The position numbers and the translations under genes are program-made. Below the pieces are notes generated by a model. The model searched no databases, was not told where the DNA came from, and was given only the letters and a program-made list of their open reading frames with translations. Below are positions 1-64,000 of a DNA stretch of 64,000 nucleotides, piece by piece. This DNA is from Vezdaea acicularis (lineage: Eukaryota), in the NCBI GenBank assembly GCA_026025075.1, contig JAPEUI010000005.1, forward strand, positions 186,001 to 250,000, given 5' to 3'. How positions within the stretch are numbered: the stretch's first letter is position 1; each line of letters opens with the position of its first letter.

Positions 1-2429
1 AGGCGTTGTCGCCATTGTCGAGCCAGTCTGGTTTTACAGCAGACATGATGGATGAGAGGTCGTCCGAGTCGTCGTCGGAGAATTGGAGAGCTTTCAGAGG
101 ACGTACGCGTCGAGAGGGATGCGACAGCTCCGTGTTATATACCAGCCCGGGATTCCCGAGGCCATGTCCAGGGCGCCGGACCTCGATTGGGCCAGGCTTC
201 AAACCCTTATCTTCTGCAAGCGGGATCTATTATTGACGATCATTACGAGCGGAAGGGGGGGGGGGGAGGCCGGGGGTGGGGAAATTTGTGGGCCGCAGAA
301 AAAGAAGCAAAGATGGGGTTGAGGATGAAGGAAAAGGCGCGGGCGCGCTGGGCGAGCGACGGTCGTGAAGCTTATCTTCATCTCGCTATACGACCTTGAT
401 GGATGGGGGCCAATGGGAGAGGATGCCACGGGGGCCAGCGCAACATCGGGCCTAGTTCTTTTTTCGACAGAAGCAAAAGACGGAGGGGAGGTCGCAGTGG
501 TGCGCGGTGGTCGCAGTGGTGAGCAGCAGATGGGCAGAGCTTGTCGAAGCTTGAGCGTCGTCGCGTAAGGCTGGGCCCCTGCTGGTCCGTCCGCCGGTGC
601 TGGGTCGCGTCCGCTCCGATGGAAGCCTCTCCTTGGCGCGGGACCCCCCTTCATGCGGTTGTAGATAAGAAGCTCGGCTCGGCCAATCAGCGCCGCCTTA
701 TACTCTCCAATTTCGATGCTGCAACGCCGTTTTGCTTTGCCCGTCTCGATCGCCGGCCTGATTGGACCTCGAAATCATCGAGCGCGAACTGTCAGACAGC
801 GCAAGGTCCAGAACGCGTCAGGTCGCTACACATTTCCGCTTCAAGGCCGGTTCGCGCTGCGATCCCGCGCAACGGCCAGCAGATGGAGGGGGACCGCCGC
901 GCAGGGGAGCGGCAGCCCCCCCATTCGCCGCCCCCCCCCCCCCATCAGGAAAAAAAGCATCTGAAAATTTTTCGAGAAGCCGTGAAAATCTTCGACTCGA
1001 TGCTCCCGTTCGCGAGCTGACGCATCCGTAGACGTCCGATGGATGGCGGGGGGGGCTTCTCTCGTCGTGCCAGAGCGGAGGTCGTTTCATCGTCGAAGCT
1101 CGAGCGAAGCTACGCGGATGCAGGCCCTTCGCTTATCTTTCGGCCGCGCGGGCCAATGGGGAGCTTGGGTTGCCCCCCGGTCCGTCATCTCGGTCGCCCT
1201 TAGTGCGCCAAGATTCGCCTAACGCCATCGGGCGAAGAGCTCGATGTGGAAAGTTGTCGTGCCGGACCCTGGCCAGTCGTGCCTCCCCACCACGTCGGTC
1301 CTGTGCACGGCCGCCACTATCTCAGCGTCGACCTCGAGAGTCTTGACGTGAGCTGGCCCCCTCCTTATAACCCTCTCTGCGGACCTTTGGAATGCTTCTC
1401 GGCCAATAAATGCGCCCTCTCCGCGAAAATGAGGATGGAAGCTGATCAAGTCGAGCTGCGCCCTCTCCGCCGTCTTCTCGATGCCGCGACATCCTGTCGA
1501 TGAAGGGGGCGCGACGGGAGCGAGCGCACGAGCTCTGGAATGCATTGTCTACTTAACCGCAGCGTTGGTGCCGCTTGGACTTAACGAAGGGATCGACACG
1601 TGACCGTCGTTGCTCCAGCAAGAAGCGCAGGAATTTGAGCAACTATCTCTTGGCCTGCATTTCCCATTTGAAGGATCGTTGAAGGAAGAGCTTGCGTTGA
1701 ACTTTCCTCAGTGAGTACGGGAGCCCCGGTTTCGATGCCCTATGTCGAGGTGCACACCCTCAACGAGACCCACCCATCTAACACCACATCCGGGAGGTAG
1801 ATAATTTGTCATGCGAGACGACAAAATCATTCGACCGACCCCGTGGTGATTGATGGGAGAAACCCGGTGGTTTTGAATCCTTCCCGCTGGTCAGAGCTCC
1901 AGCGCCGCGCTTCCAGGCTCCGCCATGTCCCGGAATAAGCTCTCGCTCGCTTCATGACGTCTCGTCGGTGAAGCGACGCGCCGATAGTACAGTAGCCTCT
2001 CGGGCCGGTGATGCGACTACAGATCTCATCACTCGAGATACAGCAATGAAGATACACAACAGTCAGTGAAGTTGATTACTGAGGTTCCGAGCTGTAGACA
2101 TGTATCGACTGCTGCCATGAAGCATGCCACCTCGAAACACGCGAAAAAGCAAAGAGGGATTACTCCCAGGGAAAAAGTTAGAGAAGAAAAAGTCATCACT
2201 GCTCAGGTGATGACTTTGCTGACGTATTAAAATGCTAGAAGAGAAAAGGACTCTTGAATGAAGGAAAATGCCAGAATGAAAAAAGTATCTTGGAACAAAG
2301 GAAACGCGAGAGAGATGTTGCTCTTGGTGATCGATCGATCAGCCACAACCGGAAAGTGGAAATTTGCCATCGGTGATCAAGTGATCAGCCATGACTTCAA
2401 AGTAGAGACTTCCTTACCAATGCAAGCCT

Positions 2430-5243
2430 TTAGGCGGATCCGGTATCACCGCGCTCTGCAGTACCACTACGCTCTCCAACACTGCCGCACTCCGCCGTAT
2501 GATTGCTAGTCTTGTCCTTCTCCTCATGCGCCTCCTGGCCCCTGTTGCTATACTCCGCCGTCTTGGAATCCATCTTGTTCCCCTCATCGTCTCCGTCAGC
2601 ACACGTAGACCGAGACTCCGCCGTCGTGAAACTCATCCTATCCGCCTGATCACTTCTACCAAAATCCGTGCCAGAGTGTTCTGCCGTCCTGCGACTCATC
2701 CCATCCTCTTCACCGTCTTCGTCGTCATAAGTGTCGCTACTTCCCTCCATGCTGCAGCTCATCTCGTCCTCTCCGTCATACTCACTATCGCTCTCGCTAT
2801 CATCCGTCTCGCTGCGCTCTTCGGTATCCATGCGTTCCTCCGAACCATTGTGCCATCTTCTCTGGCCTCGAGATGGATTGGGGCCGCGTTGGTCGGAGCT
2901 CCATGGTGGTATGATTGCCAGAATTGCTACCGAAGAAGAGAAGATTTCAACCTCATCGCCATCCGTCTATGTGAGAAGTTTATATCAGCGTTCTGGCTCA
3001 CTTTGACAAACGCATAATGTAGGGGTGGGTTTGTTAGGATGACTACTTACAGGGTTAAAGATGATCTGGTGCTCCGTCGCAAAAGTCGTATTCAGCCAAT
3101 TGATGCCTGAAATATAGTGATGAGGCCATTTTTTGAGAAGCTGTGATCGTGTCATCATGAATGCTGTAGGGATATACGAAGGTGGGGACCCGTGTTACCT
3201 CTTGTTGTTCGGTTCCCTCGACTATCACTGCCGGCCCAAGGGCATCACCAACACAAGTGCTCCGTGTCCCAGGCGCTCTTCCCACCTCCTGTCCCGTCAT
3301 CCCTTCGATTTTGCGCCACTTCAGAATGTTCTTTAGCCGCTCCTCGAAAGAGGTGGGAGGAGGGAATCGACAATAAAACCGATCATCGTATTCCAAAGAC
3401 AGATCGTTGTCGCCAAATCCATGTCTTTGGAATGTTTGGAGTTTCTGGAACTCCCTGTCTCCCTTTAAGCGATCTACTAGGCCGGCATGGTCGTCCAGGA
3501 TGGGCTGCACTCCGGTTTCAATCTTCAAGCGCTTGAAGATCGTGGCGAGAGTGAGGTCTGATCCCTTCAACAGGTATTTTGGCACCGAGTTGGTGTGGCC
3601 ATATTGATGGTGGCAATACACTCCGATGATTCCACCTAGGCTTAGTTAGAAGATGAGACCATATGATAAAAGAGCAGTTATCATTAGTTCTTACCCTTAG
3701 TCATGAACCCAGGCTGTTGAAGCGCGCCCTTGATCAATTTGTAAAGGGGGTGATACTTCACGCCCAAACTCCTCGGTATCTTGTCTGGACCTCGAGTCAT
3801 TGGGGTGAAGATGACATCGTAAGTCAGGTTTATCATATGGCCTGCCTTGATCGGAAGGATCTCGTTGTCACATTGAGTCTGAAAAAAAGCCCAAGTGATA
3901 TGATCTGGCTGGTCACCGCTCCAATCAAACTCCGTGGTAACGCCAAGATGGCGGATGATAAGCTGACCTCCTTTTGGGAAGAATTATCAGTCTACATGAC
4001 AAATATAGACTACTTTCAGTTATAACATACCATCGTGAGCGCATGGAAAGCAAACGATCAATGTTCCGATACGGTCTCGATGCCAGCCCTTAGTAGAGAT
4101 CGATCTGTCGCTGCCATACATTGTTTCCAAAGGTTGAGAGTAAACCTAGAATGAATTCAACAGCCGAAAAATAACAACAGTAAACGTGTTGGAAGTTGAT
4201 ACTTACATTCAGTTCGGATAAGATTGCGCATAGAACCTCACCTGCATATACTTCACAGTCTAGAGATTGAGAGATGGCTTTAAGAATCCCATAATCGTGT
4301 GGGTGGAAGTTGGTGCTGAAATGCGCCGGAACCATCATTTTAACTCCCTCATTGTATGTTGACAGCAGCCTTTCGCAGTCCACACTTAGTTGCCAGAGGG
4401 ATCTTTCAGAGGATTCTGCCCTTATAGGAAACACAAGCTTTTGTGATGTTCCGCAGTAAACGCCATCCCATCGGAGGGTCAGTGGGGATGAGCGATCATT
4501 AAAGCTATGCACGCCAAAACTCTTTCCTTTTTTGCTGCTCTCGAGGAGAATTTTCCCTCCGCAGGCAAAATTGTACTTGTGACCAATGACCGCGGTAGAA
4601 AGATTGGAGAGGATCTGGTCCTCACTCATAGCTCGTAGGCTCTGCACACTGAAGTTGGGATATATACGCCAAGTGTCATCCTTTGACAAATCAACCGCCC
4701 GTTGAAGAAATTGGCAGAAAGGAGGCACGTCTAGACACAATATTTAGAAACATACGATCGCTGTACTCTAAATGCAGACGTACTGTTGAGCCTATCAATA
4801 TTGACCTTTTCGCTCTCCAGTCGTTTCAAAATAAGCGCGACTACTTCAGGTCCCCAAACGTCCAGCCAGATAGCGTTGTCTTCAGCGCTGCGGACGATTC
4901 CTGTAGAAGGTTCGGCAAGCATCAGATTGTGGAGGAGTCGCGAACGAGCACCCGCCTGGAATTCTGATTCCATTCTACCAGCTATTCTACCAGCCAGAAG
5001 AAATCTTTCTATGTACACAGACGCAGTGTCACCAGCCGAAGATGCACTCAATATGTACTTCAGCTCGTTCAAATATTCGTCGATTGCCGCATCACGAATA
5101 GCATCCTGGTCAGAGTGAGTACTAAAGAGCTTGGAGGACTTCTCCTGAGAGGGGTGTAGATGCTGGCTTGCCTTGACGAATCTCTCCTTTAAAAGCCAAT
5201 CAAATTCGTGGTCTGGATACACTGGTTGGATAGGAGAATCCAT
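2430..5243 (-). CDS. Multi-exon 2OG-Fe(II) oxygenase-like (prolyl-4-hydroxylase-type fold) fungal protein with degenerate catalytic residues and an acidic C-terminal tail
   Basis: ORFs 4731-5243, 4090-4740, 3055-3621 and 2430-2831 join through GT-AG introns, together with small exons not in the ORF track. The spliced product shows family motifs FACGG, FSTNFHPHDYGIL, ELNVYS, GTLIVCFPCAHDGGQLIIRH, FDWS, ITWAFF..CDNEILPIKAGHMINLTYDV, GGIIGVYCHHQYGHT..LKGSD and INWLN. Confidence 0.75.
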
Positions 5244-6634
5244 CGTGCCGTTACCAAGTGTAAAGACTTAGTTCACAAGTTGAACACTTCAGAAACGACC
5301 TCCTGAATAGTCAAAACGTTGTAGAATAGCTCTAGTCGCCAGAGGAAAGTGGAAAGCGGAGGAACCTTCCGCGACTCTCAAGCCAGGGGTTGTTCTTGAT
5401 AGTTCCAAGTGCTTGAGCTTATAGTCGTTAGGTACGTAAACGTAGTTGAAGATTCAGTCATATAGAAGAAACTTGTGTGGGTAGTCGAGCGACAAGACAA
5501 CCCTATCCCACGTGATAGAGTGGGGCACAGGATGCCGGAAAAGGGGGCCTCATGAGAGACTGGCGGCTTGACAGCGCACACAAACAACTTGACTTTGAGA
5601 GGCTGCAAAGCATGGATACGAAAGAGATTGGGATTAACAAAAATTCGATGCGTATGCTAGCAGACTTGTGAGTGAGCTCTTACAAGTCAATGTTTATTTG
5701 TCGTTCCCACTTCGTGTGGACGGAGATAGCACATCAGCAAAGTGTACTCAGCCCCCATTCGAGTAACCTTCCAAAAGCATCGCGAGCAAAGGCGCATGGA
5801 TGGTTCATCCTTAGAGCTCCATAGAGACATCGCAGAACGACACAATCAAGATAATCATTGAATATTGTCCTGCTGCAACCGAGAAGGCATGCATTCAATC
5901 GATATCGCTCGCTAATGGCTGGGTATCATTTGTGGATGATACCAAAAACAGACAACGTGAAAATGTCCTGATCTGCGAAATCGCTTGAACATATTTCCAC
6001 AAAAGAGTAAATATGACGACTTAGAAATTCTATCAATCACTTGATAGCACACCGAATAACTCGAAAACCTGCCTCAGGAAACGCAATGCACTCCTTGGTC
6101 AGAGTAATCGGAAGTGCGAAAGGCTCAAAGTCGGAGTCGCTTGGTTTGCTCTCGGCTAGGGTTTGGATCGACGTCGGCGCTTCAGAAGCTCTTGAAGTCC
6201 TATCAGGGAGCAGCGCCATCTACGTCTGTGATAGCTAGACAACTGTGCATATCAGTTAGCTATAATTCACTAGGCCAATGAAGAGCCCACAGTGACCGCG
6301 TGCTGTCATCCTCGTCCCCCGAACTCCAGCTTCTTAGAGAATGTCTCCCGCCGCGCACCAATTCCGCCCGTATTCCGTTTGGCATCTTGGGTTGCATCCG
6401 GCGTCGACGGGTACGTGTACCGACAACACCATGCACGGACGACATCCGTGCACGCTTAATTCCGCCCAGATCCGAATAGAAGGATTTAAACATCCCACCA
6501 AGGCGCCATAAGGCTGCTTCCGAACATGCTGTAAATTTTCTTTAGGTACTCTTGAATTTGCGATTGAGTCGCTGCGCGTGGGTCGATTTCGGGAGCTCAT
6601 AGCGGGGTTACACGCCTTGCGTTCTAAGCTACAA

Positions 6635-8196
6635 ATGGAAGAGGATCTGGAGAAAGGCGAGGGGTTTGCAAGTGATGGCAGGCCGATCGACAACACCTTG
6701 ACAGAGGACGCGGTCGAGCAGGTTGTCTCGGACGAGAGTAATGAGGTGAAAGAAGTATCGTCGGGGTCGTCGAAGGGAGAGGAGAAGTCGCCGCCAAAGG
6801 TAAAGCATGATCATCTAGGACATGTGGGGTGGAGGCGTTTGGTCTGCAATTTCATTCCATCGTGAGTAAACCGTCTCAGACTTTGTGCCCTTCGAGTGCT
6901 ATGCTTCAATGGTCCCCATTGAGCTCTTAATTCGATTACTACCTAATCCCCGACCTTTCCTACCTTCGCCTGCTTCTCTACGCCCAACTGACCCCTCCGT
7001 AGATGGTTTACTGTCTCAATGGGTACGGGCATCGTATCCATCCTCCTCAACCGTCTCCCCTACAATGGCAGCTGGCTTTACTACCTCTCCATAATATTCT
7101 TCTGCCTCAACGTCCTCCTCTTCAGCGCCTTCACCGCCATCTCCATCCTGCGCTATACGCTCTTTCCCGCAATCTGGCCCGTGATGATTCGGCACCCTTC
7201 GCAATCGCTCTTCATCGGGGCCTTCCCCGTCGCCTTCGCGACGATCATTAATATGTTTGTGTTTGTATGCGTACCCGCTTGGGGAGAGTGGGCGATCACG
7301 TTCGCGTGGTGTATGTGGTGGATCGATGTTGTGATCGCAGTGGCAATCTGCTTCTGGTTGCCGTTTGTGATGTGCGTCTCATCCTCATCCCTTCCGCCCC
7401 TCCCCTATCCCCCCCCTTAAAGCTCGCTGACAAAGATGCAAGAATGTACATGCACTCCCAAACCCTCTCGACGATGACCGCCCTCTGGCTCTTCCCAACC
7501 GTCTCCACCATCGTTGCCGCCTCCACCGGCTCTCTCCTCGCTGACATCCTCCCCAATCCCTCACACGCCCTCATTACCCTGCTAACCTCCTACATCCTCT
7601 GGGGTACGGGCGTTCCCCTAGCCCTCTCGACCCTAGTCATCTACTTCCAGCGCCTGACCGTCTACCACCTTCCCCCCTCCGAAGTCATCGTCAGCGTCTT
7701 CCTCCCCCTCGGCCTCCTTGGCCAAGCCCCCTACGGCATCATGCAGCTCGGCCACGTCGCCCTGCGCGTCCTCCCGGAGACGAAAACGCTACACCCCCTC
7801 GCCGGACCAGTCTTCTACATCGTCGGCTTCCTAGCCGGCCTGATCCTGTGGGGCTTCGGGCTGATCTGGTTCTTCTTCGCGCTCGCGAGCATCTCTCGCT
7901 CAAAGTTCCCCTTCAATATGGGCTGGTGGGGCTTTACTTTCCCACTCGGCGTTTATGCTGCCGCTACCGTGACTATCGGGAAGGAGCTGCCTTCGAAGTT
8001 CTTCTCCGTGCTCGGCACCGTCCTCAGTGTGGCGGTCGTCATCCTCTGGTGCGTCGTCACGGTTGGCACGGTCAGGAAGACCTTGACTGGCGAGTTTTTC
8101 CTCGCGCCATGCCTTACGCAGTTGCCTGAGGACGTGAAGGCGGATATGAAGAAGAAGTTGCAGCGGAAGAAGAAGGGGGGGAAGGAGAAGGTTTAG
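6635..8196 (+). CDS. SSU1: TDT/SLAC1-family transporter, sulfite efflux pump SSU1-like (C4-dicarboxylate/malic acid transporter family)
   Basis: Exons ~6635-6861, 7003-7371 and 7443-8196 give 450 codons in frame. Motifs NFIPSWFTVSMGTGIVSILL, HPSQSLFIGAFP, FLPLGLLGQ and FNMGWWGFTFPLG; about 10 hydrophobic segments. Confidence 0.88.
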
Positions 8197-11100
8197 AGGG
8201 AGGATCGGAGTGGTTGAAGGGTAAGGAGCGAGGGGGTTAGGAAGGGTATGTAGGGCGGCGAGAAGGGCAGAGAAGGTAACTTGCTCTGAGTGGGCTGTAC
8301 ATACAGCACGGCAACATATCTGGCAATTTTTCCGAAGGACTCGGCTGGATAGTAGGACATGCATCAGCGACACATTCCCCATGGAAGCAGACGCTGGGAG
8401 AGATGCCGACCTCGGAGTTGCCCCTTCCTAGAAAGACGGTCCTGCCATGACTGAGCCTGCCTCGGCGATGCAGTCAGTGCCACGGAACCGTGCGTAATGG
8501 GCACACTCAGCAAGCATGGCACTGGTCGCTGGCTGGGAGGATACTGCGGTGCGGTGCGGTTCAGTGCGCTTAAAGGCGTCAAGTGCGTTGTTGAACGGAC
8601 AATATGCGTGTTCCGAGAGCCCTACTATGCTGGGAAGCCCTCATGATGGAGGCGTTGGCTGTTATGCCAAGCGAGTACTTCGAAGGGGCACTTCGAAGAG
8701 GCACGATTCTAATAAAGGAGGCAACAACAGTGGCATGCACGAGTTGTTTGTATAGAACAGTCCTTCAAGATGATGTCCAGACGGCGGGATTAGGGGGCTG
8801 TCTTATTACTCCTCGTCACCAAGCAGGATCCGGGTTGCGCGGCGTAGAACTAGACATCACTCCAGTAAATTACAATATGGTATCAAATTGGTCCGAGCAG
8901 GTCCAGAGGGTTGTTCCATGGTAGTAGATAGTACGCATGTCGTTAACAGCAGCCATGAGGTGTCAGCTGCTAGATGGAAACGCGATCGCAATGTCCACAT
9001 CGTCCAGGCGCGATCTCTACGACTTTGGAGGTCCGTTAGAGGACGCTCAGGACAAGATCATAATATCGGCTCCATTCGGCAATTCGAGCTTTCCCCCCCA
9101 AAAGCCTTCGTTCCGTGGACGACGGTGATTGGTGGGACAGACAAATAAACAGACGGCGCAAGCCTGATCGACGAACCGCCCCCCAGGCGAGATCTGGGCA
9201 AGATCTCGTCTCGCAGCAGCTGGGGGTGCACCCATCCTGAACCTCGGGTTAGGTTGAGGAGGATGGGACGTGGGGGCAGAGATAATGTTCGGTAGGCGTC
9301 GACCTCAAGGCGTGCGCCGCTCGAGTCAGACGAGGCACGCACGCCTCAGATACCTCGAGGTCCATGCTGCGTCGCTGTTGGATATGCGACCGCAAAAAAC
9401 TCTGATGCATGGACATTGACGCTGGCAGCGGCTGCAATAGAACGGGTCAGCGAATACCACCGGCTGCACCGGGTTTTCTTCGGCTGCTGATGGTGTTGCA
9501 GACCAGGGGACATCTCGATCCGAGAAAAAAAGAAAAAGCGAACGCCGCCTGCAGGAGACCGAGTTGTGTGGTAATGAACTGGGCGCTCCACTCGGGCAGC
9601 TTTAGGAGAGAATTTTTTCGGCTCTGCTTATTGAAAAGCAAAAGGTCTACGCCAGGTACTTTGTGACTTCGGCGCTGCAGCGAAGATCCCTGGGACGCTG
9701 GAGGTCATCACGGCGGTTCATGGCAGGGCTCACTTGCTGCTGAATTAGTGCCGTCGCGGATCGGTGCATAGGAGATTTACTCGCAACAGCGCAGGGTGAC
9801 CTGTGTCACTGTGTTGCCGTGATGCTGTAGCACGAACGATGATGTGATAGCTTTGGCAGTGACTCGGCAAGCTCGGTCGTGCGTCGTGTACGCCAGCTCG
9901 TCTTGCGTGATGAGTCCGGTCGTTCGGGGCGGCTGCGTAAAAGAAAGATGTCAATATGCAACAGCTCTGTCCAATGACCGAGCACCCCTTGAGCAGTGAC
10001 GATCCCGCAGGCCCTGTCTCCCTAGTGCGCCGGTTGCATCGCGCCCCTTGGCGTGTGGGGGAGGAGATGCGCGCCAAGCCCTAATCAGGCATACATCGGC
10101 AAGCCCCTCGACCCGAGCCTGCAAATTTCTTGCTGCTTTGGCTTTGTGTCCCTGTATTTGGCTACAGGGCCTGTGACCGTTATAGCACAGCTGGTTGGCC
10201 GTTTGTGGGATGAATAAGACTTGAATGAAGTTGGTTTTCCGTAGCTGGAACTTCCCTGTGTGTGAGATCCATAGGGGAAGTCCCGACAGCCAGTTCTACC
10301 ATACGTGTACCGCGTCCCAGGCTCGGGTCAAGCCGGAGAGAGTACTCGTCATCATTGAAGACTACCGGCAGCGTTGAAGTATTCGAAGCGGTTGTATTAG
10401 TGTTATGCCTTATGTTAGGAGCACTTGGCAGTCCTTCGGCCCAGATAAGAAGCATATCAAATACGCCCGCCACGAAGCTTGGCCTCCAAGCAGCGTAAGC
10501 AGAGCAAGGCAGATCGTGAGTCGAGTCGAGTCCATGATGATAGCTACGCCAAGAAGTTCGAGAGCATCAGGAGAGGCTGACAGCGAATTTGATCGGCAGT
10601 TTGCTTTGCATTGCTGGGCGCTGATGGTGAGTGGGTTTCGCGCCTTTTTGCTTCTTCGCTCGAAAAATTCTCTCTTCCCCTCGCAATGTGGGGGAGCTGG
10701 AAGCAGACGACCAATACGAATGTGTCGTATGCTCACCTACTCGACATTGGCTGGTGCGCGCTAGATGAGACACGTCCCTCGGTTGGCGTTTTGAATTTCA
10801 AAGCTCGTTCGGAAGCGGTCGTCCGACATCAACCGTTGGCATTCGTCGAGGAGAATGGAAGCGGGAGAAGAAGAGTTGGGGTTGCGTGCGGTCTCGGCCT
10901 GGAGGGCGGAATTCGGCTGTGACTGGCAAACGGGGTTATTGGCCTTGGCGGCTCAAAAAGAGTTGCCCTAGCCCTTCGCTTGGCTGCAGCTGGGCCAATC
11001 GCCGGCCCGTTGCTTATCTGGAGGCGACGCGGAAATGGTCTAGCGTGTCCCCATGGCCGGCGCCCCCTTCACCTCATCTCGAAGTCTCTGGCCCCCCCCC

Positions 11101-11769
11101 CCTTCGCACTCCAGTCGCAATTGCAATTCGCATCTCGAGGGCAGATCCAAGCTCGTACCCCAACCGTTGGGGCGCTCCAGGGATCCCCCGCGCTAGGCTC
11201 GAGCCAGGAACGCTTGGCAAGGATGCTGAGACGACAGGCGCCAGTGACGAATACTGCAACTTCCGACGTCCATCCGTGGCTCGTCCATTTGAGCTCGATA
11301 AATTGCTGTGAAAGCTGGCAATGCGCTTGGCAGGATGAAGCAGGCAATGCCCAGAAAAGCGAAGGAGATGCAGCCACCAAGGTTGGAGTGCCCGGGTACC
11401 AGAGGAGCTTGCAGTAAACCCAGCTGGAGGAACCGTTCCTTATGCACACTCGAACGAGCGGAGCGCAGTGAACCTCCGCTTACCCAGGGCCGGAACCGAT
11501 CCCTCTCTTCTGTCCTTCAGGGAGCTCTCATCGGGCCCTTTTACGCTCCACTCTCATCTAGCTTATACATGGCATTCTTTTGCCTGCTGATCTCATCGCG
11601 CTCCGGCCTCCTCCGCAATGCCTGACATCCCCCGCCCCGCCGCCTTGGCGCCTTGCTCTCATTCGTGCATAGGCGGGGGGGGGGGACCCAAGAAGTTCAT
11701 TATCCTTCTTCTTGTTAGCTCCCTTCCGCCAAGAACTTTCAAGCCTAGACTTCCCCAAAGTCTGATCTG

Positions 11770-11790
11770 CTATCATTACTTTTCTTATCA
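11770..11790 (-). promoter_or_regulatory. Pair of HGATAR sites (candidate AreA/NIT2 nitrogen-regulation elements) upstream of the ammonium permease
   Basis: CTATCA at 11770-11775 and TTATCA at 11785-11790 read TGATAG and TGATAA on the minus strand, about 270 bp upstream of the ATG at 12055. Confidence 0.45.
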
Positions 11791-12054
11791 AGTTGCTTTG
11801 ACAAGGTTGAACGTCTAAAGCGGGAGCTTTTCCCAAGTAGCTAAATCTAGGGCTCTGCTTGGCATCAGCCAAGCGCCGCGAAGAATTTTTCATGAGCTGG
11901 CCTCTTATATCTGCCCGCTCCACCCACTTGTCTTCTCCCCCAGTTGCGCCAAACTCATACTCCAACCTTTGCTTCACGATACCCGGTTGTTACCTTCCAT
12001 TCTTTGCGACTGCCCCCACCCTCCCTTGAGTCTTTGGGATCGAGTTCGTTCAAC

Positions 12055-13778
12055 ATGTCGGACGGAACGGTGGTTGGCATCATGCCATTCCCGTATAATG
12101 GGACTACCGGCACTGGCTATACCGGCGGTGACTCCATCCAACAGGATCTTAACGTCTTCTACGATGTAAGAATCATTCGCAATGAAAACGAGCTTACGAA
12201 TGCGAGTAAGGACTAACGAAATGTGTATCTAGCGGGGTGATATTGCATGGATGATCACTGCGACCGCCCTCGTGCTTCTCCAGATCCCCGGTGTTGGGTA
12301 AGATTTTATATTGACGCTCCCTACTAGATACAGTGAGTCTAACACGACGATATAGCTTCCTCTATTCCGGTCTCGCTCGGAGAAAGTCGGCTCTCCAACT
12401 AATTTTCCTTTCGATGATGTCCGTCGGCGTCGTCACTTTCCAATGGTTCTTCTGGGGCTACTCCCTCGTCTTCTCTCACTCCGCTGGTCGGTTTATTGGA
12501 AACCTCGAAATGTTCGGTTTCATGAATAATCTTGCTCAACCATCCGTGGGCGGTTCTCGCGTTCCGGATCTTCTCTTTGCTCTCTACCAGGGCATGTTTG
12601 CCTGTATCACGTGAGTAATTGAAATTTCAACCACGAATTACTGGATTATGTATTGATTATATTTCTACAGTGTCGCCCTTGCAGTCGGCGCCGTCGCGGA
12701 TCGCGGCCGCATCGCCCCCTGCCTCGTCTTCATGTTCGTATGGACAACCCTCATCTACGACCCCATCGCCTGCTGGACCTGGAACCCTAGCGGGTGGGTC
12801 AACAAGCTCGGCGGTCTCGATTTTGCCGGTGGCACGCCCGTCCATATCTCCTCCGGCATGGCTGCTCTTTCTTACTCCCTCTTCCTCGGCAAGCGCCGCG
12901 GCTTCGGCACCGCCGAGGTGCAATATCGACCGCACAACGTTATTCACGTCATCACAGGCACGACCTTCCTCTGGGTAGGCTGGTTCGGGTTCAACGCTGG
13001 ATCCGCTGGATCCGCATCCCTACGCGCCGTCTCCGCTGGTGTTGTCACCAACCTCGCTGCCGCCTGCGGTGGCCTCACCTGGGTCGCCCTAGACTACCGC
13101 CTTGAGCGCAAGTTCTCCGCCGTCGGCTTCTGCTCAGGCGTCGTCGCTGGCCTCGTCGGCATCACCCCCGCCTCTGGATACGTCCCCCCCTGGTCCGCAG
13201 TCATCTTCGGCGTCGTCCCCGCCATCACCTGCAACTTCGGCACCAAGATCAAGTACTGGCTCAAGATCGACGACGCGCTTGACATCTTCGCCCTGCACGC
13301 CATCGGCGGCATCACGGGCAACATCCTCACGGCTTTCTTCGCCGCGGACTACATTGCGCATCTCGATGGGACCTCCGTCATCAACGGCGGCTGGCTCAAC
13401 CACCACTGGATCCAGCTCGCGTACCAGCTGAACGACTGCGTCTCTGGCGCGGCATACTCCTTCGTTGGCACCAGCATCATCCTCTACATCATCAACTGGA
13501 TCCCTGGCTTGCACCTACGTGCCGACGAGGGCTCCGAGATCATCGGCATGGATGATGCCGAGTTGGGCGAGTTTGCTGTGAGTTTTTCCTGATGAAGTCA
13601 ACCAACCCTGTATATTATACTAATTCAGACGCAGTATGACTTTGTAGAAATCACACGCGACATGTCCTCTCCCTCCACCATCCAGGGTGAACCGGCCAAG
13701 CCACTAAAGGGGCATGATCAGCTCCCTGGCGCGCGCGAGACTGTCACTGAGAAGATGATTCGGGATGATTCGTCTTAG
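12055..13778 (+). CDS. MEP2: Ammonium transporter (Amt/Mep family), twin-His Mep2/MepA-type
   Basis: Exons ~12055-12165, 12233-12297, 12356-12610, 12671-13577 and 13635-13778 give 494 codons. Motifs LYSGLARRKSAL, FQWFFWGYSL, DFAGGTPVH, LWVGWFGFNAGS, GLVGITP, DDALDIFALH and GMDDAELGEFAYD. The subtype is inferred from the first pore His. Confidence 0.9.
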
Positions 13779-14211
13779 GCTGAGACTAGACTCGGACCTT
13801 TCTTGCGTTTTGTTGCGCGCGCTGTTCATGAAGTTTCTGTTGCTTCGTCCGCGCTTTCCGTTGTCGTGACGGTCGGAGGGTGGGTTGTAGGGGCGTTGAT
13901 GAGGGAATGGTAGATAGATTAATGGATATGAGATATCAACACGACTCCTGAGATTGTGCATATTTGCTGTTGAGGTGTGATTTGATGCTTGCAGTGATAG
14001 ATGCTGTTGACGATCATGCAAGGCTGGTATGCATTAGCGAGGCGGGAGGCTGAACGCTGACTTCTCGGTCGCTACTGTAGTGTGTCCGAAGAAGAGGGGA
14101 AATTATGACAGGGGTCGAGAGGATAGGTCTGTCATGGGGGAGGCATGCAGTGAGGGGGACTGCCGTGCAATGAGAGCTTCTCCATCGATTGCTTGTCATG
14201 GAAGAAGGCGC

Positions 14212-16157
14212 TCATGACATACGTGGACCCTCGAGAAACAGGCGTAATTCCTCTTGAAGTGAGACGATGACGTCTCGGGAGACGGCCCTCATGAAGTCGC
14301 CGTCGTGAAGGCTCGTGGTGGGTGGAAGCGGGTCGAAGAAGCATCTGATGCAGTGCTGGACCGCTTTCCTGTAGAGGTAGGGCAGCTCGCCAGCGGCGTC
14401 GTTTTCCCACTGCTGCGCCGTCCACAGGATAGTGCTGGCCTTCTCGGCAGCCTCGTCGCTGGTGTTCATCTCGGAGATGACGTTTTCGATTGGGGTGTCG
14501 AGCCAGAGCTCGAGAAGGATAATGCCGAGGGAGAGGAGGCTGGGGTTCCCGTGAGGGATGCGGTTGGCTTGTTGTGTGTTGCAGGATGGAAGAGAGGTTG
14601 CGTTGGGTCCGGCGAAGTCGTAGGAGACGTAGGGCTGCTCGAAGTCAACGCGCTTCTTCGAAGAGGTGCTGTTTGCCCGGAAGAACCAGATATCCTTCTT
14701 GCTCCATGCCTCGTTCAGCCACGGCGTTGCGTGTAGTTGGAGAAGGGACGAGGCGAGGTTGACAGCGATTGTTAGTCTTTCTAATTGTGACAGCCGTCCA
14801 GGGTCGTATCGAGCTGTAGTAGGATTAGAGAGCAATTCTTCTAATGTGATCATCTCCTTGGCATCGGACACCCTGTCTTTCTTGATAGGGTAGACGCCTC
14901 GTAGCTTGCCTTTTCGGTCGAGGCAGAAGCCAAGAGGTGTGGCCTCGGATCTATATTCTCTAATAGCAGTGCAGAGGTCAGTGACCTCCGGTAAGGAGGT
15001 GTGATCATGAATCTCGTCCTGCTGGGATAGCGAGGGCGCTGGGAAGTCAGGGAACCGGACGCGGGGGATCTCCGGAGCAGATACACTTAGTAGGCCGGTA
15101 AATCAGTATAAGTAGAATGCGATGTTTGGGCCAACAGCGCACATACCTTCGGGTAGCAACCGCTAATGCTGGTTTCATCATTTTATCAGCTTCTTCGATG
15201 ACTCGTATCTCCGTCTCTTGCCACTTTCCAGTGATGATCTGATTCTCCGCCACCTCAATTTCGATAGAGAAGAAGACACTGAAGCTTGTCCTTCGTAAAG
15301 CATCCTCATTGAGGTTTTTCATGGCTGATCTCTCCGATTTCGAAGGCAAGATCCTCTTTTCGAGTTGCAGCTTTGCATTATGTGCTGCTTGGCAGCTACA
15401 ATTCCACCGTACTGAGAGCGCATTGTGAAGATCACTTGCATACTCCCGGATTTGATAAAGTGGGACTGGAAATGGTGACTTCCAAAAGCTTCTGTATGGC
15501 GCTAATTTTTCGCTCTTATCCCCAAATCTTTCCAGCGTTTTGTTATGCTTGTTCAACTCCACCGTCAAACGATACATGCCTCTCTTTGACATTCCAAACT
15601 TCACCCTCTTCTTGAATTCGAATTTGTTGCCGACACATGGATTTGCTTTCAAAAAGGCGTTGAGGTCGCCTCTGTTTGGAATGTCTTCCTGCATCAAGGG
15701 CAAGGGCTCAAATCAGCTTGAACGTTTCGGAAATTGGGTAATTGATTAGCATTAAATTTTTCCATACGTTCTTTTCCTGCTCTACATCAAGTACATTTGA
15801 GATTTTCTCCATCAGTTTCTCGATATCAAGAATTGTATCGTAGTACGCCTCATATGCCTCTCCAAGCCTTTCTTTGAGCCTTTCACCCAGATCGGCATCC
15901 TTCCACATAAACCCACTTGGGTCGGCCAACATTTGCGCAATCTCATCGCGAGAGGCGATAGGTGCCAAAAGCGCCTTTAGATTTTGTTCATAGTGTACGT
16001 GTTGCGTCCTCAATGCTCTGATGAGAAATGGAAGTTGATTTTTCCATTGCACAAAGGCAACGATGGGTTGCATTCCTTCCTGATAATGCTCGAGAGCCGC
16101 GACAAAGAGCGGCAACACCGCAAGCACCAAACCAGCAGTCTCGACTCCTGTGATCAT
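14212..16157 (-). CDS. ~601-aa protein with a HeLo/SesA-like N-terminal helical domain and a C-terminal degenerate kinase-like domain (DUF7580-type, from memory)
   Basis: Exons 16157-15768, 15688-15147 and 15085-14212 give 602 codons with GTATGG and GTATGT donors. N-terminus MITGVETAGLVLAVLPLFVAALEHY. C-terminal region RLTIAVNLASSLLQLHATPWLNEAWSKKDIWFF...PYV...LLSLGIILLELWL...YRKAVQHCIRC. Confidence 0.8.
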
Positions 16158-16394
16158 GATTGCGGTGAGGTTCAGGTTGATCGAGAAAACTGAATGTGGT
16201 ATCTCAGCCTTCTCCGCAAGTCCACCAATCGGATGTTAGCAATATACAGCAACCCATACAGCTATACGCACGGAGATAGTGGGTGACCTCCAGGTTCAGC
16301 GCTTCAGTTGAATCAAGTCATTATCTACTCCATTAACATACAATATTCTAGCGAGCTGTATCTATGCAGATCCCAAGATACAAAGTCGAACGTT
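16158..16394. promoter_or_regulatory. Short (237 bp) divergent intergenic region, probable bidirectional promoter
   Basis: Lies between the minus-strand ATG at 16157 and the plus-strand ATG at 16395. Confidence 0.5.
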
Positions 16395-19300
16395 ATGTAT
16401 GCGGGAAGTAAGTTGGAGTCCACTGCAAGTTTTGCAACACGAGATTGCATAGAAGCTTTCTCCCAGCTCCATGGAAAGCTCGTCACGTCAGGATGTCCTT
16501 TAAACGTGCAGATACCGTTAGATGGATTAGAGGACGAGATAGGGAGATTTAGGGTCTGGGCAGGTAATATGGGAGCGCTCCAGCAGGGTCACAGCTCACT
16601 TGACTATCGGTTACGAGACGCAGATCTTCTTCACGAAAACATTCTCAAGCTTCTGAAAGAACTGAAAGGGACAATTAGCGAAGGTCTGCATGAGTTCTTC
16701 TCTACGAAATCATTGTTAATGGAATGTAGCACTCTCCGTCATCTCTGGAGAGAGACTTCCGTACGAGGAAGAAGCGAAAGAGGATAAGTCCTTCGGTGCA
16801 GCAGAGGGTAGATTGCTATCATCGGCAGGCAGTCTCAGTGAAAGTGACGATGACGAAGAGAGCGATGGAATCCCGGTAACGGAGTTGTGGCAGCGCTTTT
16901 TAGAGGTTGGAGATATCGTGGATAATCTATACAAGCTCTCCATTACCATTCGCAATCCCTCATCACGTTCCAGATTCTCCAAGGCAGCTTCCTATCGGCC
17001 CAAGGTAGCCATCGATGACGCGCCAGATGCGCCAAAGGTTGACCTGATTTCTCAATACGAGCAACATGACATTAAACATGTCCGAGAAATTTTTCAAGAT
17101 CTTCGCGGAGAGTCGCCAAATGAAATACGATACGCGGATGACCCTTTGATATCTCGTTTTGGAAAAGCAATCTCGCAGCGTCGGCAACAATTCATGTACT
17201 GGAGGAGACATCGAGAGAAGCTCGCTGCCGAAGGGGCGGGTACAGAATGGTCCGTCACAAAACCAATACAACCCCTCGAATTCGGAACTTCTCCAGGTTT
17301 TGATTCCGAAGAGCCTAAAATAGGGATGAAGATACCAAATACCTCAGAAATCCGTCAAAGTGGGTTTACAAAATCAGTTCTAAGCAAGACGACCGCAACA
17401 TTTTTCGTACAGAAAGAAGACATGTCCAAAGACGATCAGTCAATAGGGTCCTCAGCATCTACGGCCTTCGCTCTAGATGGGAGCAAAGTTGAGCTACCGG
17501 CACCCCCAAAAAATCTACTGCATGAGAAAGACTTTGAGTGTCCATACTGCTTCGCCATTTGTCCGGCCAGATATGGCCAAAATCGTGCTTGGAGGTACGT
17601 TTCATTACATATTGGTGGGGTTACAAGACTTTCACACTTCATCCAACGAAATTTGCTACATTTGAATTACTAGCACTGCAGTGACCCCCGAGTACGTAGA
17701 ATTGTATATCGAGCCTGCAATTGACAATTTATCATTATAGAGCCCACCTCCATCGCGATCTCCGGCCCTATCTTTGCACCTATCCGAACTGTCCAACGGC
17801 CGATCAGCTCTACGACAGCCGTCGGGAATGGCTCAGCCATGAACGTTGGAGTCATAGGAAGAAATGGCGCTGTCCCAACCATCCTCACGAGGAATACCCG
17901 CGCGTCTCGGACTATGAGTCCCATATGAGGCAAGCGCACGAAGGCACATTTACCGAGCTCCAACTACCTGCTTTGATCACGATGGGTGAGACTACGTCCG
18001 CCCATTCTGAAAGACCGTGCCCCGTGTGTTTGAAAAAAGGTGTGACGGAGGAAGCTCTTCCGGCACATCTGGCGAACCATCTCGAGAGAATCGCGGCCTT
18101 TGCGCTCCCAAGACATATCGAAACCAATGATGGTGACTCTGTCCGGAGTAACGTAGCAAAAGCAGAAAGCAAATCTCTGAGTAGCAAATCCCAACTTTCT
18201 CTTTCCCCTGAAGCTACTAGAGCGATCAGCGACTCCAGCCCTTCATCCAGTTCGTCTGGATCGTCTGGCTCTTCAATTCGACGCGAGCACATTCACGGAG
18301 ATTTCGATCAAATACCTGATTCGGATGAGCAGCTATGGGATATCCTTCCAGACCGCCAAGAAGTCATGAAAGACAGCTGGCAAACCCCCAGTCTAGGAGA
18401 TCACATCCTTCGATCTTTTCAGCACCCTTCAACTCCGATGCAATCGACGGCAGATTTGGAAAAAGAGCTTGACCGGCTGCTTTCTTGGTTCCCTGACAGA
18501 GTAGTGACCGAGAGCGAATGTGAACAAGTTACCACGCTCTTAGCACAGAGTGAAAGTATGCATACATGGAGCGAATCACCCCGACATTTCATCATTTTCC
18601 GGTTCCTAAACCAATTAGAAAATATGGATAAATTAGTCGACACCGGATGCTCAGACTTATTACTCCCATATCCTTCCGCTTACCCATTCCCCAAAATCTC
18701 CAGAAATCCGGAGATAGATGAAGATTTTCTGAATCTTCAGTCCAAAGTTCTCTCCGGCTCGTCCAATCTTAACATAGGCCAGTCCTTTCGACATGCTCAA
18801 TTCGAATCATCTCAAGATCTACCTTTTCGCATCACGCGAGATCTTGGCAGACGTGGCAGACGCATTTTCACTAAATTGGACATAATAGAATCCAGATCGG
18901 ACACTCTCCTCTACTTTCTCAAGCGCTACCGTCGAGCCGACAAAAAATTATATTCTTCAAACAGCCCATATCACCTTTTCAAAAATGAGTTGGAGATTCT
19001 CAAACGCACTTCTTATAAACACATTGTTCAACTTATGGGTAGTTTTACTGAACCCAACTTTTTTGGGCTTATTCTAAAGCCAGTGGCGCCGACAAACCTT
19101 CGCGGATTCATGGAGACTAATGAAGGAGCAGCTGACACGTCGAGGGATACAACCCTTGCTAGCTTTTTTGGATGCCTTGCTAGTGCGTTATTATATCTAC
19201 ATATCAACGACATAACCCACCAGGTAATAGTAAATACCAATAAACCTGAGTATGAATTAACCTTTCAAATAGCACATCGATTCCACGAATATCTTAGTCC

Positions 19301-22300
19301 ACAATTCAAGTCCTTTGATTTGTGGGTTTTCCACAGCCAAGGATTGGCGAGGAGAAAGCCAGGGCGCGTTTGACGGGAATCTTAGTCCCAATACCCGCCA
19401 TCATGCTAATCTAGTACTTAAGGACTCCTTTCCGAGGGCAACTTTGGATGATGTATGGTCTCTTGGATCCGTCTTCCTTGAAATATTCACTGCGCTGCGG
19501 GGAATTTCGATAGCGAATCTGCGAAATTTTCAGCAGACTCACGGAACCTCTACCTTTGCTGATCGCGCCAAGGCAGCCAACCTATGGATTGAGTCTCTTT
19601 TGCAAGACGATAAGATTCACAACGAAATTCTTGATTGCATTCAGAACATGGTGCGGATAGAACCACGTCACCGCTACTCGACTTTGACTGTTGTGAACCG
19701 TATCAGAGAATATAGTACCCGTAATGCATTGGCCCTTTCGTTCTGTGGCGCCTGCTGCATGCCAGAAGGGAGCTTACCTAAGGCCAATACTGCTATCAAC
19801 GATATGGAGAACCTAGGATTAACATATGGGACAGAAGGTCGGTTTGAGGAGGCGAGGAAGCTTCAGACACAAGTCGTAGAGATGAGGCAGAGAGTACTAG
19901 GGGAAGATCATCCTGATACGCTGGCCAGCATGGAACGCCTAGCAATAACATACAGGGCAGAAGGTCGATTCAAGGAGGCGGAGGAGCTTCAGACAAAAAT
20001 CTTCACGGCAAGAACAAGACTACTGGAAGCGGGGCATCCTGATACGCTGTCCGGCATGGAAAACCTAGCAATATTATATAGGACAGAAGGTCGGTTTGAG
20101 GAGGCGAGGAAGCTTCAGACACAAGTCTTAGAGACGAAAAAGAGAGTACTAGGGGAGGATCATCCTGATATGCTGTCCAGCATGGATAACTTGGCGGTGA
20201 CATGTAGGATCAAAGGTCAAGTAAAAGAGGCGGAGGAGCTTCAGATGCAAGTATTCAGGATAAGAATGAGAGTACTGGGAGAAGAACATCCTGAGACCCT
20301 GGCCAGCATGGAAAATCTAGCAGTAACATATGGGGCAGAAGGTCAAATGAAGGAGGCGGAAGAACTTCAGACAAAAGTCTTCGAGATAAGAAGAAAACAT
20401 TTAGGGGAGAAGCATCCTGAGACGCTGATCAGTATGGAGAATCTAGCAATAACATATAGGTCAGAAGGCCGATTAAAGGAGGCGGAGAAGATTCAGATAA
20501 AAGTCTTAGAGATAAGTAAGGAAATGCTAGGAGAGAAGCATTTTGATACACTAAGACATATGGAACACCTGGCAATTACATATGGGTCAAGAGGTCGACT
20601 TGTAATGGCGGAGGAGCTCCAGGTACAAGTCTTACAGACAACTAGGGAACTACTAGGAGAGAAGCATCCTGACACGCTGAGACGTATGGAAAACCTAGCA
20701 ACAACATATGGGTTTCGAGGTTGGGACTCTTTGTCGGAAGAACTTCACGCAAAAGTCTTAGAGACGAGGAAAGAAATACTAGGAGAGATGCATCCAGATA
20801 CACTGGCAAGCATGGAGCATTTGGGGTTAACGTATGCTGTAGAGGGTAGGTTAAATGAGGCGGAAAAACTTCAGATACAAGTCTTAGAGACAAGGAAGGA
20901 AATATTAGGAGAGAAGCACCATGATACTCTGAGAAGCATAGGGCGTCTGGCGTCGACGTATCTTGCAGAGGGCAGATTAAATGAGGCGGAAAAACTTCAG
21001 ATACAAGTCTTAGAGACAAGGAAGGAAATACTAGGAGAGAAGCATCATGATACTCTGAGTAGCATAGGGCGTCTGGCGTCGACGTATCTTGCACAGGGCA
21101 GATTAAATGAGGCGGAAAAACTTCAGATACAAGTCTTAGAGACAAGGAAGGAAATATTAGGAGAGAAGCACCATGATACTCTGAGAAGCATAGGGCGTCT
21201 GGCGTCAACATATCTTGCAGAGGGCAGATTAAATGAGGCGGAAAAACTTCAGATACAAGTCTTAGAGACGAGGCAGAGAGTAGTAGGGGATGATCATCCT
21301 GATACGCTGAGAAGCATGGAGGACCTGTCAGTGACATATAGGGGTGAAGGCCGATTCAAGGAGGCAGAGGAGCTTCAGATACAAGTCCTAAAGACAAGGA
21401 AGGAAACACTAGGAGAGAAGCATCCTGATACGCTAGCCAGCATGGAGAACTTGGCAGTAACATATAGCGTTGAACACCGATCCATGGAGGCGAAGGGGCT
21501 TCATATACAAGTCTTAGAGACAAAAAAGGAAACACTAGGAGAGAAGCATCCTGATACGCTGAGAAGCATGGAGAACCTGGCAGCAACATATAGAATTGAA
21601 AATCGATTAGAGGAGGCGGAGGAGCTTCAGATACAAGTCTTAGAGACAAGGAAGGAAACATTAGGAGAGAAGCATCCTGATACGCTGAGTAGCATGGAGA
21701 AACTGGCAGAAATATATATGTTTGAAGGTCGATATGAGAAAGCAGAGGAGCTTCAGATACAAGTCTTAGAGACAAGTAAGGAAATACTAGGGGAGAAGCG
21801 TCCTGATACGCTGAGAAGTGTGGAAAATCTGGCAATAACATACAGGTATAAAGGTCGATTTGAGGAAGCAGAGGGGCTTCAGATACAAGTCTTAGAGACA
21901 AGGAAGGAGATACTAGGAGAGATGCATCTTGATACGCTAAGAAGCATGGAACATCTAGCTTCAACATATCGGGCAGAGGGTAAGTTAAAGAAGACGGAGG
22001 TTCTTCAGATACAAGTCTTAGAGACAAGAAAGGGAACACTTGGAGAGAAGCATCCTGATACGCTGGTCTGCATGGAGAACCTGGCAGTAACATATAGGTC
22101 TGAGGGTCGATTTGAGGAAGCCGAGGAGCTTCGGATACAAGTCTTAGAGACAAGGAAGGAAATATTAGGAGAGGCGCATCCTGATACTTTACTCTCTATG
22201 TACAACCTTGCAAGCCTGTACGGTTCTATTCATGGACGGCAGGAAGGTATACAGTTGGCTAAGCAAGCATTGGACGGTCAGACGATAGTTTTAGGCAAAG

Positions 22301-22371
22301 ACCACCCCAACACAATCTCGTCGGCGAAACTCCTCGAACAATTACAACTACCAAAAGCCGATCAGGAATAA
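16395..22371 (+). CDS. ~1911-aa multidomain protein: N-terminal helical domain, C2H2-type zinc fingers, protein pseudokinase and ~20 kinesin-light-chain-type TPR repeats
   Basis: Exons 16395-16683, 16730-17594, 17741-19223 and 19273-22371 total 5736 nt, in frame with no internal stops. Motifs GRFRVWAGNMGA..SSLDYRLRD; FECPYCF..WRAHLHRDLRPYLCTYPNC..WLSHERWSH; CPVC..HLANHLERIA. Kinase motifs FLKR, NELEIL, HIVQLMGSF, CLASALLYLH and DVWSLGSVFLEI. Repeated LGEKHPDTL units. Confidence 0.85.
19790..22340 (+). repeat. Coding tandem array of 126-nt (42-aa) TPR repeats, ~20 units plus a capping helix
   Basis: Consensus HPDTLxSMENLAxTYxxEGRxxEAEELQIQVLETRKEILGEK. The DNA motif cttcagatacaagtcttagagac recurs at 126-nt spacing. 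Confidence 0.95.
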
Positions 22372-22679
22372 CGGAAGTATCGAGGAGCAGAGCAGTATAT
22401 TGTTTCATCTCTAGAACACATCCATGGTTCATCACGAAATCTACAAACTTATCCAGCCATGCCTCCTGCACAGCCTTGCGCGATTAAGCTCGTCCACGAG
22501 CCACACAGTGCCCCCCTGAGACTTCCTTCTTCACTTGAAACCTAGGACTACGTGCCCCTAAATAAGGCGGACCAACGGGCCGAGACTTGTTTTGGGCTAA
22601 CGTCTCATTCGATAAAACATTTAGTTACTTCAGATAGTGACCATCTACATCGAGCATCTCATTAAGTTAGACAACCATC

Positions 22680-24054
22680 ATGCCTCTTCCGAAAGCGGAT
22701 ATAAGCTTCACACGGTTGCTCGCTCGCTGCCTTAGAAAGATAGCTTTGTTCATCGAGTCACCATATCGCGCTACAATCGAGACGCTGATCAAGATTCTTA
22801 CGTGGGTCGCCAACTATATCGAGAACCCGACGCCACCAAATCGATGGTTCATGAAAGGACTTTTCATAATTCAGATGGCAATGGCACTGAGCGTTCTAGT
22901 TCCTGCTGCAACCGCCATTCAATCGTATTGGCGCGGGCATAGGTCATATGATGTTTATTCGGGGTCATATGGTTCTTTCGTAAGGACCGAGCCTGGTATC
23001 AAGGCCTTAATGTAAGTTCTTTTGATATATAATGCAACTTGTTATCCATATAGCCTTTCTTAGCATCTTCTGTGTCTTCAAGCTATTCCGTGAAGTCAAT
23101 ATATATTCAGACATAGCTTCCTAATGAATCTATCCCTTTGCGGCGCCCTTGGCTGGGCGAGATTGTTCGATTGGAAAATCTCTGGATCATCTAGAGAACT
23201 TTCGTAGGCGGAAGATTTCTAGAGCGCTGTCACTGCTTTCTTTGTGCCAATTTTTGAAAGACATTTTGCGCCCTTCCATTATGATCTTGCTCGAAAACAT
23301 CTACTCACAGGAAGATCATCAGGGTGTCCCAGTTGATACTAGCTAGCATCACTTCTATCAACAGTGTTTTGCAAATAGTTTTCTATCCTGGAAATCCAAA
23401 TCGCGTCAAAATATGTGCTGGTATAGGTGTCCTGGGTTTCTTCGCTTGGGCTGTCATCGCTGGAGTCTCGTCGACTTGCAACGAGTACGGCTCTGAGTAC
23501 TCAGCTTGTGACTCTTTGTATGGCTCAGTTACCATATGCGATGCCATGTCCTGGTAAGGAGACCTGCGACCGGGGCGCTCGTTTAAATTTATGCTTATGA
23601 CAATTATCTGCACTTTAGCTTTCTGGCTTTTGTCGTTGCGGCCATCTTCATCCATTCACTTCGCCATCCGCATCGAAAACGTGAGTCCAGGACGGTCGAA
23701 AATGATCCATACAACAAAGCTCAGCTTCCTGGAACACCGAACATGCGATCTTCGTTGGACTCAGTACGACCGAGTAATAGTAGCGGAATAACTCGCACAC
23801 AATTCTTGCTGAACGGCCAGCTTTATGAATTGCATGCGGTGGTGGGGGTACCTGAAGCAGAATGCATCTCCCGAGTGGAGCTTGCTCAAGGAATTGCTGG
23901 CATAACAGAGTTGCCGTGTGAACAGGAGGATCGTGAGATACAAGTCAGCTCCAGGACAAGTGAACGGGAACAGGACGCTGCCCGCTCAGATGGAATGGAT
24001 GACTCAATGCGTGAAAATCAGGATGAAATCCATAGCTCTGGGGCGCGAAATTGA
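22680..24054 (+). CDS. Hypothetical small multi-exon membrane protein, possibly a degraded gene
   Basis: ORF 22680-23015 has a hydrophobic segment and a GTAAGT donor at ~23012. Further hydrophobic ORF pieces lie at 23324-23557, 23591-23791 and 23743-24054. I could not assemble a clean spliced frame. Confidence 0.3.
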
Positions 24055-25564
24055 ATCGAGGAGACTTCATGTCCGCTGTCTCAGTCTCACATTCTTGTAC
24101 CTTCGGGTGATTTGTGCCGATGGCGTCCTTTCCCAGAGAAGACGCCGGTGATTGGATATTTCCGATCCGGAGGCCCAGCGCTATCAAACATCACGATGCC
24201 GGTAAGGTCATGTGAGCACCGTGCCAGGTCAGTAGATGAGCTACGCATAGCGAAGCAGAAATCAAGGGGAAAAGCAGGATCCAATGACACGGCAGCTGAT
24301 GCGAGCTCCGTTGACTCCAGTCCGTTTGCAGAGTATCGCCATGGGAACGATACTTATGACGAAGCGGATGATCGTAAACGCAAACTTGAACCTCGGTACT
24401 ACATGCTATCGAAGGCTCATTTGAACGTCTCTTAGACAGGTCAAGGACCGGACGTGACGCTGTGGGGGATGGGCGCATTACAAGCGTAGTGGCCAAGGGT
24501 AGCTCGGCACTAATCCCAGTCTGTCCGTGCCACTGTTTAGTTTGCTGCTTAAGCGACTCGCCCTGCCTGTGCGGCACCAGGGTTGAAGCTTTTCAATCTT
24601 TGACCTCAATCGGCTTACCTGTTGGCCTAAACTTGACGAGCACTGCAAAATGAATTCTCTGGATGCTGAAGATGAGATCGGGAAAGGTGCTCAGGGGGCC
24701 CGATCGTCTACGAGAGTGTACGACCACTTCGCCTTACCGTGGAGCGAAAGATGAGGTACCTATCATTTATTCCCCATATTTCCTTGTTCATCTGGTTCCT
24801 CTCGCTCGTCCCGACGGGTCGAAATCGGTGCCGAGCCCCGTGCCATGCAGTAGCATCACTCGATGACACATTCCACACCATGTACCCACAAAGCTTGTTA
24901 TTTGCTTTAAGATTGCGGCATGGCGCGAACACCTGGTTTCTTCTCCGCACGAACATGTGTACCGATGGCATCCGGCAATTGAAGAATGCATGCAGCCTAA
25001 GACATTTATGGCCTGACAGATTGTTGTTTACTGCGAATCCAACGGGTGGTAGAGACCGTCACATAGTCCTCCTCAACCGTCATATCGCTTCTGCAAAGCC
25101 ACTGCCTCTGGAATCTTGGGATTCCCTCTTCTTTTTCATTGTCTATTGAGTTATGGCCGGCTGTTTTGGATGCCTCTCCGGCTTTGGAGGGCTCCAGCCT
25201 GCGCAAGCCTCGATCCGCTGGGCCTCCATAGCTTCCATAGAACAGACCCGTCCGCTCGGGTTGCCAATTTGAAGCCACAGTGGACTTGTTCGGTGAGCCA
25301 CCGCGCCGATCTACCCCAACGGTAGACCCATGCCCAGCTAGGCTGAGGCAATTCAAAATTTCACAGAACAATTTCGAGGCATTCCAGGCTTTACTCAGAC
25401 AGGACCTATAAAGCTCCAGCTCCCCAGCACTTTATGTCAACGAACATTTCCTTCGAGCCCTCTGGCCGTTGTTATTCTCTCCTCAAGTCGTTCTTTATCA
25501 GTATCAGTCTTTCGGCCACTGGCCACCACTCTCGTTAACTCTATTAATATTCATTGTCTCCGTA

Positions 25565-28168
25565 ATGGGTTTCTCAAAGATGGCCTTGATTGCCACTGCG
25601 GCCTTTGCAATGGCCTCGTCGGCTTTAGCATCTAATTCTGTGCTTCACCCTCGGGATGTTCCAATTTTGCCGCCCTGCTCGTATCCATTCACCGACTTTG
25701 TATACAGCGGCTGTTTCATAGATTCTCAACCCATTCTAGGTCTTACCTTTGATCCTCTGCTTAATGGCAACCTCGTAACGCCAGAGCTCTGCATTGCCGC
25801 GTGCAAAGCCAATGGCTATAAGTATGCTGGTGAGTGGAGTTGATCCCATGAGGCCTTGAAATTCTCTAATAATTTTCCAGGTCTTGAGTATTATTTCGAA
25901 TGTAAATGTGGTGAAACCATCGGAGGGGCACAAACTTCCCAGAGTGACTGTAATCTTCCTTGCGCGGGGAACTCAAGGTTTGAAATACCCAGAAGTTTCT
26001 TCAGTTAATCATACCTAACACCTCTCAGCGAGATTTGCGGGGGCTTTAATCGTTTATCTGTCTACCAAGATCCGACCTTCCCGGCGGTCAACAATACCAC
26101 AATCGTTTCAGACTACAAATACGTAGACTGCTATACCGAAGGTATCGGTGGCCGTACTCTATCTACACTCCTAAATCTCAACCCTTTAACAATTACCGTG
26201 GAGAGCTGCCTCCAAGCCTGTGGAAATGCTGGGTATCCTCTCGCCGGTGTTGAATTCGGCAGCCAATGCTTCTGTGGCGTCGTATTGGGCAACGGAACCT
26301 CGATTGCTCCACCAGGGAGCTGCAACATGCCTTGTAACGGTAACGCCAGCGAGACGTGTGGTGGGCCTTCTCTCCTGAATCTTTACGTATCAGCCGATTT
26401 CGAATCTACAATGCCTTGTGGGCCGTTTGTCCAGCCGCCTCCTTCTTCGACCACCACCGTTTCGGCTACTTCGGCTACTTCATCTACTTCGTCAACTTCT
26501 TCGACTTCCTCGGCTTCCTCAGCTTCTTCGACTTCTTCGACTTCTTCAACTTCCTCGGCAGCTTCGACCACTTCAAGTACTTCGTCTGCATCGTCCACTT
26601 CATCCATCTCGTCTACATCGTCCTCTTCATCTACGTCATCAAGCTCTTCGGATTCTTCGACTTCTTCCACTTCCTCGACTTCCTCGACAACGTCGACTAC
26701 TTCCTCTACTTCATCCACATCATCTGCGCCGTCCACGTCGTCTACTTCATCTACGTCGTCAACCTCTTCGGCTTCTTCGACCTCTTCGACTTCTTTGGAT
26801 TCCTCAACCTCCTCAACTTCCTCGACAACGTCGACTACTTCGTCTACCTCGTCTACATCCTCTACTTCATCCACCTCGTCCACTTCATCTCCTTCGTCGA
26901 CTTCTTCAACTTCCTCAACCACGTCGACAACTTCGTCTACGTCGTCTGCGCCATCTACTTCGTCTACTTCATCTACGTCGTCAACCTCTTCGGCTTCTTC
27001 GACTTCTTCGACCTCTTCGACCTCTTCGACTTCTTCGGATGCTTCAACTTCCTCAACTTTCTCGACAACGTCGACTACTTCGTCTACCTCGTCTACATCC
27101 TCTACTTCATCCACCTCGTCCACTTCATCTGCTTCGTCGACTTCTTCAGCTTCCTCGACCACGTCGACAACTTCATCTACGTCGTCAGCGCCATCCACTA
27201 CGTCAACTTCATCTACGTCGTCCACCTCTTCAACTTCTTCAGCTTCCTCGACCACCTCAACTACCTCAACAACCCCGATCACATCGACCTCCTCGACCTC
27301 CTCGACCTCCTCGACCTCCTCGACCTCCTCGACCTCCTCGACTAGCTCGACTAGCTCGACCAGCTCGACTACGTCGTCGACCTCTTCGACTTCCTCGACT
27401 ACTTCGTCCACTTCATCTTCTACTTCAACGACATCCACTTTGTCTACTTCTTCAAGCACATCCACTTCGTCTATTTCTTCAAGTACATCCACTTCTTCAA
27501 CTTCTTCAAGTACATCCACTTCATCTATCTCATCCTCATCCACGTCAAGTACCACAACTTCTTCCTCTTCAACTTCGACTTCGACTTCGACTTCGTTAAC
27601 TACAATGACCACTTCAAGCACTTTAGCGGCTTCAACCACTTCAAGCATCTCCACCTGCCCCACTCCCACCCCAACCGGGTGCCACTGCGTTGTACCGAGC
27701 CTATACACTGATGATAACACCATCGGCGGCATCACGCTTCCCTGCGTAGGATGTAACAACGAAAGGTCGGACTGGACCAGCAATCCCTATAAGCTATACA
27801 CCAACGGCGACACGAGGCAGTGCGGATCTTACGAGCGTCACAGACTCAATGATGCCTGCCTCGAAGCGTGCGTCTGGCAGTATAATCAATGCATCTTCAC
27901 GTACGCCAACAGCCGCAAAGGCAGAGGTGGCCGTGGTAGGGGCCATGGCGGCTTTGATACCTATCAGAGCGCAAGCAGGAAGTGTATTGACCAGTATTAT
28001 GCCTGTTACGCGGTCAATCAATACATTGAGGACTTCAGCACGTGCACGGAGCCGCCCAGCCAGCCAGGGCAGGAGGGAGATTGTACACCCGGTGGGCCAG
28101 CGCCTTTCGGCGAGAATAGGCAGCTCACTTCTCCTAATGAGGGCTGGTATGGGTGGGGCTGGCAGTAA
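25565..28168 (+). CDS. Secreted WSC-domain protein: signal peptide, two WSC domains, long Ser/Thr stalk and C-terminal Cys-rich domain
   Basis: Signal peptide MGFSKMALIATAAFAMASSALA. WSC motifs YSGCF..CIAACKANGYKYAGLEY..C.CG and YVDCY..CLQACGNAGYPLAGVEFGSQCFCG..CNMPCNGNASETCGG. Introns at ~25830-25880 and ~25978-26028. Confidence 0.88.
26450..27655 (+). repeat. Low-complexity Ser/Thr-coding repeat: 9-nt STS units nested in a ~240-nt higher-order duplication
   Basis: The 60-nt lines starting at 26821 and 27061 are identical (240-nt period). A pure (tcgacctcc)n run lies at ~27284-27340. Confidence 0.9.
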
Positions 28169-29746
28169 GTCACCATAGTCAAGTGAGTTGGGACAAAGGT
28201 CGCAGTGTCTTTACTTTTGTTTCTCTATTCCAATTTTGTATGGTACGGAGGATTGGGCTCGGGTTTAATTCACGGAGATGTCAGGGTATTGATGCTGGGT
28301 TCCACCCTTATTTAATATGCCCTCACGTGGGCCTGTATGACTATATCTCTTCAATTTCTCATCGCATCCTCCTCGTGATATGTAATATACACCATTAATT
28401 ACAATAATTGATCCAAGCAATTCCTGATATGAGTGCTTCTGCTTGAAATCAGGTAGTGATTGCCCATTCTACTATGGCTAAAAAAAGCCCCTAGCGCTTC
28501 CTCCCGGATATCAAGGCCCCGAAAATGTGCCCCTTGCGTCGCACTTGCCAAGAACTTTGAGAGACCACGCAGGATGTAGGCATTGCTTGACTCATAAAGC
28601 GCAGGATTTGCTCCTCACAATAGAGATATAGTTCAATTTCTACCGTGAGAGGTCTGTCCAGAAGTATTGGGAGGTCTCCATGTATCCAGCTATGATTTGG
28701 ATGCGTACTTTCTGGGCGCGTCATGCTACGAACAACTATCATTTAGAGGTAAAGAGGATTTTCAATTGGATGCGTGAGGCGATCGCCTAAGTGTATAGCT
28801 GTTCTACGGATGATATGTCATAGTCCAGCTACGCGTTGAACAGGAAGGGCTCCTGTACGACTGGTATGGGGAGTGTCGCAGATTGTCTTATCTGGCCGCT
28901 GACATTCACCGAAAAGCACAAAAGAATAGTCGTAGCGTGGTTCTTGCAATGAAGTACAAGCAAAGAGGAAATAGTTATAATTGAGGCAACTATCATCAAA
29001 CAAGCTTCATAAATGAGTCTCTGACGACGTGAATACTGAACTAATCACATCATGCGGCGGACATAGACGCAGGTAGATGCGAAGGAGGCGCTTAGGAAAA
29101 CAAAGAAGGAAACCTGGGGTGGTGGATAAGATGAATACCGCAACGAAGAATGTAGTGAAGCTGCTAGGAATCGGAAATGCAATCCCATTTCGCGCTAACA
29201 TCGGTTTTGGACGGCAGTGATGAAGAATATGGGAGTTTATCTCTCGAACAGGCCGTCTGGAAAACGACAAAATTGCATTTATCACAGCACTGAAAGCTTT
29301 GATTTAAATTTGAATATTATCTCGAAGATGTGGTGATGTAACGCGCTTCCCTCATTTTAGATGAAATTCTTTTGAAAGATCAGGTAAACGTTGTCGTAAA
29401 AAGGACACGCGAAGACGAGGTTAAATAAGTGATATCGGCACAACGAATGAGATCCACCATCCAATGGGAGAGGCAATCTCCCAGGCGTCGAATATGAAAT
29501 GCTACCAGTTTTCCATAGCATGTCTCATATGAGGAGCATCTAATTCTGCATTTTAGAACTTATGTGATCGAGCAGAACTACACATTTCAGGACTCGGCAA
29601 CTTTACCCGCTAAAAGCCGCGTGCTGCTAACCTGCGCGGGAAATTCTACTTTGCGCTGGAATCTCCTGAAGACCTTTTCATCTTCAAGGCCGTGCATCTG
29701 GTAGAACAATTGAAGTTCTACCCGGGCACATGACGCATATGCGTCC

Positions 29747-31606
29747 ATGATGCTCCCACAGCCTAATGCGACCCTCGCTCGCTCTGTGCTCCTTGCGGTG
29801 GTCATCTTCTCGATAATTTGGTGGATCAAAGTGACGTCTCCTCTGTCGAAAACGCCGAACGAGCCTACCTATACGTCTCCAGCATCAACGGGAACTCCAC
29901 CAGTTGACATAGATCCACTACCGCACGATCCTGGCAGGAATCATCCTATCGATGCTCTAATACAACAAGCCAACCTTCGGTTTGAGAATCTCCTCTCAAA
30001 GCGCACCGAAACGCTCAAAGATGCTGCAGCCGCCTACCGCAGGCGGCGAGGGCGGCACCCACCTCCCAGATTCCAGAAATGGTTCGAGTTCGCCCAGCAA
30101 AGGGATGCGATCATAGTGGAGGACTTCTTTGATCAGATATACCACGACTTGAACCCATTCTGGGGCCGCCCGGCAGCCGAGGTTAGGACCGAGGCGCATG
30201 GCCTTGATCAGGTCATTGCCGTTCGAAATGGCAATGCCACAACGACCAGCACGGCAATGCGAGCTCCGACCTGGGCAGAGATGATTGACACAATATCTCA
30301 GTACCTACCAGATATGGATGTCGCCTGCAACACGATGGATGAGACGCGACTCAATGTGAAATGGGAGGACATCAACCAATACATCACCAAAGAGCTCGCA
30401 TCAAGACAGCTTTTACCGGCAGATCAGATCAGGGAGACATTCAAAGGCTTCGAGAACATTGAAAACGAAGCCGGAGGTCAGCTGGAGGTGGAATGGGAGT
30501 CGGCGTACGACCCCCCTTACTTCGATCGACTAAGGAAAACCTGTCCTCCCGAGAGCTTGGCGCGGAACAGCACTGTCATAGACAAATGGGACAAGGCGCC
30601 AGATCTGTTTATCCAGAATGCAATTCCTCATCTGTATCAAGGCTACGTCTCGAATACAACTCTAGCGACATCGATCTGCCATCAACCAGACATCCAGGCC
30701 CAAAATGGCATATTCATCGAGCCCGTCTCCCTTAAAACATCCTCGCGTCTCCTCCCTCTTTTCGCAGAATGCAAACTTGCAATGAACAATGAGATTCTCA
30801 TCCCGTCCGTCACGTACTGGAACAAGAACGACGCGTACACACCGAAAGAATTCGGTAATGCTTGGAAAGATAAACATCCCATAGCCATCTGGCGCGGCCG
30901 TAACGCCGGCGGGCGCAACAAAGAGGACAATTGGCGCGCATATCAACGTCCGCGCTTCGTCTCAATGACAAACGGGACGCAGGTGACACGTGCGGAGAAC
31001 TGGGATGAGGTCCCGCCCAATTTCCAGCTTCCTCCTGTCGAATACAATATTACTGCCATGCACAAGGGGCACCTAGGCGACTGGCTCAAGACATTAACTG
31101 ACATTGGCCTGACAACGCTAGAATGTTTTCCTCAGACGGAAGACAACACGTGTTCTTATAGCGGTCCCTTCTTCACGCCCGCCAAGCAAGTCTCAATGGA
31201 TGATCAATTCGAATGCAAGTACCTCCCCGACATCGATGGCAACAGTTTTAGCGGGCGCTACCTAAGTTTCCTGGAATCGACGTCCCTCCCTATAAAAGCA
31301 ACGCTATTCCAGGAATGGCATGACTCGCGCCTGGTAGCATGGAAGCACTTCGTGCCTATGGATAGCCGCTTCCTTGACTTCTATGGTATCATGGAGTACT
31401 TCGAGGGATACACATGGGAGGGAAAGACCATTGTGCCTGGGCATGATAGGGAAGCCGAGACGATTGCGACTGCAGGCCAGCAGTGGGCAAACAAGGTGCT
31501 CAGGAAAGAAGACATGCAGGTTTATGTCATGCGTCTGTTACTCGAATATGCAAGGATTTTGGACGACGATCGGGATCATCTTGGTTGGGTTGAAGACCTG
31601 AAATGA
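29747..31606 (+). CDS. Glycosyltransferase family 90, CAP10/CXT1-like (beta-1,2-xylosyltransferase-like)
   Basis: Single 619-aa ORF with an N-terminal type II TM anchor. Motifs YRRRRGRHPPPRF, DQIYHDLNPFWG, WRGRNAGG, KYLPDIDGNSFSGRY, EWHDSRLVAWKHFVP and LRKEDMQVYVMRLLLEYAR. Confidence 0.9.
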   Translation: MMLPQPNATLARSVLLAVVIFSIIWWIKVTSPLSKTPNEPTYTSPASTGTPPVDIDPLPHDPGRNHPIDALIQQANLRFENLLSKRTETLKDAAAAYRRRRGRHPPPRFQKWFEFAQQRDAIIVEDFFDQIYHDLNPFWGRPAAEVRTEAHGLDQVIAVRNGNATTTSTAMRAPTWAEMIDTISQYLPDMDVACNTMDETRLNVKWEDINQYITKELASRQLLPADQIRETFKGFENIENEAGGQLEVEWESAYDPPYFDRLRKTCPPESLARNSTVIDKWDKAPDLFIQNAIPHLYQGYVSNTTLATSICHQPDIQAQNGIFIEPVSLKTSSRLLPLFAECKLAMNNEILIPSVTYWNKNDAYTPKEFGNAWKDKHPIAIWRGRNAGGRNKEDNWRAYQRPRFVSMTNGTQVTRAENWDEVPPNFQLPPVEYNITAMHKGHLGDWLKTLTDIGLTTLECFPQTEDNTCSYSGPFFTPAKQVSMDDQFECKYLPDIDGNSFSGRYLSFLESTSLPIKATLFQEWHDSRLVAWKHFVPMDSRFLDFYGIMEYFEGYTWEGKTIVPGHDREAETIATAGQQWANKVLRKEDMQVYVMRLLLEYARILDDDRDHLGWVEDLK

Positions 31607-31876
31607 TCACACGCTGGCTTTTGGGTGTAAATACTTACCCATCCCTATATCGGTCGCGGGGTGTACAAATAGGATATTGGAGGGGCGTCACGGAGGTGAA
31701 CATTTAAGGGTTTCTTGGGCTATATCTACTTAGTGGTAGAGTACTTGTATATTAGCAATAAAGGGGCCTCCCCTATCCGAGGAAAAGCTTGATATCACGT
31801 GTGAATTTCTTCGCGCAGCCAAGTCTCGCGACGAGCCTTGGCCCTTTTGCAGGCGCGGACTAGGTGTCACCGAAGC

Positions 31877-32908
31877 ATGGCGACATTTCCGCGAATGGCG
31901 CAGAGCATTCCGCTGTGGATCCGGCGTCAATACATTCTCTTATCCATTGGTGCGACCTGCATTCTCTGGCTCCTGTTGCAGTATCCTTCGCAATTGCCTG
32001 CACGCGATCCAGGCTTCGGCCTCCTCAGTCAAACATCCTCAAAATCCCCCGTCGCAATCGCGACGTTCCTCACAGGGACCTATGGCTCCGGCGACGATAA
32101 CTACTACACCGCTGCGCGCATCCTGACATACCAGCTACTACATGCGAACGAGACACGCTGCTCACGCGAGATTCCTTTCCTGATTCTCGTCACGAACTCA
32201 GTCTCGAGGGCGAAACAGCAGCAATTAGCCCGTGATGGCGCAACGATCGTGCAGGTCGAGGACGTGCCGCTGCATTGGTGGATCAAGACCGGGGTGAAGC
32301 GGTGGAAAGATCAGTTCACGAAGCTGAGGCTTTTCCAGATGGTCCAGTATGAGAGGATTCTGTTCTTGGATGCGGATACGCTGCTCACGAGGCCGGTGGA
32401 TCCGATTTTCGACGAGCCGGCCGTGAGGACGCCAGAGAAAACGAGGTTGGAGAGGAGCGGTGAGATGAAGGCGGATGAGAGCCCATTGCCTGCTGAATAC
32501 ATCTTTGCGGCGAGGTCGGACAATGCGCTCAGCGGCGAGCGTGAGCATCCCTTCCCACCGGCGCATACGGAGGTGTTTAGCGCTGGGTTCTGGGTTGCGG
32601 CACCATCTCACGAGCTGTATGCATATCTTCTCTCTGTGATGGGCCGCTATCGACGCTTCGACCCGTATACGATGGAGCAGAGTCTGCTGAACTATGCTTT
32701 TCGACGAGCGGGAACAATGCCTTGGACGGAGCTCGATTACAAGTGGAGTGCAACATGGCCGAACTTAGAAGACAAGGCAGGGGGAGTGGCGGCTTTGCAT
32801 GAAAAGTTCTGGGGCTTTACATCTGGGGACATGCGAAACTTTTGGGAAGAATCTAAAGAAAATATGGAGAACTACTACAAGCATGTTGCCCAGTCTAGCA
32901 ACCCTTGA
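31877..32908 (+). CDS. Glycosyltransferase family 8 (glycogenin-like fold), type II membrane protein
   Basis: N-terminal TM segment. Motifs FTKLRLFQMVQYERILFLDAD (DxD), FSAGFWV..PS, EQSLLNY and LHEKFW. Confidence 0.85.
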   Translation: MATFPRMAQSIPLWIRRQYILLSIGATCILWLLLQYPSQLPARDPGFGLLSQTSSKSPVAIATFLTGTYGSGDDNYYTAARILTYQLLHANETRCSREIPFLILVTNSVSRAKQQQLARDGATIVQVEDVPLHWWIKTGVKRWKDQFTKLRLFQMVQYERILFLDADTLLTRPVDPIFDEPAVRTPEKTRLERSGEMKADESPLPAEYIFAARSDNALSGEREHPFPPAHTEVFSAGFWVAAPSHELYAYLLSVMGRYRRFDPYTMEQSLLNYAFRRAGTMPWTELDYKWSATWPNLEDKAGGVAALHEKFWGFTSGDMRNFWEESKENMENYYKHVAQSSNP

Positions 32909-34230
32909 TCGGGTGGCCCGAGTCCAAAACCTACCAAATCGCCAAAGTATTCGCATGAGTACTCAACCCGTCTACAATTGTAATCCGTTCTGGACACATA
33001 AAAAGAGCATTGTATCTCTTACGTTGAGCGTTTGCTGAAGCGCGGGTCACTGCAAACGTCCATTTACCGGTCTCGTGGCATTTCATTGTCAGCCTCTCAG
33101 GATCTAACATCTCACCTGTGGGACAGCATGACTTCGCTAGTATATACTCAGGAACATGGCATTCTAGCGAGTTGATTGGTCGGTTGTGGTCCTAAAAGAT
33201 GCTGCCATGCTCACCAGCCTCCGCGGGCCACGCTTCGAAAGTTACAGAGGCTTCCGCTACAGCGGAGAAATAGCAATCACGGCGTCATTCGAGCATGGCT
33301 CTAGACTGGCAGATATTGGCCCGTCGATGACCATCGTCCGGACCCGTTTTCTGCCTTGTCAAGGCAAAGTTCATCCTCTCTCCGGGGTGCTTGCTCCGGT
33401 AATTCTCTATCCACGCAGTACAAATGATGATATGTTCAGCATGAACATCGCCCCCAAGCGCTCCTGGTCAAATATCAATAACTAGAGCTTTGCTCCTATC
33501 GATTATTTCCTGCCGTGGGATTCGACGGGCTGCAAATGCATCATATCTGATGCCTTTTCTTCGTTGCGTACGTGCGGTAGTTGAGCGGGGTGCCTTGCCT
33601 CCTATACCGTGAATAGCACTTGCACATTGTAAGTTACTCCATTCCTATCATCTATCGTCTATTTTCTCTCTAACTGTTGACCAGTGACCCACAACGATTT
33701 TTGACGCCCGCTTGAAATCTATCGTAACGTTGGAAGCATTTGCCTTCTAAGAGAGGATTAGCACAATCATCAACAAGTGACATCTAGAGGTACTTCATTA
33801 AAGAAAGCATCCATGGGCAGATGTGCGCTTTAGAATTAGTCAATCCCATTAGTTGTGCTACCTATGGGGTTATTACGTGGCGGAAGCTGTCCCTGTAAGA
33901 TCCACTGTGCGTATTGAGGTTGTATGAATAGTCAAAGGCAATTTATCCTTGCAAGGATAGCCAACCGTGGAACCTAGAGTATGTAGTCTCATGATGTGAA
34001 TGCGAGGCTTGGCACTGGTAATGGCTGGCATACTCGGTGAAGCTATAGATGTGGGGATGTTGAGGAATGTATATTATTGCGGGCTCCTTACAGATTGAGA
34101 GGCTTAAGCATCATGATATCACGCAGCAAACCCTCCGAACAGAAATATACCCGAACCCCCCGGCAAATTGCGAAGCAGACATGATAAAGCGCCAAAGTGA
34201 CGCTACAGAGGGAGGCAGATTCGCTACCAT

Positions 34231-36024
34231 CTAAATCATCCACCAGCAAGTCCCAACCAACAGAGCAAGTACCAAGGTAGTAAGTATTCCAGCGCCCACA
34301 CGATCCCCGATTGTGATTTTACTTGCGAGTTCCGGATTCACGGTGGAAGGATTGTCACCACCACTTCCTGCCGTAGGATCACCTTTCGATGTTCCACCGG
34401 AGTTGCCCGTAACTGGCGGGGGCACATGTTGGATTAGGTTGGCTTGAATGATACTCAGTGCCGACATCTCTTCTCCTGGGCCCTTCTGGCCATCATAGGT
34501 AGATTGATACCATCTGTTCAAGGGAGTCAGTAGGACCTTATGACGTATTTGAGGATTTTTACCTTCTCCCACACGTGGTACCTGAATCGCCACCAGAACA
34601 CTGCTGCGCCGCTCCTTTAGCCGAAGCTTGAAGCTTCGGCATAATGATGCTCGCCGTCGAAGGGACTAGCTGAGAGGTCACAGCCATCCAGCGAGAGAGA
34701 TAAGCCTTGAATGAAGGTTGATCATTGTCACACTATAACAAATCAGCTTTCGAATCCACCCGTCAGGTAAGAGGAACGAACGGTTTGACCCGTTTCACAA
34801 GCTACAGAGATGTTAATCGCAGTTCCCAACGCCTACACTAGGAATAACTCACCAACTTCTTCCATCACTCCATTGTTCTCTGCGGGGAAGAAAACGTTGG
34901 TACCATTCAGGATGCCTTCGACACGATGTAGCCATTTTTGATCTCCATTGGTCTTGACAAGTCAGCAAGAATGCATCATACAGAGGTGTGCTCTTACATA
35001 ATTATACATATAGGCAGCTCCTGACAAGAAGGTACCGTAATTGTAGGTCCATTGAAGCTGGGAGGCGTCGGAACAATTTTTGGCAGTCGCGGAGCCGTCG
35101 TTGATAACGAATTCCGAGGTAAGGAGTGGTGTTGATTCGAACCAATCATACATTTTATTGGCCCAGTCAGCATACGTTGTGTTTCCTGTATATCGGGCGA
35201 GGCGTGCCGCAAGTTGGAAGAAACCACCATTGGAGATCGTATTCTTATAATCATAGCCGGCGTTGAAAGGGAAGATCTGCCATCTAAGGCCTCCACCACA
35301 ACTCGATGTATCCCAACGATTGGCCTGTAGATTGAATACTGCTTGAGCAAGAGCAAGCCATTGGGGCTGATTCGAGGGGGGATTGGGGAAGCCAAGTTCG
35401 GCAGCTGATAAGGCAGCAAAAGCCCAAAATACTTGATCATCATTACCCTGTGGCAAATCAGCTCTTTCGAACTTTTTGGAATTGAAACACATCCTTGGTA
35501 TCATACCTCGGTCTTGGTTTGATTAGGGGGCATGAAGTCATTGTTCGGCCCTACTTGAGCCAACAGTCCTTGAGTGACCTGATCATTGTATTGAGTGTCC
35601 CCTGTATAGTACCAATATTCGACTGCCAGTCCGAATAAAGCGCCGGCCTCCCACCAATAATATGGTAGAGGCAACAGGCCAACCTTTGAGCTGATAAGCA
35701 TTACATTCGTCCATTGCGGTAGAGAAGCATCTTACAGTTTGTCCGGGTTGGTAACCCGTGTACCAGCCCATCATGCCACCAGCCACGGTCTTCGCAGCAG
35801 ACTTAACCGAATCTAGAAACTCTCTGTTAGAGGCTGACAATAAGAATATAAGAGGCGAAGGACTCCAGTAACAAGATTACAAGCTGCTGCCAGCTCCGCA
35901 TAAAAAATCGAGGATGCTTACCAGGACTATTAATGTCTATTTGGACTGCCTGGGCGGTATTCATCCCGAGCGCTAGAAGTCCAACCTGACCTAGAAGGTT
36001 GGAAGGCTTCCATATTGGCCTCAT
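34231..36024 (-). CDS. DFG5/DCW1: GH76 mannan endo-1,6-alpha-mannosidase, DFG5/DCW1-type GPI-anchored cell-wall enzyme
   Basis: Multi-exon gene with a signal peptide. Motifs [22 protein letters not shown] (catalytic DD), [33 protein letters not shown] and WTYNYG. C-terminal GPI-type tail [13 protein letters not shown]...WWMI. Confidence 0.92.
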
Positions 36025-37144
36025 TGTCGCAAGCTATATGCTCGGCAAAGGTCAACCGTTATAAGCTTTCAAAGCGCTGCCCGGAAGCCAAGGAGGTACC
36101 TCGGGTTGACTTTGTCGAATCCCTTGGTGGGCTTCACGGAGACCAGGAGTTAAAGCCGTCCTCTCGGCTCATTGATTTGGAACAACTTGAATAGCGGTCG
36201 CGAACAAAAGCTGCTCTACAGCTAGGCCTAGGGACGGATCTTCTTGAGATTGTTGATTCAAACAAGGCGGCTGGTAAAACCTTCAGCGAACGATCGTGGT
36301 AAATAGCGAGCGACAGATAACGTTAAAGAGAATCGGGTGCAAGCGATGCTGCCGCTATCCTACTGTCTCCTTGATGCAGAAAGTGTATTGATCTTTGTCA
36401 GGGAGGGCTGCACGTCAGGCAAGATGCAACAACGCCCTGATCGAAGAGTGTCTTCGTGGGAAGAAAGGCGTTGATGTGAGGTTGTTAGTAGCGACGGTTT
36501 GAGACGTCCGGGGGTCAGGAGGAGTCCTCTTCGGTTCTTACAGGGACCCGGTTTTGTCGGGGAGGGTAGTGACGCACTAAGAGTAAGATGCGACTTACGC
36601 GGCGTTCGCGCTCGGGATCCCGGCAAGTGCACAAGGGCCGAACATGATGCAGGACGATTACCCTAAGAATTTGGCGTTCATCTTTTGACCTTGTTGGTCA
36701 AAAGATGGTGCGCTAAGCAGAGGAATGCGAAATTTTGTACGAATGGAGAGGAGCGATGTGCTCAAGCTTTCTCGCCCAAGAGCCAAGGACCGATGCAGGC
36801 CCTAATATACGGAACATCCACCACGGCAACTACGCGAGCTGCCTGCCAAGCTTCGTCGGAGTTTCTTGGCAAAGCTTGACTTGATGCGATGGGGTCTGAC
36901 CTTACTGATCGCTTCCGCACCATCGATCTTGAGCTCAGCCTCGATAGTCTCACGCAGTCGCTCAACTCCTGGGGCGTCTTCACACTCCCTCCAGTCGTCA
37001 CATAGTCGTCCATTGCTATGTTCTGGCAAGGCTGACGACTGTTCAGAGCTCTATGCTGTCAAGACCATGTGTTAGGCCACATTCTGCTAGAAGATTAAAG
37101 CTGAGGTCTTCAAGGTACAGACCTTGCTCAGCTCAGGATTCCCT

Positions 37145-38998
37145 ATGCGCATGCCGCCTCCTCGAGCTCTTCCAATCTCGGAGGAATTTTCAAATCCAGA
37201 AAGCTATGTAGATTCTCTGCTGGAATTTACGGGCTCATCTACCCTTTTCCAAACGTTCTGTGGCCACATACACATTCTGGATTTCCTTATTCAAGAACCT
37301 GACCTGTATTCAGCTATTCTTCCAGAGGAGTGGCAGTCCTGGTTCGGGGAGCATGATGTGGACGAAATACTCTATCTTTTAGTAAAGGATAGCTTACTTC
37401 CTTTAGGTGAGGGTGGCCCTCCCGGGAGCCTGGTTGACTTCATCCAAGGAGTCCGCCGTCATTCCTTAGACAGAACGTGGTCTGCGCCTACGACTCTTCC
37501 TCATCTGCCGTATCATGTTTCTGTAGGAATGAGGCAAAAAAAGATACATGAAGTTCAAAGTTTTGCTCAATACATTAACGATATTAGTCTCGACAAAGGT
37601 ATCACTCATCTAGTCGATTTCGGATCCGGCCAGAATTACCTTGGCCGTGTGCTCGCAAGCCCGCCATACAACAAGCGCATTGTTGCGATCGAGAGTAAAA
37701 GGCAAAATATTGAGGGTGCTCGCAAGATGGACGTAACTGCTGGACTGGCCAATATTGAGAAGGTTAAGAGAGATAAGAAGCGGTATAGAATGCAGCAAGA
37801 AATTGGGTCGACACGTACCAAGATACCCTCAGCAACTCGCTCAAACTGTGAGATGACTGCAAAGCAACAAAATGCTTCAGTAGATCTGCTTTTCAGCCCT
37901 TCCGCAACCGAGCAACGAATGGATGGTTTTGTTGTAGACCAGAGACCTAAAGCAGACCTCAAGATAACTTATATGAAAAGCAATTCTATTCAATACATAG
38001 AGCATGTAATCAAAGACGGCAACATTTCTGACATAGTCGGTCAAATTGCTCACATCTCTTCAGGGAATCTAGGGCCACCTTCGTCAGAATCAACGACTCC
38101 TTTAGTGGCCGAACGTCAGAAAACAGAACCTCAATCCTTTCAAACAACTAGAGTCACCAAAGTGATGGGTAGCTCGCATTCAGAAGATTCAGGTCTCGAG
38201 CCAACCTTGCTAGTCATGGCATTACACAGTTGTGGCAACCTTCTGCATCATGGCATCCGGTCACTATTGCTCAACCCGTCTGTCAAGATGATTGTCCTAG
38301 TAGGGTGCTGCTACAACCTAGTCTCCGAGAGGCTTGGCCCGCCCAGCTTTAAACTCCCGTCTTTAAGGCCGCCTTTTGAGCGAGCAGAGCGTCTATCTTC
38401 CGCCTTTGATCCTCATGGTTTTCCCATGTCAGAAAGGATGTCAACTCACAATGGTACAGGAGTTCATTTGAATATCACAGCCAGGATGATGGCTCTGCAG
38501 GCCCCTGAGAACTGGACCAAGCTAGATTCTGAGGCATTCTTCAAACGGCATTTCTTTCGGGCGCTGCTCCAGCGGATCCTCTATGACAAGGGCCTCGTGT
38601 CCCGGAGCGCCGTTGAAGGCAGAGCTGCGGCGAACCCCATCATAATTGGGTCTCTACGTAAATCATGTTACAACTCATTCAATGCCTACGTTCGTGGATC
38701 ACTAGTCAAGCTCTCTGAAGATTCGTCACGTGCCAAACTTGTGGAGGAACGTCTCGAAGGACTCACGGATGAGCAGATAGAAGCATACGAGGTTAAGTAC
38801 GGAGCGTGGAAGAAAAAGCTTAGTGTAATATGGTGTTTAATGGCTTTCAGTGCACAACTCGCCGAGGCCATCATCATCGTGGACCGATGGCTCTTCTTGA
38901 AGGAGCACCCCAACACCGTAAAGGAATGTTGGGTTGAAACTGTTTTTGACTATGGCCAGAGCCCCAGGAACTTGGTCGTGGTTGGTGTCAAGAATTAG
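37145..38998 (+). CDS. SAM-dependent methyltransferase, METTL25/RRNAD1-like
   Basis: Single long ORF with GMRQKKIHEV, SAM motif LVDFGSGQNYLGR, LHSCGNL, GCCYNL, EAIIIVDRWLFL and FDYGQSPRNL. Confidence 0.8.
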   Translation: MRMPPPRALPISEEFSNPESYVDSLLEFTGSSTLFQTFCGHIHILDFLIQEPDLYSAILPEEWQSWFGEHDVDEILYLLVKDSLLPLGEGGPPGSLVDFIQGVRRHSLDRTWSAPTTLPHLPYHVSVGMRQKKIHEVQSFAQYINDISLDKGITHLVDFGSGQNYLGRVLASPPYNKRIVAIESKRQNIEGARKMDVTAGLANIEKVKRDKKRYRMQQEIGSTRTKIPSATRSNCEMTAKQQNASVDLLFSPSATEQRMDGFVVDQRPKADLKITYMKSNSIQYIEHVIKDGNISDIVGQIAHISSGNLGPPSSESTTPLVAERQKTEPQSFQTTRVTKVMGSSHSEDSGLEPTLLVMALHSCGNLLHHGIRSLLLNPSVKMIVLVGCCYNLVSERLGPPSFKLPSLRPPFERAERLSSAFDPHGFPMSERMSTHNGTGVHLNITARMMALQAPENWTKLDSEAFFKRHFFRALLQRILYDKGLVSRSAVEGRAAANPIIIGSLRKSCYNSFNAYVRGSLVKLSEDSSRAKLVEERLEGLTDEQIEAYEVKYGAWKKKLSVIWCLMAFSAQLAEAIIIVDRWLFLKEHPNTVKECWVETVFDYGQSPRNLVVVGVKN

Positions 38999-39773
38999 CA
39001 CTAAGGGTCTTCATTTGTGTTCACATGCGGCTGGAAATGAAGATTTAGCCCTAAGAAATGCTGCGGCATCTTCAGCCACTCTAGTCGATCTGTCGGCAAA
39101 TTTGGTCTTATCAAGAGAAAAGCCACCCGTTGCTAAAGAGGCTGATATGCCTCCCTTGGCCGCTTGTCTAGACAAGGTCTTCGCGTCCAACAGAGTCCTC
39201 TAGCTTTGAGTTTGGGGCATTTAGGTGGGGCGTAAATATGTGCTCGTGCGTCACCAATCTTTATCCACAACTTTGTCCTTGATCTAGTCTAGTTAGGTTC
39301 ATCAAGAACTTCGTTGAGGAGTTGGTGTGCCTAGTCAACTAGCTTGGTCACGGAACACATGAAAGCCATGATCCGATAAACACATAGTTCAATTCACTGG
39401 ATCAAAGGAGATCTTCCATATGTGAATTACTCGGTGGTCGAACTCCAAGCTTAAAGTTCGAAATTGCTCATAGTTCCAGTTGTGGCGTCCTACTTGTGAG
39501 GATAAACTAGGGTAGCACGGGTAGAAATGCCCACCTGTTAAGCGAGGGTTAGGTCCCCTGACAGTACTTCAAGCGGACTTGAAACTTATGTATCGTGAAT
39601 ATCCTATAGACCGCCCATGTAAATCAACCTGAAAGCTAGACCACTTCAAATTCTTATAACATTCACCTACGCATCTCCGTCTCAGTCTCTATTCCTCCAG
39701 ATGTGCACGTGGCACTATTAGATTTGGACAGCGTCCACACAAGATTGCCTACCACTACACTTTACTCTCCGCC

Positions 39774-42602
39774 ATGACCGTCAACGGGCATTTTGCCTCC
39801 GTTGGTGATGTGGCCACAAAGACCCAATATGAGCATGGAATCCAAGTCATCGATGAGGATAAAGAGTTTAAGTAAGCGTCGTGGTTCCAACCACATAAGC
39901 TCCTCATGTTCCCGATCCTAATCATTGCGCTAGCTCCGACCTCCCAACATACCTCTCGCTGACAAAAGTCATATCTGCCGGCTTCAACTATCATCTAATC
40001 TCCGTGTTTGGCTCGCAGTCGACAGGAAAATCTACGCTCTTGAATCATCTTTTCGGCACCGAGTTTGGCGTTATGTCCGAGTCCGAGCGACGGCAGACCA
40101 CGAAGGGGATCTGGATGTCCAAGAACAAGCGGGAGAACGCGGACGGGCCGAAAACCTACCGAATGGCCGAAAATATTCTGGTCATGGATGTAGAAGGAAC
40201 AGATGGACGAGAGCGTGGGGAGGATCAAGATTTCGAGCGGAAAAGCGCACTATTCGCGCTTGCCACCAGCGAAGTGCTTATTGTAAACATGTGGGAGAAT
40301 CAAGTTGGCCTATATCAAGGCGCAAATATGGGCCTATTAAAGACAGTCTTTGAGGTCAACTTGCAGCTGTTCCTGAAAGATAAAAAGTAGGTATAGGAGG
40401 CATGGTCCTTTAATCATGTTGCTAATTGTCAATGCAGCTCTACACCGCGATCATTACTTTTATTCGTGATTCGCGACCATTTAGGGCATACTCCCCTTTC
40501 AAATCTTAGGCAAACCGTCACTCAAGATCTAGCAAATATCTGGGCATCTTTGTCCAAGCCAAAAGGCCTCGAGAAGTCGAAGATTGAAGACTACTTCGAC
40601 TTTGCATTCTCGGCTCTGCCACATAAGATCCTACAACCTGAAAAATTCGTCGAGGAGGTTGGGAGGCTGGGCACAAGGTTCAGAGAGGGCTACAGGGATC
40701 CCAAGAAACAGGGGATTCGTGGAGATCAGGACTATGAGGGTGTTTTCTTACCTGAGTACCATCGTCGCATCCCTGCTGATGGTGTCGCACGATATGCCGA
40801 AGGTATATGGGATCAGATCGTTAATAACAAGGACCTTGACTTGCCAACTCAGCAAGAGCTTCTAGCTCAGTTTCGATGCGACGAAATATCACGAGAAGTG
40901 ATGGTAGCTTTTGACGAAGTCATTACTCCACTAGAGTCGCAGCAAGCCGAAGGAGTACGACAAGGCTCACCGGTCGTCTTGGGCGGATTAGGCAATGCGA
41001 TGAGAGCCACAAGGGCTGGAACAATAAAAAATTTTGAGACCGAAGCAAGTCGATATCATAAAGGCGTTTATTCGAGGAAGCGTGCGGAACTTGAGTCGAA
41101 GATCGACACTCGACTCAAAGCACTATTCCTTGGTCAATTAGCGGCTGCACACAAGGTTGGCGTTAACGGATTTAGTGAAGCTGTTTCTGGTGCAGTCAAA
41201 GCTGGTCAGAAGAAAGGGGTGAACTATGACTTTGCGGAAATTGTCGTTCGGGAAAAGAAGATTGCCCTTGCCAGGTTTGAGAAGGAGGGCAAGACTCTAG
41301 CCATAGATAGCGCATCATGGACCAATTTTGGACAACAGATGAACCTTTACCAGAAAGATCTCGACCAAGTGAGCGGAAAGCTTAGAAAAGAAGAGATGCG
41401 GAGATTGGCAATCCGCGTTGAGAGATGGGTAAAGTCTCGCCTTGGCGAATCGGTGGGAATTGAGTTCAACAAGTTGGGGTCAGGGCGAGCTGGATCAGGA
41501 GCACCTGAAGAAGGCGATAAGCCAGCAGAGAAGGATCTATGGGACCGCGTCTGGAATATCTTTACGAATCTTGTACAAGAGGCAGAATCCAGGTTCTCTG
41601 AGAGGGCTCGAAGCTTTGATGCAAGCCCAGAAGAGATGGATGTTGGACTCTGGCAGCTGCGAAGAAAATCCTGGGGTGTCCTTCGGGCGAGGGTGGATGA
41701 GGAAATGATGGAAGGGAATATTTTATTGAAACTAAGAGAAAAGTAGGAGGAGTCTTTCGCATCACCATTCAAACTTGCTAATCGTATCTAGTTTTGAGGA
41801 TAAGTTTCGATACGATGAGGCAGGTGTGCCTCGAATCTGGAGGCCGACCGACGATATTGAAGCCGTCTACACCAAGGCTAGAGATTCAACATTAACGCTC
41901 ATTCCAATCCTGTCTCGTTTCAACCTTGCGTCCACAGGAAGTCCGCCACCATTGGCGGCTTGGATAGGGCATGCTCCAGACTCTGTGACACCGGCTGATG
42001 AAGAGGACCTTGCCCCCATCGGCGGCATAGATGAGGAGGATGGAAAGAGCCTAGAAGAAGAAATGACTGTGCTTAGTGAAGCTAAGAGGCAAGACTTAGT
42101 GGTCAGGTTTAAGAAGACTGCCGATGGTGTGTATGTGGAGGCGAAGAGGAGTGCCATTGGTGGCATTGCTCAAGTACCTCTCTATTTCTACGGTTTACTG
42201 CTTGCGCTGGGTTGGAATGAGATTTGGGCAGGTGAGTCTTTCACAAGACTCCAATTGATACAGCAAATATTAACAGTCCTTGCAGTACTAAGAAACCCAG
42301 TATACTTTATCTTCTTGATCATACTTGGTGTTGCGGCGTACGTCACATATACCCTCAATTTATGGGGCCCGATGCTACGCATGGCGAACGCGGCCTCTCA
42401 GCAGGCGCTGGAGGTCGGGAAGGAACGACTGAGAGAGTTTTTGGAAACATCCGACACTGGACGCCAAGCTATGGCGATGTCAGGCCATAGGCTTGAGGGG
42501 GATAATATTAGCTTGAAAACCCTCGACAGCCAAGGACGTCGAAGACCACGCCCCAAGTCGGTCGATGATGAGAATGATGATGATGATGATGATGATATAT
42601 AG
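39774..42602 (+). CDS. SEY1: SEY1/RHD3 dynamin-like GTPase (ER membrane fusion)
   Basis: Five exons (~39774-39871, 39934-40386, 40438-41742, 41792-42231, 42285-42602). P-loop [48 protein letters not shown], a C-terminal TM hairpin LLALGWNE and a poly-Asp tail. Confidence 0.96.
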
Positions 42603-43211
42603 ATTTGCGCCTTCGCATGTTAACGCCTTACTCAGCGATTTATGTAACTCAATAGTCCTCGAATAGTATTGATATATTAAAGGGAACCATGGTAACGAGA
42701 CTGTAAGGCCATGTTACCATCCCAAGTCCTTCTTATTGACAAGGCAAAGCTGCGATTCTGGCTACGGCGTGGCGAATGACATTGTGGAGACTGTCGCTCG
42801 GCATCTCTCCAAATGTTACATTCCGAAGAGCCCTATGAATACTACATCAACGGGTCCGAGTTCTATACTAAATCCCGGAGACTGCCGCAGCCAATTAAAT
42901 TCATGACTGGAAACAATATGCGGGGAGTATACGCGACGTCATGCACGTGTCAGTTATTCGCCGGACCAAGGTGGAAGCGAAACCACCTCCAGCATCCTCT
43001 TCTTCCACGGAGTTACGTCTTTCAACCCCTCAGTAGAGAGGTTTCTCCTTTCCAGCTTCTCTCTTCAAGTTCTGTTGTGTTATGATTGACCTTTTTGAAG
43101 TTCTCAAACCCAATTGATTTCCAATTGCAAATCGAGCCTTTCCTCCCCTTCCCCCGAAAGAAAAGCCCCGGCTTACCCTACAACCCTTCTCCAATCCACG
43201 CCGACTCCGTC

Positions 43212-44157
43212 ATGAAGATCCTCACGAAAGAAGAGCAAGACGCACACTACAATGCCACCGTCCGCGGCGGTCTTCTGGGCGGGGCCCTCGGCCTAGGCGC
43301 TGGCGTCGGCGCAGTATACCTTGCGCATCTCCGCTCAAGCAACTTCCGCGCCCTCACCCTACCCCTAAAGGCGTTCCTCGCGACCTCCGCCGGCACCTTC
43401 GCCGCCATCATCCAGGCCGATCGCTCGTCCCGCAACTTCGAGATCGAGCGCCACCCAGAGGAGAAGCTGTACAAAGACCAGAGCATGTCCGCGCAGGAGC
43501 AGATCCACCAGCAGCAGACGGGCTTCCAGCGCGCGAAGGACTGGGGCAGGGAGAATCGGTATGGCATCGTGGGGGCGAGCTGGGTGGCGAGCATGGGCGT
43601 GGCGTTGGCGCTGGTGGGGAGGAATCCGTACCTGACAAAGGCGCAGAAGCTCGTGCAAGCTAGGGTGTATGCGCAGGGACTCACGGTTGCGGTGCTGATG
43701 GCGAGTGCAGCGTTTGAGCTTGGGGATGCGAATAAGGGGGCGGGCAGGTGGGAGACGGTCAAGATCCTGGATCCGGATGACCCGGAGCATAAGCATATGA
43801 TCGAGAAGCGGATACATCATGAGCGGTACGCGGGGGAAGATATGTGGCGAGGTGAGCGAAATTAAACCAGGTTTCATGGTCGAACGGCTTGCTGACCTCT
43901 CGTGCGTAGATATGGTTGATGCGGAAGAGAAGCGGATAGAGGAGAGGAAGAAGGCGGTAAAAGAGCAGGAAGCAAAGGACGCAAAGGCGAAGGGGAAGAA
44001 GGGGAACAAAGGTGGAAAGGATGAGCAGGAAGAGAAGGGCGGGGAAGAAAATGGGAAGGATAGTGAGGAGGGAGAAAAGTTGAAAGATAGAGAATCGCAG
44101 AGAGACAACACTAAAGAAACGCAGCACCCGCGAAAGATCAAGAAGCCAGCTTCATGA
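43212..44157 (+). CDS. RCF2: HIG1-domain respiratory supercomplex factor 2-like protein
   Basis: Starts MKILTKEEQDAHY. Motifs NRYGIVGASW, QKLVQARVYAQGLT and HHERYAGEDMWR/DMV. One intron at ~43852-43909. Confidence 0.85.
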
Positions 44158-44384
44158 GTACATTGACCGTTACTAGCTCTTATCCACATTTCTTTCACAT
44201 ATTGGACTCATCCTTGTAGAGGCAATTGATTAATTTTACCACTATGTATCATCACTATTCAAAGAACCTCATATGCTTGTGCCAAAAGTTCGTTCATCTT
44301 CGAAGCGCATTTTGCAGATCGCAAGACTCATGGCTGAACAGTAATCCAAGCTAATGTTGATACATCCAAAACTTTGTGTTTCGA

Positions 44385-46892
44385 TCACACGTCGATCGTG
44401 AAATGGCTAATTTGGGAATAGTACGCCGATATCCCTAACTCCAACATATAGGTATCATCAAAGACGTTGTTTCTGGCGAATGTTAGGCCATGATTCGAGA
44501 TTAGTCAGGGTCAGACTTACCCATCAAACCCCCCAATCATATACAGCCTCGAGTCATGTAAGATCGCGCCATGATACCCTCTCCCCGTTGGCTTCGCACC
44601 GTACACTTTCCGACGATCCCAATGCATCGTGACGAGATTCAATAGTAGGACCTCATTTGAGTACTCGGTGCCATCATGACCACCAAGAACGAAAAGATAA
44701 CTCCCCACTATAGTCGCCGAATGGCTTAGCCTTGGATACGAGACCTTGATATCTACAGACTTCCAGACGAGGGTATCTACATCAAAGATCCATAGGTCGC
44801 GGAAGCAATCTTGACCATCAGAGCCACCGAAGACGATCATTTTCGAGCCGACCATGTTCGCGGAATGGTATCCGCGGGCGATAGGGCGCAACGAGCCAAG
44901 ACGACCGTCGATGCTGGTAGAAGATTTCGAGCTTGTAGGTGGACTCATGAGCCTCCAGGACAGCTTGTTGAAGTCGGATACATCCAGTCGCCAGACGTCG
45001 TTGAGTGCTCTGATGCCGTCTCCACCACCAAAGACATAGATACCGTTCTTGTAAAGGCAAGCTGCGTGGGCGCGCCTTTTTGTGGGTATTGCTGTGCCGT
45101 GTACGACGGCCTTTGTGTATCTGCAATTCAGAGCGTCGAGGACGTATATGTCGTTGTAGTAGGACGGACCGTCGCCGCCACCGAAGATCACGATCTTCTT
45201 GCCAACTGCCGTGCTTGTAGTCGCTCGCAATGGAGGTGGAATATCGCCGCCTACTGCAGGCTTGGACCAGCACATGCAATCGGCATCGAATACATAAAGG
45301 TCATTAAAGCACTGCGCCGAGTCACATCCACCGAAAGCGTATATGTTGTTTCCAACCAGCGTAGTGTTGTGCGCTCTCATTGCAGAAGGCATTTCGCCAA
45401 ATGATTGCGCTTTAGACCAGTACATACCGTTCGGAGGAGCCGGATCGAGTTTAGGTGCTTGCTCGATGTCAGGTACTGGAGGTTCGTATGTTCGCGCGGC
45501 CCTCGGACGGTTCGACGTTATTGCTTTTAGCGGACTAGCCTGCGCTGCACCTAGTGAGCTATTACCCTTGATGGCAGATGTAGATCTCGGAGCATGAGGC
45601 CTGTCGGCATTGGCTTGCGGCTGGCTAATTGCTCGTGCCCGCGAGCCATCGAGTGTCGCACTGGAGGCTGAGGGTCGAACAGCCTTGGTGCCGTTATTTG
45701 TAAGTGTCGCCACAGCCTTAGGCGCCGTATGGCTTTTGTCAATTCCTAGGTTTGGAGGTTCTTTTGAAGTATGAGGATTGGGTGGATTCGAGTTTACAGG
45801 AGGTTTAGCTGACGTCGTTGGGATTCTTGGCATGGAATGTGCTATTACGGACGGTTTTGTCGGCTTGAGGTCTTCTGGTGAAAGCTGCATAATCTTATTG
45901 CTTCGCCTTACGGTAGGCATATTTACTTGGCTTTGCATGGGTACAACGGCTTCTGATGACGATGTCCTAGCGGGCACACTCTTTGGTCTTGACGTGCCAG
46001 AGCCATTAATTCCAGGATGTGTATCTCGTATAGATGGCGCGGCGTCCGTCGGTGACATAAGAGGTAATTGAAATGCCTCCTTCGCCGGCGAAGGGAGATT
46101 AGACGCTCCATTGTACGCCCGGCCATTGAGTGTTCTGTCATCATCCTCATCCTCCTCCGTTTCCTGCTCCGAGGCTGAAGTTGATTCATCATACCGAGTC
46201 TGACCATTCCCATTTGACCTCAAGGATGAGGCCGATACCGAAGGTCGAACACCCAGATTTCTTGAGCCTTCAGATATTGTCGGCTCTTTCGCAGTACGTT
46301 TCGGAAGGACGGATTTGGCCTTCTTGCCCAACTTTCCAATCATTGAGCCCCTTCGCCCTTCTCTCAATGCTTCTGGATCGACGCTGCTTCCTTCGTCCGG
46401 CGTTGGGCTTCTCTCACTGTCGAGTCGCCCGTTGCCACTTGGTCTTCGAGTCGAACCGGTGCTGCTACTTAGCATCGCTGAACTTTTGCTCCGGCTGCTG
46501 CCGAAGAACCCCTCCCGTGGAGCAGGTGTTCTGCTATTGCTCTTTCGCATTCTCTCATCTATTGACTCTTCCGGTATTGGAGAGGCTCTTTCCTTGTCCC
46601 TCCCGGAACGGAACTTGCCCCTAAAGCCACTCGTGTTGACACTGCCGAATATTGGGGTCGTTGATGTTTCATATTCGCGGGCTAAATCTGCTTCACGGCT
46701 AGATTGACTGCTCTCAATTGTGGGGAAACCTGGGGAGGACGGAGAGGAATGGGGAGACGATGAAGGTGAGGTCGGGCGCGCAGCACCTGCGGCAGATGGC
46801 TTGAGGGATGAGCTTGATTTTTGCGATATCACAGGCGGTGGAGGTGGAGGAGCTGGCGTCTTGCGGCTGCTCCCTTTGATCGATTTCGGCAT
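44385..46892 (-). CDS. Kelch-repeat protein with a long disordered Ser/Pro-rich N-terminus
   Basis: Six kelch units (YAFGG, VIFGGGDG, YVFGGGDG, IVFGGSDG, FVLGGHDG, YMIGGFDG). An intron follows GGFDG, and the last exon reads NNVFDDTYMLELGISAYYSQISHFTIDV-stop. Confidence 0.88.
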
Positions 46893-47400
46893 GGCTTCCG
46901 AAGAGGATGTAGTTTTAGGGTAGTCGTGCCATTAGCGTCCGCACCCAAGCTGTTTGTAATAAGGACCGAACTTCACCAACAGCATCAGGCACATTCGGCC
47001 GGGATGTAAATTTGCAAAAAGAGTGACAAGGAACAGCGACTGAACAGAATTGCGGTTGAGGGTGGTTAGGACGCAGGCCAAATGCATGGCGCAAGCGATG
47101 GACGGGGCTATCCAATGACATGAATTTGTTCAAGGAAAGTCCTGGACGGCATGCCCAATGTTCTGCGGATCTACCCGTCCCATGTCAATATCGCTATAGG
47201 AGTTTTGGTTACAATTCGAGGCTCGATATTCAATAAATTGCCATCAATTCTCCAATTGCGACGGCTATGCTGGTCAATTAGGGTCAAGCCCAGGCCGACC
47301 TTGCCGTCGCAAAAGAGCTAGTCAATTACGCTTCCTAGGGTGACGGCGCCGTAGAATACGGACTAATTTCCATTCAAGACACCAGTGAAGCGGAGATAAT

Positions 47401-47634
47401 CTGATAGATGGACGGAACCTATATTGAGGAAGTGCCTTTCCTAGGTAGGCAGCTTGGCTTGTGCTATGTGCCCCAAAGAGTGCCAGCAATACCTACTTAT
47501 TGGCCAGGCCATGGTTCTGATAGATGGACGGAACCTATGTTGAGGAAGTGCCTTTCCTAGGTAGGCAGCTTGGCTTATGCTATGTGCCCTGAAGGATGCC
47601 AGCGACGCCTACTTATTGGCCAGGCCATGGTTCT
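47401..47634 (+). repeat. Non-coding direct tandem duplication, 2 x 116 bp
   Basis: Units 47401-47516 and 47517-47632 both start ctgatagatggacggaacctat and end ttattggccaggccatggtt. Nine substitutions and no indels by manual alignment. Confidence 0.95.
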
Positions 47635-49635
47635 AACCATGAGCGTTGCTTGCTTCTTCTGTCTCCCTTTGAATTCTTATAATTAAGCCTCCTGCGTGTC
47701 GCATGATGCAGTTGATCGCGAGATCATAGACTATGGTCAGAATATAAAATCTCTCCTTTCCTGCTCAAGTTCTCAGACGCGGGCTTTCCTATTGCAGATA
47801 TCACGCAAGCTGCTTCCATTGATGCCAACGCCGATATAGTGTTAGTGACATTGGGTTACAAGAACTATTCACGCAGAGTTCTGCGCGCAATGAGTACTTT
47901 CGGGCTGTGGATGTTCATTGGCTATTCGAGTAGTATAGTCTATTTAACGTCTAATACGTGGATCTTGAAGAGTGTCGCTAGCCCTTTGTTGTGTGATCTT
48001 ACTTGCTCACAAAACATAGGGGACAGCTCCTTCGCCAATATAGCAGTGCCATTCGGGCTATGTGTTACCTTCTATCAAGCTTCCTCATGATGATCAGGTC
48101 GGTCTCCAGCTACCAATAGAATCCCGCAGATCACGTCAATAGACTAAAATAGTATCATCCTCCTCTATGTCTTCTCGATTTTGTGTATATCACTCGTAAA
48201 TTGAGTTGGCTGAGAACCCCTGAAGGACTGGGTTAGTGTGTAACAAATATAATTGTGCATCCCTGCTTTCCGACCGGAGATCTGTACGTGCTATCCAGTT
48301 GTAGACATTCCAAACCCTTGGTCGCGAGTAATGCAAGCGTCTTCCAAACAAATCCATCAAGTAGGGTATACTACTGATCCACCATGCTCTTGGTGGAGAT
48401 ATATTAGGCAAATGAGTCATAGATAAATGTGATGGCTCGGTGTCGTAGGGAATCTTGAATGAAGAATGATAACTCTCATGAGAGCTGGAACTGTCCGACT
48501 TGAGAGTCACTACCTCCATCATTGTTCGGATGGACGGCTGATTCTAAGCGTTATTGCTGCAGAGTATGTGTCCAAATATTCCATTCCCTCGCCTCTAGCG
48601 CAGGTCAGACCATCTTGATTGCTGTTATGTGATGTTGAAGTGTCATCCCCTTAACAACCCCCTTGCAAAGCACTTGGCCTTTATCCTAACTATGCTTCGA
48701 TTAGAATCAGCTTAGTAACGTTAACTTCTATTCTTCCGCTTCTGAATGGCCTACAGACTGGGCCTACTTCGTCCGTCTGCTGCAAGTTGCGTGTACGTTG
48801 GTAGGGTTGGAATGGTTACTGCGACGTGTGAAGACGTGCAGGCACACCAAAAGGAGGTGCTAAAAGCAACGGTTCTGTCTGTCGCTGCTGTTGCTGCCCC
48901 TTGGCAAAGTATGTCAGATCACAGTTCTTTCGTAATTAGGATGTCCTTATGCTGCTGAGGGTTTACCAATAGACTGCCCATCGGAGTTGGTCCGAGACTA
49001 TCATCGACTCGTCTGTTAGGGGGCTAGCCTCATGCTTGGCGGCCTCTGCTTTGCTGGGGTTGGCGCGGTTACTGCGGCTTCACGCTCCACTGATGTCTTC
49101 GCCGTAGATGGCGCAATGCTGAGTCGATAGGCGATTCGATGATCCTGGTCGGGGGTCTAATATTGTCAACCTTGGTCGACTATCCCCTTGGGCTTAACTC
49201 ATTTGGGTCCGTGGTCGCACAGTTTCACATGTCTCGCTGGCATCTGCTGTCACCTGTCATGTGCTTCCACAATCCTGATCCCCGTTCCTTTCCGCAAAGC
49301 TGGAAAGAAGTCAAGACTCGAGCTTCTCTAGGCCAAGGCCGGATTCACAATCGGCCTCGTTAACATAACGTAGAATACCCTCCCATCATGCTTTGTAACG
49401 TGCCGTCCAGCAAGAACGTAACATCGCAGACCATTAACTAGGCGATGATTGTTTGCCGGCTCCACGCGTATTAGTGTGCTTTGGAACTTCAGTGGGGGTA
49501 GGAAAAAGCCTAAAGTCTCCTGATAGACGTAGGCGCCGATGACGCAAATCTTGTTGGGTCGTCCATGGCCACATAGGTACAAAGACAAAGCCAGCAGAAC
49601 CCTCGGACGAAACTCTAGTATCTACTATAATCCTT

Positions 49636-51720
49636 TTAAGTGCACTTCAGTCGACTTCTCCGAAGATCGCTTGTCTCCAGATCCTGTTTGTTCCCATAGT
49701 ACCTATTCGGCTCAACAGCAGTACCCCCTATCTCCGAGTCGTCGTGGTCAACGAAGGCCATTTCCAAATGATCGCTCACTGCCAATATGCGCACCCGTTG
49801 ACTAAACGTCTGTATCGTTGATATGCCGGCACATGTGTTACGCAAAGCCGAGGTCGGTGGCGAGTTCATAGCTAGTGCCGTGACCTCAGAGATCGTCTCC
49901 CAGCTATTCGAGCTCATGCGCGAGAAGCATATTATCCATATGCTGTGAGCGATGGCAAGGGCGCTGTAGGTAAGGAGAACAACTAATGAGGTGATTATAG
50001 CCGCTCCGTTTGTGCCATACGCGTAACCCCGGACAGTCACAGTCAGCTGTAACGGCATATATCCTTTTCGCAGCTCAGGATCGATTTCGTACGCATGTTG
50101 TCCGTACCCGAACACTTTGCCAGATGCTGGTAGGAACTGTTCTTCCCATACCAGTTCGGGTTTCAGGTCGCCTTGGATAGTCGAGTTATAGCCTACACGG
50201 CTAAGACCGTTTGTAATCATGAGCGCCAAAAGAGACTCGACGATCACAGGCGTAGCAACAGTGATGGGTTGGTTCGTCCCAATCCCTGCCTCGGCCGCGA
50301 GTGTGTTGAAGGTGGATTTATTCGTGGTCGGGTCGATGGGGTTGAGATATTGAGCCCAGTCTGGGCCGATAATCACCCTTTTGGAAGAATTGCCCCAGTC
50401 CAGAGTTGAATTATAGACATTCAAAGATGAGGCGACCATTCTTGGCCCAATTTCTGTACCTGAGGTTGTTGTGAGATTCATCCAGCGAGCATCCACGTTG
50501 CAAGCTATAAGATCTAATCCGCCGCGGCCAACGGGGATTGTTACCACGACACCAATCGAGGAGCTTTCGAACTGATCTCCAGGAAGTTCGATCCAGTTTA
50601 GAGCTAAGTCGGTCCTATTGAGTTCATTCTTTATCGACTCCTGAAGAGGATCACTGGTATACGGTACTAGGGTATCATCACCCCAAAGCGGAAAAGACGG
50701 CGTATCACGACCGTACGTAACATTACATTTGATTCGAGTAGCTGGCTGAATAGCTCCTATATTGTAGGTGGATGACTGTCGATATTGAAATCGGGTCTTG
50801 CCTAACTGGGTCACAGTCCAAGCAGCAACCGGCCAGAGCTCGCCACTTGCTGATATAGCATCTGCGATGACAGCTTGCGGCATTGTGGTCATAGTTGGCG
50901 AGATACTGTAGAGGTTTTGGTCGCTCGCACCGACTTGCAGCTCTAAAACACTGTCCTTTGCCGGTACACGGACGTATCTAGGTAACGCCCGCCACACACC
51001 CGGTTCAACTTCTAAGCCAGGCCAAAAAGTGGCATAGCCTTCGCCAAAAGCATCCCAGCCAGTGGATGGGCAAGCGTCGTTACTTCCGGCGGTTTGGCAC
51101 GCACCATCTAGTATATATGTCGAGTTCAGTTGTTGTGGCCACAGCTGGTCTATGGTAGTATTCAGCCATAGACTCGTACCGCCGGCCTTCCAATCATCCA
51201 GTTGCGGTTTCATAGCGGTGGCACTGGCCGGTCCAACGGTTACACCGAGGATAGCACACACAACAATCATCACCAGAAGAAACCATTTCTTCCGGAGGCT
51301 GTTGAAACGAGCGAGACATGTGCCAAGGAACTCCTTCGACCATAGCACGGATATATTGGTGATGGATAGGCCGATGGAAATCGATCCAAACGGAAGGCCA
51401 TGTCCAACGATCAGCTCTCTGCGCATGATGGAGAGTACTATTGCACTCAAAGATGCTAGCATGGTCAGTTCATGCAACTTCGCTGCGAACTGCAACAACA
51501 AAAACTTGACTGGATCTTGTCCTGTAGGTCCTGCAAGTTCTCCGCCGATGTATAGACCTCTTCCATTCAAGACCGCAAGAGAAAGAGACGCTAATACTGG
51601 TATGAGATGTATAAGCGTTGCAAGAGAAGCCGCTTGGATATCCTTCTGTACAGCAATCCTCTTTTTCTCTCGCGCGGGTCTACCTCGAATTTGAAGCCAG
51701 AGATTGTGAAGCGTTTGCAA
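49636..51720 (-). CDS. Uncharacterised fungal membrane protein (N-terminal TM bundle, large N-glycosylated extracytoplasmic domain, C-terminal TM); start unresolved
   Basis: The open frame is at least 694 codons. Motifs LQFAAKLHELTMLASLS, GLPFGS, VGPASATAMKP, C.VDARW, GYAYG and SWETISEVTALAMNSPP..L.NTCAGI. There is no in-frame ATG at the 5' end, so an upstream exon near 51.8-51.9 kb is likely. Confidence 0.75.
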   Translation of the reverse strand: MQTLHNLWLQIRGRPAREKKRIAVQKDIQAASLATLIHLIPVLASLSLAVLNGRGLYIGGELAGPTGQDPVKFLLLQFAAKLHELTMLASLSAIVLSIMRRELIVGHGLPFGSISIGLSITNISVLWSKEFLGTCLARFNSLRKKWFLLVMIVVCAILGVTVGPASATAMKPQLDDWKAGGTSLWLNTTIDQLWPQQLNSTYILDGACQTAGSNDACPSTGWDAFGEGYATFWPGLEVEPGVWRALPRYVRVPAKDSVLELQVGASDQNLYSISPTMTTMPQAVIADAISASGELWPVAAWTVTQLGKTRFQYRQSSTYNIGAIQPATRIKCNVTYGRDTPSFPLWGDDTLVPYTSDPLQESIKNELNRTDLALNWIELPGDQFESSSIGVVVTIPVGRGGLDLIACNVDARWMNLTTTSGTEIGPRMVASSLNVYNSTLDWGNSSKRVIIGPDWAQYLNPIDPTTNKSTFNTLAAEAGIGTNQPITVATPVIVESLLALMITNGLSRVGYNSTIQGDLKPELVWEEQFLPASGKVFGYGQHAYEIDPELRKGYMPLQLTVTVRGYAYGTNGAAIITSLVVLLTYSALAIAHSIWIICFSRMSSNSWETISEVTALAMNSPPTSALRNTCAGISTIQTFSQRVRILAVSDHLEMAFVDHDDSEIGGTAVEPNRYYGNKQDLETSDLRRSRLKCT

Positions 51721-53244
51721 GCCGACGGTTCGAAAAAAGCTCTCTGCTCTCGAGGAGTAAGAAGGAGCTATCCCGCTCCCTATTAGAGGAGTCTCATCTT
51801 CGCGATTATGGTCTCGAGGTCCTGGGCTGCGTTACGGCGGGCGTCAGCAAGTTTGGACAACCTACACTTCATAAAAGCGAAACGGATCTTCTCGGCGTGC
51901 GGATAGATGAGAGATAGGTTATATTCAGAAGAGAAGAAGAAGAATGACTGTACGTGGTTGGGAGTGTTTTGAGAGCCAGACCCTCCACCGGAGCCCCTTT
52001 TGGCCCATGCGACTTTGGAGAAGCAGATCCTCGAAAAGTCGTCATCTTTACGCGCGGATGGAACGCTTGGAACTGATCGAAAGTTGCTTTGCTGAGGCAA
52101 ATACTCTCTTTCCGCTCTGTAATGCTGACGGCTAAGGCTCAGCTATCAAGACCTCAATGCCATCCGAAGAGAAGCCGGCTTAAAGTACTACAGCCTCGTG
52201 AGAGCAGCGGCACAGACTGTTCGAACTCGCGGTACTTGCAGACCTTGCCAAACCACCGGGACGACAAGAGAAAGGTCCCTTGCCGCCAGTGATTATCGCA
52301 TTCATGCTGGCTCTGCAGGCATGGCATAGCAACGGGCACATCTTGCCCCGAGGCTCAGGTCTGGCGCCATCATGTCTCCTCAAGCCAGTCGATCTAGCCG
52401 CGGGGAACGGGATGAGCGGCAGACGGGTCAAGAAGGGGCTGGAAGGTTTCAAGGATGTCCCATATCGTAGCTGAACGCTGTTGCACAAGCCAGCCGCGCT
52501 TGTATGGTCATGCCGGGGGCCCATTGGACAAAGGTAACGGCGCGTAAAAAGAGGAGAGTAATCGGCAAAGGAGCGGAACGCGCAGGACTGAAGCTCGAAT
52601 TTCCTTCAGTCGCGGCGATTGGATGGGGTAACAGCGCGTATGCACGGCAAGACATCGGTAGGACAACGAATCGAGAGAAGCCTGGAGACCGAAATAAATT
52701 TCCTTCAAGTCAGCTGGAAAGCAGGTGTTAGGGGTCCAAGCACGACCAAGATTCATTTTCGAAGTGAGCCAAGCAATCAGAGGAGCTCACCAGTGCGGAC
52801 AAGAGATTCTCCTGATTCCAGTCAAGAGGAAAACCAGAATTCCATTTTAGAAATTAAATGGTATGAAAGCGCGCCTGGCTCGTGGTAATTCCAAAGAACG
52901 GAAAACACTAGTCCCGGGAAGCGGGAGCCGCCGAGGTCGCTAAGTTAGGCCTGCGCAAGTTCAGTGGCTCCTGCCGCGTTGGCCGCTTCGGAACCCGAAT
53001 AATATGTGCCCTAAAATGTTGGAATAACTATACTTCCTCTCCGACGGACTTGCGCCGATCAACATTTCCTCCATATATTTAGATATCTACACCATATGCT
53101 ATGCTATTACCCACTAGTATCCGATGAATTAGACTCCTACAATGTTTGCTGCGAATTGGCAGCCGCGAACTCTGAGGCGTCAATCTATACCAATCTATCG
53201 CAAAAAAATCTCGATATTGCTCACAACATAAGTCACTGCCTGAA

Positions 53245-54526
53245 ATGCTGCAGTTTCCACGCCGATACCGAGCATTTAGACGCTATTTTTTCCTACTTGC
53301 TTCAGTAGCCTTCCTCTTCTCACTGACCACCCTAGTGGTCCCATTCTGGGCCGCGTCGGGACCTGCGGCCCAAGACACTTCCGAAACCCCTCCTCCACCT
53401 ACGACTGAGCGGATATTTATCGCAAGCACGCACTGGAACAATGAAGAGATATTGCGAAGCCACTGGAACCTCATGGTCGTGAAGTTGGCGGAGGAGCTAG
53501 GGCCAGGACAGGTATACGTGTCCGTCTACGAGAGCGGGAGCTGGGATGATTCCAAGGGAGCGCTGAAGGAGCTTAAAGACGCTTTGGAACAGAAGAGCAT
53601 AGGCAATACCATGGTACTAGATAAGACGACCCATTTAGACGAGATGAACAAAGTCCCCGCGCCTGAAGGCTGGATTGACACACCGAAGGGAAAGAAAGAA
53701 CTCCGGCGCATACCATACCTCGCGAAGCTACGAAATCTGTCGTTGAAGCCGTTGAAGGAATTAGCCGCGAAGGACATCAAGTTCGATAAAATCTTGTTCC
53801 TCAACGATGTGGTATTCGCGGTATGTAGCACTCCTCAAACTCGCCTTGAGGCATCCCGGACTAACATGCAGATAGCCTCAGGACGTCCTCCGCCTCCTCG
53901 CCACACGCGATGGCTCCTACGCCGCAGCCTGTGCTCTAGACTTCGAGAATCCTCCCGCATACTACGACACCTTTGCCCTCCGCGACGACCATGGCTCGAA
54001 GGCCGTGTCGCAGGTATTCCCCTATTTCAGCTCCTCCACATCGCGGCAGGCCGCGATAGCCGACCAACCCATCCCAGTCCAGAGCTGTTGGAACGGCATG
54101 GCCATCTTCGACGCCTCCCCATTCTACGCCACGGAGAAACCCCTGCAATTCCGTGGCGTCTCGGATAGTTTGGCCAGGCATCACCTTGAGGGGAGTGAGT
54201 GCTGCCTCGTGCATTTCGATAATCCGCTCAGCAGGGAGAAGGGGGTGTGGCTCAATCCAAACGTCAGAGTGGCGTACAGCTCGGAAGCGTACGACGAGGT
54301 ACATTCTGGGAAGATGTGGCCGTCGATGAGGTTGCGCTGGGGTGGCATTTGGCGCAATCGCCTGACGAGATGGTTGAGATTCACCAAGGCGACGCTCGAG
54401 AGGTGGGTCGTAGCGTGGAGGGTCCGCGCTTGGAGGCGGGAGGCAAAGGGGAATGTAGAGCCCGGGGTGGCATGCTTGATCAACGAGATGCAAGTCCTCG
54501 TCGAGAACGGGTGGGCTCATGTCTAG
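53245..54526 (+). CDS. Glycosyltransferase family 69, CAP59/CMT1-like alpha-1,3-mannosyltransferase
   Basis: Exons 53245-53820 and 53876-54526 give 409 codons. Type II TM anchor. Motifs VSVYESGSWDDSK, RRIPYLAKLRN, LFLNDV, AACALDF, YYDTFALRD, VQSCWNG, SECCLVH and CLINEMQVL. Confidence 0.9.
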
Positions 54527-54625
54527 CGATACACCGAGCGGGATGATTTATGGTCGCCCTGGTAGCCTCTTGGATAAGTGACGATTTTCACCTCATACAT
54601 ATCTTGTCTAATGCTTTATTTTCCT

Positions 54626-55699
54626 CTACTTCCCACTCAGCCTAGAGAAAGCCCCCATAGCCTGCAACCCGCACGAAAAGGGCACAGCCCTCCTCTCCGC
54701 AGCCCTACACCTATACCTAGCCTTCCCCCTTCCCCTTCCCCCCTGCGCTACCCGCACAACCTCCGCCCTCCCTCCCCTCCCAACCCGATCCCGCAAGCGA
54801 TCAACCATAGACGGCCGGCCCTCCTCCTCATCCTCCAGGGGCCAATCCTCCGCGGCCCAATCCTTCAGAAAGCTAAGATCAATATCATATCTACTTGCCG
54901 CCAGCGTGAGGTCCGCTTGGATGTACTCGTCGATAGTGTCCGCGCAGTGACAGCTGTCTTTGCAGTATTGGAAGGTGTCGTCGTCGTAGAGGAGGGCGCG
55001 CCGGGCCAGGTCTAGGTCCCAGATGAGGCTGCGGCTAGTGAGGGAGTAGCCCTGGCCGCGCATAAAGGCTGGGTAAGAGGGTTAGGGGGTGCTTGAAGTG
55101 GGGGTTTGGGGAGAGGGTTTGGGGAGAGGGTTTGGGGAGAGGGTTACTTTTGTAGTAGCTACCTATGTCCAAGATTTCTGTTTGGCACTGAATGTGGGGA
55201 TAGATGTTAGGAGCTTGTGCTCTGAAGCGGTCGATATCGAAGGATTGGGCTGCCGTTGGGGTGTGGAAGAGGGACTTACAATACCGCCATAGTTTCCAAA
55301 ACTATCCGCCCAATTAGCAGAGGCTTCTCCCGAAATGTGGCAACCCTGTGCAGGATACTAGAAGGGAAGGGTCGAATTCATACATGTTACCCAAGCTACT
55401 GCACAAATTCTCAAGATCGGTGAAATTTTCTGGGCCCCTGGAAACTCGTGAGATCGGATTCCCATAATACTTTGGCTTGAATAAGCAGCACCCACTGACC
55501 AAGTTGGCGGAACGTTCACTTTGGTGTCCCCAATCTCGTACAGCTCATCTATGTCGCCGTAAGGTCCGTCTGGCAGAGGACCATAGCAAAAGACACGGTC
55601 GAGGTTATAGACTTCCGCCGTCGTGCATAAGAAGAGCATACACATGGCCACCAGCAATGATATCTTGACATGCAGAGCAGGCGCTGGTCGATTGACCAT
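54626..55699 (-). CDS. Small secreted Cys-rich protein (multi-exon, uncharacterised)
   Basis: Signal-like segment KISLLVAMCMLFLCTTA. The putative spliced product includes VFCYG...DLENLCSS..GNYGGI/CQ...YCKDSCHC. Donors GTATGA, GTAAGT and GTAACC have CTAAC/CTAAT branch sites; the first intron is less certain. Confidence 0.55.
55104..55145 (+). repeat. Short minisatellite (gggtttggggaga) x3, inside a predicted intron
   Basis: Direct reading: gggtttggggagagggtttggggagagggtttggggagagggtt. Confidence 0.8.
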
Positions 55700-56867
55700 T
55701 CTTGTACAAAGCGCAGAGATGTCGAATCATAGAAGCGTTCAAGGGAACGTATTGGAGGGTGATTCTAAATCAATCCATGAGTTTTGAGAACGGTCAGGAG
55801 CCGTTGGTGTTTTGTCGTGCCGCATACATACCTAGCGCCCCAAGAGATCCAAAGAGAAAATAAGTCCCCAAGGGCGATCGGTCTTAAATGTCAAGTTGGG
55901 CGTTGATCGCTTCATCTGAGCTTGGGGCACGTAGAGAACCACGCTCTCAACCGTCTAGCGATTGCCATGTCATAGTTATCGCGTAGACGAAGTCACTCAT
56001 TGACAATTATAGACAGACGAATTAGTCTCCGGTTGGAGCTGTGTAGAACTAGTTACGTGAAGATAATGGAATAACTTAGAGGGAAAGAATACCGTTTTGC
56101 TAAGCGGTCCTTGAGTAAGATAAGTTTTTTCAAGAGAATGACGATCAGCATGATAGGCGCCGTTTCAATTTGATTTGGGTACTTCAGTCTGACATGTTCC
56201 TACAGAAGGGGACCACGAGCCTTTGGTGAATAGTTCTGTATCCTATTTTTCACGTGCTTGTAACTTGATGAGCTCAGAGTTTTCATTGCGTGGCCCATCT
56301 CCAAAAAAGAATCGAGGTGGCTTCACATATAATGGAAAGCCATCTACACATGGAGAGAACGTCTATGAAGTATACAGCTACTTATATGATAAGAAGAGGG
56401 CCATATAACAAGAGGGTATACATTTAATGAGGGTTCCCTCATGAAACACCTTGTGGTCCATGTAGGGAGAGATCGTCCATGCAATGAAATATCGCCCGTA
56501 TGGGAAGAACTGTTGACTCCATGGCAGATGCTTGGTGTAACAGGAGACCGCTCATATAATCGGTTCTCAAACGACGCCTGCTCCAAACACCGGGCACCAA
56601 CGTTCATGTAGTGACATGATCTCCTACTTGTGATGGAAATCCAAGCTGAGTCAATTTACTCACGCTATACCGCGAGATCGGGTCAGTTCGAGTACCTCCA
56701 AAAGACCGTTTGAGGCTCGGTTGACGGCATATGGGATAAGGGTGATGGAACAAGAAGTCCAAACACAGCCGAAAAAAAGTAAATTCAAACCAAAAGCGAA
56801 GCGTAGAAAGTCCTCAGACGACATCGCAACAATGTTCGATAGATGTGAGATCCTTCGCTGTCGATCT

Positions 56868-57830
56868 TCATAGCTCTGGCTCGCTCAATATCCCCAGCTT
56901 AAGCTCTGGCCCTTCCCATACGAGACCCTCTGGCGCGCTGCAGCATGCCTCGCTGACATATGTTGTGTTGCAGGGGCAACCCATTAGCTCCCACTTGACT
57001 TCTTGCTCCTCTCTTTTGATCTTCCCCCCAAGAGAATTGATGACGGATCCTCCAGTACCAACCCCGCCAGCCAATAGGAGAAAAACACCCACTAAATTCG
57101 TGATATCTGACTTGAGGCAGATCCCCTTGTAGAAATGTTCCCCGGCACTAAAGGTCCTCACAGCTCTACACTCGCAACTGTTGCTAGAACAAGAGTTGTA
57201 GTTGCTGCAGGTGTCGCTGCATTGCTCGGCATTCTTATCTCTCTGGCGTTGTGACGTCGCTGTCGCTCTTCCACCTGCCGACCCTCCACTTGCTGACCCT
57301 CCACCTGCTGATCCTCCACTCGCTGACCCTCCACCTGCCGACGAGCTCCCCACATCTAAGCTCGACATAACATTGGCCAAACCATCCGCAGACCCAGTTG
57401 AGCTCAAAGCTTGATTGTCCCCCATGGAGTCGAATTGGGGACCCAGTGGAGGTGGAGGGATCTTCTTGACGAGAATCTCGCACTTGCAGGCCTCCTTGCA
57501 ACGGGATATGAAAGTTGGAGTTCGGAGTTCGTCGGTGCCGTACGGGGTATTGCACATAGGGTAGCCTTTACCCAGACAGATACAGCCTACGGTCGGGTAA
57601 TATGAGTTCAAGCCACAGAATTGTCTCATGCCACCGACGCCTTCAGGCCAGTCATTGAAGGAGTAACCCGCAGGCAAGTCACGGGGGCTGAACATCTGTT
57701 CCAGGGAGGCCCGGCAGACGAGTTCAACTGCCCCGCGAGGTTCTAAGGTTTTGCCAACAGGTTCCTGACCTGGTAAAGCAGCCGTGGGGCATAGAAAGGG
57801 GAGGAGAAGAGAAAACAGAAGGAAAGCCAT
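56868..57830 (-). CDS. Secreted Cys-rich protein with two Cys-rich modules, a Gly/Ser linker and a C-terminal CPCN-x-TYVS-xx-CC motif
   Basis: Single 320-aa ORF with signal peptide MAFLLFSLLLPFLCPTAA and an (SAGGG/SASGG)n linker. It ends GCPCNTTYVSEACCSAPEGLVWEGPELKLG. Confidence 0.8.
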   Translation of the reverse strand: MAFLLFSLLLPFLCPTAALPGQEPVGKTLEPRGAVELVCRASLEQMFSPRDLPAGYSFNDWPEGVGGMRQFCGLNSYYPTVGCICLGKGYPMCNTPYGTDELRTPTFISRCKEACKCEILVKKIPPPPLGPQFDSMGDNQALSSTGSADGLANVMSSLDVGSSSAGGGSASGGSAGGGSASGGSAGGRATATSQRQRDKNAEQCSDTCSNYNSCSSNSCECRAVRTFSAGEHFYKGICLKSDITNLVGVFLLLAGGVGTGGSVINSLGGKIKREEQEVKWELMGCPCNTTYVSEACCSAPEGLVWEGPELKLGILSEPEL

Positions 57831-60800
57831 GCTGATGGTCAGCTACCCAGACGAATGAGTGAAGAAGAAACAGAAGAATGGCAAGATATGGAAGCTGTGT
57901 ATGTAGGCCACCGGACGGCAGTATATCCAACCCAGGACTCGCGCGTCAAAAGTTTGCCTTCGATACGGCCATGGTAGCTTGACGGAAGAAATGGCTCACA
58001 ACGGTGAGTTTGAAACGTGAGCGAAAAAAAAGATATGGCCACATCTTTATTCGGTTCCGAGGGTCAGATCAGCTGGCTTCATGGCCGATTCGCCTAGTGA
58101 AATGGCATGATAATTGCGAATTCTGTCCGAGGTCAGAGTAATGTCTGGCATCTGGTCCCTTGCGACAGGGCAGGTCGCGTTGTGGTCCGTTTCCTGCAAA
58201 ATTATGAAGTCACTGCAGGCTAGCGAAGTGAGGACGAGCCGAATCACGTGCACCATATCTCTGCCTTTTGAGCATCGATATCTATTCTACTCCTATTTTA
58301 TAAACGATGTTTCTTGGACATGAGCGATGATCTGAGATAGATTTTGGCAAAATGCTCGTAATGTAATTAAGATTAATGCCATGCTTGGTGGCCGGATCAA
58401 GCATCAAGGGGACTCCCGATGCCGTGGGTTGGGTTTTGGGTGAGGAACGAGAGTTTTCACTGGAAAAATCAATTCGAAACGCATCCGCAAAGAATATTTA
58501 GGCAATCAAGCTTGAACAATTACCATGGCACAGGCGCTTGCATGTCCAAAAATCTCCGCTCGAAAGGGTTCCATAGATGAACATCTAGTTGAGTCCTGGC
58601 AGCCTCTCCTAAAGCACGGTCAAACCACGACACCCTCGTCTTGCTTTCACCCAACAGCCGATTCTCACTCGTCCTGCGGCAAGGAAAGTCGAAGTCAAGA
58701 CTGATCAACGCCGCCAACAAAGCCACGAGGCTCCAATTCTCCTATCCTTGCGCCCCTGGATGCACGATAGGCTGCATCACCACCTGCTTCTCGTGGTATC
58801 TCACTGTCTCAGCGCCGCGTCCTCGCAGATGACGCTCTGCATCGAGTCGGCGGACCAGTCAGAAGGGTTTCCCGCACGTGCCAATCCTCCACGACACCCT
58901 CCGTCGACCCAGGAACAGGGGTCTTCTTGACGAGAAGGAAGTAGATGCCTGTCCTCGCGAATCCCTCGACCAAGGAAGCTCCGCTTCAAGATCTGTAGGG
59001 TGCACGATTTGACTTCGCCGAGGAAGCAAGAGAACATTCTGGGCCGATAACGAAGCCATCGAAAATGGCCCCGCCCTCCCCTATCGAGCGGACGGGTAGC
59101 GGCAACGCTGCAGAATCTCGGTGGGCCACCCCAACAGCTGGGCGAACCAAAAGAGAGCGCGAGCTGGGAGCCTTTTCCGCAGATGCGTGTGCCCTAACGG
59201 AGCACGCATCATCGCGCGTCCTGCGGGCCAGAACTCTCATCCGAACCTGGCTCCGTGCAGCAGAATTCTCGATCGCTGGGTCTCTCTTCTAGCGTCCCTC
59301 CGACCTCAAAGGAGGCGGACAGCCAAAGTACCTACTTTGGGACGACTCATCGCCGAATCCGAACCAATTCTGTTTCCTGATTAGTGCCTCTCGCATGGGA
59401 CGAGGAGCGCCGGGCTAGATGCCACGATATTCCAAGCGGACGCCGCAGGGTCGAGAAGACCGAGAAGATTTGAATGGAACGGGGCGCTTCTAAGCGCCCA
59501 CCAATCGTCATGACCTTCCAAGCGCCTTCTCCGAGTATACAGTAGGGATGGGCGAACCCATGATTGTCGTCCCTTGCCAGGGACTCGGCAGACTTCATCC
59601 GCGGCCGATTGCATTCCCCCCATATCATCCCGTGTCAAGAAGGGGAGGGCACGAAACTGGAGCGAGCGATTAGTGTAGCTGCCTCGGAGCCCTTCGTATG
59701 AGACGTGGCGGCTTTCCACGATGCGCAGCTGCAAATTGCAAGACAGCCATATTCAATACATACGGTCTATGGTAGAGTATCCTTAACAGACTTATCCGTC
59801 CATCGGGTGCAACAGGGACGGACTGGAGGGTTTTTGCCCTAGGAATCTTCACGTCATGACTGGCCGAGAAGACAATGGAGGCGGACTTGTCTTCAACGGC
59901 GCCAGACTCCATCCTCGATCCCAGTTCATGGCTGGTCGCGATCTGGACCGCTTGACGCCTCGGCCGGAGATTTGCAGCCGCCACGACGGACGCTTATATC
60001 AGTAGTGCCAGTGCACGCAGCTTCTGCGAGACTTCAGATTCTGCAGCCAACACACTGAAGCGTTGGGTAAATCGACGATTGCACCCCACCGCACCGTCTC
60101 CCCGTGGCGGCGATGGCGTCGCGTTCGGTGCGAAGCAATTATCTTCGAAGCTAGGCAACAAGGGCCGAACCGGGCTTTTGCTCGATCGTGCCACGCGCCG
60201 AGGCGGACGCCCAATCCGAGCAAGGGAACGAGATCGGATCTTCGAGTGGCGAGGCCGTTGGCATCGCCCGGCTCGTTCAAACTTGCTCCCCCGTCCCGCT
60301 CTCCTCGGGAGATCATCTTGTCTTTGACTCTCCACCCCCACGTCGACCGAAAAGCCAAATGACCCTCCACGATGCGGATGACAGCGACTTGAAGGCCACT
60401 TGACCGAGGTGAAAACGTCGGTCGTCGGAGGGGTTCAGAGGTCGAAATACAAGTAGCAGCCCATTTTCCGCCACGGTCAAGCCGCCGGTGCGACCAGGTC
60501 TCACGACAAAGAAATTGCTTCCCTAGCCGACCTCACCATCGGTCGCCGGGATTATGCTTAACGCGCCGTGACCCCCTCTCGCCTGTCGCAAGACAAAGGC
60601 CTCGAACGGGCAGGTGTCGGTGAGGCCGCTCCCTTCGTTAGTCCCGACTCGACGCGGTCAAAGGGCCATGCTGGAGACAGCCAGAAGTGGGAAAAAGCAA
60701 GCACGCCCAGGGACTCGCCAATTTCATCTTCTCACGGTGGATGTTGTGTGAGAGCCCCCCCCATATGCTGTCGCGGGAAAAAAGGAAGCAGAATCGAGCC

Positions 60801-64000: not shown

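Follow-up and report, generated by a model that had tools for sequence, protein, structure and literature searches.

An old head-to-head gene pair of ascomycetes combining a DUF7580 pseudokinase protein with a partner of exchangeable C-terminus

In a 64,000-nucleotide stretch of Vezdaea acicularis DNA (the window), we analysed two intact spliced genes that lie head-to-head: a left gene, A, on the minus strand, encoding a DUF7580 protein of 601 aa, and a right gene, B, on the plus strand, encoding a protein of 1911 aa whose N-terminal module (N-module) is conserved. The pairing of DUF7580 and N-module genes is real and old and constitutes an ascomycete module, of which the window pair is a NOD-less kinase-TPR version. 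Its retention and the predicted binding of the two products point to an undescribed signalling or cell-death module. We regard the chances as about even that the window pair is a member of an old, conserved ascomycete two-gene module in which A has the layout of MLKL and acts through its helical bundle, while B is an adaptor plus sensor.

Architecture of the two genes

Exons, introns and reading frames of both genes were verified by script, in agreement with the original prediction of two intact genes diverging from a 237-bp spacer between an ammonium permease gene and a WSC gene, both of which were found. The introns of A measure 79 nt (GTATGG..CAG) and 61 nt (GTATGT..AAG), and its homologues align across both exon junctions. 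Those of B measure 46, 146 and 49 nt, with GT..AG borders in every case. The features are as follows.

12657-13592, ammonium transporter gene flanking the pair
14212..16157, minus strand, left gene A, DUF7580 protein of 601 aa, supported by frames, GT..AG introns, homologues and Pfam; three exons (16157-15768, 15688-15147, 15085-14212), 1806 nt = 601 aa + stop
14245..15454, minus strand, DUF7580 domain of A, kinase-like fold without catalytic motifs (pseudokinase), with intron 2 (15086-15146) inside
15455..16157, minus strand, N-terminal helical bundle domain of A, aa 1 to about 208, with a hydrophobic first helix and intron 1 (15689-15767) inside
16158..16394, spacer, 237 bp from ATG to ATG
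16395..22371, plus strand, right gene B, 1911 aa, junctions in register with homologues; four exons (16395-16683, 16730-17594, 17741-19223, 19273-22371), 5736 nt = 1911 aa + stop
16395..17532, plus strand, helical part of the N-module, aa 1-364, with RFRVWAGN (aa 51), SLDYRL (aa 68), the LYKLS helix (aa 163) and the RRQQFMYWRRHR helix
17533..18090, plus strand, four C2H2-like zinc fingers, aa 365 to about 500, finger 1 being split by intron 2
18834..19700, plus strand, pseudokinase domain of B, with intron 3 (19224-19272) within the catalytic loop
19804..22323, plus strand, TPR_10 array, 20 units of 42 aa (126 nt)
26009-28168, WSC gene flanking the pair

Gene A is composed of an N-terminal helical bundle, connecting helices and a dead kinase-like domain. 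The exon-3 piece matched Pfam DUF7580 (PF24476) with 111 bits (E 1.2e-31; cut-off 27 bits) over profile positions 67-316 of 319, and the exon-2 piece covered positions 6-72. When residues 209-574 of a modelled orthologue, P0004, were compared with solved structures, the fold matches were protein kinases only (best in Foldseek BRAF, E 2.6e-3, probability 1.00; VIA, Z 9.5, rmsd 5.3, 194 aligned). No HRD/DFG-type set was present among the invariant and near-invariant columns of 82-94 DUF7580 relatives. Consistent with the degenerate kinase domain originally predicted, the C-terminal domain of A is thus, as modelled, kinase-like and devoid of catalytic residues.

The N-terminal domain of the A family was modelled by AF2 as a confident helical bundle (pLDDT 86.4, pTM 0.78). 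Its first helix is hydrophobic, as had been noted before, with G3, E5, A7, G8, L11 and P15 at least 90% conserved in 150 relatives. In a fold search of 48,161 chains, plant NLR CC domains, the MLKL 4HB, AtMLKL3 and HET-S were within the top 32, with Z scores of 9.4 for the Rx CC, 7.6 for the MLKL 4HB (4btf_A; rmsd 2.5, 99 aligned), 6.7 for AtMLKL3 and 6.3 for HET-S (2wvo_A). Unrelated bundles matched equally well or better (IncA Z 11.8, HIP1R Z 10.0, Cbl Z 9.4); these scores sit where the comparison tool reports a common arrangement of helical proteins, and the modelled four-helix fold is generic. Foldseek returned nothing for this domain at E<=1e-3.

At the sequence level, HeLo (PF14479) was the commonest secondary Pfam family of the relatives, though never above its cut-off: sub-threshold matches were obtained for 6 of 150 (best E 0.0019) and 27 of 82 (best E 0.0025) relatives, and HeLo clusters made up 7 of the 30 matches in an ESM feature search of the Atlas. 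Exon 1 of the window gene had no match to PF14479 (cut-off 23.2 bits), and a profile of the A N-terminus retrieved no HeLo or MLKL chain from the PDB. Searched against all PDB sequences, profiles built from the N-terminus or from the entire family did not pick up any MLKL chain at E<=10, and no MLKL-type Pfam family was listed for the window genes or their relatives. Homology of the bundle to HeLo or MLKL is therefore hinted at rather than established. The label 'HeLo-like' of the original prediction leans on weak, non-specific matches.

The conserved region of B is an N-module of ~500 aa that comprises the RFRVWAGN/SLDYRL helices and the four C2H2-like fingers. Its helical motifs are conserved in 36 relatives, and this helical part had no Pfam match, no solved relative and no named Atlas cluster. 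The Cys/His ligands of the fingers are at least 90% conserved (36 sequences); an acuF-like C2H2 family, PF26082, is precomputed on 34 of 36 relatives, and the window's exon pieces had no match to it in the local Pfam copy. In the domain that follows, Pkinase (PF00069) matched two pieces (E 3e-6 and 3.8e-3) with 27.3 bits, which is below the cut-off of 31.7 because intron 3 splits the domain, and the N-lobe matched that of ASK1 (E 5e-5). Alignment to the solved kinases ASK1 and CDKL5 revealed HQH for HRD and GFS for DFG with the beta3 Lys kept; the catalytic Asp of HRD and the Mg-binding Asp of DFG are both missing in these alignments and, judged by its sequence, the kinase is dead. The C-terminus is occupied by the TPR_10 array (20 stretches in Pfam, E 5.9e-213), the units of which share 58-96% DNA identity (80-96% for units 9-12) and vary most at positions 6, 9, 10, 14, 15, 31 and 41. 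The parts originally ascribed to the right gene, namely the helices, the fingers, the dead kinase and the 20 repeats, were all recovered.

Pairing, C-terminal exchange and predicted binding

Wherever it could be checked, the two families were adjacent and divergent, as had been anticipated. Twenty-three metagenome loci were fetched, nine of which extended 1.5 kb or more beyond the DUF7580 gene on its upstream side (collapsing to 7 distinct loci); in all nine, the N-module gene was located immediately upstream on the opposite strand, and the 168.7 kb of metagenome loci contained no further N-module matches. For each of the 14 named Dothideomycete N-module proteins, the organism also has a DUF7580 protein whose contig has the same length; in 4 of the 14 pairs the locus tags are consecutive (for example ACEQ8H_000415/416 and N0V89_005590/591). 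The expected congruence of the two gene trees was likewise observed, since the ML trees of A and B have all three supported clades in common and their identity matrices correlate (r 0.92; r 0.75 minus the near-duplicate L004; Mantel p 6e-4).

The pair is kept down to about 30% identity while the remainder of B is exchanged. The C-termini of B partners consist of double Macro, ankyrin, RhoGEF-PH-CNH, NACHT-ankyrin, probable NB-ARC-TPR or kinase-TPR regions, other domains being EVH1-like, RPA_C winged helix, SH3 and PHD, and they differ even inside single clades. The predicted swapping among repeats was hence found for TPR and ankyrin, and for other domains too, but WD repeats were not seen. At one locus, L013, the N-module, fingers, NACHT_N, NACHT and ankyrin regions are all contained within one ORF, and at another, L019, the B partner is probably NB-ARC-TPR; the family therefore includes true NLRs, and the description 'NOD-less' applies to the window member but not family-wide. 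The Macro-type pair, which dozens of Dothideomycete genera possess with 45-77% identity, has the look of regulatory genes inherited stably, not of an immune locus with rapid turnover, a trait that the original prediction had counted against itself.

Modelling of the pair, as originally proposed, was carried out on the orthologues P0004 and P0015 (residues 1-420), which share 35-53% (A) and 41-51% (B) identity with the window's own proteins. The complex prediction reached a score of 0.71, compared with 0.00 for the best control. In one benchmark, 51 of 78 solved complexes scored this high, as did 2 of 108 mismatched pairs, and in a eukaryote benchmark the corresponding figures were 39 of 65 and 2 of 126; among blind neighbour pairs, 7 of 44 passed the same test. 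Three runs had at least 72% of contacts in common, with a partner pLDDT of at least 63. In P0004/P0015 numbering, the predicted interface involves helix 30-57 of A and residues 36-51, 70-82 and 129-157 of B, where it falls on the conserved N-module motifs and includes the near-invariant D143, Y149, S152 and R156. On the A side, the near-invariant P30 and F34 are in contact, and K32, L41 and L48 lie in the span without being among the named contacts. A and B are thus predicted to bind via a folded helical interface.

Comparison with known systems

Gene A resembles MLKL of the MLKL/RIPK3 system and the plant MLKLs in having a helical bundle, connecting helices and a dead kinase-like domain in the same order; the MLKL 4HB and AtMLKL3 N-domains are among its bundle fold matches (Z 7.6 and 6.7) and, as for MLKL, its predicted binding partner is another protein (MLKL mechanism as given in passages of PMC12881547). 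Unlike MLKL, it has no detectable MLKL sequence homology. Also in contrast to MLKL/RIPK3, the conserved region of B is a helical/zinc-finger module instead of an active kinase, B is predicted to touch mainly the A bundle and not an activation loop, and the window pair has no RHIM. Control by phosphorylation is unlikely, because most B partners lack a kinase and that of the window B is dead.

The arrangement is also reminiscent of HET-S/NWD2 and HELLP/PNT1, where one of two adjoining genes codes for a protein that has a helical bundle and a hydrophobic N-terminus, and the other for a protein that is an NLR with ankyrin or TPR repeats in some members (for the two-gene cluster concept, see sections of PMC10197012 and PMC12881547). 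In contrast to these systems, A terminates at the end of its kinase-like domain without a prion-forming tail, and coupling is predicted via the folded helical interface; profile-profile comparison found no motif common to the A and B families (hhalign probability 0.4%). HET-S and HELLP are without a pseudokinase, whereas A carries one. With the gasdermin/protease clusters (HET-Q1/HET-Q2, RCD-1), the pair has in common a conserved acting domain fused to a variable ankyrin, TPR or NLR region beside an executioner gene, a logic described in parts of PMC10197012. Gasdermin and protease domains are absent from the Pfam results of both genes, and activation by cleavage is therefore not indicated.

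Like NB-ARC-TPR members of the fungal NLRs (STAND), the window B ends in a TPR_10 array with near-identical units, and N-module relatives are fused to NACHT-ankyrin and probably NB-ARC-TPR. Unlike fungal NLRs, it has a dead kinase where the NOD would stand: no exon piece of either gene had a Pfam match to NACHT or NB-ARC, and a script scan found no Walker A motif (P-loop) in either protein. The absence of a NACHT/NB-ARC switch, protease or amyloid motif from the window locus, as originally claimed, was upheld. A DUF7580 partner does not appear in the passages of the fungal-NLR paper concerned (12 of 21 places), and 'DUF' has 0 occurrences in its main text.

Proposed mechanism and alternative explanations

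We propose that B is an N-terminal adaptor, made of three conserved helices and the four C2H2-like fingers, fused to a lineage-variable input. The adaptor helices would bind helix 2 of the A bundle and touch the kinase-like C-lobe of A. The variable C-terminus of B would sense a cue; at the window locus, the TPR array may do this by binding a ligand. B might then cluster or change conformation and so alter the state of A, by activation or restraint, whereupon A would use its bundle to act, most probably at a membrane in the manner of MLKL and HET-S, with cell death as a possible outcome. This model assigns no function to the four zinc fingers. A more tentative reading, which we consider possible but rather less probable than its opposite, is that ascomycetes have their counterpart of MLKL in the DUF7580 proteins: membrane-attacking executioners ruled by binding of a helical/zinc-finger adaptor instead of phosphorylation, amyloid templating or cleavage, an adaptor that evolution plugged onto NLRs, Macro domains, ankyrin/TPR arrays and RhoGEF. 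If true, this would add to the regulated cell death of fungi a third type of wiring, so far undescribed, and the Macro domains of B could read ADP-ribose-derived signals.

The two proteins could instead form a conserved heteromeric signalling or regulatory complex unrelated to cell death, with B as a zinc-finger scaffold or reader and A as a pseudokinase scaffold with a protein-binding bundle. We consider this unlikely, even though the Macro-type pair is retained across many Dothideomycete genera, the Macro, EVH1-like, RPA_C winged helix, SH3, PHD and RhoGEF-PH-CNH C-termini are typical signalling or chromatin parts, the bundle fold of A is generic and employed as a binding surface in the predicted interface, and ordinary genes neighbour the pair in the window. 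The hydrophobic and strongly conserved first helix of A speaks against this alternative, as does HeLo being the leading weak signal in Pfam and the Atlas. A TPR_10 array whose units are nearly identical is a typical feature of fungal NLR-type sensors, on which the original prediction had already built. Moreover, the N-module precedes NACHT-ankyrin and probably NB-ARC-TPR regions, occupying a position that in fungal NLRs is taken by effector or signalling domains (passages of PMC12258605).

Head-to-head gene pairs often share promoters, and the 237-bp spacer is presumed to be a putative shared divergent promoter; start-to-start spacers are similarly short in four related loci (185-421 bp). That the genes are merely co-regulated, for example as two steps of a pathway whose products do not bind each other, is nevertheless quite improbable given that the predicted complex passed its test and every control scored 0.00, that the interface falls on the most conserved motifs of both proteins, and that the pair persists at about 30% identity though the rest of B is exchanged. 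Fungal regulators often neighbour their targets, and with its four conserved C2H2-like fingers B might be a transcription factor governing A expression. This, too, we judge to be very unlikely: the B proteins run to 1,000-2,000 aa and include NLR, Macro or repeat regions, their fingers are acuF-like (PF26082), a type without demonstrated DNA binding, and the predicted protein-protein interface needs no DNA.

The gene pair and its two proteins

The original prediction of two intact, spliced and divergent genes agrees with the gene models and with homologue alignments, which span every exon junction of both genes. GT..AG borders are present in all five introns, and a 237-bp spacer separates the two start codons:

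ATG at 16157, stop codon at 14212-14214, minus strand: left gene, three exons, 601 aa
ATG at 16395, stop codon ending at 22371, plus strand: right gene, four exons, 1911 aa

The pair, whose products we refer to as A (left) and B (right), is flanked by an ammonium transporter gene and a WSC protein gene, and no paralogue of either member was found elsewhere in the window.

A is a member of the DUF7580 family by Pfam (111 bits, cut-off 27). Its fold was read from a model of the Glonium stellatum orthologue P0004, whose identity to the three left-gene exon pieces is 53, 42 and 35%. Both Foldseek and VIA-align matched residues 209-574 of this model exclusively to protein kinases. The top Foldseek match was BRAF (E 2.6e-3, probability 1.00), while VIA-align gave a Z of 9.5 (rmsd 5.3, 194 residues) and a Z of at least 8 for 266 of the 1000 aligned chains, which were taken from Foldseek's kinase-dominated list. 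Since no HRD- or DFG-type set was found among the invariant and near-invariant columns of 82-94 full-length relatives, the kinase-like domain of DUF7580 is a pseudokinase.

Folded with 150 relatives, the N-terminal ~210 residues of A were modelled as a bundle of long helices (pLDDT 86.4, pTM 0.78), preceded by a hydrophobic first helix in which G3, E5, A7, G8, L11 and P15 are each at least 90% conserved. For this domain there are 3,521 representative clusters at E<=0.001, which makes the family a large one. When the bundle was compared with 48,161 PDB representatives, the top 32 matches included the N-terminal domain of Sw-5b (Z 10.1), the CC of Rx (Z 9.4, rmsd 2.5, 106 of 107 residues), the CC of MLA13 (Z 7.8), the 4HB of MLKL (Z 7.6, rmsd 2.5, 99 residues), AtMLKL3 (Z 6.7) and HET-S (Z 6.3). 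HeLo clusters accounted for 7 of the 30 language-model feature matches of the bundle (score 0.94), and HeLo was the most frequent secondary Pfam family among left-family relatives (27 of 82 and 6 of 150), always below the cut-off and never above it. The Z values to MLKL, HET-S and the CC domains fall in a range flagged as common for helical proteins, and unrelated bundles matched equally well or better (Z of 11.8 for IncA, 10.0 for HIP1R and 9.4 for Cbl). Foldseek with the N-terminal model gave no match at E<=1e-3, and profile searches of PDB sequences with the left family found no HeLo or MLKL chain. A PDB profile search with the left N-terminus returned noise only (alphaRep, ApoE and similar, E of at least 0.015), and Pfam yielded no consistent family for the N-termini of nine left-family members. 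Because the evidence on the bundle both supports and opposes a HeLo/4HB assignment, we call A MLKL-like by its modelled architecture only (bundle, connecting helices, pseudokinase); the bundle may be homologous to HeLo/4HB domains.

Some weaker matches were noted in the same family. The top PDB sequence matches of the left-family profile A2 at positions 36-184 were to the four-helix lipid-binding domain of apolipoprotein E, and were non-significant (E 0.07-1.3). In two left-family alignments, weak RhoGEF matches occurred in 4 of 150 (A7, best E 7.1e-6) and 4 of 82 members (A10, best E 0.016), and weak HEPN_Cthe2314 matches lay in the helical region of 20 of the 82 A10 members. The RhoGEF matches led no further: DUF7580 alone was found in the 11 longer members examined.

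The first ~500 residues of B form a conserved module (the N-module), which is present in 36 database relatives and contains the following elements:

residue 51: RFRVWAGN helix
residue 68: SLDYRL helix
between the SLDYRL and LYKLS..IR helices: acidic linker
residue 163: LYKLS..IR helix
before the fingers: RRQQFxYWRRHR helix

Four C2H2-like fingers, with Cys and His ligands at least 90% conserved, end the N-module, and relatives of B bear Pfam PF26082 (acuF-like C2H2). The helical part matched no Pfam family, solved relative or named Atlas cluster, and a PDB search with the N-module returned SH3 domains only, from two SH3-bearing members. The kinase domain after the fingers aligns to ASK1 (E 5e-5) and keeps the beta3 lysine, with HRD replaced by H-Q-H across intron 3 and DFG by G-F-S. 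It is followed by a C-terminal array of 20 TPR_10 units of 42 aa each, which are 58-96% identical pairwise in DNA (80-96% for units 9-12) and vary mainly at positions 6, 9, 10, 14, 15, 31 and 41. The earlier view that the system has no NACHT or NB-ARC domain holds for the window's B, in which neither domain nor a Walker A motif was found, but not for the family, as metagenome locus L013 has a NACHT and L019 an NB-ARC on the same strand.

Conserved pairing and exchange of the C-terminus

A DUF7580 pattern derived from a six-sequence alignment, scanned against JGI metagenome contigs, yielded 23 loci. The N-module was located directly upstream of the DUF7580 gene, on the opposite strand, in 9 of the 9 loci that extend 1.5 kb or more upstream of it (L002, L003, L004, L006, L007, L011, L013, L019 and L020), the match spanning exons 1 and 2 and that part of exon 3 which encodes the fingers. 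The remaining 14 loci end too near the DUF7580 gene for testing; the borderline L022 had no N-module match within its 534 nt upstream. Elsewhere in the 168.7 kb of fetched loci there were no N-module matches. Once near-identical loci are merged, the nine represent 7 distinct pairs with proteins ~28-60% identical to each other, and the spacer is 185-421 bp in four metagenome pairs.

The direction from N-module to DUF7580 neighbour covers 14 named N-module proteins, whose organisms we take to be Dothideomycetes. For all 14, a DUF7580 protein of the same organism lies on a contig of identical size in bp, including small contigs of 27,943, 28,685 and 95,055 bp, and the identifiers are consecutive in four pairs (ACEQ8H_000415/416, N0V89_005590/591, K469DRAFT_691837/838 and BDW02DRAFT_585440/441). 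The 120 of 317 matches listed contain no DUF7580 partner for Geoglossum P0042, Penicillium roqueforti P0043 or the seven proteins of Orbiliaceae (P0044-P0050), which is neutral. The divergent adjacency that was proposed for testing is borne out in the metagenome loci, and the Dothideomycete proteins agree with it by their shared contig sizes. The two genes form a genuine, ancient and widely distributed pair.

Among the matches listed, P0200-P0271 (45-77% identical to P0004) together with P0015-P0040 represent a pair of the Macro-domain type in dozens of Dothideomycete genera. This pair seems to occur in one copy per genome; the data suggest orthologues that are passed down stably as a pair, in contrast to the rapid turnover typical of NLR loci.

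Pairwise identities in the left kinase-like part were correlated with those in the right exon-2 part (r 0.92, or 0.75 without L004; Mantel p 6e-4). Congruence of the two trees, a check proposed in the original prediction, was observed: maximum-likelihood trees of both parts agree on all supported clades, namely (L011, L019), (L003, L004, L006) and (L007, L013), and the window and L002 have no supported placement in either tree. Part of this signal may stem from kinship among the source organisms. Past the fingers, the partner genes of these loci carry:

L003, L004, L006: Macro domains; in L006 also EVH1-like and RPA_C
L007: ankyrin repeats
L011: RhoGEF-PH-CNH, with RhoGEF and fingers in one ORF
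L013: NACHT_N-NACHT-ankyrin, with the fingers in a single 1438-aa ORF
L019: NB-ARC-DUF7779-TPR_10 ORF behind the finger ORFs, same strand; candidate fusion

The C-termini differ among the loci, and sister pairs therefore bear unlike C-termini. Database relatives of B add SH3, PHD and ankyrin versions. The C-terminal swapping that had been proposed for testing is seen as TPR (window), ankyrin (L007), Macro, RhoGEF-PH-CNH and NACHT-ankyrin forms. What is conserved is the DUF7580 gene together with the N-module, whereas the rest of B is exchangeable; the sensor region of B is modular and includes true NLRs among its versions.

One version deserves separate description. At L011:4409-7720 (minus strand) the N-module and fingers are joined to RhoGEF-PH-CNH, still head-to-head with the DUF7580 gene, and this region is laid out as in Rho exchange factors of the Rom1/2 type. 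L019, the sister of L011, probably has NB-ARC-TPR in its place.

Predicted complex and possible mechanism

Modelling of the pair as a complex, which had been proposed earlier, was carried out with the Glonium orthologues in place of the window's proteins, using full-length P0004 and residues 1-420 of P0015 (the orthologue of B), encoded on a common 27,943-bp contig. These are 76-90% and 65-86% identical, respectively, to the head-to-head pair of L003/L004. The complex scored 0.71 (runs 0.67, 0.71 and 0.71), and all three controls scored 0.00. Among solved complexes 51 of 78 attained this value, compared with 2 of 108 mismatched pairs; for eukaryotes the numbers were 39 of 65 for solved pairs that have no like complex and 2 of 126 for unrelated pairs. 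Of the blind neighbour pairs, 7 of 44 passed the same test. The runs share at least 72% of contacts, with a partner pLDDT of at least 63. Since no solved complex resembles either family, the prediction is unlikely to reproduce a structure already known. Direct binding of A and B is thus predicted. On the A side, the predicted interface comprises bundle helix 30-57 and kinase-like residues 395-397, 523-528 and 568-574; on the B side, it comprises residues 36-51 (RFRVW motif), 70-82 (the helix after SLDYRLRD), 101-105 and 129-157 (LYKLS helix). In both families, conservation is highest in these segments. The B contacts include the near-invariant D143, Y149, S152 and R156; in helix 30-57 of A, the near-invariant P30 and F34 are in contact, and K32, L41 and L48 lie within the span, outside the named contacts. 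The idea of a homotypic interaction between related N-termini was ruled out: the two families are non-homologous (hhalign probability 0.4%).

The wirings described for regulated cell death in fungi are few: from NLRs to HeLo/HELL domains by amyloid templating, from proteases to gasdermins, or through HET/TIR. For the present pair, the best-supported reading is that of a sensor/adaptor (B) and an executioner (A). Input would be taken by the exchangeable C-terminus of B, here the TPR_10 array, perhaps with the dead kinase; for the Macro versions, the idea that such domains sense ADP-ribose-derived signals comes from bacterial defence systems. The conserved N-module of B would hold A via its bundle, and a changed state of B, brought about by ligand binding in this locus and by clustering in NLR-type members, would be relayed to A. 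The bundle with its hydrophobic first helix would then work on a membrane, as modelled on the MLKL and HET-S mechanisms in excerpts of PMC12881547 and PMC10197012. The fungal gasdermin/protease clusters described in the latter excerpts have a like logic, with a conserved acting domain and variable ankyrin, TPR or NLR regions beside the executioner gene.

The main rival explanation is that the pair forms a non-lethal signalling or regulatory complex. The broad and apparently vertical conservation of the Macro-type pair favours this, as do the signalling type of B's domains and the generic fold of the bundle. For the sensor and executioner reading, we infer a role of the pair in cell death.

Literature, significance and other features of the window

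To our knowledge, the N-terminal domains of fungal NLRs and the DUF families are mostly unexplained. A full-text literature search returned no paper mentioning DUF7580, 'acuF-like' or six locus tags of family members, and for 'fungal MLKL' it returned solely the preprint of a survey of NLR N-termini. Neither 'zinc' nor 'C2H2' occurs in the main text of PMC9815663; 'DUF' is absent from the main text of the fungal NLR paper, with no DUF7580 partner named in the 12 of 21 places displayed, and excerpts of PMC11476962 mention MLKL homologues in fungi and cite a Basidiobolus protein. This N-terminal class may be among those tabulated in the supplements of PMC9815663 and PMC12258605. The DUF7580 family gains a fold-level reading. 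Synteny that is conserved, co-inheritance and a predicted interface tie the family to a second unnamed module, which takes both NLR and non-NLR sensor regions. The results lead to a concrete, testable hypothesis of an MLKL-like pathway in Ascomycota and offer a handle on a possible role of zinc-finger N-termini in fungal NLRs.

The remaining genes of the window are ordinary (SLAC1, glycosyltransferases, Sey1, a Kelch protein and others). ORFs at 49636-51831 (minus strand, 731 aa) and 56868-57842 (minus strand, 324 aa) had no Pfam family at E<=0.001. An interval of 3.6 kb (22400-26000) separates the right gene from the WSC gene and holds short ORFs only, such as 22671-23015 and 23587-24054, and Pfam gave no family there besides a sub-threshold IQ motif. 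Antisense ORFs of 237 and 279 aa (20642-22195, minus strand) cross the TPR array and are most likely a by-product of its periodic repeat composition rather than genes.
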